This document shows positions 1-64,000 of a stretch of DNA of 64,000 nt, piece after piece. The stretch lies in contig OZ287068.1 of NCBI GenBank assembly GCA_965645245.1, forward strand, positions 2,046,001 through 2,110,000, written 5' to 3'. The stretch comes from Massalongia carnosa. Lineage: Eukaryota. The notes under the pieces are model-generated. The model was not told the origin of the DNA and did no database searches. It saw nothing but the letters and a program-made list of their open reading frames with translations. The stretch's first letter is position 1; every line of letters starts with the position of its first letter. Position numbers and translations under genes: made by a program.

Positions 1-370
1 CCATTAATTTCTTATAGAACATGAGAAATGAGAACTTGACGGCCCACAGGCTTGTCCAATACAGGACGATGATGGCGAATTGCAGCCTCAGGAAGAACTC
101 GGCTCTTGTCACGAAGCCAAGCGTCAGGCTTTCTTCCCCATGCTCGATATGGATGGCCTCGAACATGATCGGGATTGCGTATGTGTATAGTGCGCCGATT
201 GCGATAAGCACCACCAGCGCGAAGTAGACGCATGCATCGTCGAGGAACAGCCGGTGGAAGACATGAATTCGAATTGCTGTTCGGAGTATTACGAAGATAA
301 TAGCGAGACCGATGCCAGTCCATATGATACCCTGGAATGTAGGTGAGCGGGAGACTTGGGAAAAGCTCAT
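1..370 (-). CDS. PTH11-like / fungal rhodopsin-domain integral membrane protein, 5' part (runs off the window start)
   Basis: Manual translation from ATG at 370 is open to position 1: MSFSQVSRSPTFQGIIWTGIGLAIIFVILRTAIRIHVFHRLFLDDACVYFALVVL...LYWTSLWAVKFSFLMFYKKI. The R-x-x-x-R..DD and W-x-x-K-x-S-x-L-x-F-Y motifs and three TM helices are typical of PTH11-like GPCR candidates. Not in the ORF track because there is no stop in the window. Confidence 0.8.
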   Translation of the reverse strand, partial: MSFSQVSRSPTFQGIIWTGIGLAIIFVILRTAIRIHVFHRLFLDDACVYFALVVLIAIGALYTYAIPIMFEAIHIEHGEESLTLGFVTRAEFFLRLQFAIIVLYWTSLWAVKFSFLMFYKKLM

Positions 371-1774
371 GAGGAGGAGACTGACAAGGAGATTCGACGG
401 CGTGAGTCCGCCAATACCACCCACAATTGACATCGTAGCATGTTGTCGAAAAGGTATGGTTGCGCCCAAGGGTTCTAGATATGGAGAAGAGCAATAAGAG
501 AAACAAAGTAAACATTGTCATTGTATGTCTTTCATTCCGCAAGCAGCCCTTGCATGGAGAAAGTCCCATAAAGGTAAGCCATCGGTAAGTTGCAGACCCG
601 ATCCAACGTGAAAGAAATCCTCATGAAAATAATGCCATAGACATCGTTGCTTTGGCTCGACAAGATAAAAGAAACCGGAGGTCGGGCTTGGAAGGAGTGA
701 CGGGTCGTCATGGAGAGTTTCCACATCGACTACAGGGGGGAACGACAGATTTAATTCAACGAGCTATCTTCACCGTCTAAACCGCAATGACAGCTATACA
801 CGCGGATAATAAAGCCACCTGAAACTCAGAATGAGTGTTTATAGCCTTCCGCCCTGTAGCACTTTCTCAGAGAAGGTTAACTCCAAATCCAGCTCAAACT
901 AACCGCTCGAAGTCAGACGAGGTCGAACAGTTAAGTGTGAGTTACTGCTCGCCAGGAACACTTCTAGCGTCAACACCACATGATGTTGTGGAGGTATGAA
1001 GGCAGGGCTTAATGCAACGAGAAGATCACTCGCAGAAATTATACATACGGATCAGTGTATTCTGTTATGATCCAGCAAGGAGCAGATCGCGGACAACTGA
1101 CTGCTTCTCTTTTAGCTGTGCCGAATCCAACAGCTCAATGGCCGGGAGTGTTCAGTTCATATTTGGGCAAGCTGAAAGCCAGTTGTTTTAGTTCTGATCA
1201 TCGTTCACCTTGGATCAGCGGTCCCCGAGAATATGAAAATTAAGCGCGGTATACACAGAAACGGATACCAAAGGATACATTTACCAAGGAGGGGAGAATC
1301 ATTTAGATATTTCCATAACAGTGTAAAAATGCGCAACTGCCGCGTGCGGTTTTCTGCACGAATTACAATCTAAAATTTAAAGGGTTTCTCCTAGGACCTT
1401 CGCCTCTTTGACTCTTATCTCAATTTTTATCTCATCCAATGATTCTCCTTAGAGATTTAAGACTTTTGGTGGGTGGCGTCGGCGGCGACAGAAGGTGGGT
1501 GCTTAGTGCTCGGAGTTAATTTGTATTGGGGGATAGTGGCTGTAATATGAATCTGTTGTTGATGCCTAAGTTTCTTGAAGGGAGCGCGTGGCATAGGCAT
1601 TTATCTAGAAGGTTTAGAAATCGCGATAGTGAGGGCTGACTTGCTGCACCACGACCGCTAACAAGACACCATAGTCCTTGCTCCTATCTCAAGCTTCACT
1701 GACCATCCGGCAAGGGGTTTCTGAACAAAAAAACAAGTCTAAGTAACCAATAGTTACCATTAGACGCATTTGAT

Positions 1775-3223
1775 TTATCCGCTCATAGATTCACCTAGCC
1801 CGAACATAGCCATCGAGTTATTCCACGCCGCTTCGCAGACCTCCTCAACCGGCAACCCCTTGATGCTCGCAATGGCATAGGCTACGTGCACGATACCAAC
1901 CGGCTCGTTTCGCCCTTTGACCATTAGGCCCCGCTCCCACTTCTCCTTCTTTACAGCACGCGGCAACGCCGGCGCTGCAACTTTATGCTTGGCCGACGCG
2001 TGAGAGGGGCGCATCTCGCACCACGGCCCGTCGGTCTCGATTTGCAACCACTCTAATGGGAGCGCCTTGACGACTTCCATGTTCTCGTCCGTCTTCATGC
2101 TGCACCCATTGACACCAATATCAAATCCCATTTCTACCAACCTCAGCATCTCGCCCATTGTGCCCGTAAAGCTATGCACCAACCCACGCTTTGGCAAGTG
2201 CGGCTGACGGGCCCGAAGCAGGCGCTCAAAATCCTCGCCGGCGGCTCGAGAATGAAGGAACAGAGGTAATTGAATCTTGATGGCGAGGTCAAGTTGTGCA
2301 GCAAAGTATTTGAGCTGGGTGGCGCGCGGGCAAAGAAAGAGGCGGTCGTAGTCAAGGCCAATCTCTCCAAAAGCGGTGCAGGTGTTATTGGCTTTTGAGG
2401 CTATAGCCAGGTTTTCCAGGGATTGGAGGAGGGAGATAGGACCGGAGGGGTTGGTGTCGAAAGTATGGGCTGTGCAGGGGTGGACGCCTACTGTAGCGTA
2501 AAGGAGGCCGGCTGTGGAATATAGGTCTTAGATAGCTTTGCAGGGGATATTGGAGACTGTGAATGACGAAAAGAAAGCAATGGCGAAAACAAACTAAAGA
2601 ATTAATAGAAGTTGAGTGAGAGGACAAGTAGTGGACCGGAGCTTGACAAGAGGAGTAAGAAAAATGAATGATACGGTCAAAACAGAGAACGCGCAAATGG
2701 AGTTATGGATAGGAAAACATGTGGGTGCTACACATAGAGAGCGTACGGAGGATGGATTATGTTCTATATGAAGATATCAACCTACGATGATCCCTAGCCA
2801 TCTCCACAGCCTTTTCCGACTCTTCCAGATCCGACCCTGTAACCATCATCTTAATACATCCAACCTCCACAGCCCTCTGCAGCACCTCGTTCAGATCATC
2901 ATCATGAGCCTTCTTGCCGTGATAAACTCCCCTGAAGACAGGATCCCCAAGATTCACCCCCACCTGGAGCATATATTAGCACTCATCACGGAAGCGACCA
3001 CGGCAAAATATTGGTAGATACATACATCAGCAAACCTAAATCGACGCGTTGGGCCGGCGGTCGTTTGCCCATTGATAGCCGGGGCTGAGGTCGTTGATAC
3101 GGACAGTGTAGAGGGAGGTGGTGGAGAAGTCATCCTGCTGGTTGGTTTCTGGGATTTAAGGAGGTTGGGGAGTGGTTTGATCATCCAGTCGCGGGTTAGA
3201 GAGCGGGGATAGTTCTTGAACAT
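1775..3223 (-). CDS. TATD: TatD-family deoxyribonuclease (3 exons: ~3223-3027, ~2966-2783, ~2511-1775)
   Basis: Spliced translation gives RFAD/VGVNLGDPVFRGVYHGKKAHDDD, ATVGVHP, AFGEIGLDYDR, LPLFLHSRAA, GLVHSFTG, LQIETDGPWCE and KGRNEP, the eukaryotic TatD motifs. Introns have GT..AG ends. The start codon is uncertain (3223 or a downstream ATG). Confidence 0.92.
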
Positions 3224-3993
3224 GAGTCATGGCTGAGTCGTGTGGTTTGTCATGACTTGGAGCTGTAGCGACAGAATGCATAAGTAATCATTGACTTGAG
3301 CCCTCCACCCTCAGCTGTCGAGTCTCAACATAGCTATCCAAACAAGAAGAAGAATGCTTCTTTAGTCGTTTAATTTAGGTTTTCAACTTTGTACTTTATT
3401 CAGCAACATTACCCGATCCCATACATACTAATCTATACACCTTTAAAACGACTTACTCTATGGAGTAGCACGTCTAGATAACTAGTTAAATACCGACTAC
3501 ATTTAACTACGGTCTCGTTCTTGCTATTTTTAACTATTTTCATATCAGTCGTTTCTGTGATGAAACGAATACCTTTTTAGCATTCGTCTTTGATATCTCC
3601 ATTATGAGAAGAAAAAATGATCATCTAATACATGAGTTTAGCCGGAGAATGCGGTCTTAATGGAGCATCGCATCATTACATAGGTCTGTCAGGGGGCTGT
3701 TCGCAAATCCTGAATAGTACTTATTGGGATGGATGGTTAGAGCTGTGTGTTAGGTATCATTTGACACCGCGACTTCTAAATCAATGAAATCAATGTTTTC
3801 GGATTTCCGCCAGTTCTCCAATCCATCAAGCCATATCGAGTTGCACATCTGCTCACATTGCAATCATCGCATCTAACATATGAATATATAACTGGAAAGG
3901 TCACTGCAGCGTGTGGATATAAAATGTAAGGCTGATTACCTCCTTGGTTGTGTTCATCATATCATGGAAGGATTTAAGACAGGCAAAGCCTTG

Positions 3994-4107
3994 TGTTCAA
4001 CTTCTACCACTACAACAGATTAGATTAGATTAGATCCAGCCTAACCGTATCGGTTACTTAAGTCTTAAGCAACCTAGGCTCGGATAAACTATTATCACTT
4101 CGCTTAG
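3994..4107. repeat. Dispersed repeat, inverted copy of the right terminal region of the hAT element (30859-30958)
   Basis: 3994-4009 TGTTCAACTTCTACCA is the exact reverse complement of 30943-30958. 4076-4107 matches the reverse complement of 30859-30890 at 30/32. Both copies have AGATT repeats between the two blocks. Confidence 0.75.
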
Positions 4108-4929
4108 TAGAGGATGATAAAAGGAGGATCATTTATTACATAGCCATATAGCCATAGTCATATACCTATTTCAACACCTTGATTCAAACATTCCGCGAAT
4201 GACACTATTCGAGCGCATGTCGTATTTGGCATTTAAGGATATCTAAGCACTCGACTTTAAATTTCAGGAAAGCCTTGTTGTATCAAGTGAAAAGAAGCTG
4301 TCTTATTCTGTCTTGAGACGTGAAAATATGATACCTTGTAAATGATTGTAACACAAGTGCCCAATAGTTTGCCTTGTGAGGAAATACCAGAGCGCTTATA
4401 TCTTCGGAACCAGTCTGGTCCGATGTACACTCCTCAATGCCGTGAGTGCTAATGTGGAGTGAGCTATTTCCAATGCTGAGTGTTCGGTCTTATCTCTTCC
4501 TAGCGGCTGATTCATGACAAATTATCCAAAAAGGCCTTCTCAGTTTGCTACGAGCAGTCTAGGCCAATGGAGAGAATACAGTATGGGATTTACGGACTAA
4601 ATATGAGATAACTAATACCAGTATTGAGGCTAGTTCCTAACGTGAATCCATCACTTAGCGGATAAATTGGTAGAGAATACAGAGTACTGTCTAACCGGAA
4701 CAGGTATAACTAATCTAGTTAGTCAATACCCCTAGCAAGTCAGAGTAGACAGAGACACAGATTTTCAACGGTTACCCGCTATGAAATGATAATTGTTGAA
4801 AGAAGCAGATTGGAAAACATATCGTCCTTGCAAAAGATGACGTCTCTCTGCATTATTGTTATTGACTGGTCTTTTCGCAGAAATCATGACTTAAACAGCC
4901 AAGTTCGAATTCGACTTCGATATTCTTGA

Positions 4930-5140
4930 TGTCAGGGTCTCGACACGGGGACGAGGATCCTCGCCTCGATCGGGGACAGAACGTCTAGACCCTGACAACG
5001 CGTCATCGGAGTTATCAGGATAGGAATTTCTTAGGAGTAGGACATCAGAGAGGGATATACAGATAGCTAGTTGTCATTCTATCCTCGCATGCCATAGCCC
5101 TATAGGGCTCCCTCCCATCGCCTGTCACAATAACCTTCCG
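4930..5140 (+). repeat. 5' LTR of element 1 (~211 bp)
   Basis: Direct repeat of 11822-12062, but 30 bp shorter (21-bp and 9-bp indels) and ending ...AATAACCTTCCG instead of ...AATAACCTTACA. Confidence 0.9.
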
Positions 5141-5459
5141 TGGGAGGGGTGAAAACATCACATCGTCGCCTCGAAGTTTTTTTTTTTCCCTTCGTCCAAC
5201 GCCTATCGCAAATTCGTGTACAGGAAATCGAGCGAGGCCCTACAACATTCGACATCTTCTCCTCATCAGAGATCCCCTGTTCGTCACTACACCACTGCCG
5301 ACAACACCTCGCGAGAACGAACCCAAGGATACACCGAGGATCGTCAACTGAGAGCTCGCCTCAGCGCAACGAAAACATAGACAGCCCCAATCCACAACCC
5401 TACCATCCTCACGCTCGTGTCATCCACTACCAATCAACGAGTCAAGCGACCGAAAATTA

Positions 5460-7091
5460 ATGGCAGGCCGCCAGACAAGAGCAATGGCAACAGCGAGGCT
5501 CACCAGATCGGACGAAGAGATCGAGGACTCCACAAGGAATAATCCGATAGAGCACGGAACCACGAAAAGACGACCCGAGGATAATCCCGAGAAAGATGAG
5601 GACGACGAGGATAAGGAAGATCCCAAAAGGGGAAGAGCACGACGGATCAGCCCATCCGACTCGTCTAGCCTATCAGACACAGATCAACCAGAAGAGCTAC
5701 GGAAGATGCCGGAGACACATGAAGTGCAAGAGGTACAGGAGACACAGCTGATCGATAATCTCAGCGACCAGATCACAAGACTAGCTAAGAGGAACAGGGG
5801 TAAGGCAATATCAGACGAGGAGATGGCTGACGCGACTCAACAGAGAGACATGGAATACTCAAGGCGGCAAAAGCTCGACGATAGGCTCAGGCAGGCTCAT
5901 AACAGGAAATTATCGACGGAGGAAGAAATTGAGCTAATAGAACAGGAGAAACAAAAAGAGAAGAACCGTCAGAAACTACTGACTCTTCAGATCGAGAGAG
6001 CTCAATTACGGCAGGAAAATGCATTGAAAGAGGAAGAATTACGAAACCTGTTATCTCTACCCGCTAATTCGACCTTTTTCGCCAGCCGAGCACATCCGAG
6101 GACAGCAAAACCCGCCCTTCCAAGTCAGCAAAAGAGAACCAGTACAGATCGACTGGACTCAAGCGAGGAGGCTATGCTCAATAGAGCGAGGAAGAAGTCG
6201 GGGCTGAAACTTAAACAGCCCAAAGAGTTCACGGGAGAAGAGTCTGATCCAGCCGTTTTCAAACAAAACCTGAAACGGTTCAAACGAGACATAAGAGCAA
6301 ATCTGTACAAGGAGGAGATAACGGACGAAAGAGAGAAGATTGACTACGCCGAGGGGTTCCTCGGGGGTAGGGCGGATCGACGATGGGACAAAGCCAAGCT
6401 CGGAATGTCACAACCAACACTAGAGGAGCTGTTCAACGTGATCGAACAATGCCGAGGAGACCCACATCTCATCATGTTAAAGGCACAACAAACGTGGCTC
6501 GAGGTAAGACAAGGCCTCTATCAGACAGCTCGGGAACACTGGGACGCCCTCGAGCGGATTCAAAGCACACTGCCACTCCAAGACGACAACGAGACAGATT
6601 TAAAAATCCGCTTCGTTCGAACAATTCGAAAGCCGAGCATAATTCCTTTCACAGCACATCAAGTAGCAAACATGGCAGAATCTGAACTCATCGATTATGT
6701 GGAAGAAAGAGACCCGACTAAGAACACCTCTCAACAGAACAGACGGGATGATAAAGAAGGACAGCCATCATACGATCACACTAGAGGGGGTTTCCGAGGA
6801 GAACAACGAAGCGGGCCTTCATCGAGGCCAATGGACTTGAGACCCAAATCCGTGGAAAACGACAGGACTCTCGCATCGGACAAAGTGCCAAACGAGGAGA
6901 AAGATCGCAGACGTCAGGCGGGACTATGTATCAAGTGTGGTAAAGGCCCACATCGGATGGAGGAATGCAAAACAGGATGGTTCTATAGAGGAGGAGATCC
7001 TCGGATCAACAAACACCAGTCGACGAACATTGCTTCCAACCCTAATCTACTACCGATTAGAGAAGAACAGGGAAAAGGCCGGGCTCAGTAG
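5460..7091 (+). CDS. gag: Gag of element 1 (coiled-coil N-terminus, capsid-like region, CCHC zinc knuckle)
   Basis: 543-aa ORF right after the 5' LTR, with PKEFTGE capsid-like motif and CIKCGKGPHRMEEC knuckle. Confidence 0.92.
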   Translation: MAGRQTRAMATARLTRSDEEIEDSTRNNPIEHGTTKRRPEDNPEKDEDDEDKEDPKRGRARRISPSDSSSLSDTDQPEELRKMPETHEVQEVQETQLIDNLSDQITRLAKRNRGKAISDEEMADATQQRDMEYSRRQKLDDRLRQAHNRKLSTEEEIELIEQEKQKEKNRQKLLTLQIERAQLRQENALKEEELRNLLSLPANSTFFASRAHPRTAKPALPSQQKRTSTDRLDSSEEAMLNRARKKSGLKLKQPKEFTGEESDPAVFKQNLKRFKRDIRANLYKEEITDEREKIDYAEGFLGGRADRRWDKAKLGMSQPTLEELFNVIEQCRGDPHLIMLKAQQTWLEVRQGLYQTAREHWDALERIQSTLPLQDDNETDLKIRFVRTIRKPSIIPFTAHQVANMAESELIDYVEERDPTKNTSQQNRRDDKEGQPSYDHTRGGFRGEQRSGPSSRPMDLRPKSVENDRTLASDKVPNEEKDRRRQAGLCIKCGKGPHRMEECKTGWFYRGGDPRINKHQSTNIASNPNLLPIREEQGKGRAQ

Positions 7092-10000
7092 ACGACCCCT
7101 CTCTACTGGGAATCATAACCTCGGGGGGAGAAATACGAGAAATACCGCAGTCGGCAAACAATTCCGACAGACAGAAACCCCAGCCGAGGAGCGACGAGGA
7201 GGATGAGTCACAATCCGGAGTAGAAACCACAAGCGCCTCCCCTATTCAACTCCACGTATACTTAAAGTCAAAGGACAGTCAATCGATAAAGGCTAATGCA
7301 TTCACCGACACATGCGCTGAAGTCAATATTATCACTCTTTCACTGCTACAAAAGCTAGATCTTACGGCAAAAATAAATCGATTTCAGGCTCAAGGAAGAA
7401 ACTTTGATGGAAGCATCATCAAGTTGGTCGGGTCAATCGAATTAAAAGCTTCTATCTGCGATACCGAAAACAATAAACTAGAAACAACCGACACTTATAT
7501 TGTAGCCGGAACCGCACCAAATGATATCATGCTAGGACTACCATTTCTCGAGAAACACGACCCAGAGTATAACCTCAAAAAACGGAGACTGCGATGGAGG
7601 ATTCAGGCATGCCAGCACAGAAGAAAAACAAAAAGACAAAGAGGATATGGACTACCATCGTATCCAGAGCATATCAATTCGATACAGGCAAAAATCTTCC
7701 CGACACTAGCAGCCCTAAACATACGGTGTCCTATCCTACTCGGCGCACTTACACAGATAATTACTCCGCCATCAATGCCAAAATTCTCAAACAACAACGA
7801 GGACAAAACCGAGGACGCCGAGGACGAGACCGAGGAGACCGAGGACGAACTCAATAAGAAATCATCCTCGTCAAAAATTATCGACCCTCTGCCAACAGAA
7901 CTTCAGGATTTTTGGGAACTCTTCAATCGAAAGGATAAGCCATTACCCGAACACTCACAATGGGATCACGCCATCAACATCGAACCCGGAAAGAAACCAC
8001 CATTTGTGTCCCTGTACAATCTATCATCAACGGAGCTGCAGTTTCAAAAACAATACCTACAAGACCTTCTCCGAGAAGGCCTCATACGACACTCACAATC
8101 CTCGGCTGGAGCCTCGATGCTCTTTCGACCAAAGAAAGACGGAGGCTTCGACCCTGTATAGACTACAGAGGATTGAACAATATCACCATCAAAGATCGAT
8201 GTCCATTACCGCTGATAACAGAAAGCCTAGATCAATTAGGAGGCGCAAGATGGTTTACAAAGTTAGACATCAAGGATGCATTCAATCGACTTCGAATAAA
8301 AATGGGAGATGAATGGAAGACAGCATTCCGGACCCGATTCGGACTCTTCGAATATTTAGTTATGCCCTTCGGATTAACGAACGCACCCGCATCCTGGCAA
8401 GCGTTTATGAATCGCTCCTTCGCCGAATTTCTAGACATATTCGTTCTCGTTTATCTAGACGACATATTAATCTACAGCAAGACACGAGAGGAACATATAG
8501 AACACGTCCGAAAGATTCTGAAGCGTCTCGAAGAACTCAATTTATACCTCAAACTATCTAAATGCGAATTCTTCAAGAATGAGTTGTCCTTTCTAGGATT
8601 CATCGTGAGCGAAAATGGGATTAGTATGGAGGAAGAACGAGTCAAAGCAATACTAGAATGGGCCATACCAAAATCAGTCAAAGACATTCAGATATTTATA
8701 GGATTCACCAACTTTTACAGACGATTCGTAAGAAATTACGCACGTACAGCAACGCCACTACTAGAACTGCTCAAAACGGGACCAGGCAAGAGGAAGAAGA
8801 AAGCACATAAGACGAGCGAGGCCAATAAAAATGCCTCGGGAGGACGCTCGCGAGGAGAGCCGAGGAAAATAAAGCAAGGATTCGGCCTAACAAAAGAAGC
8901 CGAGGAAGCCTTCCTGAAACTCAAAGCGATTTTTACCAAAAAGCCGTTGCTGCGACATTTCGACCCTAAGAAACCTATAAGAGTGGAGACAGACGCTTCA
9001 GACGATGCAGGGGGAGCTGTCCTTTCTCAACCACACGGAGAAGGGTCGGAGAAGCACTGGCAACCAGTAGCATACTGGAGCAAGAAATGGGACACAGCGG
9101 AACGGAACTACGGGACCCACGACCAGGAATTGCTAGCAATCGTATTATCCATGACCCATTGGCGACACTACTTGGAGGGGGCCCTATACAAAATCAGCGT
9201 CATAAGCGATCATGCAAATCTACAGTACTTTATGACAACCACACAACTTTCACGAAGGCAAGTCAAGTGGGCAAACAAGCTGACAGCATTTGATTTCAGA
9301 ATCACATACCAGAAGGGCACAGCAAATCCAGCGGATGGACTCTCCAGACGGCCCGACTACAAAGGAAACAATGAGGATACTTCACAAGACACCGCTAGCC
9401 TAAATTATCTCAAAGACATTCTCAGCAGCAAACCCCGAGGCGAGCGCTCGACCTCGCGAGGACCACTTCTAGCAATCATGACCAGGGCAGCGATGAAAGC
9501 CAAGAAGAAGCCGACAGGAGACACAACAGTTCGAAAACCAATTCACCCCTTCGGAAAGGCCAAACGTCTACAACAGGTAGCTCAGGGTCTTCAAAGGGCA
9601 CATTTGGGTGAAGGGCTTGATCAACCCTCAAAGGTGCTGACACAGAGCCTTGAGCAAGCCGGTGTTAGCAAGGTCATCAGCGGCGTCAGGCAAGAAGCCT
9701 CGGCGATAGCGCAGAGTCTCCCATCAGCGGAACTCGAGCAAGTGGTCCTCGTGGGACCACGTGTGATTGTGGGCGCGACACAGTCACACCCCAAGTTCGA
9801 AAGAACAAGGGACGGGTCAAAAGGTCAGGCAAAATCTGGGTCGAAAGGTCAGGCAAAATCTGGGTCAAAAGGTCAGGCAAAATCTGGGTCAAATGGAAAA
9901 TACACCAGAACATCAGGACATCTAGGGAGACAGGAAGAGGACACACAAAGCACAATGACGAAACGCAGACGTTCAAGCACGAACGGGAGCAGACACGAGG

Positions 10001-11769
10001 ACAGAGTAAGCGAAGGCGAGGACACCGAGGCGAGGGCCTCGCGGGCAAACACCTCTAAAACAAAGGAAGATACTTCGATAGATGGCGTCATAGGAAACAA
10101 CTCTAAACGACTCAAAATCTCAGAGACTCAAGACACAGAGCTCAATAAGGGACTCAACAGCATTAACATAGGCACAACGAGACACACCGAAGACTCCTCC
10201 GAGGACCTCGTACAAGAAATTTGCACACAGCAAAACAGGGACGAGGAAGTACAAACTGTACGCAAGCACTGGACATCATCATCAAAGAATCCCAAAACAT
10301 CAGCCCGCTTCAGTCGGTGGAGTGAAGGATCGAATAATATTCTTCTATTCGATAATGCAATCTACGTACCCGACTTTAATGGTCTGAGAACAGAAATTAT
10401 ACGCCGACATCACGATGATATGATAGCAGGACATCTAGGAGCGACACGCACAATGGATTTAATCAAACGAGTCTTCATGTGGCCATCAATCAGAAAAGAT
10501 GTGAAAACATATTGTCAAACCTGTCACTCTTGTCAGCAAAACAAGACACTTCGACATAAACCATGGGGACAATTGAAGCCACTACCAATCGCAAAACGAA
10601 TATGGGGAAGCATAACCATGGACTTCATAACGGACTTGCCCTCAAGTCTTGATACATGGAACACGTCGTTCGATAGCATAATGGTTATAGTGGATAGATT
10701 ATCCAAAATGGCTCAATACGTACCATGTCGCAAAACGATGAAGGCCTCGGACCTCGCGAGCATCTTCCTCGATCGAATAGTTCGTTATCACGGCATTCCA
10801 GACGACATAATCACAGACCGAGGAAGCTTATTCACGTCAGGATTTTGGACCTCGCTTTGTTATCACCTGGTGATAAAACGAAAACTCAGTACCGCTTTTC
10901 ATCCATCAACCGACGGTCAGACTGAGCGGCAGAACCAGACTCTAGAAGCCTACCTCCGTGCTTTCTGCAACAGTATACAAGATGATTGGGTAAAACTACT
11001 CGCCACCGCAGAATTCGCATACAACAACAGCAAACATACGGCAACCGGTCATACACCATTTTTTATAATCACTGGAAGACATCCAAAAATGGAGTTTGCG
11101 ATAGAAAAACACGAGAAAGAATCTCAATCAGCTACAGAACACGCAGAGCATCTCAGCAACCTCCGCGAGGAACTGAAATATCGCCTTGCCGAGGCAAACG
11201 TTCAGTACTCGACTCATTATAATAAGAAGAGACTTCCAAAAAGTTATAATGTAGGAGAAATGGTTTGGTTAAACGCAAAGAACATCAAGACCAAAAAACC
11301 ATCAAAGAAATTGGAGGCTCGTCGCTACGGACCCTACGAAATAGTCGAAAGAATAGGAAGACAGGCTTATCGACTAGACCTGCCATCAAGATCTCGAATT
11401 CACCCGGTGTTCAACGTCAATCTGATAGAATCGTTTCATCCTCGCGAGGGAGAGGAAAATCGACCGCCAGCCACAGAACTGCTAGTAGAAGATGCCGGCA
11501 ACGAGTCATGGGAAGTAGACGGAATTCTAGACTCGCGAAGAACAACAAACGGACGAGTGGAGTACTTGGTAAAATGGACGGACTTCGGGATAGAGGACTG
11601 CACGTGGGAACCCTTAGACAACCTGACCACATGTCAAGCTACTGTCCGGGCCTTTCACAAGAAAAATCCCGATAAACCAAACGGAGCTACGATCAGGAAA
11701 GAAAGAAACACGAGGAAAGAAGCGGGCGAGAAAAAGACTGCACACATTCAAGAAGAAATCGAGGGCTAA
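7070..11769 (+). CDS. pol: Pol of element 1 (protease, RT, RNase H, integrase, chromodomain); -1 frameshift from gag; 1-bp internal frameshift near 8145
   Basis: The -1 frame is open from the G GGA AAA heptamer (7070-7076) through the protease (AFTDTCAEVNI...DIMLGLPFL) to KKDGG. The frame then shifts to LRPCIDYRGLN, followed by YLDD, ETDASD/ELLAI/SDH (RNase H), HHCC, MDFITDLP/TDRGS/TDGQTERQN (integrase) and WEVDGILDSR...YLVKW...TWEP (chromodomain). Confidence 0.93.
9814..9893 (+). repeat. 24-bp tandem repeat x3.3 inside pol (encodes GSKGQAKS)
   Basis: GGGTC(A/G)AAAGGTCAGGCAAAATCT at 9814, 9838 and 9862, plus a partial unit to 9893. Confidence 0.95.
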
Positions 11770-11821
11770 AATGAACACACGAGGGCAACGAGGACGTCGC
11801 CATATAAAGGGGGGAGGCAAT

Positions 11822-12062
11822 TGTCAGGGTCTCGACACGGGGACGAGGATCCTCGCCTCGATCGGGGACAGAACGTCTAGACCCTGACAACGCGTCATCG
11901 GAGTTATCAGGATAGGAATTTCTTAGGAGTAGGACATCAGAGAGGGGTATATATTAGTCGTTTCGGTTCTTATAGATAGCTAGTTGTCAGTTTATCCATT
12001 CTATCCTCGCATGCCATAGCCCTATAGGGCTCCCTCCCATCGCCTGTCACAATAACCTTACA
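11822..12062 (+). repeat. 3' LTR of element 1 (241 bp)
   Basis: TGTCAGGG...AACCTTACA, preceded by the PPT and followed by TSD CTTGA. Confidence 0.95.
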
Positions 12063-12784
12063 CTTGACAGCAAATGATAGCAGATTTGTCATCTCTCAAT
12101 TACAATCCCAACGCCACTGTCCAATCACCTGGCAAGACCATTTTCTGATGATCCAGGGCATGATCGCTTCGGAGCAGTCCACCGGCGTCTGAGCTTGGCC
12201 ATTTTGGATGTCGGCGCGATGTTCCGTCTCCGAAAACACTAGTTAACGTTACCCCAGCTGTTTCTCTTTCATCAAAGTATCTCGGATTTCATGTTTGTAT
12301 AAAAGGTATATTATATACCCAAATTCTTATATACATAAAATGTAATGAGCAAATTTTGCTCAGAGGTTTAGCTTATTTCTGATATAAATATGAGAATCAT
12401 TTAACAGTTTGTTGTAAACCAAGTCATAGTATTCAAAGTGGCCTAAGGCCGGTAGTCTTAGTTAAGGTTAAGGCCAAGCCAGTGTTACCTAGCCTGGACT
12501 TCACCCATCAACTCCTACAACCATAGTTTTCCATTACATCCGCTTTTCCTGCTACGTACTCAGCAACTTACTTATTCACATGCTCTTTTGCGAGAAGTAT
12601 AGCCAGAATAGCAACCAAGTTAAATCCTAGCAACAACATGGATATACAGCCGAAAAAGCTCTATATCAAGCACATATCTCGAAAATGCCGGTAGCCATAC
12701 GAAGAATCGCCTTTCTCTTTTTCCTGTGATTCATTTTCTTCTTTTTCTTTTCAGTTCAACTAACTGCTGTAACTGGACGGGACA

Positions 12785-13636
12785 ATGAACCCTCAAGAGC
12801 AGCAGAAGATCGTCAATGGCCACGGCCATCTTATCTCATCTTTCAACCCGATGAGCCGTGCGATATCCAAGCATGGCTCCAGCATCGAAGATAGCGGGCC
12901 GCCATCGCCCACTGAGGGCGTTGTTTTGAATTTTGCTGAAGTCGCCCCGGGAATCTACCGTAGTAGTTTTCCAAGAGCGGGCAACTTCGAGCATTTACGT
13001 TCGCTGGGGCTAAAAACCATTCTGTACGTTTCTCTGTTCGCTGGTTGGCATGGGCTTGAGGCTGAACGGGCCTAGCACTCTCATCCCGGAAGAGTATCCC
13101 ACCGAGAACGTTACTTTCATGAAGGAGAATGGAATCCAACACTTTCAGGTGCCCATCCCAGCGCATAAGAACGCGTTGGTTGTCATCCCTCCCCCAAGTA
13201 TTGCGGAAGCTCTCAAGATACTGCTGGATCCAAGTCAGCATCCCGTTCTCATCCATTGCAACAAGGGCAAGGTATTTCGCCCAGCTTTGCCAGCCTACAA
13301 CTGGCGATTAATGAGTTGATAGCATCGGACAGGATGCATTGTGGCTTGCTACCGAAAGATTCATCAGTGGACAGTTGGTGCGATACTCACGGAGTAGGTA
13401 CCAGTAGTTCATTTCATACTTCTATGCCGCCAACTCGCAGTTTTCCAACTAACCTCTATATTTGTAGGTATCGGCACTATGCCGGCGACAAGTTTAGAGC
13501 CCTGGACGAAAGTTTCATCGAGCTCTTTGACCCAGAAGCAGCATCTGCAATGGTCTATGCTACCCAGCAAAGCCCTACCCTACTGCCATCATGTTCACTG
13601 CTTCCGACACCGCCCGGTTCTATTAAAAATGGCTAG
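12785..13636 (+). CDS. Siw14/Oca-family (plant-fungal atypical dual-specificity) phosphatase, 4 exons
   Basis: Spliced: NFAEVAPGIYRSSFP...LGLKTIL / TLIPEEYP...HPVLIHCNKGK / HRTGCIVAC / YRHYAGDKFRALDESFIELFD. The catalytic HCxxGKHRTG motif is split by an intron at ~13272-13322. An upstream exon cannot be excluded. Confidence 0.9.
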
Positions 13637-13845
13637 ATGTTGGATACCTAGAGTATCCTTTTATCTAGCCATTGTTCGTCATCGCCTGGATTTATGATTT
13701 CTGCTGTATTTGATGAATATCTAGGTGTAAAGAAAAGTATAATTCTGTTCTGAAGTGGTTGGAATTATTTTGAGCCTAAGGAATCTAAACTGTGAAAAAC
13801 GCGAGGTTTTGATATTATGGGCGAGATCGTTTCTATCTATCTATT

Positions 13846-14990
13846 ATACGGGGTCAGAAGTGTCCGGATAGGCGAGAATTTTTTAGTTTCGAAAAGTAAA
13901 CAACCACCTTTCAACCCATCATGCCATCATCACATACCTCTAAATAGTTCAAAACTACGCGCAAAGAAGTGCCTGTCATAATCAAAGCTGAAATGTACGA
14001 TATGAGTCTCGCCGGCGCCTCCGTTAGTACTATACACGAGAAGTTTCCACAATGAGGTCGTTTTATCATAAAAGACACTTTGAAGAAGGCTACAACACGC
14101 GATGATCACAAATCGAAGATAGGATCTGATCGACTCAAAATAATCACAGCACGAGAAGATCGTCATTTGATACGAGCTGCGATTAAATCGAGGTCAAAGG
14201 ATCGGCGACAGCCTTTGAGGAAGTTGCAAGTTAACATGATGCTCGATGTTTCTCGAATCATTGTGAAAGAATGTACGAGAAAGAAAAGTATCACGAGGTT
14301 GATCATACTCGATGCCTGTAAAGAACATCTTTCTATCATGCTCGATGACGATTCGGGCATTGTTTTCATGCAAGATAAAGCTAAAACACACCAAATTCGA
14401 GAGACAATGGATTGATTCATAGAAAAAAAAATACACGATCATGAATTGATCGATCTACTTCTTCGATTTGAACCTTATCGAGAGGATATGAAAGAAAGTA
14501 AAGAACTTAGTCTTTAGAAGACACTTCGAATTACGCATTCTGTCAATAAGTGCATTAAAATTTTTAAAAATTATTGATGATGCTGTCTTGAAGACATTGT
14601 AACGGTTCGACCAAGCGTGGTGCGGACGGCAGGACCTACAGCGAACATAGCAGGAGTCCCAATTATAGTAGAATAGAGCTTGGTCTGCGGACTAAGTATT
14701 GTGCCTTTTGGTCGGGAAGGACAGGTGGCGCAATGGTAGAAATCTATTCACTATCTCGCTTCGTCACAGACATAAGACTACATAACGAAGACGCTTTTGA
14801 AAGATTTAATGCGATTAATGTCTCGTCGAATGCAAGTGATTCTGAATGCAAATGAAGATTATACTAAATATTAGCTATATGTAAGCAAATAATCGCATCA
14901 ATTAAACGAAACGTTGATTTTGTAGCAGCAAGAATAGATAACTCATACTGCTATGAAATTCTAACGACCTATCATAATAAGATGCCACAC
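13846..14990 (+). mobile_element. Degenerate Tc1/mariner (IS630-Tc1) transposon remnant, heavily point-mutated, interrupted by a solo LTR
   Basis: Decayed Tc1 motifs: GSDRLKIITAREDRHLIR (cf. RSGRP), IVFMQDKAKTH (FMQDNA..H), *SIYFFDLNLIE (WPPYSPDLNPIE) and the C-terminus MSRRMQVILNANEDYTKY* ending at 14874. The outer boundaries and TIRs are only weakly visible. Confidence 0.8.
14598..14768. mobile_element. Solo LTR (171 bp)
   Basis: TGTAACG...CGTCACA termini, flanked by direct repeat GACAT (14593-14597, 14769-14773). Removing it rejoins the Tc1 transposase frame. Confidence 0.88.
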
Positions 14991-15758
14991 CTAGATTTAG
15001 GACGTGTGAAACCAAACAAGGAAACGATTCTCTCCATTTTGCACATGAAGTAAACAGCTACCTTGCTAGTTAAAATATAGTATGCGGACTCCTGAATGTT
15101 TCGACCTCTCCAACAAGCCTAGCGTGGCTGTGCGACACGTACCAGTTCTGCTTTACCCGCCTGGGTAAGCTGTCGAATCAATTAATGAATGTTATTGCTT
15201 CCCTCCTGGGCATGGATTTTCTGAACATCAAGTTTCATCCTTGTTGAGCATAACTGTGATACAGCAAATATCATTGCGTTAACAAAGCAGCGTGTAGTGC
15301 AAACAAAGCGAACAAGGTTATGAATAATGTGGAATTCCCAGGCGGGTAATAAGTATGGATGATGATCGGAGAGTGTCGGTCAGACGGCAAAGTGTGCCAC
15401 CCAATAAGGGTTTGGAGTCAGTAGTAAGCGTCCAGCTCCATGCACAGAACAGAACTCAGTTACAGTTTTCTATGACTCATCGTCTTTCTACATTTGAAAA
15501 GGCAACGAAGACTGAGGACTTTTTGAATCTCATCTATGCAAAGATTGATGTCAGAGACTCCAGGTATGGATACCCACAAGCCCACAGCATTATCACCCGG
15601 GGGGGTGGCTGGAGAGGGATATTTGATGCCTTTAAAGTCAGATACTTCAGAACTGATCTTCAGGTTGCTATTTGAAATATCTTACAACAATCTTTCCCAA
15701 ATCATCTGATGCCTGATGATACTTTATTCAGATCTTCGCAAAATTGACTGAAAAAGAG

Positions 15759-16218
15759 TAGCATGCGGGTGGAAAAAAAAACCGGACATCAAATTTAGCC
15801 CCACCAAACCATCATTTTTACAATCACACAAACATGACTACACAACGTTAAAACACATCGATTTTGGAGTCGCATGAAGCACTAATTCAACTGTGCATCT
15901 TCTCCTGATTTTTCTCCTGTCGAGAACTGTTGCCAGCCACCGAAACAGCATATTCGTAAATATCCTATTAAGGAGTTTATTTTGGAGGGCTGGAATCACA
16001 TTTCACAGAAATATATCAACGAAAAGATGATTGAAATGCCTGATTGTCTTCGAGCAGTGATAGCAAGTGAAGGAAAAATGACTGGTTATTAATAAGGTTC
16101 AATCCCATGTACCTATAAGTAATGGATTAAATCATCTCTGTATAATCAGTAGTAAATTTAAATGAGGGAATGCGGGGACGATTTTGGTGTCCAGTTTTTT
16201 ATTTCACCCGCGTGAGTA
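15759..16218 (+). mobile_element. Internally deleted, non-autonomous Tc1/mariner element with ~45-bp imperfect TIRs
   Basis: Left end TAGCATGCGGGTGGAAAAAAAAACCGGACATCAAA matches the reverse complement of the right end (TACTCACGCGGGTGAAATAAAAAACTGGACACCAAA). TA at both ends. The interior retains the transposase C-terminus FNCASSPDFSPVENC..PKQH...MPDCLRAVIASEGKMTGY*. Confidence 0.85.
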
Positions 16219-16615
16219 GTTAACTTACCGTAATGAAATCACCCGAAAGTAGTTAGAATCTGACACATGCTTAACTGCGATCGCCATGACCATCGCCTAC
16301 TGCATAATGCCATCTTCCTAATCTATTGCATTTTGAGAATTGATCGGCGGTAGTTGTGATTGTCGTCATTGTTTATGCGCCTCCCTTACCTATCCCTCTG
16401 TACTTTGTACAGAGGAATTACTTTCTTTTACCACCATCGAGCTTGATCATAAGCTCTGCCGTCATTGCCACGGATTCTTTTCTGCGTTTATGACGCTGCA
16501 TTTTTTTGAACTTCCACTCGGCATAGCCAGGACCTTGTAGCATAAATCTATAAAAAGAGGAAACCTTCAAGTTTCAACACTAAAGATTTTGAAAACACCC
16601 ACGCGATCCCCCAAT

Positions 16616-18302
16616 ATGGCAGGAGTCGGCCGAAAGAATGGCTATAACGAGGGAGGAGGATATAACAGTTCATACGAGAAGAACGGCAATACTAGTGATG
16701 ATGGGGAAGCAGGAATGACAGCCCAATCTTCTGCTAGTTCCAAAGAAAAAAACGACCCTTTTGGTGATGAGTCAAGTTCCGAGGTAAAGTACAGAACGAT
16801 GGCGTGGTGGTGAGTTCCTTCTGTCTTCGAAATACAAATATATACGCTGACTCCTGCTTCCAAGGCAAGCCGGTATGAGTATGAAGTCCCTCAAACCTGA
16901 AAATAGAAGTAAATTTGAAACTCAATTCTAATCAGTCATGATCGCTGAAACCGTATCTCTTGGGATCCTGTCCCTTCCTTCTGTGCTCGCCGAAATTGGC
17001 ATTGTACCGTCTGTCACCCTTCAAACCCAAGTGAGCAAGCCTGACGGGTACGTCCAGAGGTGTAATACTTATTTTAGGTCTTGGTGCTGTCGCTACTTAC
17101 ACCGGCTTCGTAATCGGGCAATTCAAGCTACGATATCCGCACGTACACAACATGGCAGACGCTGGATTGATATTAGCGGGCCCTATAGGTCGCGAGATTT
17201 TTGGCGCCGCGCAAATGCTCTTTTTGGTTTTTGTAATGGGCAGTCACATTTTAACTTTCAGCATCATGTTCAACACTTTGACCAACCATGGAACATGCAC
17301 AATTGTTTTCGGCTTTGTGGGGATGCTCCTTTCGCTCCTCTGCACCTTGCCCCGGACTTTGCTTAACGTCAGTTACATGGCGATGGTAAGCTTCGTCTCT
17401 ATTATCGGATCGGTATTGATTACTATGATTGGCGTTGGCGTCGAGAGGCCCGGAGATGGAAAAGTAGATGTAACGGTGAAGTCTAGTCTCGCCAAAGGCT
17501 TCCTGGCCACTGCAAACATTGTCTTCGCTTACTCAGGTATTGTTATTCTTTCTCCCTTTTTGTTCACGGAATATTCCTTACTCGCGCCCAGGTCATGTTG
17601 CCTTCTTCTCGTTCATCTCCGAATTCAAAAAACCGGAAACCTATCCCAAAGCTCTCTTCCTTCTCCAGGGAGTCGACGTCAGTATGTATCTGATTGTCGC
17701 AGTTGTGACATACCGCTACGCCGGCACCGACGTCGCTTCTCCCGCCCTTGGCTCAGCCTACCCGGTAGTCCGAAAAGTTGCCTATGGTATTGCTATCCCT
17801 ACTATCCTTGTCGCAGGTGTGATTAACGGCCATGTTGCCGCTAAGTACATCTACGTACGCCTATTCCGTGGCACCGACCGCATGAGCAAAAAATCATGGG
17901 GTAGTTTCGGCATTTGGGCGCTCATCGTTGTGGTTTTGTGGACTCTGGCGTGGATCATCGCCGAAGTTATCCCCGTATTCAATGATCTGCTAGGTCTGAT
18001 TAGCGCCCTTTTCGCCAGCTGGTTTACATATGGTCTCAGCGGAATTTTCTGGCTATACATGAACCGAGGGCTGTATACTCGCAACAAGCGAAAAATGGCG
18101 CTGACTGTGGCAAACTTCTCCATATTTTGCATGGGTGCTGTGATCGTAAGCCTCCCCCTACTTTAATACGTCATTGAAGATTTGCTGAAAAAAACAGTGT
18201 GGACTTGGTCTTTATGCCTCCGGCACAGCCATAAGTCATGATTCGAAGTCCAGCAATGGCAGCTTCTCGTGTGCGGACAACTCCAAGAAGAAGTCCTCCT
18301 AA
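16616..18302 (+). CDS. Neutral amino-acid permease, Mtr-like (Aa_trans family), multi-exon
   Basis: Spliced: EVKYRTMAWWQAGMIMIAETVSLGILSLPSVLA...HNMADAG..LAGPIGRE...GSHILTF..HGTCT...NIVFAYSGHVAFFSFISE..SPALGS...IPVFNDLLGLISALFASWFTYG...FSCADNS. Stop TAA at 18300-18302. Confidence 0.93.
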
Positions 18303-18622
18303 ACTCCCTTGTCAAGTTTTAAGCATCAATAGTGTCTCTCCGTTCAAATTTTTGTAGCGAGTTGTCTGTTTTACAAGTTCATCCCTTTATGAGACAAGAA
18401 CGGCATTGCTAAGCGGTCTTGGATATGCGTTAATTTTTCGCAGTTATTGAAACATCAGAATAACACATAGCACAAATATTAATTATCTCCTCTAGAATCG
18501 TCCTTCACTCTATGCATGATTTTTTTTAACAACTCCCCCCTATAGCTTTAATCATCCTCCAACCTTCCGCCCCGTCCCTCTCATTTCCCCCTAATCCCCC
18601 CTATTTCCTCTAACGCACCCCC

Positions 18623-19150
18623 TTAAAAGAACCCCACCTCATGATTCGTCGCGTTAGCCGGATATACCTGTGCGATATCCCAATGCTCCACGATACACGT
18701 CCCATTGAACCGATATACATCTGCCAGCGCGACCGGGCCCGGGTTCTCGTCCACACGCAAGTGGATGAAGCCGATTTCATTGTCGAAATTGTGCCGTTGC
18801 ACTGCGAACTTGGCGAACGGAATGATGGCCGAGAGCTTGGCGATATTTGGGTCACGGCCTTGGAAGTCAAACGGGTCGTGCTCAATCAGGTTGCTCGCAA
18901 CATGATCGTTAAACGCCTTCGGAACGTTCTTTTGAATGTATAGCGTGTCTACGAAATCACTGAAGATGGCGCGTTGTTGCTTGGGAGTAGCGCGGCGGGG
19001 AGGGCAGTACGGCGGAGCGAGAGTCGAGGTTGGAATTGGGTTGGGACCAGTTGGGCTGGGGCGGAAGCCGTACGCATGGACGGGAGAGGGGCTGGCAAGG
19101 ATGAGGGCGGGAAGGGTGGAGAGGGTAAGGAGGAGCGGTTGGAAATGCAT
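18623..19150 (-). CDS. Secreted SnoaL/NTF2-fold protein
   Basis: Signal peptide MHFQPLLLTLSTLPALILA, then CP...QRAIFSDFVDTLY..KNV..AF..HV...IEHDP....GR and a C-terminal ADVYRFNGTCIVEHWD, a SnoaL-like signature. Single exon. Confidence 0.8.
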   Translation of the reverse strand: MHFQPLLLTLSTLPALILASPSPVHAYGFRPSPTGPNPIPTSTLAPPYCPPRRATPKQQRAIFSDFVDTLYIQKNVPKAFNDHVASNLIEHDPFDFQGRDPNIAKLSAIIPFAKFAVQRHNFDNEIGFIHLRVDENPGPVALADVYRFNGTCIVEHWDIAQVYPANATNHEVGFF

Positions 19151-19988
19151 GGTTCTTTTGGGGGCTTTTTGGAATTGGCGAACGAGACGAGCGAGGTGTG
19201 TTGGTTTTTGGATGGAGGAATGGGATGTCAGGAGAAGAAGATAGAAATGGGAATGCAAAGTCATATTTATATATCTCCCGTTTCCTCCACCCGCCAACCA
19301 AAGCCTAGGGAATAGGAAGATCCCTTTAGCTTATTACGATGAGATCGTGTTCCAATATGCATTCATCGCTCACCGGACCCAATATTTTTCAATCTCTCCA
19401 TCGCTCTTGCGGGCCACGACGAAATAACAATCCACGAGCATCAAGATCCTTCGCTGCACCTACTTGGTATGCAGGCTATGAGCCGAGTGACACGTCGTCT
19501 AGCTGCACGTGCATGGCTTGTACATGTAACAGCTGTCCAGGTACAGAGCGAGTGGCTGGCTATGCTTCGTTCGGTATTCCTCTCTCTCCGATCTGCGATC
19601 TCCGATCTCCTCGTTTCTCTGCACGCGCACCCTATTAGAAGGGAGGAAGAGAGAGAGAGAGAGACAGAGTTAGATCTCAATCCATCATCTAGTCATCTTC
19701 CCCCGCCACAATGTGAATATGTTCACGATTCGTGATTTAGTATGGTTTGTTGTTGTGTACAAAGGGTTTGCGAGGGACAGCGTTGATGGACGAAGGCGAG
19801 ATTCGTTGACCGAGGGGTGCAGGCAGATGGAACAGTAAGGTGTGGCTGATGAGGTGGCCAGTGTGGTGTGGCTGAAGGGATGCCTGATTCGTCAAGAAGT
19901 GTCTAGCCCGAACAGGAAGTGAAGTCACTTTTGAGCAAGCATGGAGTTTGCCTTTCTTCCTTAAGTAAAATTCAAATCTCTCAACATC

Positions 19989-20718
19989 ATGGCAGGATCT
20001 CGAAAGGAATACGATGCCATTCACAGATTGCTTGGATATTCTCAAGAAGATCTCGACTACGTTCATAATGCTGCAGAAGCAAGACTTGCCGCTCGAGGGC
20101 CTCAACCTTTTTGGGAACCAGCTTCATCAGACTCTGATTTTTCAGACACCGGCGCTACTCTATTGACACCACCGAGTTCGCCCAAAGGTGATGGACCAGA
20201 TCTTTCGATGAAAGCATGGGATCGCCGAAAATGGTCCGACCTTGCGCAAGGTATCGAGCTGGACGACAGCGGCTTTCACAACTATGAAATCTAGCGATCT
20301 CAAACGATATCTGAGCATATGCAAAAAGTCTTGCCTACAATCATTCCAGCGCAGAGACCAGGTGTACGCAAGAAACTAGGTCGAGCTGCTATAGTATCTT
20401 CTAAAAGGTGGGCAAAGATAGGCTTGTGTAACACTTCGGTTTTACTAATTGAACCTCAGACTAACTCGATCTAAAGCTTCTACGACAGCTTTGTTTTACG
20501 AACTTGCCCATGACGGCAGGACTTGTCAGCCTCTTTCTACTACTTCTCCAACCAGTCTCTCGATATCCCGTCGTTCACCTCCCGCAACTAGCTCTTATAG
20601 CCAGTACAAACATTCATCTCATCACCTTATTCAGAGAAAACCCCGACGACGAACCACTGTTTCTTCCTCTTCTCTACTTGCTAGTTCAAAAGGACCAAGT
20701 AGGGTTATATCAGGCTGA
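19989..20718 (+). pseudogene. Hypothetical protein, possibly disrupted
   Basis: ATG-initiated 101-aa ORF that looks protein-like, ending at TAG 20292-20294, with further coding-like sequence downstream (LTRSKAS..LFYELAHDG). No family recognised. Confidence 0.3.
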
Positions 20719-21177
20719 AGAGAGGCGTTTTACTTTTTTGATCAACCTTACGTTTCTGGATCATGGCGCGGAAGCTATGAAAAAGCTAAAAGACTTATAC
20801 CAACCTTGATTTAATATTCTATGTCCCATAAATCTTGTGGAACTAGATAAATGCCTGGCCAGAAACGTTGGCGCACGGCGTAGACGATGGAAGAAATCGA
20901 ACAAAGATGACGAGGAATTACCTGCCCAATAGCCTTTGAAACGCAATCTTTTCCTGTTCAGAGAACTCTTGGGTATCATTTATGGGTAAAGTAGATATCT
21001 CTAATGTATTTTTAGCCGGATAAACAGTATGATGAGCCAATACCCTCATAAGAACAAAATACTGACCATCGCGCTTCGACTCAATGCTTTTGAGCTTGGT
21101 TCTCTTGATTTGAGAAGGTTCTACTTTGGCGGCGTCCTCATCCTCCTCGTCTTTCTTTGCTCCTGTACGATTGAACT

Positions 21178-22723
21178 TCAACATTCATGCTCAAGAGCAT
21201 CACTAGCCGACAACCGTTTCTCAGGGTTCCATTCTAGAAGGCTTGAAACCAGATCGACGAGATGCTCGTCTTCCGGAGCCTTCTCGCAGTGTGTACAAAG
21301 CATGCTGAGAATTCTGAGATATCGATTATAGCTGATCTGAGTATTGTCTCGTGTGGAATAGCCTAAGATTTCCGCAATGGCATAACCGTATGCCCACATA
21401 TCAATCTTCTCGGTGTATGGACCTTCCCTAGAAATAGTCCATACTTCAGGTGCCAAAGTCGATATAGGACCAATTGTGGTGACTGTGGAGTTTTCGGCTT
21501 CTATAGCTTTACCGTAATCGCAGAGCGAAGCTTGAGGGGGCTCGATTGACACAAGCAGCATGTTTTTTGGTCTGATGTCACGGTGCATAATTCTCATTGC
21601 ATGCAAAGTTTGAATTCCTTCAAGTGGCTCTCTTAGAAACTGCAGCTTGGTTTCTCGAGCAATATCTGGACTTGCCCAAAAGTTTATAGCAAGATCTGAA
21701 ACCGCGTATGGCATAAAGATATAGAATTTTTCTAGATAACAGCAGGCATGTGCATGACCGTGCTCACATGATGCGTTTAAAATAGGAAGAAGCCCTGGTT
21801 GATTCTGTAACACATTAGCACCTGGACGATTACGTTGTAACCTTACTTACATGGAAACGAATGCCCATATTCACCTCGCTCATGATCTCGAGACGGCTTC
21901 TGCGGCCATTGATACGAAGCTCCTTGATTGCAACTGGATCTCCTGTCTCGGTATCTATGCCTTGGGTTATCCACCCAAACGCGCCAAATCCCTTTGTCTC
22001 GAATTCAAGATATCTGCCTCTCAGCACGCAGCTGTCCCCAGGCATTTTCTGAAAAGCCCGTGGAAGATTTCCTTTATTTGATGGTATCATCTTGAGAAAG
22101 ATATTTCTGTGCTGAAAATAGGCATCTCGATGTCGTTCCTCGATTGTGTACTCCAACTTGTATTCACACATACCAGCTCGAAGCATCGTAGAGACTTGAT
22201 ACAGGAGCTTTTCTTTTTCGTATCCCAGTTGTCTCCATGAACCACCTATGCTATATTCTACAGGCACTTTTGGGCTGGCTCCCCTCAGCATAAGAAATCC
22301 GGATTTCCGGCTGAACCGGAACAACATGTGGATACTGGCCAAGGACTTGCTCCGATTGTCACCCGGTTTCGCCAATAACAGATCAACATTCCGGTTAATT
22401 GTCCCTTTGCTGCTTCCTCGACCGACTCTCCACCCCAGATGAGGCATTGCTGGTGAGCGTCCTTCATCAAAAGAAAGGACAAAGTGGCCTAGGGTCTGAA
22501 GTTTGGAGTCTTCCTTATTGGTCTCCGAGTTGGTGTCGTAGTCGGTAGAGCTTTCCACGGGCTCCGCTGACTCCAAAAGCGCTTCGCTGCCTATGCTCTC
22601 CATGAAGCGCAAATGAAAAGTATCGTTCTTTTCCACGTAAACATAGGTTTTCGAGAACAAAAGTTGAGCAATATGATTGCTGGGTACAAGCCTGGCGAAA
22701 TCGCCAGTGAAACCCGTTGCCAT
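21178..22723 (-). CDS. Protein kinase with an FHA-like N-terminal region (2 exons: 22723-21851, 21804-21178)
   Basis: GWRVGRG...VDLLL...SIH (FHA-like); GFGAFG, VAIKE, HRDIRPKN, DYG, APE and DMWAYG kinase subdomains. Intron GTAAGT...CTAATGTGTTACAG joins the two ORFs in frame. Confidence 0.88.
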
Positions 22724-24578
22724 CTCTGCTTGCGGAAGTTAGTCTTGTACTGTCAACCAGAGAGTTGGATTTCTATAGAAATATATAATATATAATCAAT
22801 GACTAAAGTATTATAAAATTTATATACGCGCCTAGGCTACGATCGCATTAAACACGGAAGAGTCGTCAGAAGGTGTCACAAGTTCGATTGAGACATTGTT
22901 GTTCCTTAGTTACAGCTTCGCGCTGCCAGAACGGGAAGGGGCTGTACTGAATAAATCCAACTTCCTTGAAGTCAGTTATATATTTAATGTAGGTAGGTAG
23001 CTAGGTAGCTACAATACTTAAATCTGAACCGCTACGTTACTTATTAGGCCTTTGCTCTTTGTAACTTAGGTAACTACCTATATATTCCCTAGCTCTTTCT
23101 CAACTCAAGACAAAAGACAAAGCCCTGATTCCCCCAAAAAAACGGGCCCAGGCGCGGTGAGTCATGCTGTAGATACTTAAGTGACCGGGATGACGATCAT
23201 CATGCAATGCGGGAGGAATCGGTTTAAGTGCATCCTGGCTATAATGAACGATCTTGACTGTATTCTGTAAGGAGAATCTGCATTTGATAGACTTGATTAG
23301 TACATTTGTTATCAATCTGAACCGTAAGTTTTTTAAAAATCCAAATGAAAATGAAAATTTTGCGGAGGTTTTTCTTTCTTCGGATTTCTGCTAGAGCAGA
23401 GTAGAGCAGCTACTTGCACCTATTCCCCCCTCCCAAAAAAAGCTGTTTAGTGTTGAATATCCAATTCCTACCAGCACAATGAACACCTATCAGTTCAATG
23501 AACATAGCACCTACGGCTGCCCTAGATTGACAGATCATCTACGGAAACCGTAGATGCCGCATTAGGCTTAGTTCTAAGATAAGATAAGATCACCTCGCTT
23601 AGAAAAGGAACTAAGCTTAATCCGGTTCAGTCAGGGCAAAGGTATAGCTTTTCGTGGATCGAATAAAGAATTGGCCATTCTATGGAATTTTCAGATGAAG
23701 GTAAGTAGGAATGAAAGTTCAATGCGGCATCAAAACGTCATTGCTAATTATAACTTTCAAAGGCATACAATCAACGTCAATCACTGATTCTCAACGGTTT
23801 GACCAGATGGGGTACAACTGTAGGCCTTTTGAACTCGGTGCTAAAAAGCAAGCAGGCAATTTTGGATTATTTTCAGCAAAATGCTCCGGGCATTGATCAG
23901 GGCAGAAGTCATCCTTTAGGAACATTCGTCAACGACTTCTCGTTTTGGAAAAAGCTGGCCATCGTACAGAAAATTCTTGATCCCATACATAAAGCACAAT
24001 ACATGTCCGAGGCCGAGGGGCATAAACTGTACGCGGTGACTGCCAATTGGAACAGGCTTCGATCTCACCTATATACAATGGCCAAAGAGGATGAAGATTC
24101 TGAGATGGATTTGCATCACATTGCAGAGATAGTTTGGGAAGATCGATATCTCAGTCAAATAACTGAACTTCATGTGGTAGCAGCTCTGTTGGTTCCTCAG
24201 AATCATAACATTCAGGTGATTGGAGTATCCACGTCGCAGGCATTTTTCTCTATCATGCATAGATTCTTTGCTGAATATCTGAACGTTGAAGAAGCAAAGT
24301 CGGCAATGAAGCAATGGCTTTCTTTTCGAAATCAAGAAGACGGTTTTTATCCTGCCTCCGAATGCTGGACATATCAAACGGATTCGGAGCTGTTTTGGAA
24401 CTTTTCCAGAAGCTTTGCTTTTGATCTCAGCAACATAGCTAGAAAGGTAATAATGCTGCCTGCTAATTCGGTGCTGGCAGAAAGAAATTGGTCGGTCATG
24501 AATTTGATCATGACCAAAAGTCGGAACTCTCTACATTCCATCAATGTCGATAAACTCATGTTTATTTACATGAATGAG

Positions 24579-24833
24579 TGTGACGAGGCGGCAACGGGGG
24601 GGCCTATTCAGGTGGTGAAGGTGGTGGCATTGCTAGCTATGACTATACTAGATAGACAAGACGAACACAAGGAAGAAAGCATCAATTGCTGCAGAGATTT
24701 TCCATGTAACTCCCGGAACCCATTTCCTTACCTGAATGCGGTTAGCTCCCCACTAAGGCTAACGCGATACCTAAAACATTTAGCGTGTCGGGAGGTATCG
24801 CTTAGCAGAGCATCTCGCGCTCACACCATGACA
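24579..24833 (-). repeat. 3' LTR of element 2
   Basis: TG...CA termini; identical to 30176-30430. Confidence 0.96.
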
Positions 24834-24889
24834 GTAGCTCCCCCTTCAAGGCCTGCTTCCACGCAGGCTTTATAGCTTCAGGGTGTGAG

Positions 24890-27800
24890 CTATCGTGGCT
24901 TGGCTGGGTATCGTTGATGAAATTCTGCTACCCTTTCCTTGGCGTTAGTAACATACTCAGCATACTCCCAGGTGGGGTCGTTCCAGCCCGTCCATTGCAC
25001 CAGGTACTTTAGGCGGTTTCGAAATTTCTTGGAGTCTAGAATTTCTTCAACCTCGTATTCTTCTTCGCCTTCGACTTCAATAGGTGGTGCGGGAGGGGGG
25101 ATGTGATCGGGATGAGGGTGTTGCGGCACGGGCGAGAGAAGGGATACGTGGAACACAGGATGAATTTTCATGCCGGGGGGCAGCTCGAGTTGATACGCGT
25201 ATTTGCTTACCACCTTAGATATCTTGAATGGACCCAGATTTTTCCAGTCAAGCTTTCGAGCAGGTCTTTGAGTACGGATGTTCTTAGTACTCAACCATAC
25301 TTCGTCTCCTGCTTGGTAACTTGGTGCTGGTACACGATGTTCATTGGCTCCAGTCTCGTACCTGGCTTGCGCGAACTTCATCTCTTCCTGTAGCACGGAC
25401 GAGATATCTTGCATCTTCTTGGCGAACTCCCCTGCGTTTAGACTGGCTGGGGATCGAGAGGGCTCAATCGATTCGAATCCCATTCTCGGATGAAATCCCA
25501 TCTCGGCCAGGAATGGGCTGCACCCAGTCGTCTCGGACACTACATTGTTCCCTGTGAATTCTGCCATGGGTAACCAACTTGCCCAATCGTCTTGAAGATA
25601 GTCCGTGTAGCTTCGAAGGTATTGTTCCATGGAGGCGTTCACTCGCTCGGTTTGACCGTCCGTTTCTGGATGGAAGGCCGTTGATAACAGGCTCTTGATA
25701 CCCAGTAGTTGACAGAGCTTTTTCCAAAATTCCGATACAAAGAGCACTCCACGATCCGATACTACGGTGCTCGGCAACCCGTGTAGTTTCCAAATATCTC
25801 GAAGAAAGAGTTCAGCCAGTTCCTGAGCATTGATCGTGGTGAGGCATGGAGAGAAGTGCCGTCGTTTCGATAGACGATCGACCACCACTAATATGGCGTC
25901 GAACCCACTACTTTCTGGAAGCCCAGTCACGAAGTCCATCGAAATATCTTGCCAGCGGCGCTCCGGGACGGGTAACGGTTTCAAGACTCCCATTTTTCCT
26001 TGACGAGAGGGCTTGCTTCTTGCACAAACTTGACAATGTTGCACGTACCTTGCTACGAACTGATAGAATCGTGGCCAGTAATAGTGACGTTGCAGAAGAT
26101 CAAAGGTCTTGGCTCGACCGGGATGACCGGCTACAGGGCTATCGTGAACGGACTTGCAAAGTCTCATCTTCAGGGCGTGTGAGTCCGGAACGTATATCTT
26201 TCCTCGATAGTGCAGTCGGCCATCCATCTCTGTGCACTCTGCCAGCGAGATTTCCTTGGAGTGTCTAGCACCTGATCGTAATAATTCCAGAATTCTCATC
26301 GGAAAGAGGTCCTTTTCCAATGCTTCTTGCCATAATTCTTCCAAGGTCTTGATTTCATCCTGATCTGAGGCGATTTCCAGAGGTTCACTTTGTTCCGAGG
26401 CTTCAACATTTTCTTCGAGAGGTTCATCTGCTAATCCGTTCGCTAGAAGTTCAAGATTTCGAGGTTTCAAGACCACTTGATGTTGAATTTTTATCCGTGG
26501 ATCATCCTCCCCCTTCGGTAGGTCTTGAGACCTTCTAGTCAGGGCGTCGGGTTTTCCACCGCTTTTCCCTGGGCGGTACATGATCTGGAAATCGAAGCGG
26601 GAGAGATACTCGGACCAGCGTGCTTGACGACGACTGAGCTGTTTCGTTGTCATGAAGTATTCGAGATTCTTATGATCAGAAATGACTTGAATAGGAAAGG
26701 CGGCTCCTTCGAGCTCGGATCTCCATTCCTCGAAAGCTCGAATGATGGCCATGAGTTCCTTGTCATAGATCTCGTAATTGATTTCCGCGGGGGCGTGTTT
26801 TTTCGAGAAGAAGGCTACAGGGCGTAGAACTCCCTCGTCATCGTACTGTGAGAGTACACCCCCCACTACCCAGTCGGAAGCGTCAACTTCTACCACGATT
26901 TTCTTTTCAGGATCGAAATGCATCAGAATGAGATCGCTAACAAATGCGTTTTTTAGCCTTTGAAACGCGGCCTCACACTCGGAGTTCCAAGAGAACACGG
27001 TCCCCTTTTTCGTCAGTTTGATCAGGGGCGAGGCAATGGCTGAGAAACCCTTGACGAAGCGTCTATAGAAATTTGCGAAGCCCACGAAAGCTTGAATATC
27101 CTTAATGTTCTTGGGTGTTATCCAGTCCTTGATCGTCTGAACTTTTCGTGGGTCCATCTTGATTCCTTTGTCCGAAATGATAAGTCCCAGGTAAGTGGTT
27201 TCCGTGACGAAGAATTCACACTTTTCTATGTCCAGTTGCAGACCTGCGGACCTCAGAGCTTCAAGAACTTTTCTTACGTGAATCTTGTGTTCCTTCTTTG
27301 ATTTACTGTATACAAGAATGTCGTCGATATAGGCGGTGCAAAAGGCATCTAAATATTCTCGAAGAACGTCGTTGATATAGTGCTGAAAGGAGCCGGGCCC
27401 CCCTGAAAGTCCGAAAGGCAATACTTCATATTCGAAGAGACCGTACCTGGTCTTGAAAGCGGTCATCCATTCTTGCCCGCTCTGCATTCGTAGCTTGTTG
27501 AAAGCCGCGATGATGTCAAACTTAGAGAAAATCATGGCCTTGGCAAGACGATCTAGTGTTTCTTGAATCAGTGGTATTGGATAGCGATTCTTGATCGTGA
27601 TCGCGTTCAGAGCTCGATAGTCTACACAGAAACGCAGTCCTCCCGACGGTTTTCGGGCGAATAACACGGGCGAGGAGCAGGGCGAGGAGCTGGCACGAAT
27701 AAATCCTTTGGCTAGGTTTTCTTTCAAGTATTTCTGCAAGACTAGTAGTTCAGGAGCTGACATCTTGTACAGCGGGCCTGACGAGGGTATGGCTCCTTCC

Positions 27801-28891
27801 TTGAGAACGATTTTATGATCGTAGGAGCGGTGCGGGGGTAGTTTATCGGCTTCTTGCTTGGAGAAGACGTCTAGAAGATCGTGAAATTCCACGGGCACTA
27901 TACTGGCGGGATCGATGATTTTCTTGGGCTTCAAGGACTTGGCGATATCTTCGAGGGACGAGGCGGAGAGATTGACTTTCTCTCTCGGATTTCTGAGTTG
28001 TTCAAGGGCTTTGTCAATTTCATACATGGAAGCGGTGAAGATTTCGTTCTTCCGGTCCTTCATCAGGGTCGAGAATGGAGCGGCTCCAACCATGTAAATG
28101 CTCATAGGTGAGGGATCGGGAGATTCCGTGCAGACCGTCATTGGTCGTGCGTTCGAGATCGGTGGCTCAAGAAGTGTTCGGGATTCAGGACTTGAAGGAG
28201 CGTTTAATACACTGACTTCGAGAGTTCTAGGAGTCGAGCGAGAGACCTTGTTCTCACTGACTTTCAGGGTTTCAGGAGTTTTCATACAAGAGACCTCGTT
28301 CTTGCGTGATTCGACGGTTTTCAAGGACAGGGACGAAGCGGACTCAGGAGTCCCTTCAGATGGATCAGGAAGGCCAGAAATGACAAGAGGGACGTGTTTA
28401 TTCTCTAAACACTCCTGGAAACAGTACGTGGACGAGAAGGTCAGGGTATTTTCAGTCCAGCTGACGGAGGGGTCATGAATTTGAAGCCACTTGACTCCCA
28501 GGACGACAGGATAATGACCCAGTTGGGTAACTAAGAACGAGCCTTGCTCGGAATGACGGTTTATTCGCATCCTTGACTTGATCAGATGAGTAAGTTTTCC
28601 GGCCGCCGCGGGGCGACCATCGACTACTTCGAGGATACGAGGACGGACAAGAGGGGTGAAAGGCAGGGAATTGTTTCGCGCGAAGGATGAATCAATGAAT
28701 GCGTAGCCCGAGGCACCGCAATCAATCAAAGCATGGGTGTGTATAACTCGATTTTCCACAGAGAGTGCTATAGATATGACACAATGTCTACCGTCTAACG
28801 AATCTTCTGAGAGAGAAAAGGCTGAAATCGACACAGGGACCCCTTCTGAACGTCTTCGGGGGCGACTTAGCCCGAAGACGACGCGTTTTCC
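24890..28891 (-). CDS. pol: Pol of element 2 (PR-RT-RH-IN-chromodomain), -1 frame relative to gag
   Basis: ALIDCGA, LRFCVDYRALN, YIDD, EVDASD/YDKELMAI/SDH, HDSPVAGH...CQVC, MDFVTGLP/SDRG/TDGQTER and YEVEEILDS...YLVQW...TWE. The frame is open from the G GAA AAC site (28891-28885). Confidence 0.96.
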   Translation of the reverse strand, partial: GKRVVFGLSRPRRRSEGVPVSISAFSLSEDSLDGRHCVISIALSVENRVIHTHALIDCGASGYAFIDSSFARNNSLPFTPLVRPRILEVVDGRPAAAGKLTHLIKSRMRINRHSEQGSFLVTQLGHYPVVLGVKWLQIHDPSVSWTENTLTFSSTYCFQECLENKHVPLVISGLPDPSEGTPESASSLSLKTVESRKNEVSCMKTPETLKVSENKVSRSTPRTLEVSVLNAPSSPESRTLLEPPISNARPMTVCTESPDPSPMSIYMVGAAPFSTLMKDRKNEIFTASMYEIDKALEQLRNPREKVNLSASSLEDIAKSLKPKKIIDPASIVPVEFHDLLDVFSKQEADKLPPHRSYDHKIVLKEGAIPSSGPLYKMSAPELLVLQKYLKENLAKGFIRASSSPCSSPVLFARKPSGGLRFCVDYRALNAITIKNRYPIPLIQETLDRLAKAMIFSKFDIIAAFNKLRMQSGQEWMTAFKTRYGLFEYEVLPFGLSGGPGSFQHYINDVLREYLDAFCTAYIDDILVYSKSKKEHKIHVRKVLEALRSAGLQLDIEKCEFFVTETTYLGLIISDKGIKMDPRKVQTIKDWITPKNIKDIQAFVGFANFYRRFVKGFSAIASPLIKLTKKGTVFSWNSECEAAFQRLKNAFVSDLILMHFDPEKKIVVEVDASDWVVGGVLSQYDDEGVLRPVAFFSKKHAPAEINYEIYDKELMAIIRAFEEWRSELEGAAFPIQVISDHKNLEYFMTTKQLSRRQARWSEYLSRFDFQIMYRPGKSGGKPDALTRRSQDLPKGEDDPRIKIQHQVVLKPRNLELLANGLADEPLEENVEASEQSEPLEIASDQDEIKTLEELWQEALEKDLFPMRILELLRSGARHSKEISLAECTEMDGRLHYRGKIYVPDSHALKMRLCKSVHDSPVAGHPGRAKTFDLLQRHYYWPRFYQFVARYVQHCQVCARSKPSRQGKMGVLKPLPVPERRWQDISMDFVTGLPESSGFDAILVVVDRLSKRRHFSPCLTTINAQELAELFLRDIWKLHGLPSTVVSDRGVLFVSEFWKKLCQLLGIKSLLSTAFHPETDGQTERVNASMEQYLRSYTDYLQDDWASWLPMAEFTGNNVVSETTGCSPFLAEMGFHPRMGFESIEPSRSPASLNAGEFAKKMQDISSVLQEEMKFAQARYETGANEHRVPAPSYQAGDEVWLSTKNIRTQRPARKLDWKNLGPFKISKVVSKYAYQLELPPGMKIHPVFHVSLLSPVPQHPHPDHIPPPAPPIEVEGEEEYEVEEILDSKKFRNRLKYLVQWTGWNDPTWEYAEYVTNAKERVAEFHQRYPAKPR

Positions 28892-30111
28892 GAGACCTCA
28901 GCTAGAGAGGACTCGTTCAGCCGAGAGGTTCGCGGCTTGGTTTCTCCCTTTCGAGGGCAGACGGCCGCAAAATGTCCTGACCCCCCACAGTAGCGGCACA
29001 ACCCTTCGTTCATCCGACGGGTGACTTCTGCTTGAGGTAACTTACCTCTGTGTGTGGCGGAGAGGTCCATTGGCTCGGCGGCCGGAAGGGGAGACGGGGA
29101 GGCGGCGGAAGAAGAGACGGATCGGGGGAGGGCGACTCCTCCCGACAGGGGGTTATGAGGGGGGGTCCCCACACCAGAAGAAGGTGGGGCGGACCGGGGG
29201 GGGTATGGCTTCCGGAGGGAAGCATTGACATTCCGTTGGCGGGTGTCTAGCCGTTGGAGGAGGGTCACCAGTTCGTCGAGGTCCTCGGGAGTGATTTGGG
29301 TAACCATGAGCTGCTTCAGCTCGTCACTGATGCCTTCCAGCAGAGCTGAGCGCATTGCCTCCTCGTCGAAATTGGTATCCGGGGCAATACGCTGGAAGTC
29401 CGAGAGGTAGACATGGAATTCCTTATTGGCCTGGCGCAGGGACCGCAGTTCCCGCTGTGCCGTGGCCTTTTTGTCCGGGTCCCCAAAGGCCCTCTCCAAC
29501 ATAGCCAATAACCCTGCCACATCGGGGATACTCACTTCGTTGTGAGACTTGACGTAGGGTTGCACTTGCGCCATGGCACGACCCTCTAAGCGGCTGATGG
29601 CGTACAGAAGGCCGGCTTTGGGATTCGTGAAACGGTCTTGATTCACAAAGAGCTTCAGGTTAAGCTGGGTGACCCACTCGCGCAACTCGTCCTTCTTGCC
29701 CGAGAACTTCGGGATGTCCGGCAATTTCTCTGAGCGCGCCTCGCGCTGGGCGGTGGGTTGATGATGATGGTCACTGATCTGCTGACGGAGGCTGGCGATG
29801 GTGGCTCGAGAGGCGATGTTCTCGTTATTGGAGGTCTGCAACTGGCTACGGATATTATTATGCTCAGCTTCCAGAAAGTCATACTGATTTGATTTTTCCG
29901 TTAGAAAGCCCTGAAGGGTCGCTGATCGGTTGGCGGACTGAATGGCCTGATGATACCATTCATGAGGGAATTTTTGGACCGATTGACTCCAGGCCTCAAT
30001 AGATGCAACATGAGGGGCGAGAGAATCCTCGTCATCGAAGCTTGGGGGGGAAAGGCCAGGACTTGATTCGGAACGGGGCGTGGCTATCTTGGACGAGGAA
30101 CTGGAAGCCAT
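28867..30111 (-). CDS. gag: Gag of element 2
   Basis: ATG at 30111 (MASSSSSK), LPDIPKFSG, LRQ..Y...F, EPMDL and the CRYCGGSGHFAAVC zinc knuckle. Confidence 0.94.
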   Translation of the reverse strand: MASSSSSKIATPRSESSPGLSPPSFDDEDSLAPHVASIEAWSQSVQKFPHEWYHQAIQSANRSATLQGFLTEKSNQYDFLEAEHNNIRSQLQTSNNENIASRATIASLRQQISDHHHQPTAQREARSEKLPDIPKFSGKKDELREWVTQLNLKLFVNQDRFTNPKAGLLYAISRLEGRAMAQVQPYVKSHNEVSIPDVAGLLAMLERAFGDPDKKATAQRELRSLRQANKEFHVYLSDFQRIAPDTNFDEEAMRSALLEGISDELKQLMVTQITPEDLDELVTLLQRLDTRQRNVNASLRKPYPPRSAPPSSGVGTPPHNPLSGGVALPRSVSSSAASPSPLPAAEPMDLSATHRGKLPQAEVTRRMNEGLCRYCGGSGHFAAVCPRKGETKPRTSRLNESSLAEVSENASSSG

Positions 30112-30175
30112 ACTAAAGAGGTGAATGAGAAACGAGGAACGGAGCACCACCTGAACACGGGTGAGGTGTTCGTAA

Positions 30176-30430
30176 TGTGACGAGGCGGCAACGGGGGGGC
30201 CTATTCAGGTGGTGAAGGTGGTGGCATTGCTAGCTATGACTATACTAGATAGACAAGACGAACACAAGGAAGAAAGCATCAATTGCTGCAGAGATTTTCC
30301 ATGTAACTCCCGGAACCCATTTCCTTACCTGAATGCGGTTAGCTCCCCACTAAGGCTAACGCGATACCTAAAACATTTAGCGTGTCGGGAGGTATCGCTT
30401 AGCAGAGCATCTCGCGCTCACACCATGACA
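30176..30430 (-). repeat. 5' LTR of element 2
   Basis: Identical to 24579-24833 and upstream of gag on the minus strand. Confidence 0.96.
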
Positions 30431-31626
30431 ATGAGCGTACTCTTAATCGGCCAACAGATTTCAAAAGCAAGCTTCAGTTTGCTGGCATCGACATCAATGA
30501 GACGGATCTTTGTGAGATGGAGGATAGACTACTGCAAGAAGAGATCTCTTTATCTGATACGTCCATGTCATCATCGAAAAGACCGGCGAGTCAAACGATA
30601 TTTGGTGATGCGACGAGAGCTTGGATAACACCTAGCTAGTAGAGTAGGAGATACATAAAATTGTACGCAAATTGCTAACAAAATAAAGTATCTTTTCCCC
30701 ACTTTCTATCTTCCCGCTTCTTCCGCCCCCCCTCCCCCCCTGTAGCTAATCCCTGTGTCTGTCAGTTGGGCCAACTGACACGTATTAAACACTTCCCGAT
30801 CGGGTTAGTCAATAAACATGTTTAATACATATCCTAGCCCTAGTGTTGGTCACCTTTGCTAAGCGAGATGATAATAGTTTATCCGAGCCTCTGTGCGATT
30901 AGATTATATCTGATCTTATCTAATCTATCGGCTAGGCAATGCTGGTAGAAGTTGAACATTCAACAAACGTCTTGTCTACCTAGCTAGACAATCAAGTAAT
31001 ACGTTTGCACCATCTGGATTTCTACCTGACCTCGCACCGTGACATGATCTACGATTTCAAAATCTTTTATCCTTTTTGCACTGACTCTCAAAATGACATT
31101 CGTGATATTTATTGATGTTACGTTCTGGAATCTAGTCTTCAGAATTGTTCACATCTCGACAGCAAGGATTATATCAAGGCAGGACGTGGGGTCCATAATC
31201 AAGTCGTGTTTCTGAATGAGGCTACCGGGCGCGAGGTACTCGTCGTGGGGCGTATTGCGATGACTTTGTCACTCTCTTCGCTACCAATAACAGCCTTTCT
31301 TTCATTCAGAGCTGATCTGGAACACGGTCGTGAAGAGCTCAGCTCTGATGAGCTGAGGGGTGTTTTATGGTGAGGCTACCATCGATATAGTCATCCATCG
31401 TGAGTCCCACGGAAACCTGCCAGGCACCTATAAGGTGCCTAATGGGCAGTTTGAGAGGTCTACAGCATGACTGTTTAGATTTCCGAGTGTGACTACTATA
31501 AAAGCAAGTATATAACCCACATAGATAATTATCTTCAATGGCAATCATGTTATTATACCTACACGCGAATCATCATATTCATTAGCAAACGAAATTAGGT
31601 TGAATATGAAATGTTGATGCAAATTT

Positions 31627-32219
31627 CTAAGTGGAGTTTCGTCGTGTTTCGACTACTTGACGATGACGGCTGACGACGCCAGCGGTAAACAAAGCCCATC
31701 GAATCATGGACCTATTGTGGTTGGCGGCGCGCTTTTGAGCCAGCGCCGCTTCCACTCCTCTTTCTTCCTTCCACTCTTTCCTTAACTCGGCCACCGCCTC
31801 CTCCCCCCTCCTCCTCTCCTCCGCCACCGCTAACTCCCCCTTCCGCCTCTCATCCTTCAACTCTACCTTCATCTCTGCCACTGCCTCCTCCCCCCTCCTC
31901 CTCTCCTCCTTCAACTCTACCTTCATCTCTGCCACTGCCTCCTCCCCCATCCTCCTCTCCTCCGCAACTGCCTCAGCGATGGTGGCAGGGCTGGGAGACG
32001 GCCCGTTCCGCAAACGACTAAAAAGGAGAAACCAATTTTAGTAAGTCCTTCTTTCAACATAATCAAAGCAAAAACAATTTCAACAAACACCAAAAACACG
32101 AGCAATCGAATGCACAGTAAGATCTTCCACAACCACTGAACGGTCTGCGGAAGCGCCAAAGTGAGAGATACAACCCCGATCCAAAACCCTACTTGGGTTG
32201 CCTTGGAGTCGTTGAGCAT
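31627..32219 (-). CDS. Hypothetical small membrane-anchored coiled-coil protein with 18-aa repeats
   Basis: ATG 32219 opens a hydrophobic segment (VGFWIGVVSLTLALP). A clear acceptor (TTACTAA...TTTTTAG, ~32018) leads into an E/R-rich exon with 54-bp repeats (EERRRGEEAVAEMKVELK). The donor site and 3' end are uncertain. Confidence 0.4.
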
Positions 32220-32257
32220 TTTTGGGTTGGTTGGAGGGTAGTGCTTGGAGCGCGGTG

Positions 32258-32382
32258 CTGGTGATGGTGGTGGTGGTGGTGGTGATGGTGGTAGTGATGG
32301 TGGTGTGGTGCGGTTATGGTGGTGATACTGGTGTTGGTGCCGCTGTTGCTGCTGCTGCTACTTCTGCTACTTTTGTTGTTGT

Positions 32383-32414
<32 letters not shown>

Positions 32415-32425
32415 CTACTGCTGCG
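32258..32425. repeat. Compound trinucleotide microsatellite (GGT)n/(GCT)n/(GTT)n
   Basis: Directly visible runs of GGT, GTT and GCT. Confidence 0.9.
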
Positions 32426-33099
32426 GGCGGTATGAAAGCGGTGATGAAAAGTGAAAAGTGAAAACACGACGGTTTGATCTTGAGCAAAAAAAATTGCAAC
32501 CCACTTTATTAAACCGTTTACTCCTCCTTCCTTTCTCGGTTTACAATGTGTGTATTGTTGAGCCTACTCATGCATAGTTAGCCCTAATCGAAAGGGCAAT
32601 AACGAACGTCTAGCATAACCCTAAGAATTCTATTGCGGCGTCCATACGAAATCAAAAATGGAGCGACTCTTGCTCATGATGATCTTCTACATATTGCTTT
32701 CAAGAATGAAAAGATTTCTCGCGTACCTCTAACTCAGATAATAAGGGAGTTCGCTCGTGAGCAAACCCATGCGTCTCGTACGCAGGAGGATATCCATTAC
32801 TCTTCTCGTTGAAGACGATGGCATTATAGGGAGAAGACATGGTCAGGATGAACGGAGAAGGCCAAATATTAATAAGTTGGATAATGAATAACTGTTCTTT
32901 TCCTCAACGTGGTTGTGATGATCGTTGCTGGTTGTACGATCAAGAATTCAATATTTAAGCCTCATGTAATTAATGTGTTTCGCTAAACTCCTTCAAATTA
33001 GCGTCATTTATTATTTGACTTTAATCAGTATATCAGCCATTTTTCTCAGCTTCACGCTGTTTTGACTCAATCGTATCCTTCACGGCAGATATTTTCGTC

Positions 33100-33782
33100 A
33101 TCACATCTACCCTTAGCCCTATCTTGAGCAATGCGTCTTGAAAGGTTTATCACGCCAGCCTGGCTCCAGAATCGCGCGGATGTCGGTCATGTTCGCTACG
33201 GCAGTCGTGATACGCCAAAGACCACTTGAGGAGCGGTGGATTGGCCCGGTTGCTCAGGGCTGGCTTAGCTGTAGTGAGCGGTACTTCTTTCGCTATCTCC
33301 AGAACCTAAGGTTATAGGCAAAGGCAGTTCATCCTCCTTAAAGTTTTCCCAGACCATTTTGGCTATCATGAGGCTCATCGGTAAAAATAGCGCTACGGAG
33401 GTATTGATGCGGCACGTATCGACGATACATTTTAGGTCCGTATCGAGGTTCACGAACAGAACGCCGTTCTTTTCGTAGTCCTGGTTCTGGTTCTGAGCGA
33501 CTATGAAAAGCGTTGGGTGATGTGATCGGTCACTCCCAAGTTTAATATGGTAATCATACATGTCTTTGAGAGATGCGCCGTAGAAGTCATATTTGGATGA
33601 TAGGCGATAGGCACCACGAAGCTTATCGTCATTATTTTCAAGAGCCTTCAACAAACATGGATGCCGTTAACCTCAAGGCTGACAAGGGTGTATACTGCGA
33701 TCTTGTCGCAGTCGTGAATCTCGTTGTGATAAGCCTCGGTAGATGCCTTCGGCGGTAGGCTCAGGTCCGGCGAAAGAGACAT
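33100..33782 (-). pseudogene. Disrupted hypothetical protein
   Basis: ATG at 33782, a frame change near 33655, a globular-looking 129-aa ORF (HHPTLFIVA...NGVLFVNLD), and coding-like sequence beyond the stop at 33265. No family recognised. Confidence 0.35.
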
Positions 33783-36239
33783 TGCGATGCCAGGCAACTC
33801 CTCAGCTGAACTAAAAAGACCACAGCACTCCTTTTGATCGTGTTCACAATCTTACATTGCATGTAAGATATATGGCCTGTGTAGCGTCAGATGTCGTCAT
33901 CATTTACCAACGCGTATGTCAGCTCCTCCCACCTGAATCTTCTCGCTCTCTCCACTCTATCCGTCTCGAACTCGGGGTTTCAAAGAATATTAACTCATGG
34001 GATGCTTCGGCTTGATTTTGTTCTCACCAAGCTTGGTAGGCAAGACTAATGATAAGACAGATACGGAACCGTGAGGCGTTCATGGTCTGTTGAGAACCTA
34101 CGCTCAACTCTTAAACCTACAAATCGATGTTGGATTGCGTCGGCTAGAACACGATTCATCACAATCAAAATACTTTGCCACAATGGCCAGAATTTTCTGT
34201 ATTTGGAGATCAGTTTACTCAACATATTTGTTCTTCTTAACTCATTTGTTTTATGATGTTAAGACAAGTTAACGTTTCCCCCATTCTGTTTAACCGAGCT
34301 CGCCGTAATTTGATAGACATCGTTGTCTCAGATAGCGATGCTGACCCCTCTTCGATGTTGGCATTTCTCAACTTGCTTAGAAATTGACGGGGTTCATCTT
34401 CCAGAGTTGCCTCACTATTCTGCTAAAACACCTGTTAATGCAACTGTCTTTCATTGCTCTTGCATTCCTTACATTCCTTAAATCTTGTATTTCATCTGTG
34501 GTTGTGAATAGCAACGCTTCTCTAAAAAAGGTTGTATCTTTTTCTATTTTCAGCTTCGAGAGTTGATTAAAGTAAAAACACGAATAATAACAATCTGCTT
34601 CCTTAATTGACCACCCCGCTTTACTTGGACTTGTGATGTCTTTCTCACAATACATAGTAACTTTGGCGGGCAATCAAGAACTGCAACGTTTCATTTTCGG
34701 CCTTTCGCCTTGCGACGGAGTGATTCCATCAAAGCCATGTTTTCATGTCAAAGATTTTCGGCATAAAAGTCTGATGAGTTCTTGTCGATCCTTCAGCGTG
34801 CGACATTATCACAACCTGGCAAAATGAGACAGCACGGTGACGACATATTTGCTACTCGGAGCAGTCGAAGATTTATTTTCACTTCACTGTGTTGAGGATC
34901 AAGATAAATACTCTGAAGCATGCCTTGAAATGTTGTACTTGGTTCAATTTCACAAAACGTCTATTTCCAATCACTTTGTCATATCAAGCACTGTTCGGTA
35001 TCCCTTTTAGGACGTCCCCCACCTGTTTACTTAAATTCGTCTCTTGCTCGCTGCGATTTTTTTGGCAAAGCTTGCAGCCGCTTCTCCTACAATAAAGCCA
35101 AGCATGAATGAAACACTCTACAAGAGAGTACCTCCGATTTCATTTGCGTGCGATGATTTCCCCGGTATGTTTTGCTTCCTAGAGCTGTGACATGGTCAAG
35201 CTAACATTGAGTTTCAGAAATTTGCACTAACATGTGCTGGGGTATGTTGATTCGACCTTTAAGTTTCTCGAATGTAGCTGGTTCTAACGGGGAACAGGTG
35301 CAAACTGTACCGAGCCTATCTTTGACGCGAAACTCTACTAATGACAAACATATCGACTCCAAGAAATTGAATCAATGAACGGGCGCAGGTTGCCAGCCAA
35401 GGTTAACCCGCTGCCCTGTGAAGCACAACTCGCCTTATTCATTCGCCGGCTTTAACTGCAACGATGACTTGCCTCACATGAGCGAAAACATTGCACATAA
35501 CACTATTAGTGAGCCAGAATATTCATTCGCTAGATATTCATTCGCTAGCACCAATGACGCCGATAAGGTGGGTAAGTCAACCGCTGCGTGCCAAAAACTC
35601 AAAATTCGGATATGCGCCGACTTCTTTACCATCAAGGTGTGCAGTTGTCGCTAACATACTCGCTTTCCGCATTCAGCCCAAGGAACCATTGTTAGAAATT
35701 ACATCAGTACCAGCTGCGGCTGCCAGTAATGCTCGTTCATCGTCAGCTTTGGCGGCCCCGCTTCCCCGGCGTCAAATACTGCGGAGCAAACACCGACCAA
35801 CACAACCTTTGCGTCCCCGACATCACCTTCAAGGGCCAGAAATCTGACGTCCAGCCTCCTGCCGCTGCGAAACGCAGCGTGAGTATAAAGCCCCGCGGTG
35901 GACTCTACAAGACGAAACGGGGCATGGAGGTCTTGTTTTCTGACGACCTGAAACCAGGAACGACCAGCAAGCATGCTCGGGCCCGAAGGACAACTCCGAT
36001 CATGGAGAAGCGGGCTGGAGGAACAACATCAATTAATGAGAAACGGCCCAACTGCGACACCGGAGATCATGATGAGTGGGACACTTGTCCCATCGCCCGG
36101 CTGATCAGGAGTGGCGAGGATGCCCGATTATGAGATCATTGATAACGCTATCGCGTACAATTTGAGTTAAACAGGGTTTGCCTTCGTAGACGCATTGGAG
36201 ACTGACTAAGAAAAATTGTTGTATCATTATCAATTTTTT

Positions 36240-39200
36240 ACATCTGTTACCGACCAGGAGAACAGGACCTAGTCATGATGAGGGCCCCAAGGGCGCCGGA
36301 AAAATGAGAGATTGATTGTCGATAATCCTCCTGCACCGATTCCAGCAGATCTCCCACACCAGCTTTTTCACCAACTGGAATCCAGCAAATAAGCATGTCC
36401 AGAAGCGCTCCAATAGCGTCATCTACGCCGGAGATTGGCACATGACGCCCAGAATCGAGATAGCCAAAACACACCGATTCCTTGCCTACCCATCTCCGTA
36501 GGAAGATTGCCTAGAAAGATTTCATAATAGTTGGGACCGTAATACCATGCTTCTGAGAAAAGACACGGAGATCGGCTGTAGGCCTACTCCCAAAAACCAC
36601 CGTGTTAAGCTGGCCACGTCCTTTAGCCTGGTCTGAAGCAACTGAGAAGAGACAAGGTTGAACATTCTTCAGATATTTCAGCCAATACTGCGTTTCCGAG
36701 CCATCACAGCTAAGCAAATGTTTGACATAGCGGCTATACCGGGAGCCTCTCCTGGCGGAATTTGACCTGAGTACAAGAGAGACCATTCCTCCAACAAGAT
36801 AGACCTTGAGATCGCATCCATGATAGAGTGGCTCATGTCAAGTCTGAAAATGACGTCTCCAGTCGCCATTTGGTGGATAGTCAGCTAGTGCGGCAGGCTT
36901 TTGTCTAGACTATCCAGTGGTGGCTGCATAGTAAGATTTTGGAGGGCGTCATCATTGGAGCATTCAACATCAACAATCATAGCGTGGACATCCTTGATCA
37001 CAACCTGATTCCACTCCGACTCGGATTTTCCTGGCACGAAAATAGTCCGGAGAGAAGTGTGGCGGTCTATTATTTTCTGCCACACGTCTTCGAGTCCATC
37101 TAAGCTGATCGGGGGCGCACCCTCATCTCAATTGATACGGCCAGTCAGCGACGTCGCATAAAGACTTCTCTCGTTCTTATGACACTCCAAAATCATTCGT
37201 TGCATGAGCGTGTAAGGATAAGCATCCTCGAGCTGATTTGACGATAGGCCAATAGATAGTAGCCTTTTGTTCGGAAAGTCATCAAGCTTCTCGTAGGATA
37301 GACATAAGAGCGGAAATGCAGAGAGCGTATGGCTTGGTAAAAGGCGAGGCAGCTCGTTTGCTGCCCCTTCAAGACAGTTCTTACAATATACCACCCATTT
37401 TTTGATAGAGTAAATGTGGTTCATGTGACGGTTGTACCAGAATGTAAACCGAAGACGACCTTCTGCAGCAGATGCCGTGGCCTCGATGAGTGCCATGCGC
37501 TTGAGATCACGTATAGTCTCTGACGGACTATCATTGTCTAGTCTGATAATCTGAAAAGTGCGCCATCATGTTCCAGTTGTTGATATAAACGCTCGTAGTT
37601 GAACAATATCTCGACGGGTTCGGGAATTTTGAAGACCTTCCCGCCCTCAGGGTTGTGGTATCGCGAAGCAAAATAGACCCATCCGTTTCTGGGCACTTTC
37701 CGCGATAGTCTTTAGTACGGCGAAGAGGCTCGGCAAAGGTTTGCCCTTTGTAAAACCTAATATTGTCGGCCACATAGTTGTAAACCATCCGACGGTCCTA
37801 GAAATGTCGATAGCCTCATCCCAAATTCCCGCCCATGCCCCCCGTTGAAGATGAGTGGTGCAGATTGATCCTGAAATATCTCTTCAAAGGAATACCATAG
37901 CGCTGCTTGAAAAACTTCCACAGGTTGAGTCCCGAAGGCATTACCCGTAGGCCCATACAAGAGGGACGTAGAATGTTCGTCCAGTATGAATTTAAGCTGT
38001 TGTATGTCCCCATATGTATTTTGGGATACTCCAGGTCCCCAGTAGTCATGCGGTAGGGGAGTGATCTGAACGTGTAAAGCCTTCTCAGGAGGCAGACTCT
38101 CAGCAGCGAACTGTGCCTGTAGACGGCACCAAGTTTGAAAAGATAGAGGACCAGTGTTGAATAATGATGCTCCGGTTAAATGCTTCTCGGAATCCTCAAG
38201 TAGAATCCGCTAGGACACTAAATCAATGACAGGATGATGAGCCACCAAGAATATATTGCCCATCATCACGTGTAACAATCAACTTTAGTGCAAGAAAGGG
38301 CCCGTTTTCAATGTCTAACAGTGCAGGTTTATCTTGAAGGACATGAATACTTTCCTGTAGTGTGGTAGTCTCAGTCTTCTAATAGCAGTAGCAATTATCT
38401 ACGGTCATCATGATCAGTTGGCTCCACTCCCATCCGTTCCTTGTGTGAATCGAGCACGTAGCATAGAATGTCTCGCTACGATAGATTTCATAGCAAAGAT
38501 AACGTCAATGGATTTGACTGGCCCGGTGATGCGTAGAAGAAACTCCTGAACAAACTGATTATATCCGCTCGTTCGATATTCGAAGAACAACTGCTGCATG
38601 GGTGGGAGTTCAAATGGAAAATTCACATGCTCCTCATTTTTTATGGAGGGATTCACAATTCTCGTGGCGCAGGAGCCCAGGCTTGCAATAATCCTTCTCT
38701 CAAATATCCGAGAGACAGTGATTTTAAGCTCTTTTGATCGACAATTTGCAGAGAGTTGCATTGCTGAGATGGAGTCACCACATATCTTGAAGAAGTTGTC
38801 GTCCACACCGATTCTCCCTGGGTCGACGTTCAACACTCAAGCCCAGAGATGCTGCAGCGCCTGTTCCACCCTCGGTGACAGTTGTCGCTTCTGTTTTGAG
38901 ATTAGGAGTGGGGCATAAAATAGTCACGGGGCAACCGTTCAGCTTGCTCTCGGAGTGATCGCCGATCCACCTTGCCAGCTATTGATCGTGGGATATAGCG
39001 TAGAGGGATGAAGATAGCAGGCACCATAAAGCTTGGTAGAATCTCAACCACCCGAGCCTCTGCAGAAATAGCCAGAGAGCGGAAGCTCTCAGAGAGGGGT
39101 TCCAAGATCTCAAGAAGGTTATTATTTTAATCGTGATGATGATATACTTTGGCGGACTCATCGCATAACACAAAAGCTACAAGCATCGTTTCCACCACCT

Positions 39201-42200
39201 CAACTACGACATCGCATGATCCTGGAAAGGCCTGGCGCACGTTCTGCTCAATCTCTTCAAGTTCTAGACGGTGTCCTCGAATCTTGACCTGTGTATCTTT
39301 GCGTCCGATGAACAGGAGTGTTCCATCTGGGTTATAGCGTACGAGATCCCCCGGTCCGGTACAGCTTGCCTCGCCTTCCCGGTTAGGTTCCAGATACTTC
39401 CCGAAGGAGCCAGGGCGGATTATCGATAAAGGAGACCTTCGTCTTCTCGGGCTCTCCTAAATATCCTTGTGCTACTAATGGACCTTCCAGCCAGAGTTTG
39501 CCAATGGCCCCGATAGCCGCCAGCCGATCGCCCGAGAGCTCGACCACCCATGTTACTAAGCCAATGCCACGCCCTATGTTGCCGACAGAGTCTATGTCGT
39601 TTTCATGAATATCAAATCCAGTGGCCGTCACGCTGCACTCTGCTGGTCCGTAAGTGTTTTTCAACCGGGTCCGGAAACTCCACATCTCGATGTCACGAAG
39701 AGATATGGATTCACCCGCCAGTATGAGTGCAAAGGCTCGATATGCTTGCTAGATCAAGGATCCGAGCCGTAGATGGTGTCAGGTCGGCGTAAGTCACAAC
39801 CATCCTAGCTATAAATTCTCCAATGTCGTCTTTGCGGGCCGGCTCAGAAGGGATGCACAGACAGCCACCGGATGAGACGCAATGCAGAAAATTTGACCAA
39901 GCGGCATCAAAGGAATATGACGCGAAATCGAGGACTCGCTCATTGCAATTGAACCCAAGAGTCTCCTGTTGATATTCAATGGCACTGCTGAGCTTTGAGT
40001 GAGAAATGATAATCCCTTTTGGTGTGCCGGTACTGCCTGAAGTGAAAACGACATACAACTTGCTATATGGATCGACCACAGGCAAGGGGCGAAAAATGTA
40101 TGTGCTCAACTGGTTAAGATGAAACTCATCGACGATTAAGACCGCTTTTATACCAAGGAGAGCTGCTATCTCCTGACATGTGACCGAGCACAGTATGATG
40201 TTGGGTTGGACTTGCTGAACAATCTATTGCAAACATTCCTTCGGTTGTGTTACGTCCATGGCTACTGACGCACCGCCTGCCTTCATTACCACCAGCATTA
40301 CGACTGGCATCCACATTGACTTCTCAAAGCAGCACGACACAATCACATCCTAACCAACTCCCTACTCAACAAGATGATATGCCAGCCGCGTTGACAGTTC
40401 ATCTAGCTCGCTATATGTCAGATCTCCATTCCATGCACAGACTGCAGGTGCATCTGGCTGCACATGAGCTTGCTCTGCAACGAGATTGTGTGTCTGCAGT
40501 TGAAACTATCGCATTCCATGTCCAAATTTCATGCATGTCCGCTTCAGTAGCAGCCACAAGATTCTGGACCTGCATCTGCCCGTTGTCCTCTGCACAGATC
40601 TGGTACAGTATATGGTCTAGCTGCCACATCATCCTCCATACCTGTCTCTGTTGAATTACCTGGGAGTCAAAGCTCAATTGTAGCCTGACACCACTAGATT
40701 CAAGCTGGCATTCCACGATAATGACATAAGGATTGAAGGAGTTAAGTTTAGCTGCATCCTTATTGTTATCCTCATTTGTTCCTGTCTGAAACAGCTCACC
40801 TTCATAGTGTGCTGTATCTATTAATGATATTGGTTGCACCACTAGTAGTTTCTGAAAGTGACTGCCTTGATCTATCTCCTGGCTGATCCTTCGGATCTGC
40901 TGCAAGCCCATCTGCTCAAATGGAATCATTTCAACTGCCTGTACTTGAATCTACTACAGAAAGCTATGAACACTCTTTTCCCAATTGGTACATATCCGTA
41001 CTGGTATTGTGGCAATGGTTGGCCCTGTCATGAGCTCAATTCCAGGGAGTGAGGCATTTCGGCCTGTCACTGTTGCACCAAACACCACATCTGATGAATG
41101 TGTGTAATGTGCTGCCAGAAAGCAGAAAGGTCCATGCAGCCCGCACCACGGCTGATGCAGTGATACCATTGTGGGGCCACTGGAGCGCAGAGATCTGGTG
41201 TTGCACAGTGTGGTCAGCCTGGGGTTGGTATCTCGCTGATGGCAAGGCTGGAAACAGTACTGCTTCTGAACCTTGCAACTGATCCTGCCAATACTGTCCT
41301 GCATCATTGTTGGACTGCATGATGTGTTTGAAAAAGCCCTGGAAGGGAGGCAGGGTATCTGCTTTCTTGCCCCAATAGACTTCCCCAACCTGTTTCAGAA
41401 TAAGCGGTGTGGACCACCCATCAAAAACCGTATAGTGCCTTGTCCACACAAAAAAATCGCTTGCCATATGTTTCCTCCTCTACCAGAGCAAACCGGGTGA
41501 GAGGTGTCCCCAGACCCATAGTCTTCCATTCATCCTGTTTCAAGTAGGTGTGAAGGTCTTGGTCAGTCATCCACTCGGGTTTTTCATCTATGACAACTTG
41601 CACCAACCCATGTTCAGGCAGATCAAAGATCGTGTCCTTAGAATAGGTGTTATAAGAATAACCTTTGCCCACGCTTTCTGAAAACGGTGTATATCCACAT
41701 GATCTTGTAGTTCCAGCACTCTCTGACTCACATAGTCGCCTGAGCGCTTCGCCGTCATCGCCAGCAAGCTTTCTTGAAGAGGTTTGCATGGAAATACGTC
41801 TTCTACATAAGGAGAAGCAAGCCCGCAGAGTGTAGCGACTGTTATCCGAGTGTTGCCTTCGTTGATATTAGGTATGAGAAGTGTAATAGGAGCAATAGTC
41901 TCTTGACTATAATCTTTTACTGTCATGACACGCGCGAGCTCACACAACCTTGGTGTGCAGATAAATCTGCCGCAGGCAATGACAGTCCTTGATTACGTGC
42001 CTCCCTAACCATCCGCAATACCCCAATTGAGTCACCTCCTATCCTCAGGAAGGTGTCATCTGCACCGATGCCACTGACTTCGGTGCCAAGGACTGATGCC
42101 CACAATATCTGTAGCCGCCGTTCCATCTCTGTCACTAGCACCCAAATTGTACGCCTGTACGGCTGCAGCTCCATCAACTGCTCTAGTGTCAGCAACTCAC

Positions 42201-44900
42201 CCATCTCATGCAGTTGCCGTCGATCCGTCTTGCCCGTCGCCGTCATCGGGACCCGGTCAATTTGGATAAATGTCCTGAGCACCATGTACGCTGGTAAGCT
42301 TTCCGCTAAAATTTTCTCTAGTCCAAGCACAAGCTGCCCGGGAGTTACAGTGGCCTCCTCTGCAGATCCAGCTGCCTCCTTACCGAACGCAAGGAAGGCT
42401 ACAAGCATAGAATTGCTGCTGCCGCTGGGCGTGATAACCTCTGCAACTACCAGAATGCCGCTGCCAAGGCTTTGTCGTACGTGGTGTTCGACCTCGCCAA
42501 GCTCCACGCGTTGCCCACTGATCTTGAGCTGGGTGTCTTTGCGCCCAATAAACGTAAGTGAGCCATCTCCATTGTATTGAACAAGGTCCCAGTGCGATAA
42601 AGTCCGCAGGCTTGCTTTTTAAAATGATTGAGCCAAGGGGGAGCAGGAATGAAAGCAATCGCCGTTCTTTTTAGGTCATTAAGATATTAAGATATTCTCG
42701 GGCCAGGGCTGGTCCCTCTATCAATAGTTCACCGATTACCCCTATCGCTGCCAGCTGTGATGGATCGTTTGGCCTGAATATCCAGCCAACGCCATTCACC
42801 ACTAGACCAACATTGCTGGATCTCCGCTGAGTGGGTCGGCCACGCTCAACAGCACAGCAGAAGGCTAGTTCTGTGGGGCCAAAGGCATTGAATAAGGTCA
42901 AATGGCGCAACCATTTGTTGATATCAGACTGAGACATTGCCTCTCCTATCGAAACAAGTTTCTTCAATATTGGCAAGTCACTAGGAGATGGTTCGGCTGC
43001 TGTAGATGGCGTAAGAATCGCCCATGTAATGTGCTGCCTCTGAATGAAGTCTACGAGGTCGGTTCGCTCGAATTCAGATGGGATGCAAAGACATCCCCCG
43101 GTCAGAAATGCATTCAAAATCTTATGCATGCTTGCATCAAATGCATACGATGCGAAATGGAGCACTTGTAAGCCTGGATGGACATTCATGTTAGGATTAA
43201 GGTTCCGTATGCCCGTAGTGGTATTCTGATGCTCCATGACAACGCCTTTCGGTTTACCGGTACTCCCAGAGGTATAAAAAACAAATGCAATAACTGATGG
43301 AAGTATGTTGGGTAGTTTACTGTCCAGCTGGGATTGGAGTCTATCTACCAGGGATTGGGATACCACAACAGTTTACCTTACGCCTGGCAGGCGTGTTTGA
43401 TTGGCTGGGGAAACTATAGTTATCGGAGCTCTGGTGTCTTGTATAATCGCTTGAGCTCGCCCCTTGGGCTGTGACGGTTCGATTGGGACGCAAACACCCC
43501 CTGCCCTCAAAACAGCCAGCATGGTCAGGCTCATCCACTTCGATTTTTCAAGGCACAAGAGGACCATTGTTGAGATCCTAATGCCATTTTGAATAAGGTA
43601 ATGAGAAATCATGGATGAAATAGCAGCCAGTTCCTTATATGAATTGCACCTCCTCTCTGTCAAGGATCGCTGCATCAAGACTGAACGCGATAACTAATCG
43701 CTTGTTATCGACCGCAGGAGTGCAGGTTATATCCAGAGCGCATGTTTCCAATACCCCATTCAGCTCTCTGAGGCGATTGCTGAACAGGCCTTGGCCGAGC
43801 AGTTGTTCAGTAGCGTGATTAATTGTTAAGTGAGACATGTATCCACATGCTCTGAACGCCTCGTAACCAATCTTGCTGATTTCCATTAGTCCTAGGTACT
43901 CATGCGCAATTCTTGCCACTGATTGAGCAGTTATGGCATCCAAAGCTGCCTTGACTGTTTGATTTTGTTTAAGTTAAATTCGCAGCGGAACAGCTGCAGT
44001 TATTGGACCGGTTGTATGCTCCATGTGGATGATATTTTGGGCAGGCATACTGAATCCATATAGAACGTCCTCGGAGTTTGTATAATGGCATATGAAAATA
44101 CCCCGAGCCAGCTGAATAATTACTGGTAACGTGAAGCCGAATCCTTGCCAGCACGGTACATTCATTTTGTGGTCGTGTGAACCGCGCGATGATGGTAAAT
44201 CTTGCTTCGGAAGATGAATGATGGGAAACGTGGCTGCATTTAGCCCACAAAATTGGCACTTCCAAAACATCTGAGATGCAGCACGCTCCAGAGATGTTTT
44301 ATATGCAATGAATTGGCTGAATAGCCGTGGCTGCCGTCTCTCTCCCTTATATGGTGCCTTAGCCTGTGCTAGCAACGATGATAAACAGATGGTCAAATAA
44401 GGCATGGTGGATTGCCAGAGCGAAAACGTGAGAGCATGACTCTTCTTCGGGCTGGATCATTGCAACCCGTACCAAAGGAGAGCCTTGCCCCATCGCTTCA
44501 GCCAAATTCGCCCTCAGGTACGTGTCCAGCTTATTATATGAGAGAAATTCGGGTCCTCTTTTCACAACAGCTTGAAAAGCGCCCAAGTCATTCTGAATCA
44601 GTCTCGTTCGGAGAATGCTGTTTGCCTCCACAATGGAATTCCAAGCGGCTTGAAATGGATACAAATTGATGTCAGGAGGAAGTCTGTTGACAAATCGGCC
44701 CACGCGGGCATTCGGCTGTGTCTTCATGGTTGACAAACTCCACGCCTGCCTGGCGGTACATGGATACATATCCTCCACGTTCTTCTTTAGGAGCCCGCAT
44801 TAGTGCCTCGAGGTGTTCAAAGATAGGCTTGGTATCTTTTGTCTTCAGATCGTGAAAAAAAAGATACGCTTTGGCGTGTAGCATCCTGCTGCCTTAACAT
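36240..44900 (-). pseudogene. Non-ribosomal peptide synthetase pseudogene, architecture C-A-T-C-A-T-E-C
   Basis: Many short ORFs in shifting frames. C1 EDMYPCT..RTRL..HHALFD (~44780-43650); A1 YTSGSTGKPKG, FGPTE, GRKDTQLK, TGKTDR; T1 GGDSI (~42030); C2 EDVFPC, HYTVFDGWS; A2 [33 protein letters not shown]2 GDSIS (~38770); E HHPVID, GHGRE, SRTVGWFTT; terminal C EDAYP, SHSIMD. Many frameshifts and stops. Confidence 0.93.
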
Positions 44901-45844
44901 TATAATCATGCGTCTGGCAATTGCCTTTTTGCAGGTGAGACTTGAGTCTTTGGAGTTGCTCCTGACATAGGCTTGGAATGGGCAAAAGTTAAAACATAGA
45001 TTCGAAAGTCGTAAGTTGGCCAAGCACCCATACAGTATTCGCATTCATAGGTCTACTACTCCGTAGTACCCTCCAGGCGCCATGCAAAGCGCCTTTTGTT
45101 CATCCCTGAATGAGTACGGAGAAGTACGAAGAGGTGAGGAGCTGAGCCAATTCGAGAGCTGGTAGCTTTAATTTTTTTTTTCTGGTGAGCGGCCGCTAGC
45201 TACACTGGTGATGCCTCGCAACCAACCTGGGGGAATATGCGGAGAACTATAGGTATCCATAGATGTTATTTTCTTGACTTCCTCCTATCGCATAGAACCC
45301 GCGATAGCTATGAGGTGAACAGGTTAGTAAGGGGAGGGTGCGAACACCCTACATCTAATGACGCCCGATTAGGATTAACTTGCATTGTTAAAAGTTTAAG
45401 GAAACAAGATTACTAGATACAATATCGTATTGCTGTTTAAGCTTTTACGGATAACGCTTTGCATTCTGAGTGATATTAATGCATATGCATTGCATTGCAT
45501 TAACGCAAAGCAAGACTTCGCAGGTTTCTTCTTAACTTCATCATGTTTTCGACATGCACTTCCGCAGTCACACTGCTAAACACGGCACATTCAGAAGATA
45601 AGCTCTTCATTTTTCGATTTAACTTTATAGGTCATTAAGATAATATGCACGCTCTCTATACTCCAAAATTACTTAAACACGGTTAATCGCTCAAGTATTG
45701 TAAGACCCCCCACATCAAACGTTAGGAAGGAAGACTGAACACTTGTAATATCTCTATTATAAGCGTCTTAAAATTGATCGTACCGTTAGAATTCTTAACA
45801 ATCTTTCCAGCCAAGCTGCTGAACGGAAACTAAAGAAAGCAACT

Positions 45845-48144
45845 ATGACACTGTCAAAGACCGAGGCACCAGCTGCATTCACTGCCGCGTTTAGGGTCTG
45901 GCAGCGGATGCAACAACTGCTGGAAGGTGGTGAACTCGTTGTGGATGGCAAAAGTCTAGATATCGGAGCCGTTGCTGCGGTGGCATAGTAAGGACCTTTT
46001 GGGCCTGAAGTTCTTAATAAAGATAGTAGCTGAGACAATTTGTTTCAATAATAGCCATGGCTGTCTACCGAAGCTCTCGACGGATGCTATTCTCCTTGAA
46101 AACCTGGAAGCGAGCGTAAGAGTGCTGATGGAGCAGCTGGATAAAGGCTACTATATTTACGGTTCATACACCAGTATTCGTATCTGAGGGCATTCTAGAG
46201 AAGGTGGTTTATCCATACAGCGCAACAGCCCACTGATTATAAATTTTATTACTAGGAGTCAATACCGGCTTCGGAGGCAGTGCGGATGCTCGCACCAATC
46301 GAGTTGTTGCGCTCCAAGCCGGGCTCCTCCAACATACCCAGGCGGGAGTGTTGGTAACAGCGGACACAACCGACAGTCACCATCAGGCCGGCCGGGTTGA
46401 GCGCAACTTCCTAGAATCTCATGCTATGCCAGCCCCATGGGTGCGAGCAGCGATTGCTGTTCGCTGCAATTCAACCGTGCGCGGGCATTCGGCCGTATCC
46501 CCTGAGATCATACAATCGCTCCTCAAGCTATTGGAGCACCGAATCACCCCCGTTGTCCCATTACGAGGCTCTATCTCTGCATCAGGGGACTTAATGCCTC
46601 TCTCATATATCGCCGGAGCCATTGAAGGAAGTCCTGATGTTTACGTGCAGGTTGGAGATTCTACGCCAGACGGTCCGGCTCGAATCATGACCGCTCGTGA
46701 TGCTCTTCTCTTCGTGGGTCTGGACCCCCGAAGTATGCAGCCTAAAGAGGGCTTGTGTATAGTCAATGGCACTTCATCTTCGGCGGCGTTGGCCAGCCTG
46801 GTGATGTATGAGTCCCATATGTTGGCAGTACTAGTGCAGGCATTGTCAGGGATGGCTGTGGAGGCTCTGATGGGGAACTCAGAGAGCTTCCACCCGTTTA
46901 TCAGCGCTATCCGCCCTCACAATGGTCAAATCGAATGCGCTCGTAATGTCCTTTATCTTTTACAAGGATCCCGTCTGGCACAAGGAATCAGCAATGCAAA
47001 GGATCGCAACCGGTCTGGATTGATTCAAGATCGCTATGCACTGCGCAGCGTACCGCAGTGGATCGGGCCCCAACTGGAGGATCTCCTCTCTGCTCATCAC
47101 CAGGTCACAACAGAGCTCAATTCATCTTGTGATAACCCACTTGTGGATGTAAATTCAAATGACATCTATTATGGCTGCAACTTTCAGGCTGCCTCCATCA
47201 CCTCAGCAATGGAGAAGACCCGCACCTCTCTACAGATGCTGGGAAGGTTAGTTTTTGCCCAGGCGACGGAAATGATTGAACCCCATCTTAGTAATGGCCT
47301 GCCTACAAATCTTGTTGCTGACGATCCCAACCTGTCCTTTACTATGAAAGGGGTAGACACAAATATGGCGGCTTACATGGCCGAGCTGGCTTATTTATCC
47401 CATCCTGTCAGTGCTCACATTCAATCCGCTGAGATGCATAACCAGTCCGTCAACTCAATGGCCCTTGCCTCCAGCCGTTTCAGCATGCAGGCTGTGGAAG
47501 TCCTGTCCATAATGTGTGCCTGTCACCTTTACGCAGGCTGTCAGGCATTAGACCTCCGTGCATTGCATTTAACATTCATTGACCATGCATCAGATGCTTT
47601 GCATGCCTTGACTGCACGAGTCTTTCCGTGCTTGTCAGAAATGGAGCTATCCCAGCTTAATCTAGCATTGAAAGCGCACGTCATTGAAACATGGCCAAAA
47701 ACAAGCACCCTTGCAAGTGAGGATCGGTGCCACGTGACTGCGAAGACCGCTTTGGATGTGCTTGTGGACGTTTTTTCTTCAGATGAACGCACTGCTGGGC
47801 CAAGCGTTGCTGATCTCGGCCGCTGGAAATTGCAGGCTATCAGTACGCTTAGAGGGTTGTACAACACCACAGCAGAGCAGTTCATCCAGAATCCCTGCAC
47901 CGTAGAGTTGCTTGGTACAGGCTCCAAGGTGTTATATAAAACTGTTCGGCAAGCGCTAGGCGTGCCATTTCATCTAGGGTTCATTGAGCACCCAACCGCC
48001 GAAAGTGATACATTACACGGTCGGAGCAAGAAGACCATTGGCTCCTGGATCTCCGTCATTTATGAAGCTATTCGTACTGGTCAGGTTATTAGCCCTTTGA
48101 TGGAAGTTTTGCAAACCAATGCATTTGATTCGGTAGAAACATAA
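45845..48144 (+). CDS. PAL: MIO-dependent aromatic amino-acid ammonia-lyase/aminomutase (PAL family), intact, 3 exons (45845-45987, 46055-46161, 46256-48144)
   Basis: Spliced frame is continuous: VDGKSL, YGVNTGFGGSAD, RGHSAV, GSISASGDLMPLSYIAG (ASG forms MIO), KEGL..VNGT, QDRYALR, DNPL, GCNFQ and AEMHNQSVNS. Confidence 0.95.
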
Positions 48145-48539
48145 CCGCCATTTAATCTTCGGATTACGATTACTTTGAGCTCGTAACGGCAGATCTACAG
48201 AAGAATAAATTTCTCATTTCCTGTCTTTTGTCTCCCTGCCTCTCACTATGATTCGTTCTCTCTCTGCTCGCTCTTTTGGGTTTCTTTGGGCTTGGAAAGG
48301 CATTTTTACACGTGAAATAGGAACTGTATCGTCCTCGAAGTTCTGAAAAGCATGGGAGATAAAAATTTCCCGCCACTTAGATGTCTAGATTAAAGATGCA
48401 CAACGCTCGATTTTGAGAGCTAGCCTAAGCTATTCTATCACCGAAAGATATTCAAAACTATTCAGAGTTATCTTGCGTTTCCTGACCGAAATATTTTAGC
48501 TCTAGTAAATAGGTACGCGAGGCAATTATAGGTCAGGTA

Positions 48540-50100
48540 GCATTTAGGCTGGGATTGGCTCTGCATTGTGAATCAGCATATCAGTCATTCTCTTGTGGGA
48601 TTCCAAACGCTAGATATCATCGCATCGAAAGCGTTGTACCTCCGAGAATTGCTAGAACCTGTGGAGCACATCTTCCATCCACGTGTTCGGAAACCCAGGG
48701 GGTCCGACATCAAAATGCTCCCGGGCAGGGAGATGGCCTGTTTACCTTCAGCTCCTCCAGATTTTGTGCTGGTCGAGTGTACCTTCCTCATCTGTCAGAT
48801 GATCATTGGTAATATTCTTCAGCCGGGGTGTGCTCTCCGCGCCTTTGTAGCTCCATCCTCTCTAAAGGTAGCGGCTGAGCACATTCACCACCCTTGATTT
48901 CAAAGTCGGATCCAACTCAAAGAGCATTTGATTTAATGGTGTTGAAAAATATGAAAGTTTGTATGATGATCAGGCAGGGGGTTTTTTTTTCTACTTGACA
49001 GGCCAGAGTGCGTACATACCCATTCCTCTGCCTTCTCCATTACGTCTATTGGAACCATATGGTTGATCAGCCTGACAAACCCACAATGGCGGAAGGATTC
49101 CACTAGGGAAGCTGCAGCTATCTATTTCTGATCCTCGATTCCTTTCAGGAATAATGAAAAGTCCAGAGTAATAGGGGCTCATTGCGATGCAAAGATGTAG
49201 TTTGGGGAGTATATCAGGGTTAATTGATTGATAGATGCCAATAATGTCCTATGAGAGAAGTATCCTACGTTTAGGAGCGCTCTCTAACCCCGGATCACGG
49301 TAGGGGGGTAGCAGGCTTGATTGCGGTAGCCTTTCTGTCCAATTCGCCCCCAAATCGAGCTTGACGTATCCCTTGTGCTTGCTTCGGATTAGTTACAGGC
49401 GCACTGTACTTGCTCCAAACGCAGTTTGAGCCCGAAGCTAGTCCAGGGCGATATTCGTAACTGGTCTCCTGCAGAACCGGTTCCATCATAGTACACGTAG
49501 CTTACCAAATCCAACAAGTTTCCTTAAGATAGATGCATATACATCAAAGACTTGATTAATGAACAGGGAATCATTGTGAGTATTTCCAAAGCATCGAGTT
49601 TCCTAGGCATGATCTTCTGGCTTAAGCCATCATTTCTGTACAGGGCGCACACCTTTACAGAGATTTTTAGCCACGCCATAATGTTCTGGCGCAGGGAATT
49701 CTGCAGACCCAGAGATGAGGTCTGTACCCACAAAATGGCAGCTATTAATCAGCAGATCGTGATTGGACGTGTTTATGTAGGCCGTGAGATAACGACGGGG
49801 TTGTGAAGTGAGTGGGTTGAACTGGGAGAACTTAGTCCGTGGCAATAGAAACAAGAAGGGCACGCTTACGGAAGATATCTATGAGGAACATCTTGTGCGG
49901 TATGCAAGGTTTTACAAGATCTGTATTGCCTATGAAGAGATCTCAGTTATTTTCTAGGCATCTTGAGGAGCCTTTCAAAAGGGAGCTAGGTGGACAAAAG
50001 CCTGTTGAGGGATGTCTCATCGATAAGTACCTGTTGAATATCAACAAATCCATATGAAATGGTGCAGAAGAGCCACCAGCAATCAACGCTTTATCTATTT
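48540..50100 (-). pseudogene. Unidentified degenerate coding remnant inside the cluster
   Basis: Protein-like stretches separated by stops and frameshifts (e.g. HFDVGPPGFPNTWMEDVLHRF; SLFINQVFDVYASILRKLVGF) and GT..AG intron-like segments. No family recognised. Confidence 0.3.
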
Positions 50101-51049
50101 TGTTGATTAGATATGTGGCTAGGCTATGAGAATAGGTTTATTAATCGCAACCAGATACTCCGTCAGCATGCAGTAAAACTTCCTGCAGTAATGTCTAGTA
50201 ACCGAGTACAGTAGAACGGAACTTTTTCAATATTGCGGGGTCGAAACTTAACCATCATCATTGACATTGAACTTATCGCATTCGATGCGGTATGTCAAGC
50301 CAGCTGGATCATATCTGACGTAATATGCGAATGCCTTCGCGTATTTACTGATATGGGAATAGCTACATCTGAGAATTTCTGGTATCTTCGATGCTTAGAA
50401 ATTCAGGTCTATAGACATTCGAGGAGAACCTCGAATGTTCTGTGATCAATATGTATATAGCATCACTCCTACGCATAGCATAGAGATTAGTCGCAATAAT
50501 CTGAATTATTTCATTCATAGAAGTTCTGTACTATCAAGAGACTTCTGGCACTCTGCCACCTATTTTCTGTGCATTGGGTCCATCATTCTCCATCCATCCC
50601 TCCTTTTTTAAACACGGTATGTACACTGGATCTGAAGCCTAATCGGATGTGCTATGATTTCAACAAACCGCATTACCAGGAATAGAATTATGATAGTGAC
50701 GAAACGTTTTGGACCACAATTTCTAGAATGGTTTCTAGATTGGTTTATATGCTTTCCAAGAACGAGCAGCTGTTGACCCTGAATTCATCCCTTGTATATT
50801 TCAAATTGTGGTCTACCTATTCTGAAGAATTTCGAGAATGTAATCTATCCTTAGTACTCCTTCCGCCTTAATCGTCGCCGCTGGTCCATCAATATTAATG
50901 ATGATTATTTTTCGGTTCTAGTCCCTGTACCATGTTGCCGTTAGAAACCAGATGCCGCCACTTCCAGAACGTCTCCAGCTCGTTTTGATATTCGTCAGCA
51001 TCAAGTATCGGTTACCGAGCCTTTCAATGAACAGAACATATTTACATTT

Positions 51050-52017
51050 AGGCATCATACCTCTTAACTCGAGTCGAGTATAGCATCGCCATGAGTGTAA
51101 TTGGGTGGAGGATACTCGTCAGACCGAATGGCAGCCCGAGCCAATCATCCCCAAAAACCATTCCCCAATGAAATACCATGGCCTAGGCAGGACCCGAAAC
51201 TAAAATGCCAAGTCCATGAGCAACATTAGTTGATGTGTATAAGGCGCCAATCGAGGAAGGAAAAACTAGCGATGTCATCGCGCTGCGCTGCGCAAGGTTA
51301 CAATGAAGGATGAACCCAGCGCAATGGTTATGATACCAAAAATCAAACCGGCGGATACTTGGATATACCAAGGATCAAGTGCCCAACAAGCAGAAGCACG
51401 CAACTTTCTTATGATAATCTAAGGTTCTTCCGGCCAGCCTCGAGGTTAAATCTTCGAGAAACATATGCGTCAGCAAGAGGCATCAACAGGATGACAAGAA
51501 GCAGGCGAAAAAGGCTTTAAAAATAATCACGAGGCTTTTCTAACACGATTCGAGCTCGTCAATTTCTCAGGAAAAAAGTTCATTGTCGAACAGATAACTT
51601 GCCATAATGTAGTCCCACTCGAATCTGTCGAAGTGTACTGTAGCAACAGTTGTAAATACTGTGCACCGAAGCAAGCAACGAAGCAAGTAATAAAGAATAT
51701 AAATAGAAGTAGTAGAATGACTAGGCTCGTCCAGACAAGTTGGATGAGTTGATAAGTTTTGAATTATCCCGAGCGATGGCTCCGTTTTTGGTTGACCACG
51801 TTCAGGACTCACTTATTCTTCGCCACCAAAAGACTTATGGCGACAGGATGTGTTTCTAGAAGACTTATGGAGACCAGGCCACCTACTAGAGTGAGAATAG
51901 ATGATAGGGCTAGAGGATACCATGGGTGGCACAAGAGCATGTATGATGTCCACGTGTCATGCATGTTTCGTTTTCAATCGTCAGAATCTTGTTAGACAAG
52001 CGCATTTGCCTCTTCAA
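51050..52017 (-). pseudogene. MFS transporter pseudogene, 3' portion (5' end displaced to ~53420-53623, +)
   Basis: HPWYPLALSSILTLVGGLVSISLLET, hydrophobic helices, and TSLVFPSSIGALYT...GILVSGP...FHWG...WLGLPF, typical of the C-terminus of fungal cluster-associated MFS pumps. Contains stops and frameshifts. Confidence 0.7.
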
Positions 52018-52417
52018 CTTGTCAAGAGCCGGCAACGGCTGTCTGAGTTCTGTCTGTGCACGCCGTGGCTCAAGACTACCACATGATCGCGGCCGGGAAG
52101 ATTGTGCAGAAGTAGACTCTCTACCTCAGGATAGTAGATTCAGAATCGAACATCTCATAGGTCATTGATAATGAGATATTCTGCAGAGTTTGAAAGCGTT
52201 CTTGTCCAGACTGTATTGGCTGATCTTATGGCTGAGGATATCCATCACCAGACTCGCTAGGTGTCTTTGTCACTGATATATTCTACTTCTGCATGACAAA
52301 CGGAGTTGAACCGTCCTCCGACTGGTCAATAAACATTAGGTCTGCGTCAACCGCCCCTCGAGGAGAATAGTTAACATCAACCTTGGAGTTGAATGGTGGT
52401 ACGGCCGACGTTGACAT
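52018..52417 (-). pseudogene. AsaB/CmcJ-family (hydroxylase/desaturase-like) gene, N-terminal half
   Basis: PRGAVDADLMF, VMDI....QYSLDKNAF and IYYPEVESLLLHNLPG.DHVVVLSHGVHR, matching the family pattern DIRG...FSLD.NGF / YYPEVE.LL...G...V..FDH..R. Confidence 0.72.
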
Positions 52418-53623
52418 GATTCCCAGCCTCGGAAGAAAGATTGAGATTCGTGAACAAGCTGCAGCAGTGGCGGAGTTTGCTGCCTTTTGTTAGGAAATGC
52501 ATTAGGCTCTACGAAACTTAAGCCGAGAACCTTGTTAAACCCGACCGTTCTCAGAATGCCGTTTCTAGGACATTTCGCGAGACTTTGAGATGGAAGATGC
52601 ATGCATGACACGGCGCTCTATTGGCGCGTTTTTGTAGATATGGGTTGTTTAGAGTACTTGCTAGCGAAGCTGCCGGTGCTTGTACGTTTACGATGTGTTA
52701 TCATCCTGATCGACAATCATTCAGCCAGCCACAAAGATTGAAATACCTCAATACAGGCGAGAAAGCGTACGCATTCATCAAATCATTAGTATGCGACGTA
52801 ATAATATTTTTGATGTGAATGTTTACACGTTCTCGTTGAATGTCATTGTGCGAAAAGAATAGCCATGTTCGTGATCTTTTCTTCTCTTTCATTTTTTATC
52901 TTATTTTCCCCACCAGTTGAACAGCTAGGTAAGTTGAGCAAGCCCGAGAACTTACAATGACAGACTGCTGGGTCTCCTTGCCCGACTCTCGATCATTTAA
53001 TCGACGAGCGCTTCTACGTGCTCTAGATGCTTATCGGCAAGTTATTCATTGATATAGTTCGGCTCAAAGCAACAGCTGATACAAGACGATGTACTGTACG
53101 CACAGGCAGTATGCGCAGAAGGCCAGAAGCACTTACACGGAGCCGCGTCGCCTGCAATTCCAGGAACTTCCAGATGCAAAAAGAAATCTTTTAATGGATC
53201 TAACAGGAATCGAACCTGTTAAAATATTAAATGAGTTTGGCTCGCTAATGTGACCTTCTCCACTATTCGTATAGAAATGAAACGCACAAATGGGTTCTTC
53301 ATCTAACATCAAGTGTCGGATGATGACGCTGCGTGATTGTTTGTACTGTTCCGAATCCAATCGCTCGCAGACACCTAAAAACAGACCTAAAAAATAGCGC
53401 ACACAATATATGGGATATGACGCGTCATGAGGATGCAGTCACTCCAAGCCGAAGCGTTCCTTCCCGTCGACGCTAACGATGTCTCTTTCGTAAGGCTGTG
53501 TATGTACTCCGTATTCGTCGTCCAAAATTCTGTATAGTACTGGTATAACTAGTACCTCGTTATGTAATTATAAGCCTTCTCCGTAGGTTCTGTTTCCTAT
53601 GCCACCGCCAGCCTATCTTCTTT

Positions 53624-54075
53624 GTCCATTCGAAAAAAACCACACAGGCTGCTGAGGAGTTTACCAGACAGTACGCCGAGTCCGAGAAGGCCGCTGAGCT
53701 CCTTCAAACCCACCATCGCATCACTGTTCTGGAAACCTCTTAGCGGACGTGGTGCAGTCAAAGCCTATGGCGTTCGCATTTGCTTCGTCCCTGGATGACG
53801 ACGATATGTTTCTCGTGGAGATTCGGTCTTCCGGCCGCTTGCAATGGTATACTAGACTCAAGTATAATCCCCAGTAGCAGTGGATGTATTGGTCGGGGAT
53901 GCAGAACGATGAACGTCCACTCCTCAAGTGCACCGACACAGCAGCAGGTGTGGGAAAGAAGGCGCCCCATTCGGCTTTTCTTAATTCAAGAACATTGTTA
54001 AAAGTAAAGCCTCGTGAAAGCATTGATGTTAGAGCTATAGTATTCGGTCGAAAGAACCGGCTGCTCTCATTCTGA
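53624..54075 (+). pseudogene. AsaB/CmcJ-family gene, C-terminal half
   Basis: VH...T, FWKPL, PMAFA, YNPQ*QWMYWSGMQNDE..LLKC.D, APHSAF and PRESIDVRAIVF, matching the family pattern NVWRPL / YNP.HRWYY...M.PDE.LL.K..DS / PH.AF / PRESIEVR.LVF. Confidence 0.78.
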
Positions 54076-54822
54076 TGCCGGAACGTTTTTGTGCAGACTA
54101 CAACGCAACAAGAAGCCACGCTAAAATGGAAAAAAGAGACCTTTCAAGACGACAGGTTTCTTCCCTACTTATTTTATCAAACGAGAGACCTAAGATTGAA
54201 AAGAGATACTTAGTCGATAATATAAATAACGTGATAATTGCTTGCAAGAAACCTCTGTGTGCATTATCTACTACTGCATCACCCTGTATAATCAGATGAG
54301 AGTGGCTAATTAATAACTGATGATGTGCACACGGGAGAGGGAACGGCCGAGGGCAGACTGGAGTTATGGGGGTAATAGAAGAGGTTGGTTGCATGACTGG
54401 CTTTTGGCCACTCCCCATTTGATATTAAAAGTTCAGCACCAAAAAGAAACGACTTTCCCTGACTAACTCACCCATTTCGATAAACAGTCACATAGATTGA
54501 TGGGCTTTTCTTTTGGGCACCACCGTTGCGATAACGGGAGCCGCTCCTGTTTATCTACAAGGCGTCAGAAAGGCAAGCCGGCGGGGGGGAATGGATCAGC
54601 CATAGATGGTAATGGTAGGTGTTTTAAGCTACGTATCTCAACTTATACATCTTTACGCAACAAGCGGATCTATTTCAGCGGCTGAGGCGTGCGACGTTAT
54701 AAACTTCCCATCGCTTCCCATCGCTTCGCTGAACCACCGCTTCGGGTGGTTCTTTGACCGTAAGAAATGGCTACAAGCCAGCTGGGACTCTTCTTTATGT
54801 ATCTATGTCATTGCCATCAAGC

Positions 54823-55911
54823 TTAATCCAGCCTTTTAATCATCTGCTCAACAAGATCTTTCGCCAGCGGACCCGATTGCTCCAGCAGCGAGCCAAACTT
54901 GGTATTTTTTACCAGCTTCTCAACTACGCATGCCACGTAGTGGATGACGAGGAGTCTCATCTCGTCGATCGATTCCGAAAGATCTGCAGTCTGGGAGTAG
55001 CTGTAGCGGATCAACTCAACAACATCATCTGTCCGCTCGTCGTGCAGGGTAGACTCGGCTAACGCCTTGTGGAGCTTGTGAAGCGAGAGAGATTTTAGAG
55101 GGGCGATGCCATATTCATCTGCAAACGCGTAAAGTTTGGCATGGCAGAGGAAAAATTCGTTGTAGTTTTCGCTTGGGTCGCAGGCTTTTCGAGAATCAGG
55201 AGTAGGCTGAGAGATGGGGTATGCTCTATTTTTGAAACTGTCCCATAACTTTGACTTCTTCGACTGCGCAGGGATAGAGGCTGGCTTCACAGATTCAAGT
55301 AAGTCATAATGAAATGGCCTTATCTCTTCAAATAACCTTTCTTTTTCAAATGACCTTTCTTCTTCATATAACTCTAGTTTCTCAGGTGCCATTTTTGAAG
55401 GTATCTTCTTTTTCCCTTTCTTATCCTTCGTTGACCCCGAGAATGATCTCGAGCCGTCAAAGTCATTAGGACTCGGGTCGGGCTTGGAGTCGATAGAGTC
55501 AGTAACAGGAGTTTCCTCCTTTCTAACATCACCCTTGGCCAGCTTAGGAAGAGCCTCACTTAGAGTAGAGTGCGTCGCCGCGGTCGCAGAGTCCGGTGCA
55601 GGTTTTGGCTCCGCAGCAATATAGTCCCCTGTGTATGCGTATTGACTGAACCGAACAAAAGTACGCTCGTCAGTTTCTTCTAGCGAAGCACAACCCTCCT
55701 TTTCTTCTGATAGGGCTTCGTTCCCAAGGGCACCAAGGGGTTCCGAGTGGTGAGCTATTAGTGCGGAATGGACGGTGAAAGGTTTTTTTTATCGGGCCCA
55801 ACAAGGAACCTAAAGGAAGGAGAGGAAATAATACTGCATGGTCAATCTACTTAGCCATTCTTGCAGTGTGGTGAGGAAAGAGCGATATCACCTCTCATAA
55901 GAGATCGTCAT
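54823..55911 (-). CDS. BTB/POZ-domain protein; apparent frameshift in an A8 run at 55783-55790
   Basis: MTISYE/SIISSPSFRFLVGPDKK-PFTVHSALIAHHSEPL...LEETDERTFVRFSQYAYTGDY and FLCHAKLYAFADEYGIAPLKSLSLHKL, the fungal BTB pattern. The frame needs 9 (or 6) A's in the homopolymer. Confidence 0.82.
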
Positions 55912-58343
55912 TTTGACAGTCACGTTTGCGCTGGCATCAAAGAATGGAACCTGACTCGCTAACGCAGCAGGAAGAAAAAGCGCCGAGTTTCTTTACGAGG
56001 TCTGAAAAGTAAGCGAGATTGAGGTTCTACTCAAGAACTTTGAATTCATATATTAAGTTCGGAGTAGCTTTTAAACGGCAGTTCTAGGTAGTTGAATGAT
56101 TCAGTTCTCAGCACAAGTCCTCGCAAAGCAGACTAGACTTACAAGACAGAGAACGAGGCAACGGTCAAATAAAATATTGAGATGGAGAGGGACCCGCACT
56201 GAAAATCCGACGAGACACCGTCCAAATCAAATCCTTGTATAAAGATCGATGGTTTTGTTTCTGCAAGCAGACTGGCTTTGCTTTCTCGGAGGCTTGACGG
56301 CGTAAAACGCGTGGAGTTACCAAGACCAATGAAATGGAAAAAGATACGAGAAGTTAGACATCGTTTTCTCCTCAATCATTGTTGCAGCTCCCCACATAGC
56401 GCTTTGCTGCATCCCCCCGTAGTATGAGACTGCTCCTGGACATACCGTTAACGGGCTGTTAGGTTGCCACGTCGAACCCTACTGTACGGTTCTTGTGGTA
56501 TCATGTATTCATCCCCTCAAAGTGTAGGTATGAACGGATCGCCGAAAAAATCATCTTGCAAAGAGGGCAGTCTAATCAATAACGAATAACCACGTTGTGG
56601 AGGCGGCTTGCTTCATATCTGTATCGATTGCATTAAGGAGGGAGGAAAGGGCGAAGGCCTGCAAAGGAAGGCTGGTATGTAACACAATGACTCTTGGCAT
56701 CTATGACATACATATTCTTCGTGGTGCTTGACCAACCCTATGAGCCTCCATGTTTTGCTCTAGACGCCGCCGGTGTGAACTACTCTCTCCCCTTTCCAGC
56801 ACAAGAGCAAGTAAAAGCTCTCCGATGATGTGTATCCGTCTGATTGTAAATGAGAGGCCTCGACCAAAACATCCACATGGGCAATACGTTCCCCGAGAAT
56901 AATTCGCCGCATCACGGAGCCAGCAATGAAGAATAATTTCAACGATTGACGAAATTATAAGCATGAGTACCGTATTGATTGACAGACAAGACCCGGCAGC
57001 AGTCTTAGACTCTTCTGGCTAGAAGATCCAATTTCTGCTTGACTGATTTTTAATCATTAGTTATGGGGGGGGGGCATAACCACAGTACGATCATACCTTT
57101 TTCGATGAAAATTAGAGAGGCATGATTATATACACATTGAGCTCAGGAGACATACCTTCACGTGCCTTCTCTGAACTTCAACATTATAGTAGTAATTCGG
57201 TTAGGGCGAAAGGTAGTTAAAATGTTGAGACCGAGTGGGAGACGGGCCGAAAGGTCGAAGAGGGATGATGTCCAAAAAGTCGGACAAAGAAGGAAGAAAC
57301 AGGCATAAATGGGTAGCTTTTTGACGTTTTCTTCACATCATCACCATTGATATAGAACTCAGCACCAAATAATCCTTTCCCACTCACCCACCCCCTTACA
57401 TCGATGAAGTTTCCTCCCTCACTACTGCCAAAACAAAGCCACTATAGAATCAGAAAATCCAATCCAATCGAAAAATCTCTTGCCTAGAAACGATGATAGG
57501 CAGATCAATCAATTCTTACGAAAGCGGAACTCACATAGTATTTTAAAAAAGAAAAGATAAAAAACCCCCCCAAAGCTCGGAACGTTAAGGTGTCCTAGCC
57601 TAGTTATTACTTAACTACCACTCCAGCCGAGCTCAGTGAAACAGCTAGCCAAAACCAGTTATGGGGAAATTATGCATCCTAATTAACTAGGTAGGTGTAT
57701 GGCAGGTAGTCAGGTAGCTACTTTAGAGGGGAGGGGGAGGGGGAGAGAAGGGGAACCGGGGGGAGGGGGAAGGGTAGTTTCTTTGCATGTTGGCTGACTA
57801 TCTGGCTAGCTAGGGAGGGATGGAAGGAGGGAAGGAAAGACTGAAAAAAAAGTGAAACGGAAACGGGCAAAGTTAGGGGTAAGGGTTGATGAAGAAGGGA
57901 GGGAGGGGGGAGTCTTATTTGATTTCGGTGGGAAAGAAAGGGGGGGTGTCGAGTAGAGAAGTGTGTTCTCTACGTTTTGGTTGGGCTATGTATTAGTAGG
58001 GTAAGTATAGAGAAAGTTCGATTTCAAAAAAAAAAAATAAAAACCAAGTAGCTGGGTATAATATCCCCCGAAGCCATGTATAAGGCTCCCCGATTTCCTC
58101 ATCTTTGATTCCACCCATTATTCATCCTTACATGCCTTCTAAATACCATCTATTCCTGAGTTGCCCAGCCGTTTTACATGCTTCTCCGTTCCCCGCCCGA
58201 GATTCTATCATCAACAACCAATCTGAAATTCACGTCCTCATCCTGGTATTTTCTTCAGATCTGTACAATGATTCCCCTCCTAGATGAGCCCCGATATCTA
58301 AAATAGTACAAAAGTCGACGGTCTGCTTCCTCTTCTGGCTGAC

Positions 58344-60724
58344 TTATTTGTTTGCCGGAGAATCCGTGGCGAGGATTGGGTTCTCGCCCGGGGCCAGCTT
58401 GGAATCGCTCGCTAGAGTGTCAGCCGGTCCATCTGTGAGTTTTGTCAGTAGCAGGAAACCTTGGCCATATAGGCAAGAGACCAAGGGAGCATTGCCCCAA
58501 GTGGAGGGAAAAAGAAAGCAGACATACCATGCCTGGAATACAGTTTCTGCTCGTAATCGTCATATTCGCCCGCCTTCCCGCTCTCAACCTCTTTCCTCGA
58601 CACCCTAAGCTTGCTCTTCGCCAACCCCATCGACGCCAGGAACCCTACCGTATCCTTCCACTCAAGCTCCTTCCTTCGGCTATCCCAGCCCAGCTCCTCG
58701 GCCATTAAATCAATAACACGAGGTAGAGCCTCTAGCGCGGCCTGTGCGTTCAAAAATGCTAGCCGCGTCCGCCGCGCGAGCACGTCCACGGCCGTTTGAG
58801 CATATTCGTGGCGCACGGCGTAGCGGACCTCGCCGTCGATGAACGGATACAGCGGAGAAATCTTTATGCCGCGGACGGGGAACCGTTGCTCGGTGGGTGC
58901 GGAGAGGGCTGCGACAGTCCAGGCGCGGTCGCCATAAGATTCTGTGAGATGTTTCGCGACATCGGTCTCGACGCCAAAATGTTGGATCAGGTTAATGAAG
59001 AGAGTTTTGGAGAACCCGTGCGCACCAATCAGGCGGACTTGGTGGGTTTGACATGTGCCGTCCAGCAGGGCACCATCATCAATCATTTCCGTACCGCTGA
59101 TGCGGGGAACTTGCTTAACTGGGCCAGGGGTGAGATTATATAGTTTCAACGCCTCATCTACCGTCTCCTCGGCCATTTGCCTGTAAGTCGTCCATTTGCC
59201 CCCTGCACATGTTAGGAGCCCTGAGTCGGAAGCTGTTAGAAGATGATTTCGCACGAGCGACTCCGTGTTCTTTGATTTAGGGTCTCGCACAAGAGGTCTT
59301 ATTCCAGACCAAGCAGCCAGCACATCCCCTCGCCGTACGTTGATATCAGGCGCCAGATACCCTCGGATCTCGGAAAGAATCCAGTTAATCTCTTCCTCTC
59401 CAGCGACTGGATTTTGGGTAATCTCAGTTGGAGCATCCGTGGTGCCAGCTATGGTGTTCCCTTGCCATGGAAGGAAGAAAATAACCCGCCCATCAGATGT
59501 TGCAGGGTCGATGAGCCCCATCTTCGAGGGACTGTAGTAACCTGGTAAAATGACGTGCACCCCAGAGCTTGGCGCAACTATTTCGCTCACGCTTTGATCA
59601 TCCATCTTTCGGATCGAGTCGGTAAAAGGCCCTGTTGCGTTTATGACCCCCTTTGCCCTGATAGAGAACTCTTTGGTGGTCTTGCCATCTTTTTCCAGGA
59701 CCAAGTCTCTTACTCTAGCGCCATTGAGCCTCCCATTCTCATCCTTTTCCAATCCTACAACCTCCACGTAGTTCACAATAGTGCTTCCGTAGAGCGCCGC
59801 AGTCATAGCCAGCGATACGTTCATCCGTGAGTCATTGTGGGCTCCATCTTCTTAATATTAGCCAGCCTGTAATGGGTTCAGAGAAAATTTACATGCCATA
59901 GTAGACCAAGGCTCCAAAAAGGTTGTCCTTTTTTAACATTGGGAAAGCATCCAACGCCCGACTCTTAGTCAAGAAATATGAGCTTTCAATGCCTTCAGAC
60001 CCAGCAAGCAAATCGTAGAACTTGGTGCCAGCCCAGAAATACGGCGCTTGCCACCATTTTTGTATAGGTATCATAATCGGTAGCCACATGGACAGATGTG
60101 GTGCGGTGTCTAAGAAGTACTTTCTTTCGCGCAACGCTTCTCTCACAAGCTTATACCTGCATCACATCAGCCCCCGTGCCCTCCAATCCAAGCCGCATTA
60201 TGTCCATACTGATTGTAATCTAGCTCCCAGACAGCCTTTTCGAGATATCTCACGCCGCCGTGCACCAGCTTTGTACTTTTACTACTAGTTCCACTGGCAA
60301 AGTCGTCCCTCTCCACCATTGCAACCTTCAGCCCCCTCGTAACAGCGTCAAGCGCAATACCTGTTCCAGTGGCTCCGCCGCCAATTATGAGCAAGTCATA
60401 CGGCTCAGCATCACTCTGCTCCTCAGGTATCTCGCCCCCCCGAAGTAGCCCATTGAATGCCCCCACTGATTTTTTTGAAATGTACCGTGTTCCAGCACTT
60501 CTCTTCAAGCCTTCGATCTGCTCTTCTCGAGATTTGACTTGGGGAAATCGAGGCGGAATAAAATTTCCGCCTTCTCCATATCCTGGCGGAGGAACGGCTG
60601 CCGGGTTGGACCCAGGTATGTTTCGTGGTCTGTAAGAAACATAGAGGATTCCGCCACTAGTAATTGCAGCGCCAGTTGCATATAGAATAGGACGAAGGAA
60701 TTGACTTGAAGCTCTAGCGGCCAT
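58344..60724 (-). CDS. GUT2: Mitochondrial FAD-dependent glycerol-3-phosphate dehydrogenase, 4 exons
   Basis: [82 protein letters not shown] and [12 protein letters not shown]. The last exon ends ...PANK* at 58344. Confidence 0.97.
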
Positions 60725-61287
60725 GCCGCAGATGTGAAAGCCCACTTACTCAGGGGGGGATGTTGGGGCACATAGGAAGAAGCTTATCCCGCTCAATCTG
60801 GTGGGACCGTATACCTATTCAAGTCATTGATAGGTATTTTGGTTTAGGGCAAGAGGTTATACCTGATCAGCGAGATTGGGACTTTACGATGACTGACGTA
60901 AAAAGGTAGTAATCCGTCAATGCAGGGTCCAGTTGATGTGTAAAGATAAGCCATCAAAGTGTGGCCCTATGATTTGATGGGCTAACAGAGTACAGAGTAC
61001 GTAAAAGATAACAGCACACGAAACAAATTTCAGGGTGATCTATTGGTTAATGATTTAGGAAAATGATCATGCTGAGTCATGCCATGTCCCACCATGCACA
61101 TGCCGATACTCGATGCCTTGATCCCAAAATCTGCTCTTAGCCATAGCAGCTACTACTATTCCGTTTCACACAAAATCACACAGTTCACACAAGCAGCCAT
61201 GGCAGTAACCCATCTCCCCCTCGATCTTTGGTCAGCCTTAGTGATTCCCTCGTCTTCCCTAGATCTCCCCAACACATATCATTCGTT

Positions 61288-62670
61288 ATGTCCAAGCCCA
61301 TCCTTCACGTTGCCATCGTCGGCGCTGGCCTTGGTGGCCTGGCAGCTGCAATTGGGATTGCTCGCGGTGGTCATGAGGTGACTGTATTGGAACGAGCTTC
61401 TGTGCTTGGTGAAGTATGTACTTTACGGCCCCACTGAAGCATGCTCTCACTACTTGCTGATCTATCGAGATCGGAGCTGGCATTCAGGTCCCCCCAAACT
61501 CATCCCGGATTCTCAAATTTTGGGGTATCCTTGAAAAGATTGAATCCGTTTCGGTTCGGCCGAGAGACTTCATCTTCCGCTCATACCATGATGGAGCTAT
61601 CCTCTCCCAACAAAACATGGTTCCCTATGCCGAGGACTGTTATGGAGTGCCTTACTTACATATTCATCGTGCTGACTATCACCGAATTCTAGTGGAAGAA
61701 GCAAGACGCCTGGGTGTAACAATAATTCTAGGCTTTACGGCGACGGAAATAGATTTTGAGAAGCCGTCCGTAAAATGCGCAAACAGGACCGAATTCTACG
61801 CCGATGTCATTCTCGGTGCGGATGGTCTTAAGTCGGCGTGCCGCGAAGCCTTACTTGGACATTCAGATCCTCCGCATCTCACGGGTGACTTGGCTTATCG
61901 GATCCTCATTAATGCCGAGGATATGCGGCAGCATCCGGATCTGCGAGAGTTGGCCGAAAAGCCAGCTATAAACTACTGGTTGGGACCCAATGCTCATGTT
62001 GTATGCTATTTACTTCAAAGGGGAGGGTTGTACAATGTCGTACTCATTTGCCCGGACAACCTTCCAGAACTAGTGAGTAATGCTAAGGCGGACTTACAAG
62101 AGATGCGAGACCTCTTTGAGCATTGGGATCCCAAGCTCAAGGCGCTGCTTGGACTGGTGCAAGCGACGAGTAAATGGCGGTTGCAAAACAGCAAGGAAAT
62201 GAAGAGTTGGAGGCACCCCGGTGGGAAATTCACCCTTCTTGGTGATGCTTGCCATGCCACGCTGCCTTACCTGTAGGTTCTCCTATGCCATTTTTTTACG
62301 GAAATCAAATTCTGAATGTATATGCATCAGGGCTCAGGGTGCAGCTCAAGCATTGGAAGATGGAGCTGTGCTGGGTGCCCTATTTGCGCGCATCGAGCGA
62401 CGATCCCAGGTCGCCGACGTCCTATGCATTTACGAGGGCCTCCGTAAGGAACGCACCACTCGTATCGTCCAAGGTAGCACTGATATACGGGATGTCTTTC
62501 ATCTAGAAGATGGTGAACGACAACAGGAGCGAGATCGTCAACTGCTAAAACTGGAGCCGTTGGAGAACTGTCCGAACCGTTGGGCAGATCCCGTTTTTCA
62601 GAAATGGATGTTCGGCTACGATGCAGAGAGGGAAGTAGAAGTGGCTTGGGCGAAGTATCAAGGCAGATAG
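61288..62670 (+). CDS. FAD-dependent monooxygenase (salicylate hydroxylase-like), 3 exons
   Basis: VAIVGAGLGGL, E/IGAGIQVPPN, IHRADY, GADGLKS, LLGDACHATLPYL/AQGAAQALEDG, and the C-terminal NRWADP.FQ.W.FGYDA. Confidence 0.94.
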
Positions 62671-63862
62671 CGTTGGGGGATACTGGTGATACTACCACCA
62701 GGTTGTCGCTGCAGGCAATTATTAACAAGCATAGAAGCTCTGAAGATACCCATTTTGCAGGTTTAGACGGAAGAGCAATCACTCCAAATGTTAGATTCAT
62801 AGATTATATGGCTGAGATTGATCGTTTTTGAAACGATCCAAGTCGATATATCCACAAGGGTTGGCCCCATGTTGGGTCAGTGCAATGACATGTTGATGGC
62901 TGTGCCTTTCATTTTTCCAGCACATGACATGTCCATACAACTTTCTATGAGAAAACCGCCTATCATCTCCAGGAAATTCCCGCCAACTCAGGTTTTTCCT
63001 TGAAATCCGTCTGCAGTTCTGCTTTCACCACTGCCGCTGAATATAAGAGGGTCGTTTAGCTCGAAGACGATATTAGCGGCTGAGCAATCAGATTCATAAG
63101 CTACATTCAAATAGTCCAATTAGGTTGAACTACCCAATATCGGCAGACAGAAAATTGAGGCTTGAGTTATTATGGATCATGGAAAACTAATTAAATGAAA
63201 ACTTCTCCCCAAAAGTCACTCAACTACACTCTTTAGCTTATCTGGGTTAGGTGCGGTTCATCTTCCTTTACTCCTATCCTTTCGCCTTTCACCTCCGCAC
63301 GCTGTTCTTAAACTTTCCATAACTCTTATTTCAGGTCTGGATCAGATCATCAGTTTTTCTATATGCATAACGTATATTATATTTCAAGAACGTCGAATCA
63401 GATCCTCAGAAAATTTTGGTTTCATCGGCAAGTGAGAGGCAAAATCTGAGCTCATCCTCATCATTCCTCGAAATAAATCATCACAGCACAGGGAATCATG
63501 ATAGTAAGACAGAACTTTTTTGTTTTGTATTGAAGAGACATTCTGCATGACGAAAGATGCAGTTAACGTCAGCTTATATTCTGGGAATGGGGAATGGCAA
63601 ATCTTTTTTAATCGTACTAGTGTTCACCCCCTTCTGCACCAGCGCAAAACGCGGCCGCTAGATTAGCTTCATTATTTGATAATCACAAAATCAAAAATCT
63701 GCTTTAACAACGAATGTACATAGTTAAATTTATCATTATATGCATTGATAACACTGAAACTTACAACAATCGACAACCACACTCTAGGCTACTATTATTG
63801 ATTTGACTCTCACATCTATCTATTCTCTCAACACGTCTTCCCTTGTAACGCGTACCGACGTT

Positions 63863-64000
63863 ATGTCGACGCCGAGTAGGCGGCGTGGCGACATCGCTGC
63901 GCGGGCGCTACAAGAGAAGAAAAGCAGCGCAAACCTTACGAGCCGAGCAGTACGCGCAATAGCTGACATTGAAAAACAGCTACGCGACAAATCCAGAGAG
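63863..64000 (+). CDS. Possible 5' end of an ORF running off the window
   Basis: Abrupt GC rise after AT-rich sequence, with ATG at 63863 open to the end (MSTPSRRRGDIAARALQEKK...). Too short to identify. Confidence 0.25.
   Translation, partial: MSTPSRRRGDIAARALQEKKSSANLTSRAVRAIADIEKQLRDKSRE

Follow-up and report, generated by a model that had tools for sequence, protein, structure and literature searches.

PAL-fed NRPS pathways are, to our knowledge, rare in fungi, and the few that have been characterised gave unusual scaffolds. The lentopeptin NRPS LenA presumably starts with a cinnamate-activating A domain, and in clusters of the hancockiamide/helvamide type the phenylpropanoid acid used by an NRPS-type enzyme reportedly comes from a PAL. 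In Aspergillus lentulus, whose lentopeptin cluster has lenA (NRPS), lenB (PAL) and lenC (P450), LenB feeds cinnamate to the NRPS and a C(T) domain cyclises the N-acyl dipeptide, followed by oxidation, the LenA product being built from cinnamic acid, Ala and Val (PMC11101550). N-cinnamoyl tripeptides of fungal origin are also known, namely the talaropeptins and asterripeptides (PMC10608792). Phenylpropanoid piperazine clusters of the hancockiamide/helvamide type have single-module NRPSs and an NmrA-like reductase (PMC12006828). In the cyclochlorotine cluster of Talaromyces islandicus, a MIO enzyme (the aminomutase CctP) is likewise tied to an NRPS (CctN).

We analysed a 64,000-nucleotide stretch of Massalongia carnosa DNA, referred to as the window. 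It contains what is left of a cluster that belongs to a known type but represents an uncharacterised variant, and we put at about 80% the probability that this was a PAL-associated NRPS biosynthetic gene cluster, of which only the PAL gene is still intact. Like the lentopeptin cluster, the locus has a PAL beside a multimodular NRPS whose last domain is of the C(T) type. The two differ, in a comparison made by description rather than with the LenA and LenB sequences, as the window NRPS starts with a C domain, has A domains that keep the amino-binding Asp, and has an E domain. Also, no P450 was found by Pfam in the ORFs of the window or in the read-through frames of 48,151–54,152, the oxygenase remnants being CmcJ-like and 2OG-type. 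Thus, of the lentopeptin-type features, the PAL and the C(T)-like end are present, while the cinnamate-activating A start and the P450 are lacking. The window, with its multimodular NRPS, does not look like the hancockiamide/helvamide type either. The only locus retrieved in a PAL scan of metagenomes (L001) does look hancockiamide-type, its PAL (60% identity) being accompanied by NmrA, SDRs and an A-T gene; its context differs from that of the window, and it is not an orthologue.

The relic itself is not expressible. It points, however, to a conserved and apparently unstudied gene set, in which a PAL and an MFS transporter go together with an NRPS that opens with a starter C domain, includes an E domain and closes with a C(T)-like domain. 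Periconia macrospinosa and Monosporascus sp. MG133 have intact copies that could be expressed. The positions of all features are collected in Table 1.

Table 1. Features of the locus, in window positions (NRPS domain boundaries are approximate)
Feature	Position	Strand	Remarks
NRPS pseudogene	36283..44909	minus	C1-A1-T1-C2-A2-T2-E-C(T-like)
C1	43,640–44,800	minus	
A1	42,230–43,690	minus	
T1	41,953–42,117	minus	
C2	40,500–41,950	minus	
A2	39,130–40,490	minus	
T2	38,678–38,833	minus	
E	37,540–38,610	minus	
terminal C	36,283–37,127	minus	
divergent intergenic region, NRPS start to PAL start	44910..45844		~935 bp, without Pfam-bearing ORF
PAL-family (MIO, Lyase_aromatic) gene, intact	45,845–48,144	plus	three exons, 712 codons
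PAL exons	45,845–45,987; 46,055–46,161; 46,256–48,144	plus	introns of 67 and 94 nt, GT..AG ends
probable 2OG-Fe(II) oxygenase N-terminal remnant (weak)	48936..49121	minus	DIOX_N
high-copy insertion within the decayed tract	50288..50614	unassigned	327 bp, missing from X4
MFS transporter pseudogene	51,051–52,035	minus	C-terminal two thirds
CmcJ/NvfI (AsaB-like) oxidoreductase remnant	53,740–54,045	plus	C-terminal 40% of profile

The NRPS pseudogene and its decayed neighbours

Of 23 ORF pieces scanned on the minus strand between 36,250 and 44,799, 16 matched the Pfam domains Condensation, AMP-binding or PP-binding, in the order C-A-T-C-A-T-C-C. These ordered C, A and T domains are as in a multimodular fungal NRPS, and the tract is collinear with NRPSs of 4,086–4,145 aa. 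Collinear alignments were obtained with P0001, P0141 and the Periconia protein P0132. In frameshift-aware alignments, 615 of 912 aligned codons are identical to P0001, the nearest of the intact relatives, while 278/511 and 847/1633 codons, in two segments, are identical to P0132. Relative to the intact relatives, the ~8.6 kb contain about 21 frameshifts and 16 in-frame stops, a few of which could be introns as the aligner has no intron model. The 3' end of the gene is lost, with homology stopping at residue 4044 of the 4145 in P0132 and no credible alignment for the last ~100 codons of the terminal C domain. Catalytic motifs are damaged as well, C2 having HY for HH and T2 having CGDS where the relative has GGDS. 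A functional enzyme would have an open frame and intact motifs; this gene has neither and is a pseudogene.

The third C-type domain carries only the Pfam label Condensation, but HHxxxDxxS, GHGRE, RTVGWFT and FNY are all visible in its translation (38,300–37,550), and likewise in P0132. We assign it as an E domain on the basis of what we take to be the core motifs of this domain type (HHxxxDxxS, EGHGRE-like, RTVGWFT and FNY). The last C domain has the motif SHxxxD.

A preliminary description of this DNA had read the tract as a decaying C-A-T-C-A-T-E-C NRPS, facing an intact MIO enzyme across a divergent region of about 1 kb and accompanied by MFS and AsaB/CmcJ-family remnants. The Pfam order and the reconstruction agree with this architecture, the 712-codon PAL starts ~935 bp from the NRPS start, and both remnants were found. 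The placing of C1 at the N-terminus also stands. It is the first domain, the next gene upstream being the PAL, and in P0001, P0132 and P0141 the homologous C domain, with HHxxxD, is preceded by only 0–44 residues.

Uncorrected long-read assemblies often hold frameshift-rich genes, so that the shattered state might be an artefact and the NRPS truly intact. We reject this explanation, to which we assign a negligible probability, on contigs from independent runs. Contigs from two samples (runs X1 and X3) show 0 differences from the window across 36,235–50,322 (0 gaps) and 50,575–55,500. Pieces from run X5 are also identical to it, and a contig from another study (X4), about 98% like the window, has the same NRPS pseudogene. 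The recurrence of the same pseudogene sequence in contigs of other runs excludes a sequencing or assembly error. Moreover, stop codons make up 16 of the 37 disruptions, and the PAL stays open, as do ORFs nearby with 1276 and 1335 codons. As gaps between the X4 contig and the window amount to only 26 letters over 6.7 kb, most frameshifts are common to both, and the decay is older than the split from this relative, which differs at 1.3–2.1% of bases. In the C1-A1 linker near 43,640, about 45 codons are deleted from the window, and the X4 contig retains 76 extra letters there.

Of the genes downstream of the PAL, the MFS transporter is represented by a remnant that has no direct Pfam or NCBIfam match. 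A search among 1.84 billion representatives returned 6 matches, 4 of which carry MFS_1, and the best two (RYP37115.1 and PVH96198.1) are encoded by neighbours of NRPS homologues. Aligned with residues 155–430 of the Periconia protein P0383, 138 of 270 residues are identical (51%), with 6 frameshifts and 5 stops; P0383 and a second homologue, P0382, match MFS_1 with E-values of 6.5e-17 and 2.7e-18, respectively. The CmcJ/NvfI remnant is a fragment that is clearly related to its family; it matches NF041278 at profile positions 158–262 of 263 (E 3.6e-21; 75.9 bits, the cut-off being 80) and has an in-frame stop at 53,875–53,877. A weaker trace of a 2OG oxygenase, which recurs in read-through frames, matches DIOX_N with 24.7 bits (E 4e-5), below the cut-off of 27.3. 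Its only two PDB matches are weak (E 0.42 and 0.89) but both are 2OG dioxygenases; NCBIfam did not find the family. A Pfam scan of the read-through frames of 48,151–54,152, with stops written as X, gave no MFS, CoA ligase, methyltransferase or transcription factor.

The NRPS, MFS and CmcJ/AsaB-like genes are pseudogenes that decayed through ordinary indels and substitutions, and the 2OG oxygenase gene has possibly decayed likewise. RIP was considered as the cause of decay and rejected, as the NRPS tract lacks its signature (TpA/ApT 0.63; (CpA+TpG)/(ApC+GpT) 1.48) and most lesions are indels.

Relatives in Periconia and Monosporascus

Two genomes, those of the root endophyte Periconia macrospinosa and of Monosporascus sp. 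MG133, provide all the closest named homologues of the PAL, MFS and NRPS genes. In the former, the best named PAL match (PVH96196.1, 75% identity), the MFS (PVH96198) and the NRPS (PVH96199.1, 66% identity in the A1 piece) fall within four consecutive accessions, an adjacency that is read from accession numbers and a shared contig size of 94,734 bp rather than from DNA. In the latter (RYP37115–RYP37116), the MFS RYP37115.1 (DL767_003069) lies beside the NRPS (DL767_003070), according to consecutive locus tags, and the contig with these two genes does not carry the PAL homologue, which lies on another. The preliminary description had called for the co-occurrence of these genes in other genomes, and this was found for all three in Periconia and for MFS and NRPS in Monosporascus. 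It had also recognised no described cluster with this gene combination, and our literature search, in agreement, found no paper naming a Periconia/Monosporascus cluster among those searched. Periconia macrospinosa thus appears to have the cluster in an intact form, as yet uncharacterised.

The Periconia and Monosporascus NRPSs are identical to the window tract at 52–56% of aligned codons and at 64–66% in the best A-domain pieces, and agree with it in the N-terminal C domain, in the E domain and in a terminal C domain with SHxxxD. Their genes are intact where those of the window are dead, and the gene order differs, PAL and NRPS being adjacent and divergent in the window while two genes lie between them in Periconia, PVH96197 being the one between PAL and MFS. 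In addition, the relatives' NRPSs have three modules (C-A-T-C-A-T-C-A-T-E-C), as opposed to two in the window.

In a comparison by 200-nt bins, T1 and C2 in its N-terminal half are closer to the module-2 C domain of the relatives (0.54–0.67 vs 0.33–0.54). From ~40,900 on, module 3 is the better match in the majority of bins, and the preference is clearest at 40,100–39,700 (0.63–0.68 vs 0.41–0.56). This pattern suggests that the window NRPS lost one module: C2 looks like a chimera between module-2 and module-3 C domains, so that the two-module "dipeptide" state is probably derived. The preliminary description had taken the two-module state to be ancestral, a view that this chimera and the three modules of the two full-length relatives make less likely.

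The PAL gene and the proposed pathway

The PAL gene is undisrupted outside its two introns, with a spliced CDS of 2139 nt and a single terminal stop. Its product has a full-length Lyase_aromatic domain (PF00221, E 1.9e-135) with the MIO triad ASG in the stretch GSISASGDL, and is identical to residues 1–709 of the 712-aa Periconia PAL P0243 at 523 of 703 aligned residues. The selectivity position presumably reads H-T. At the disruption density of the NRPS (37 per 8.6 kb), about 9 disruptions would be expected in the 2.14-kb CDS and 0 were seen (Poisson P ~1e-4); relative to the X4 contig, only 8 of 594 aligned residues differ. It is clear that the PAL survived the death of the cluster, so that it probably serves some separate function.

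In its living form, the pathway may have begun with the production of trans-cinnamate from L-Phe by the PAL. Next, the N-terminal C domain, catalytically competent by its HHxxxD motif, would have transferred the acyl group of an activated donor to the amino group of the first amino acid. The Asp of the FDxS motif is kept in both surviving A domains, as in all three A domains of P0132, and as this residue binds the amino group, we infer that these domains load amino acids and not cinnamate. The chain would be extended by one residue (ancestrally by two), the E domain would epimerise the last residue, and release of the product, probably via cyclisation, would fall to the terminal C(T)-like domain with its SHxxxD motif. 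Tailoring by oxygenases and export by the MFS transporter would follow, and the chemistry as a whole would be that of an N-cinnamoyl peptide. In the lineage of the window, one module may have been lost first and the whole pathway later, with the PAL kept for another use.

One point against this scheme is that Pfam scans of the window detected no acyl-activating enzyme, either a CoA ligase or a free-standing A-T protein, to pass cinnamate to C1. As an alternative, the PAL could be a mere neighbour with a catabolic or independent function, the NRPS having never used cinnamate and its starter C domain having taken another acyl group or aided release. The missing cinnamate-activating enzyme fits this explanation, as does the location of the Monosporascus PAL, unlinked to NRPS and MFS; both count against a PAL-fed NRPS. 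The same is true of an intact PAL beside a dead NRPS, MFS and CmcJ-like gene, which would also be seen if the PAL had never depended on the NRPS. Furthermore, the sister groups nearest to the PAL clade are PALs of nearly every Aspergillus (58–66% identity), as expected of housekeeping genes. However, the PAL itself belongs to a clade of 12 entries (SH-aLRT 100) that is scattered across distant fungal classes, a patchiness typical of secondary-metabolism genes. The PAL and NRPS of the window have a divergent promoter region in common, the closest relatives of PAL, NRPS and MFS occur in the same two genomes, and the run of accessions on one Periconia contig spans all three. On this balance, we consider a chance neighbourhood unlikely.

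A different function of the MIO enzyme has also to be weighed, as it could be a phenylalanine aminomutase that gives beta-phenylalanine to an A domain, as proposed for cyclochlorotine. The fold and the ASG triad are common to PAL and PAM, so that lyase and aminomutase activities cannot be told apart from the sequence at hand, and the amino-binding Asp of the A domains would suit beta- as well as alpha-amino acids. Relatives at 58–59% identity are named aminomutase, but these names, on Lachnellula proteins, are automatic transfers. CctP, the aminomutase of Talaromyces islandicus, lies in the other major branch of the tree, with 54% identity, and an aminomutase would leave the HHxxxD starter C domain without an obvious acyl donor. 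We thus regard this function as quite improbable.

Returning to a cinnamate-fed NRPS, the Periconia/Monosporascus-type cluster might produce N-cinnamoyl tripeptides that form a new fungal class, in which, unlike in lentopeptin, the phenylpropanoid is installed by a starter C domain and not by an A domain, and in which release and oxidation by a CmcJ-like alpha-hydroxylase lead to ergopeptine-like cyclols, the lichen-associated lineage of the window having re-used the PAL after the death of the pathway. We offer this extended proposal tentatively, and it is rather doubtful that all of its parts will hold. The locus itself illustrates a piecemeal cluster death, with three genes and probably a fourth decayed, one module apparently lost and one biosynthetic gene still under constraint, and the retention of the PAL bears on the recycling of cluster genes.

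A short insertion in the decayed tract

The decayed tract also contains a 327-bp insertion without a match in Rfam. The X4 contig jumps from 50,287 to 50,615 at this position, and the word depth within the element is 60–130 times that of its flanks. The 8 bases directly before the element, CGGTATGT, occur again as its last 2 bases together with the 6 bases that follow.

The NRPS pseudogene and its intact PAL neighbour

What remains here is a dead copy of a PAL-plus-NRPS cluster, belonging to an uncharacterised variant of that type. The preliminary description, of a decayed NRPS with an intact MIO enzyme and remnants of MFS and AsaB/CmcJ genes, was borne out in all parts, and its interpretation is reasonable, with a chemistry that is putative.

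Every minus-strand stop-to-stop ORF between 36.2 and 44.9 kb is short (60–233 codons), and 16 of the 23 minus-strand pieces scanned match Condensation, AMP-binding or PP-binding, in the domain order C-A-T-C-A-T-C-C. Lesions were counted with a self-written frameshift-aware protein-to-DNA aligner (linear gap cost, without an intron model), guided by the closest intact relatives. The alignment to P0001, a 1000-aa relative spanning C-A, runs from 44,894 to 42,151 with identity at 615 of 912 codons, and contains 6 frameshifts, 3 stops and, near 43,640, a gap in the C1-A1 linker. Against the 4145-aa NRPS of Periconia macrospinosa (P0132), identity is 278 of 511 codons in C2 and 847 of 1633 in A2-T2-E-C. 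The three alignments merged give 21 frameshifts and 16 in-frame stops in ~8.6 kb, of which a few may be small introns. The last match to P0132 is at residue 4044, the final ~100 codons having no credible alignment; in the stretch abutting this truncated 3' end, depth is ~1.8x that of its neighbours and contigs break, and a repeat may be the cause of the loss. As RIP indices are negative across the tract (TpA/ApT 0.63; (CpA+TpG)/(ApC+GpT) 1.48) and indels make up over half of the lesions, we regard the decay as ordinary neutral erosion.

The divergent PAL gene comprises a 633-codon plus-strand open frame (46,243–48,141; Lyase_aromatic, E 1.9e-135), completed by two short upstream exons. Its product carries the ASG triad and spans residues 1–709 of the 712-aa Periconia PAL (523/703 identical), the alignment “events” being confined to two GT..AG introns. 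At the lesion density of the NRPS (37 per 8.6 kb), ~9 disruptions would be expected in the PAL coding sequence, but there are none (Poisson P ~1e-4). Selection has kept PAL since the death of the NRPS and, having survived its cluster, PAL is more than a mere cluster part.

Over 36,235–50,322 and 50,575–55,500, contigs from runs X1 and X3 (two samples of one coded organism, X1 possibly being the source data of the window) match the window with neither a difference nor a gap. A 23,044-nt contig from a separate study, labelled lichen metagenome (run X4), spans 36,975–51,332 and differs by 109 substituted letters and 26 gap letters in 6.7 kb of the NRPS tract, by 59 substituted letters in 4.7 kb over 45,627–50,287, and at 8 of 594 aligned PAL residues. 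It retains 76 additional letters at exactly the site of the C1-A1 linker gap. Because it differs so little, X4 carries essentially the same pseudogene, and the NRPS died before these lineages split. A 34-nt stretch of the A1 core motif (43,245–43,278) is the only aligning part of certain contigs from all four runs, which otherwise continue into dissimilar sequence; they carry other NRPS genes that share the conserved motif and are not variants of the locus.

Beyond PAL, the MFS remnant gave no match in Pfam or NCBIfam profile searches, and its minus-strand read-through (50,921–51,973) found six relatives among 1.84 billion representatives, four of them with MFS_1. Aligned to residues 155–430 of a Periconia MFS protein (P0383) it is identical at 138 of 270 positions, with 6 frameshifts and 5 stops. 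A match to DIOX_N below the cut-off, along with two weak PDB matches, both to 2OG dioxygenases, hints at a dead 2OG oxygenase adjoining PAL.

Coordinates of features in the window
Feature	Position	Strand	Details
Ty3/gypsy-type LTR retrotransposons, two, full-length	4,930-11,951; 24,579-30,430		open gag and pol frames (1276, 1335 codons)
Amino-acid transporter (Aa_trans)	17,035-18,163		across two overlapping frames, via intron or frameshift
hAT-family transposase remnant	23,754-24,872		dimerisation domain only; directly adjoins LTR of second retrotransposon
Possible repeat at NRPS 3' end	36,005-36,238
PAL exons	45,845-45,987; 46,055-46,161; 46,256-48,144	+	spliced CDS 2139 nt, single terminal stop
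DIOX_N match	48,936-49,121	-	below cut-off
327-bp insert	50,288-50,614
CmcJ/NvfI-family remnant	53,740-54,045	+	NF041278, E 3.6e-21, profile positions 158-262 of 263, one stop
Intact 321-codon ORF	54,826-55,788	-	just past CmcJ-like remnant; no Pfam match; BTB/POZ-like (fungal) by eye

Module number and relatives

The two-module dipeptide synthetase proposed earlier is probably a derived state. P0132 and a further relative, P0141, are both C-A-T-C-A-T-C-A-T-E-C, one module longer. The homologous C domain comes first in all three relatives, which makes C1 a genuine N-terminal domain. When identity per 200-nt bin was compared with modules 2 and 3 of the relatives, T1 and the N-terminal half of C2 were nearer the module-2 C (0.54–0.67 vs 0.33–0.54), and from ~40,900 on most bins were nearer the module-3 C and A, most clearly at 40,100–39,700 (0.63–0.68 vs 0.41–0.56). 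Such a mosaic fits the loss of one C-half/A/T/C-half unit. Insertion of a module in the other lineages, instead of loss in that of the window, is conceivable; we consider the three-module form the likelier ancestor because it is present in two different fungal classes.

The best named match to the window PAL is that of Periconia macrospinosa (PVH96196.1, 75% identity), followed by that of Monosporascus sp. MG133 (RYP33158, 71%), which lies on a different contig from the MFS and NRPS genes of that strain. The same two fungi supply the two best matches to the MFS remnant (PVH96198.1; RYP37115.1, DL767_003069), and their NRPSs (PVH96199.1; RYP37116.1, DL767_003070) are each 66% identical in the A1 piece, where, among the proteins listed, only these two and P0001 exceed 52%. 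The Periconia PAL, MFS and NRPS accessions fall inside a run of four, each recorded on a 94,734-bp contig, and in Monosporascus the locus tags of the MFS and NRPS genes, which share a 231,810-bp contig, follow directly on each other; from this numbering we infer that the genes are adjacent. In the literature searched, no paper names these accessions or describes this cluster. The locus is chiefly of value for directing attention to the intact genes of Periconia and Monosporascus.

In a PAL tree of 46 rows, the window PAL belongs to a 12-row clade (SH-aLRT 100) with PALs of Periconia, Monosporascus and Conoideocrella and unnamed sequences. The second major branch contains CctP, the cyclochlorotine aminomutase.

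Proposed pathway

HHxxxD is retained in C1, and C2 has Tyr in place of the second His; T1 reads GGDS and T2 CGDS (GGDS in the relative). The third C-type domain, as read from its aligned translation, bears E-domain motifs. The terminal C domain has SHxxxD, as in P0132 and P0141, the usual form among fungal terminal cyclising C(T) domains.

A pathway accommodating the observed domain order, motifs, intact PAL, dead partners and co-occurrence in other genomes would begin with cinnamate from PAL. The starter C domain would condense an activated cinnamoyl donor onto the A1-loaded amino acid (no enzyme activating cinnamate for this domain was found here), and the chain would then be elongated, its last residue epimerised and the product released by the terminal C domain, probably via cyclisation. 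The A domains retain the Asp of the FDxS motif, which binds the amino group of the substrate, and this argues against cinnamate loading by an A domain, unlike the lentopeptin NRPS LenA, where cinnamate is presumably loaded in that way. A review describes LenA as building its product from cinnamic acid, Ala and Val, with the N-acyl diketopiperazine arising through its C(T) domain (PMC11101550). Talaropeptins and asterripeptides are N-cinnamoyl tripeptides of fungi (PMC10608792).

Surroundings and a second PAL locus

A metagenome contig (L001, 1–11,169) carries a PAL of 60% identity; its neighbours there are an NRPS-like gene that opens with A-T, genes for two SDRs and an MBOAT, and an NmrA-like gene. 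The contig resembles a phenylpropanoid piperazine cluster of the hancockiamide/helvamide type, and its PAL groups with one from Penicillium griseofulvum.

Elsewhere the window holds what is usual for an ascomycete: housekeeping-type genes, the two retrotransposons and the hAT remnant. The LTR pairs of the two retrotransposons are 99% and 100% identical, so both insertions are recent and possibly active. The 327-bp insert has a word depth 60–130x that of its flanks in the organism-A runs and is absent from X4 (a 98% relative); CGGTATGT (8 bases) immediately precedes it and recurs across its far end, in the final 2 bases of the insert and the 6 that follow. An Rfam search of the insert gave no match, and it is perhaps a very high-copy, MITE-like short element.
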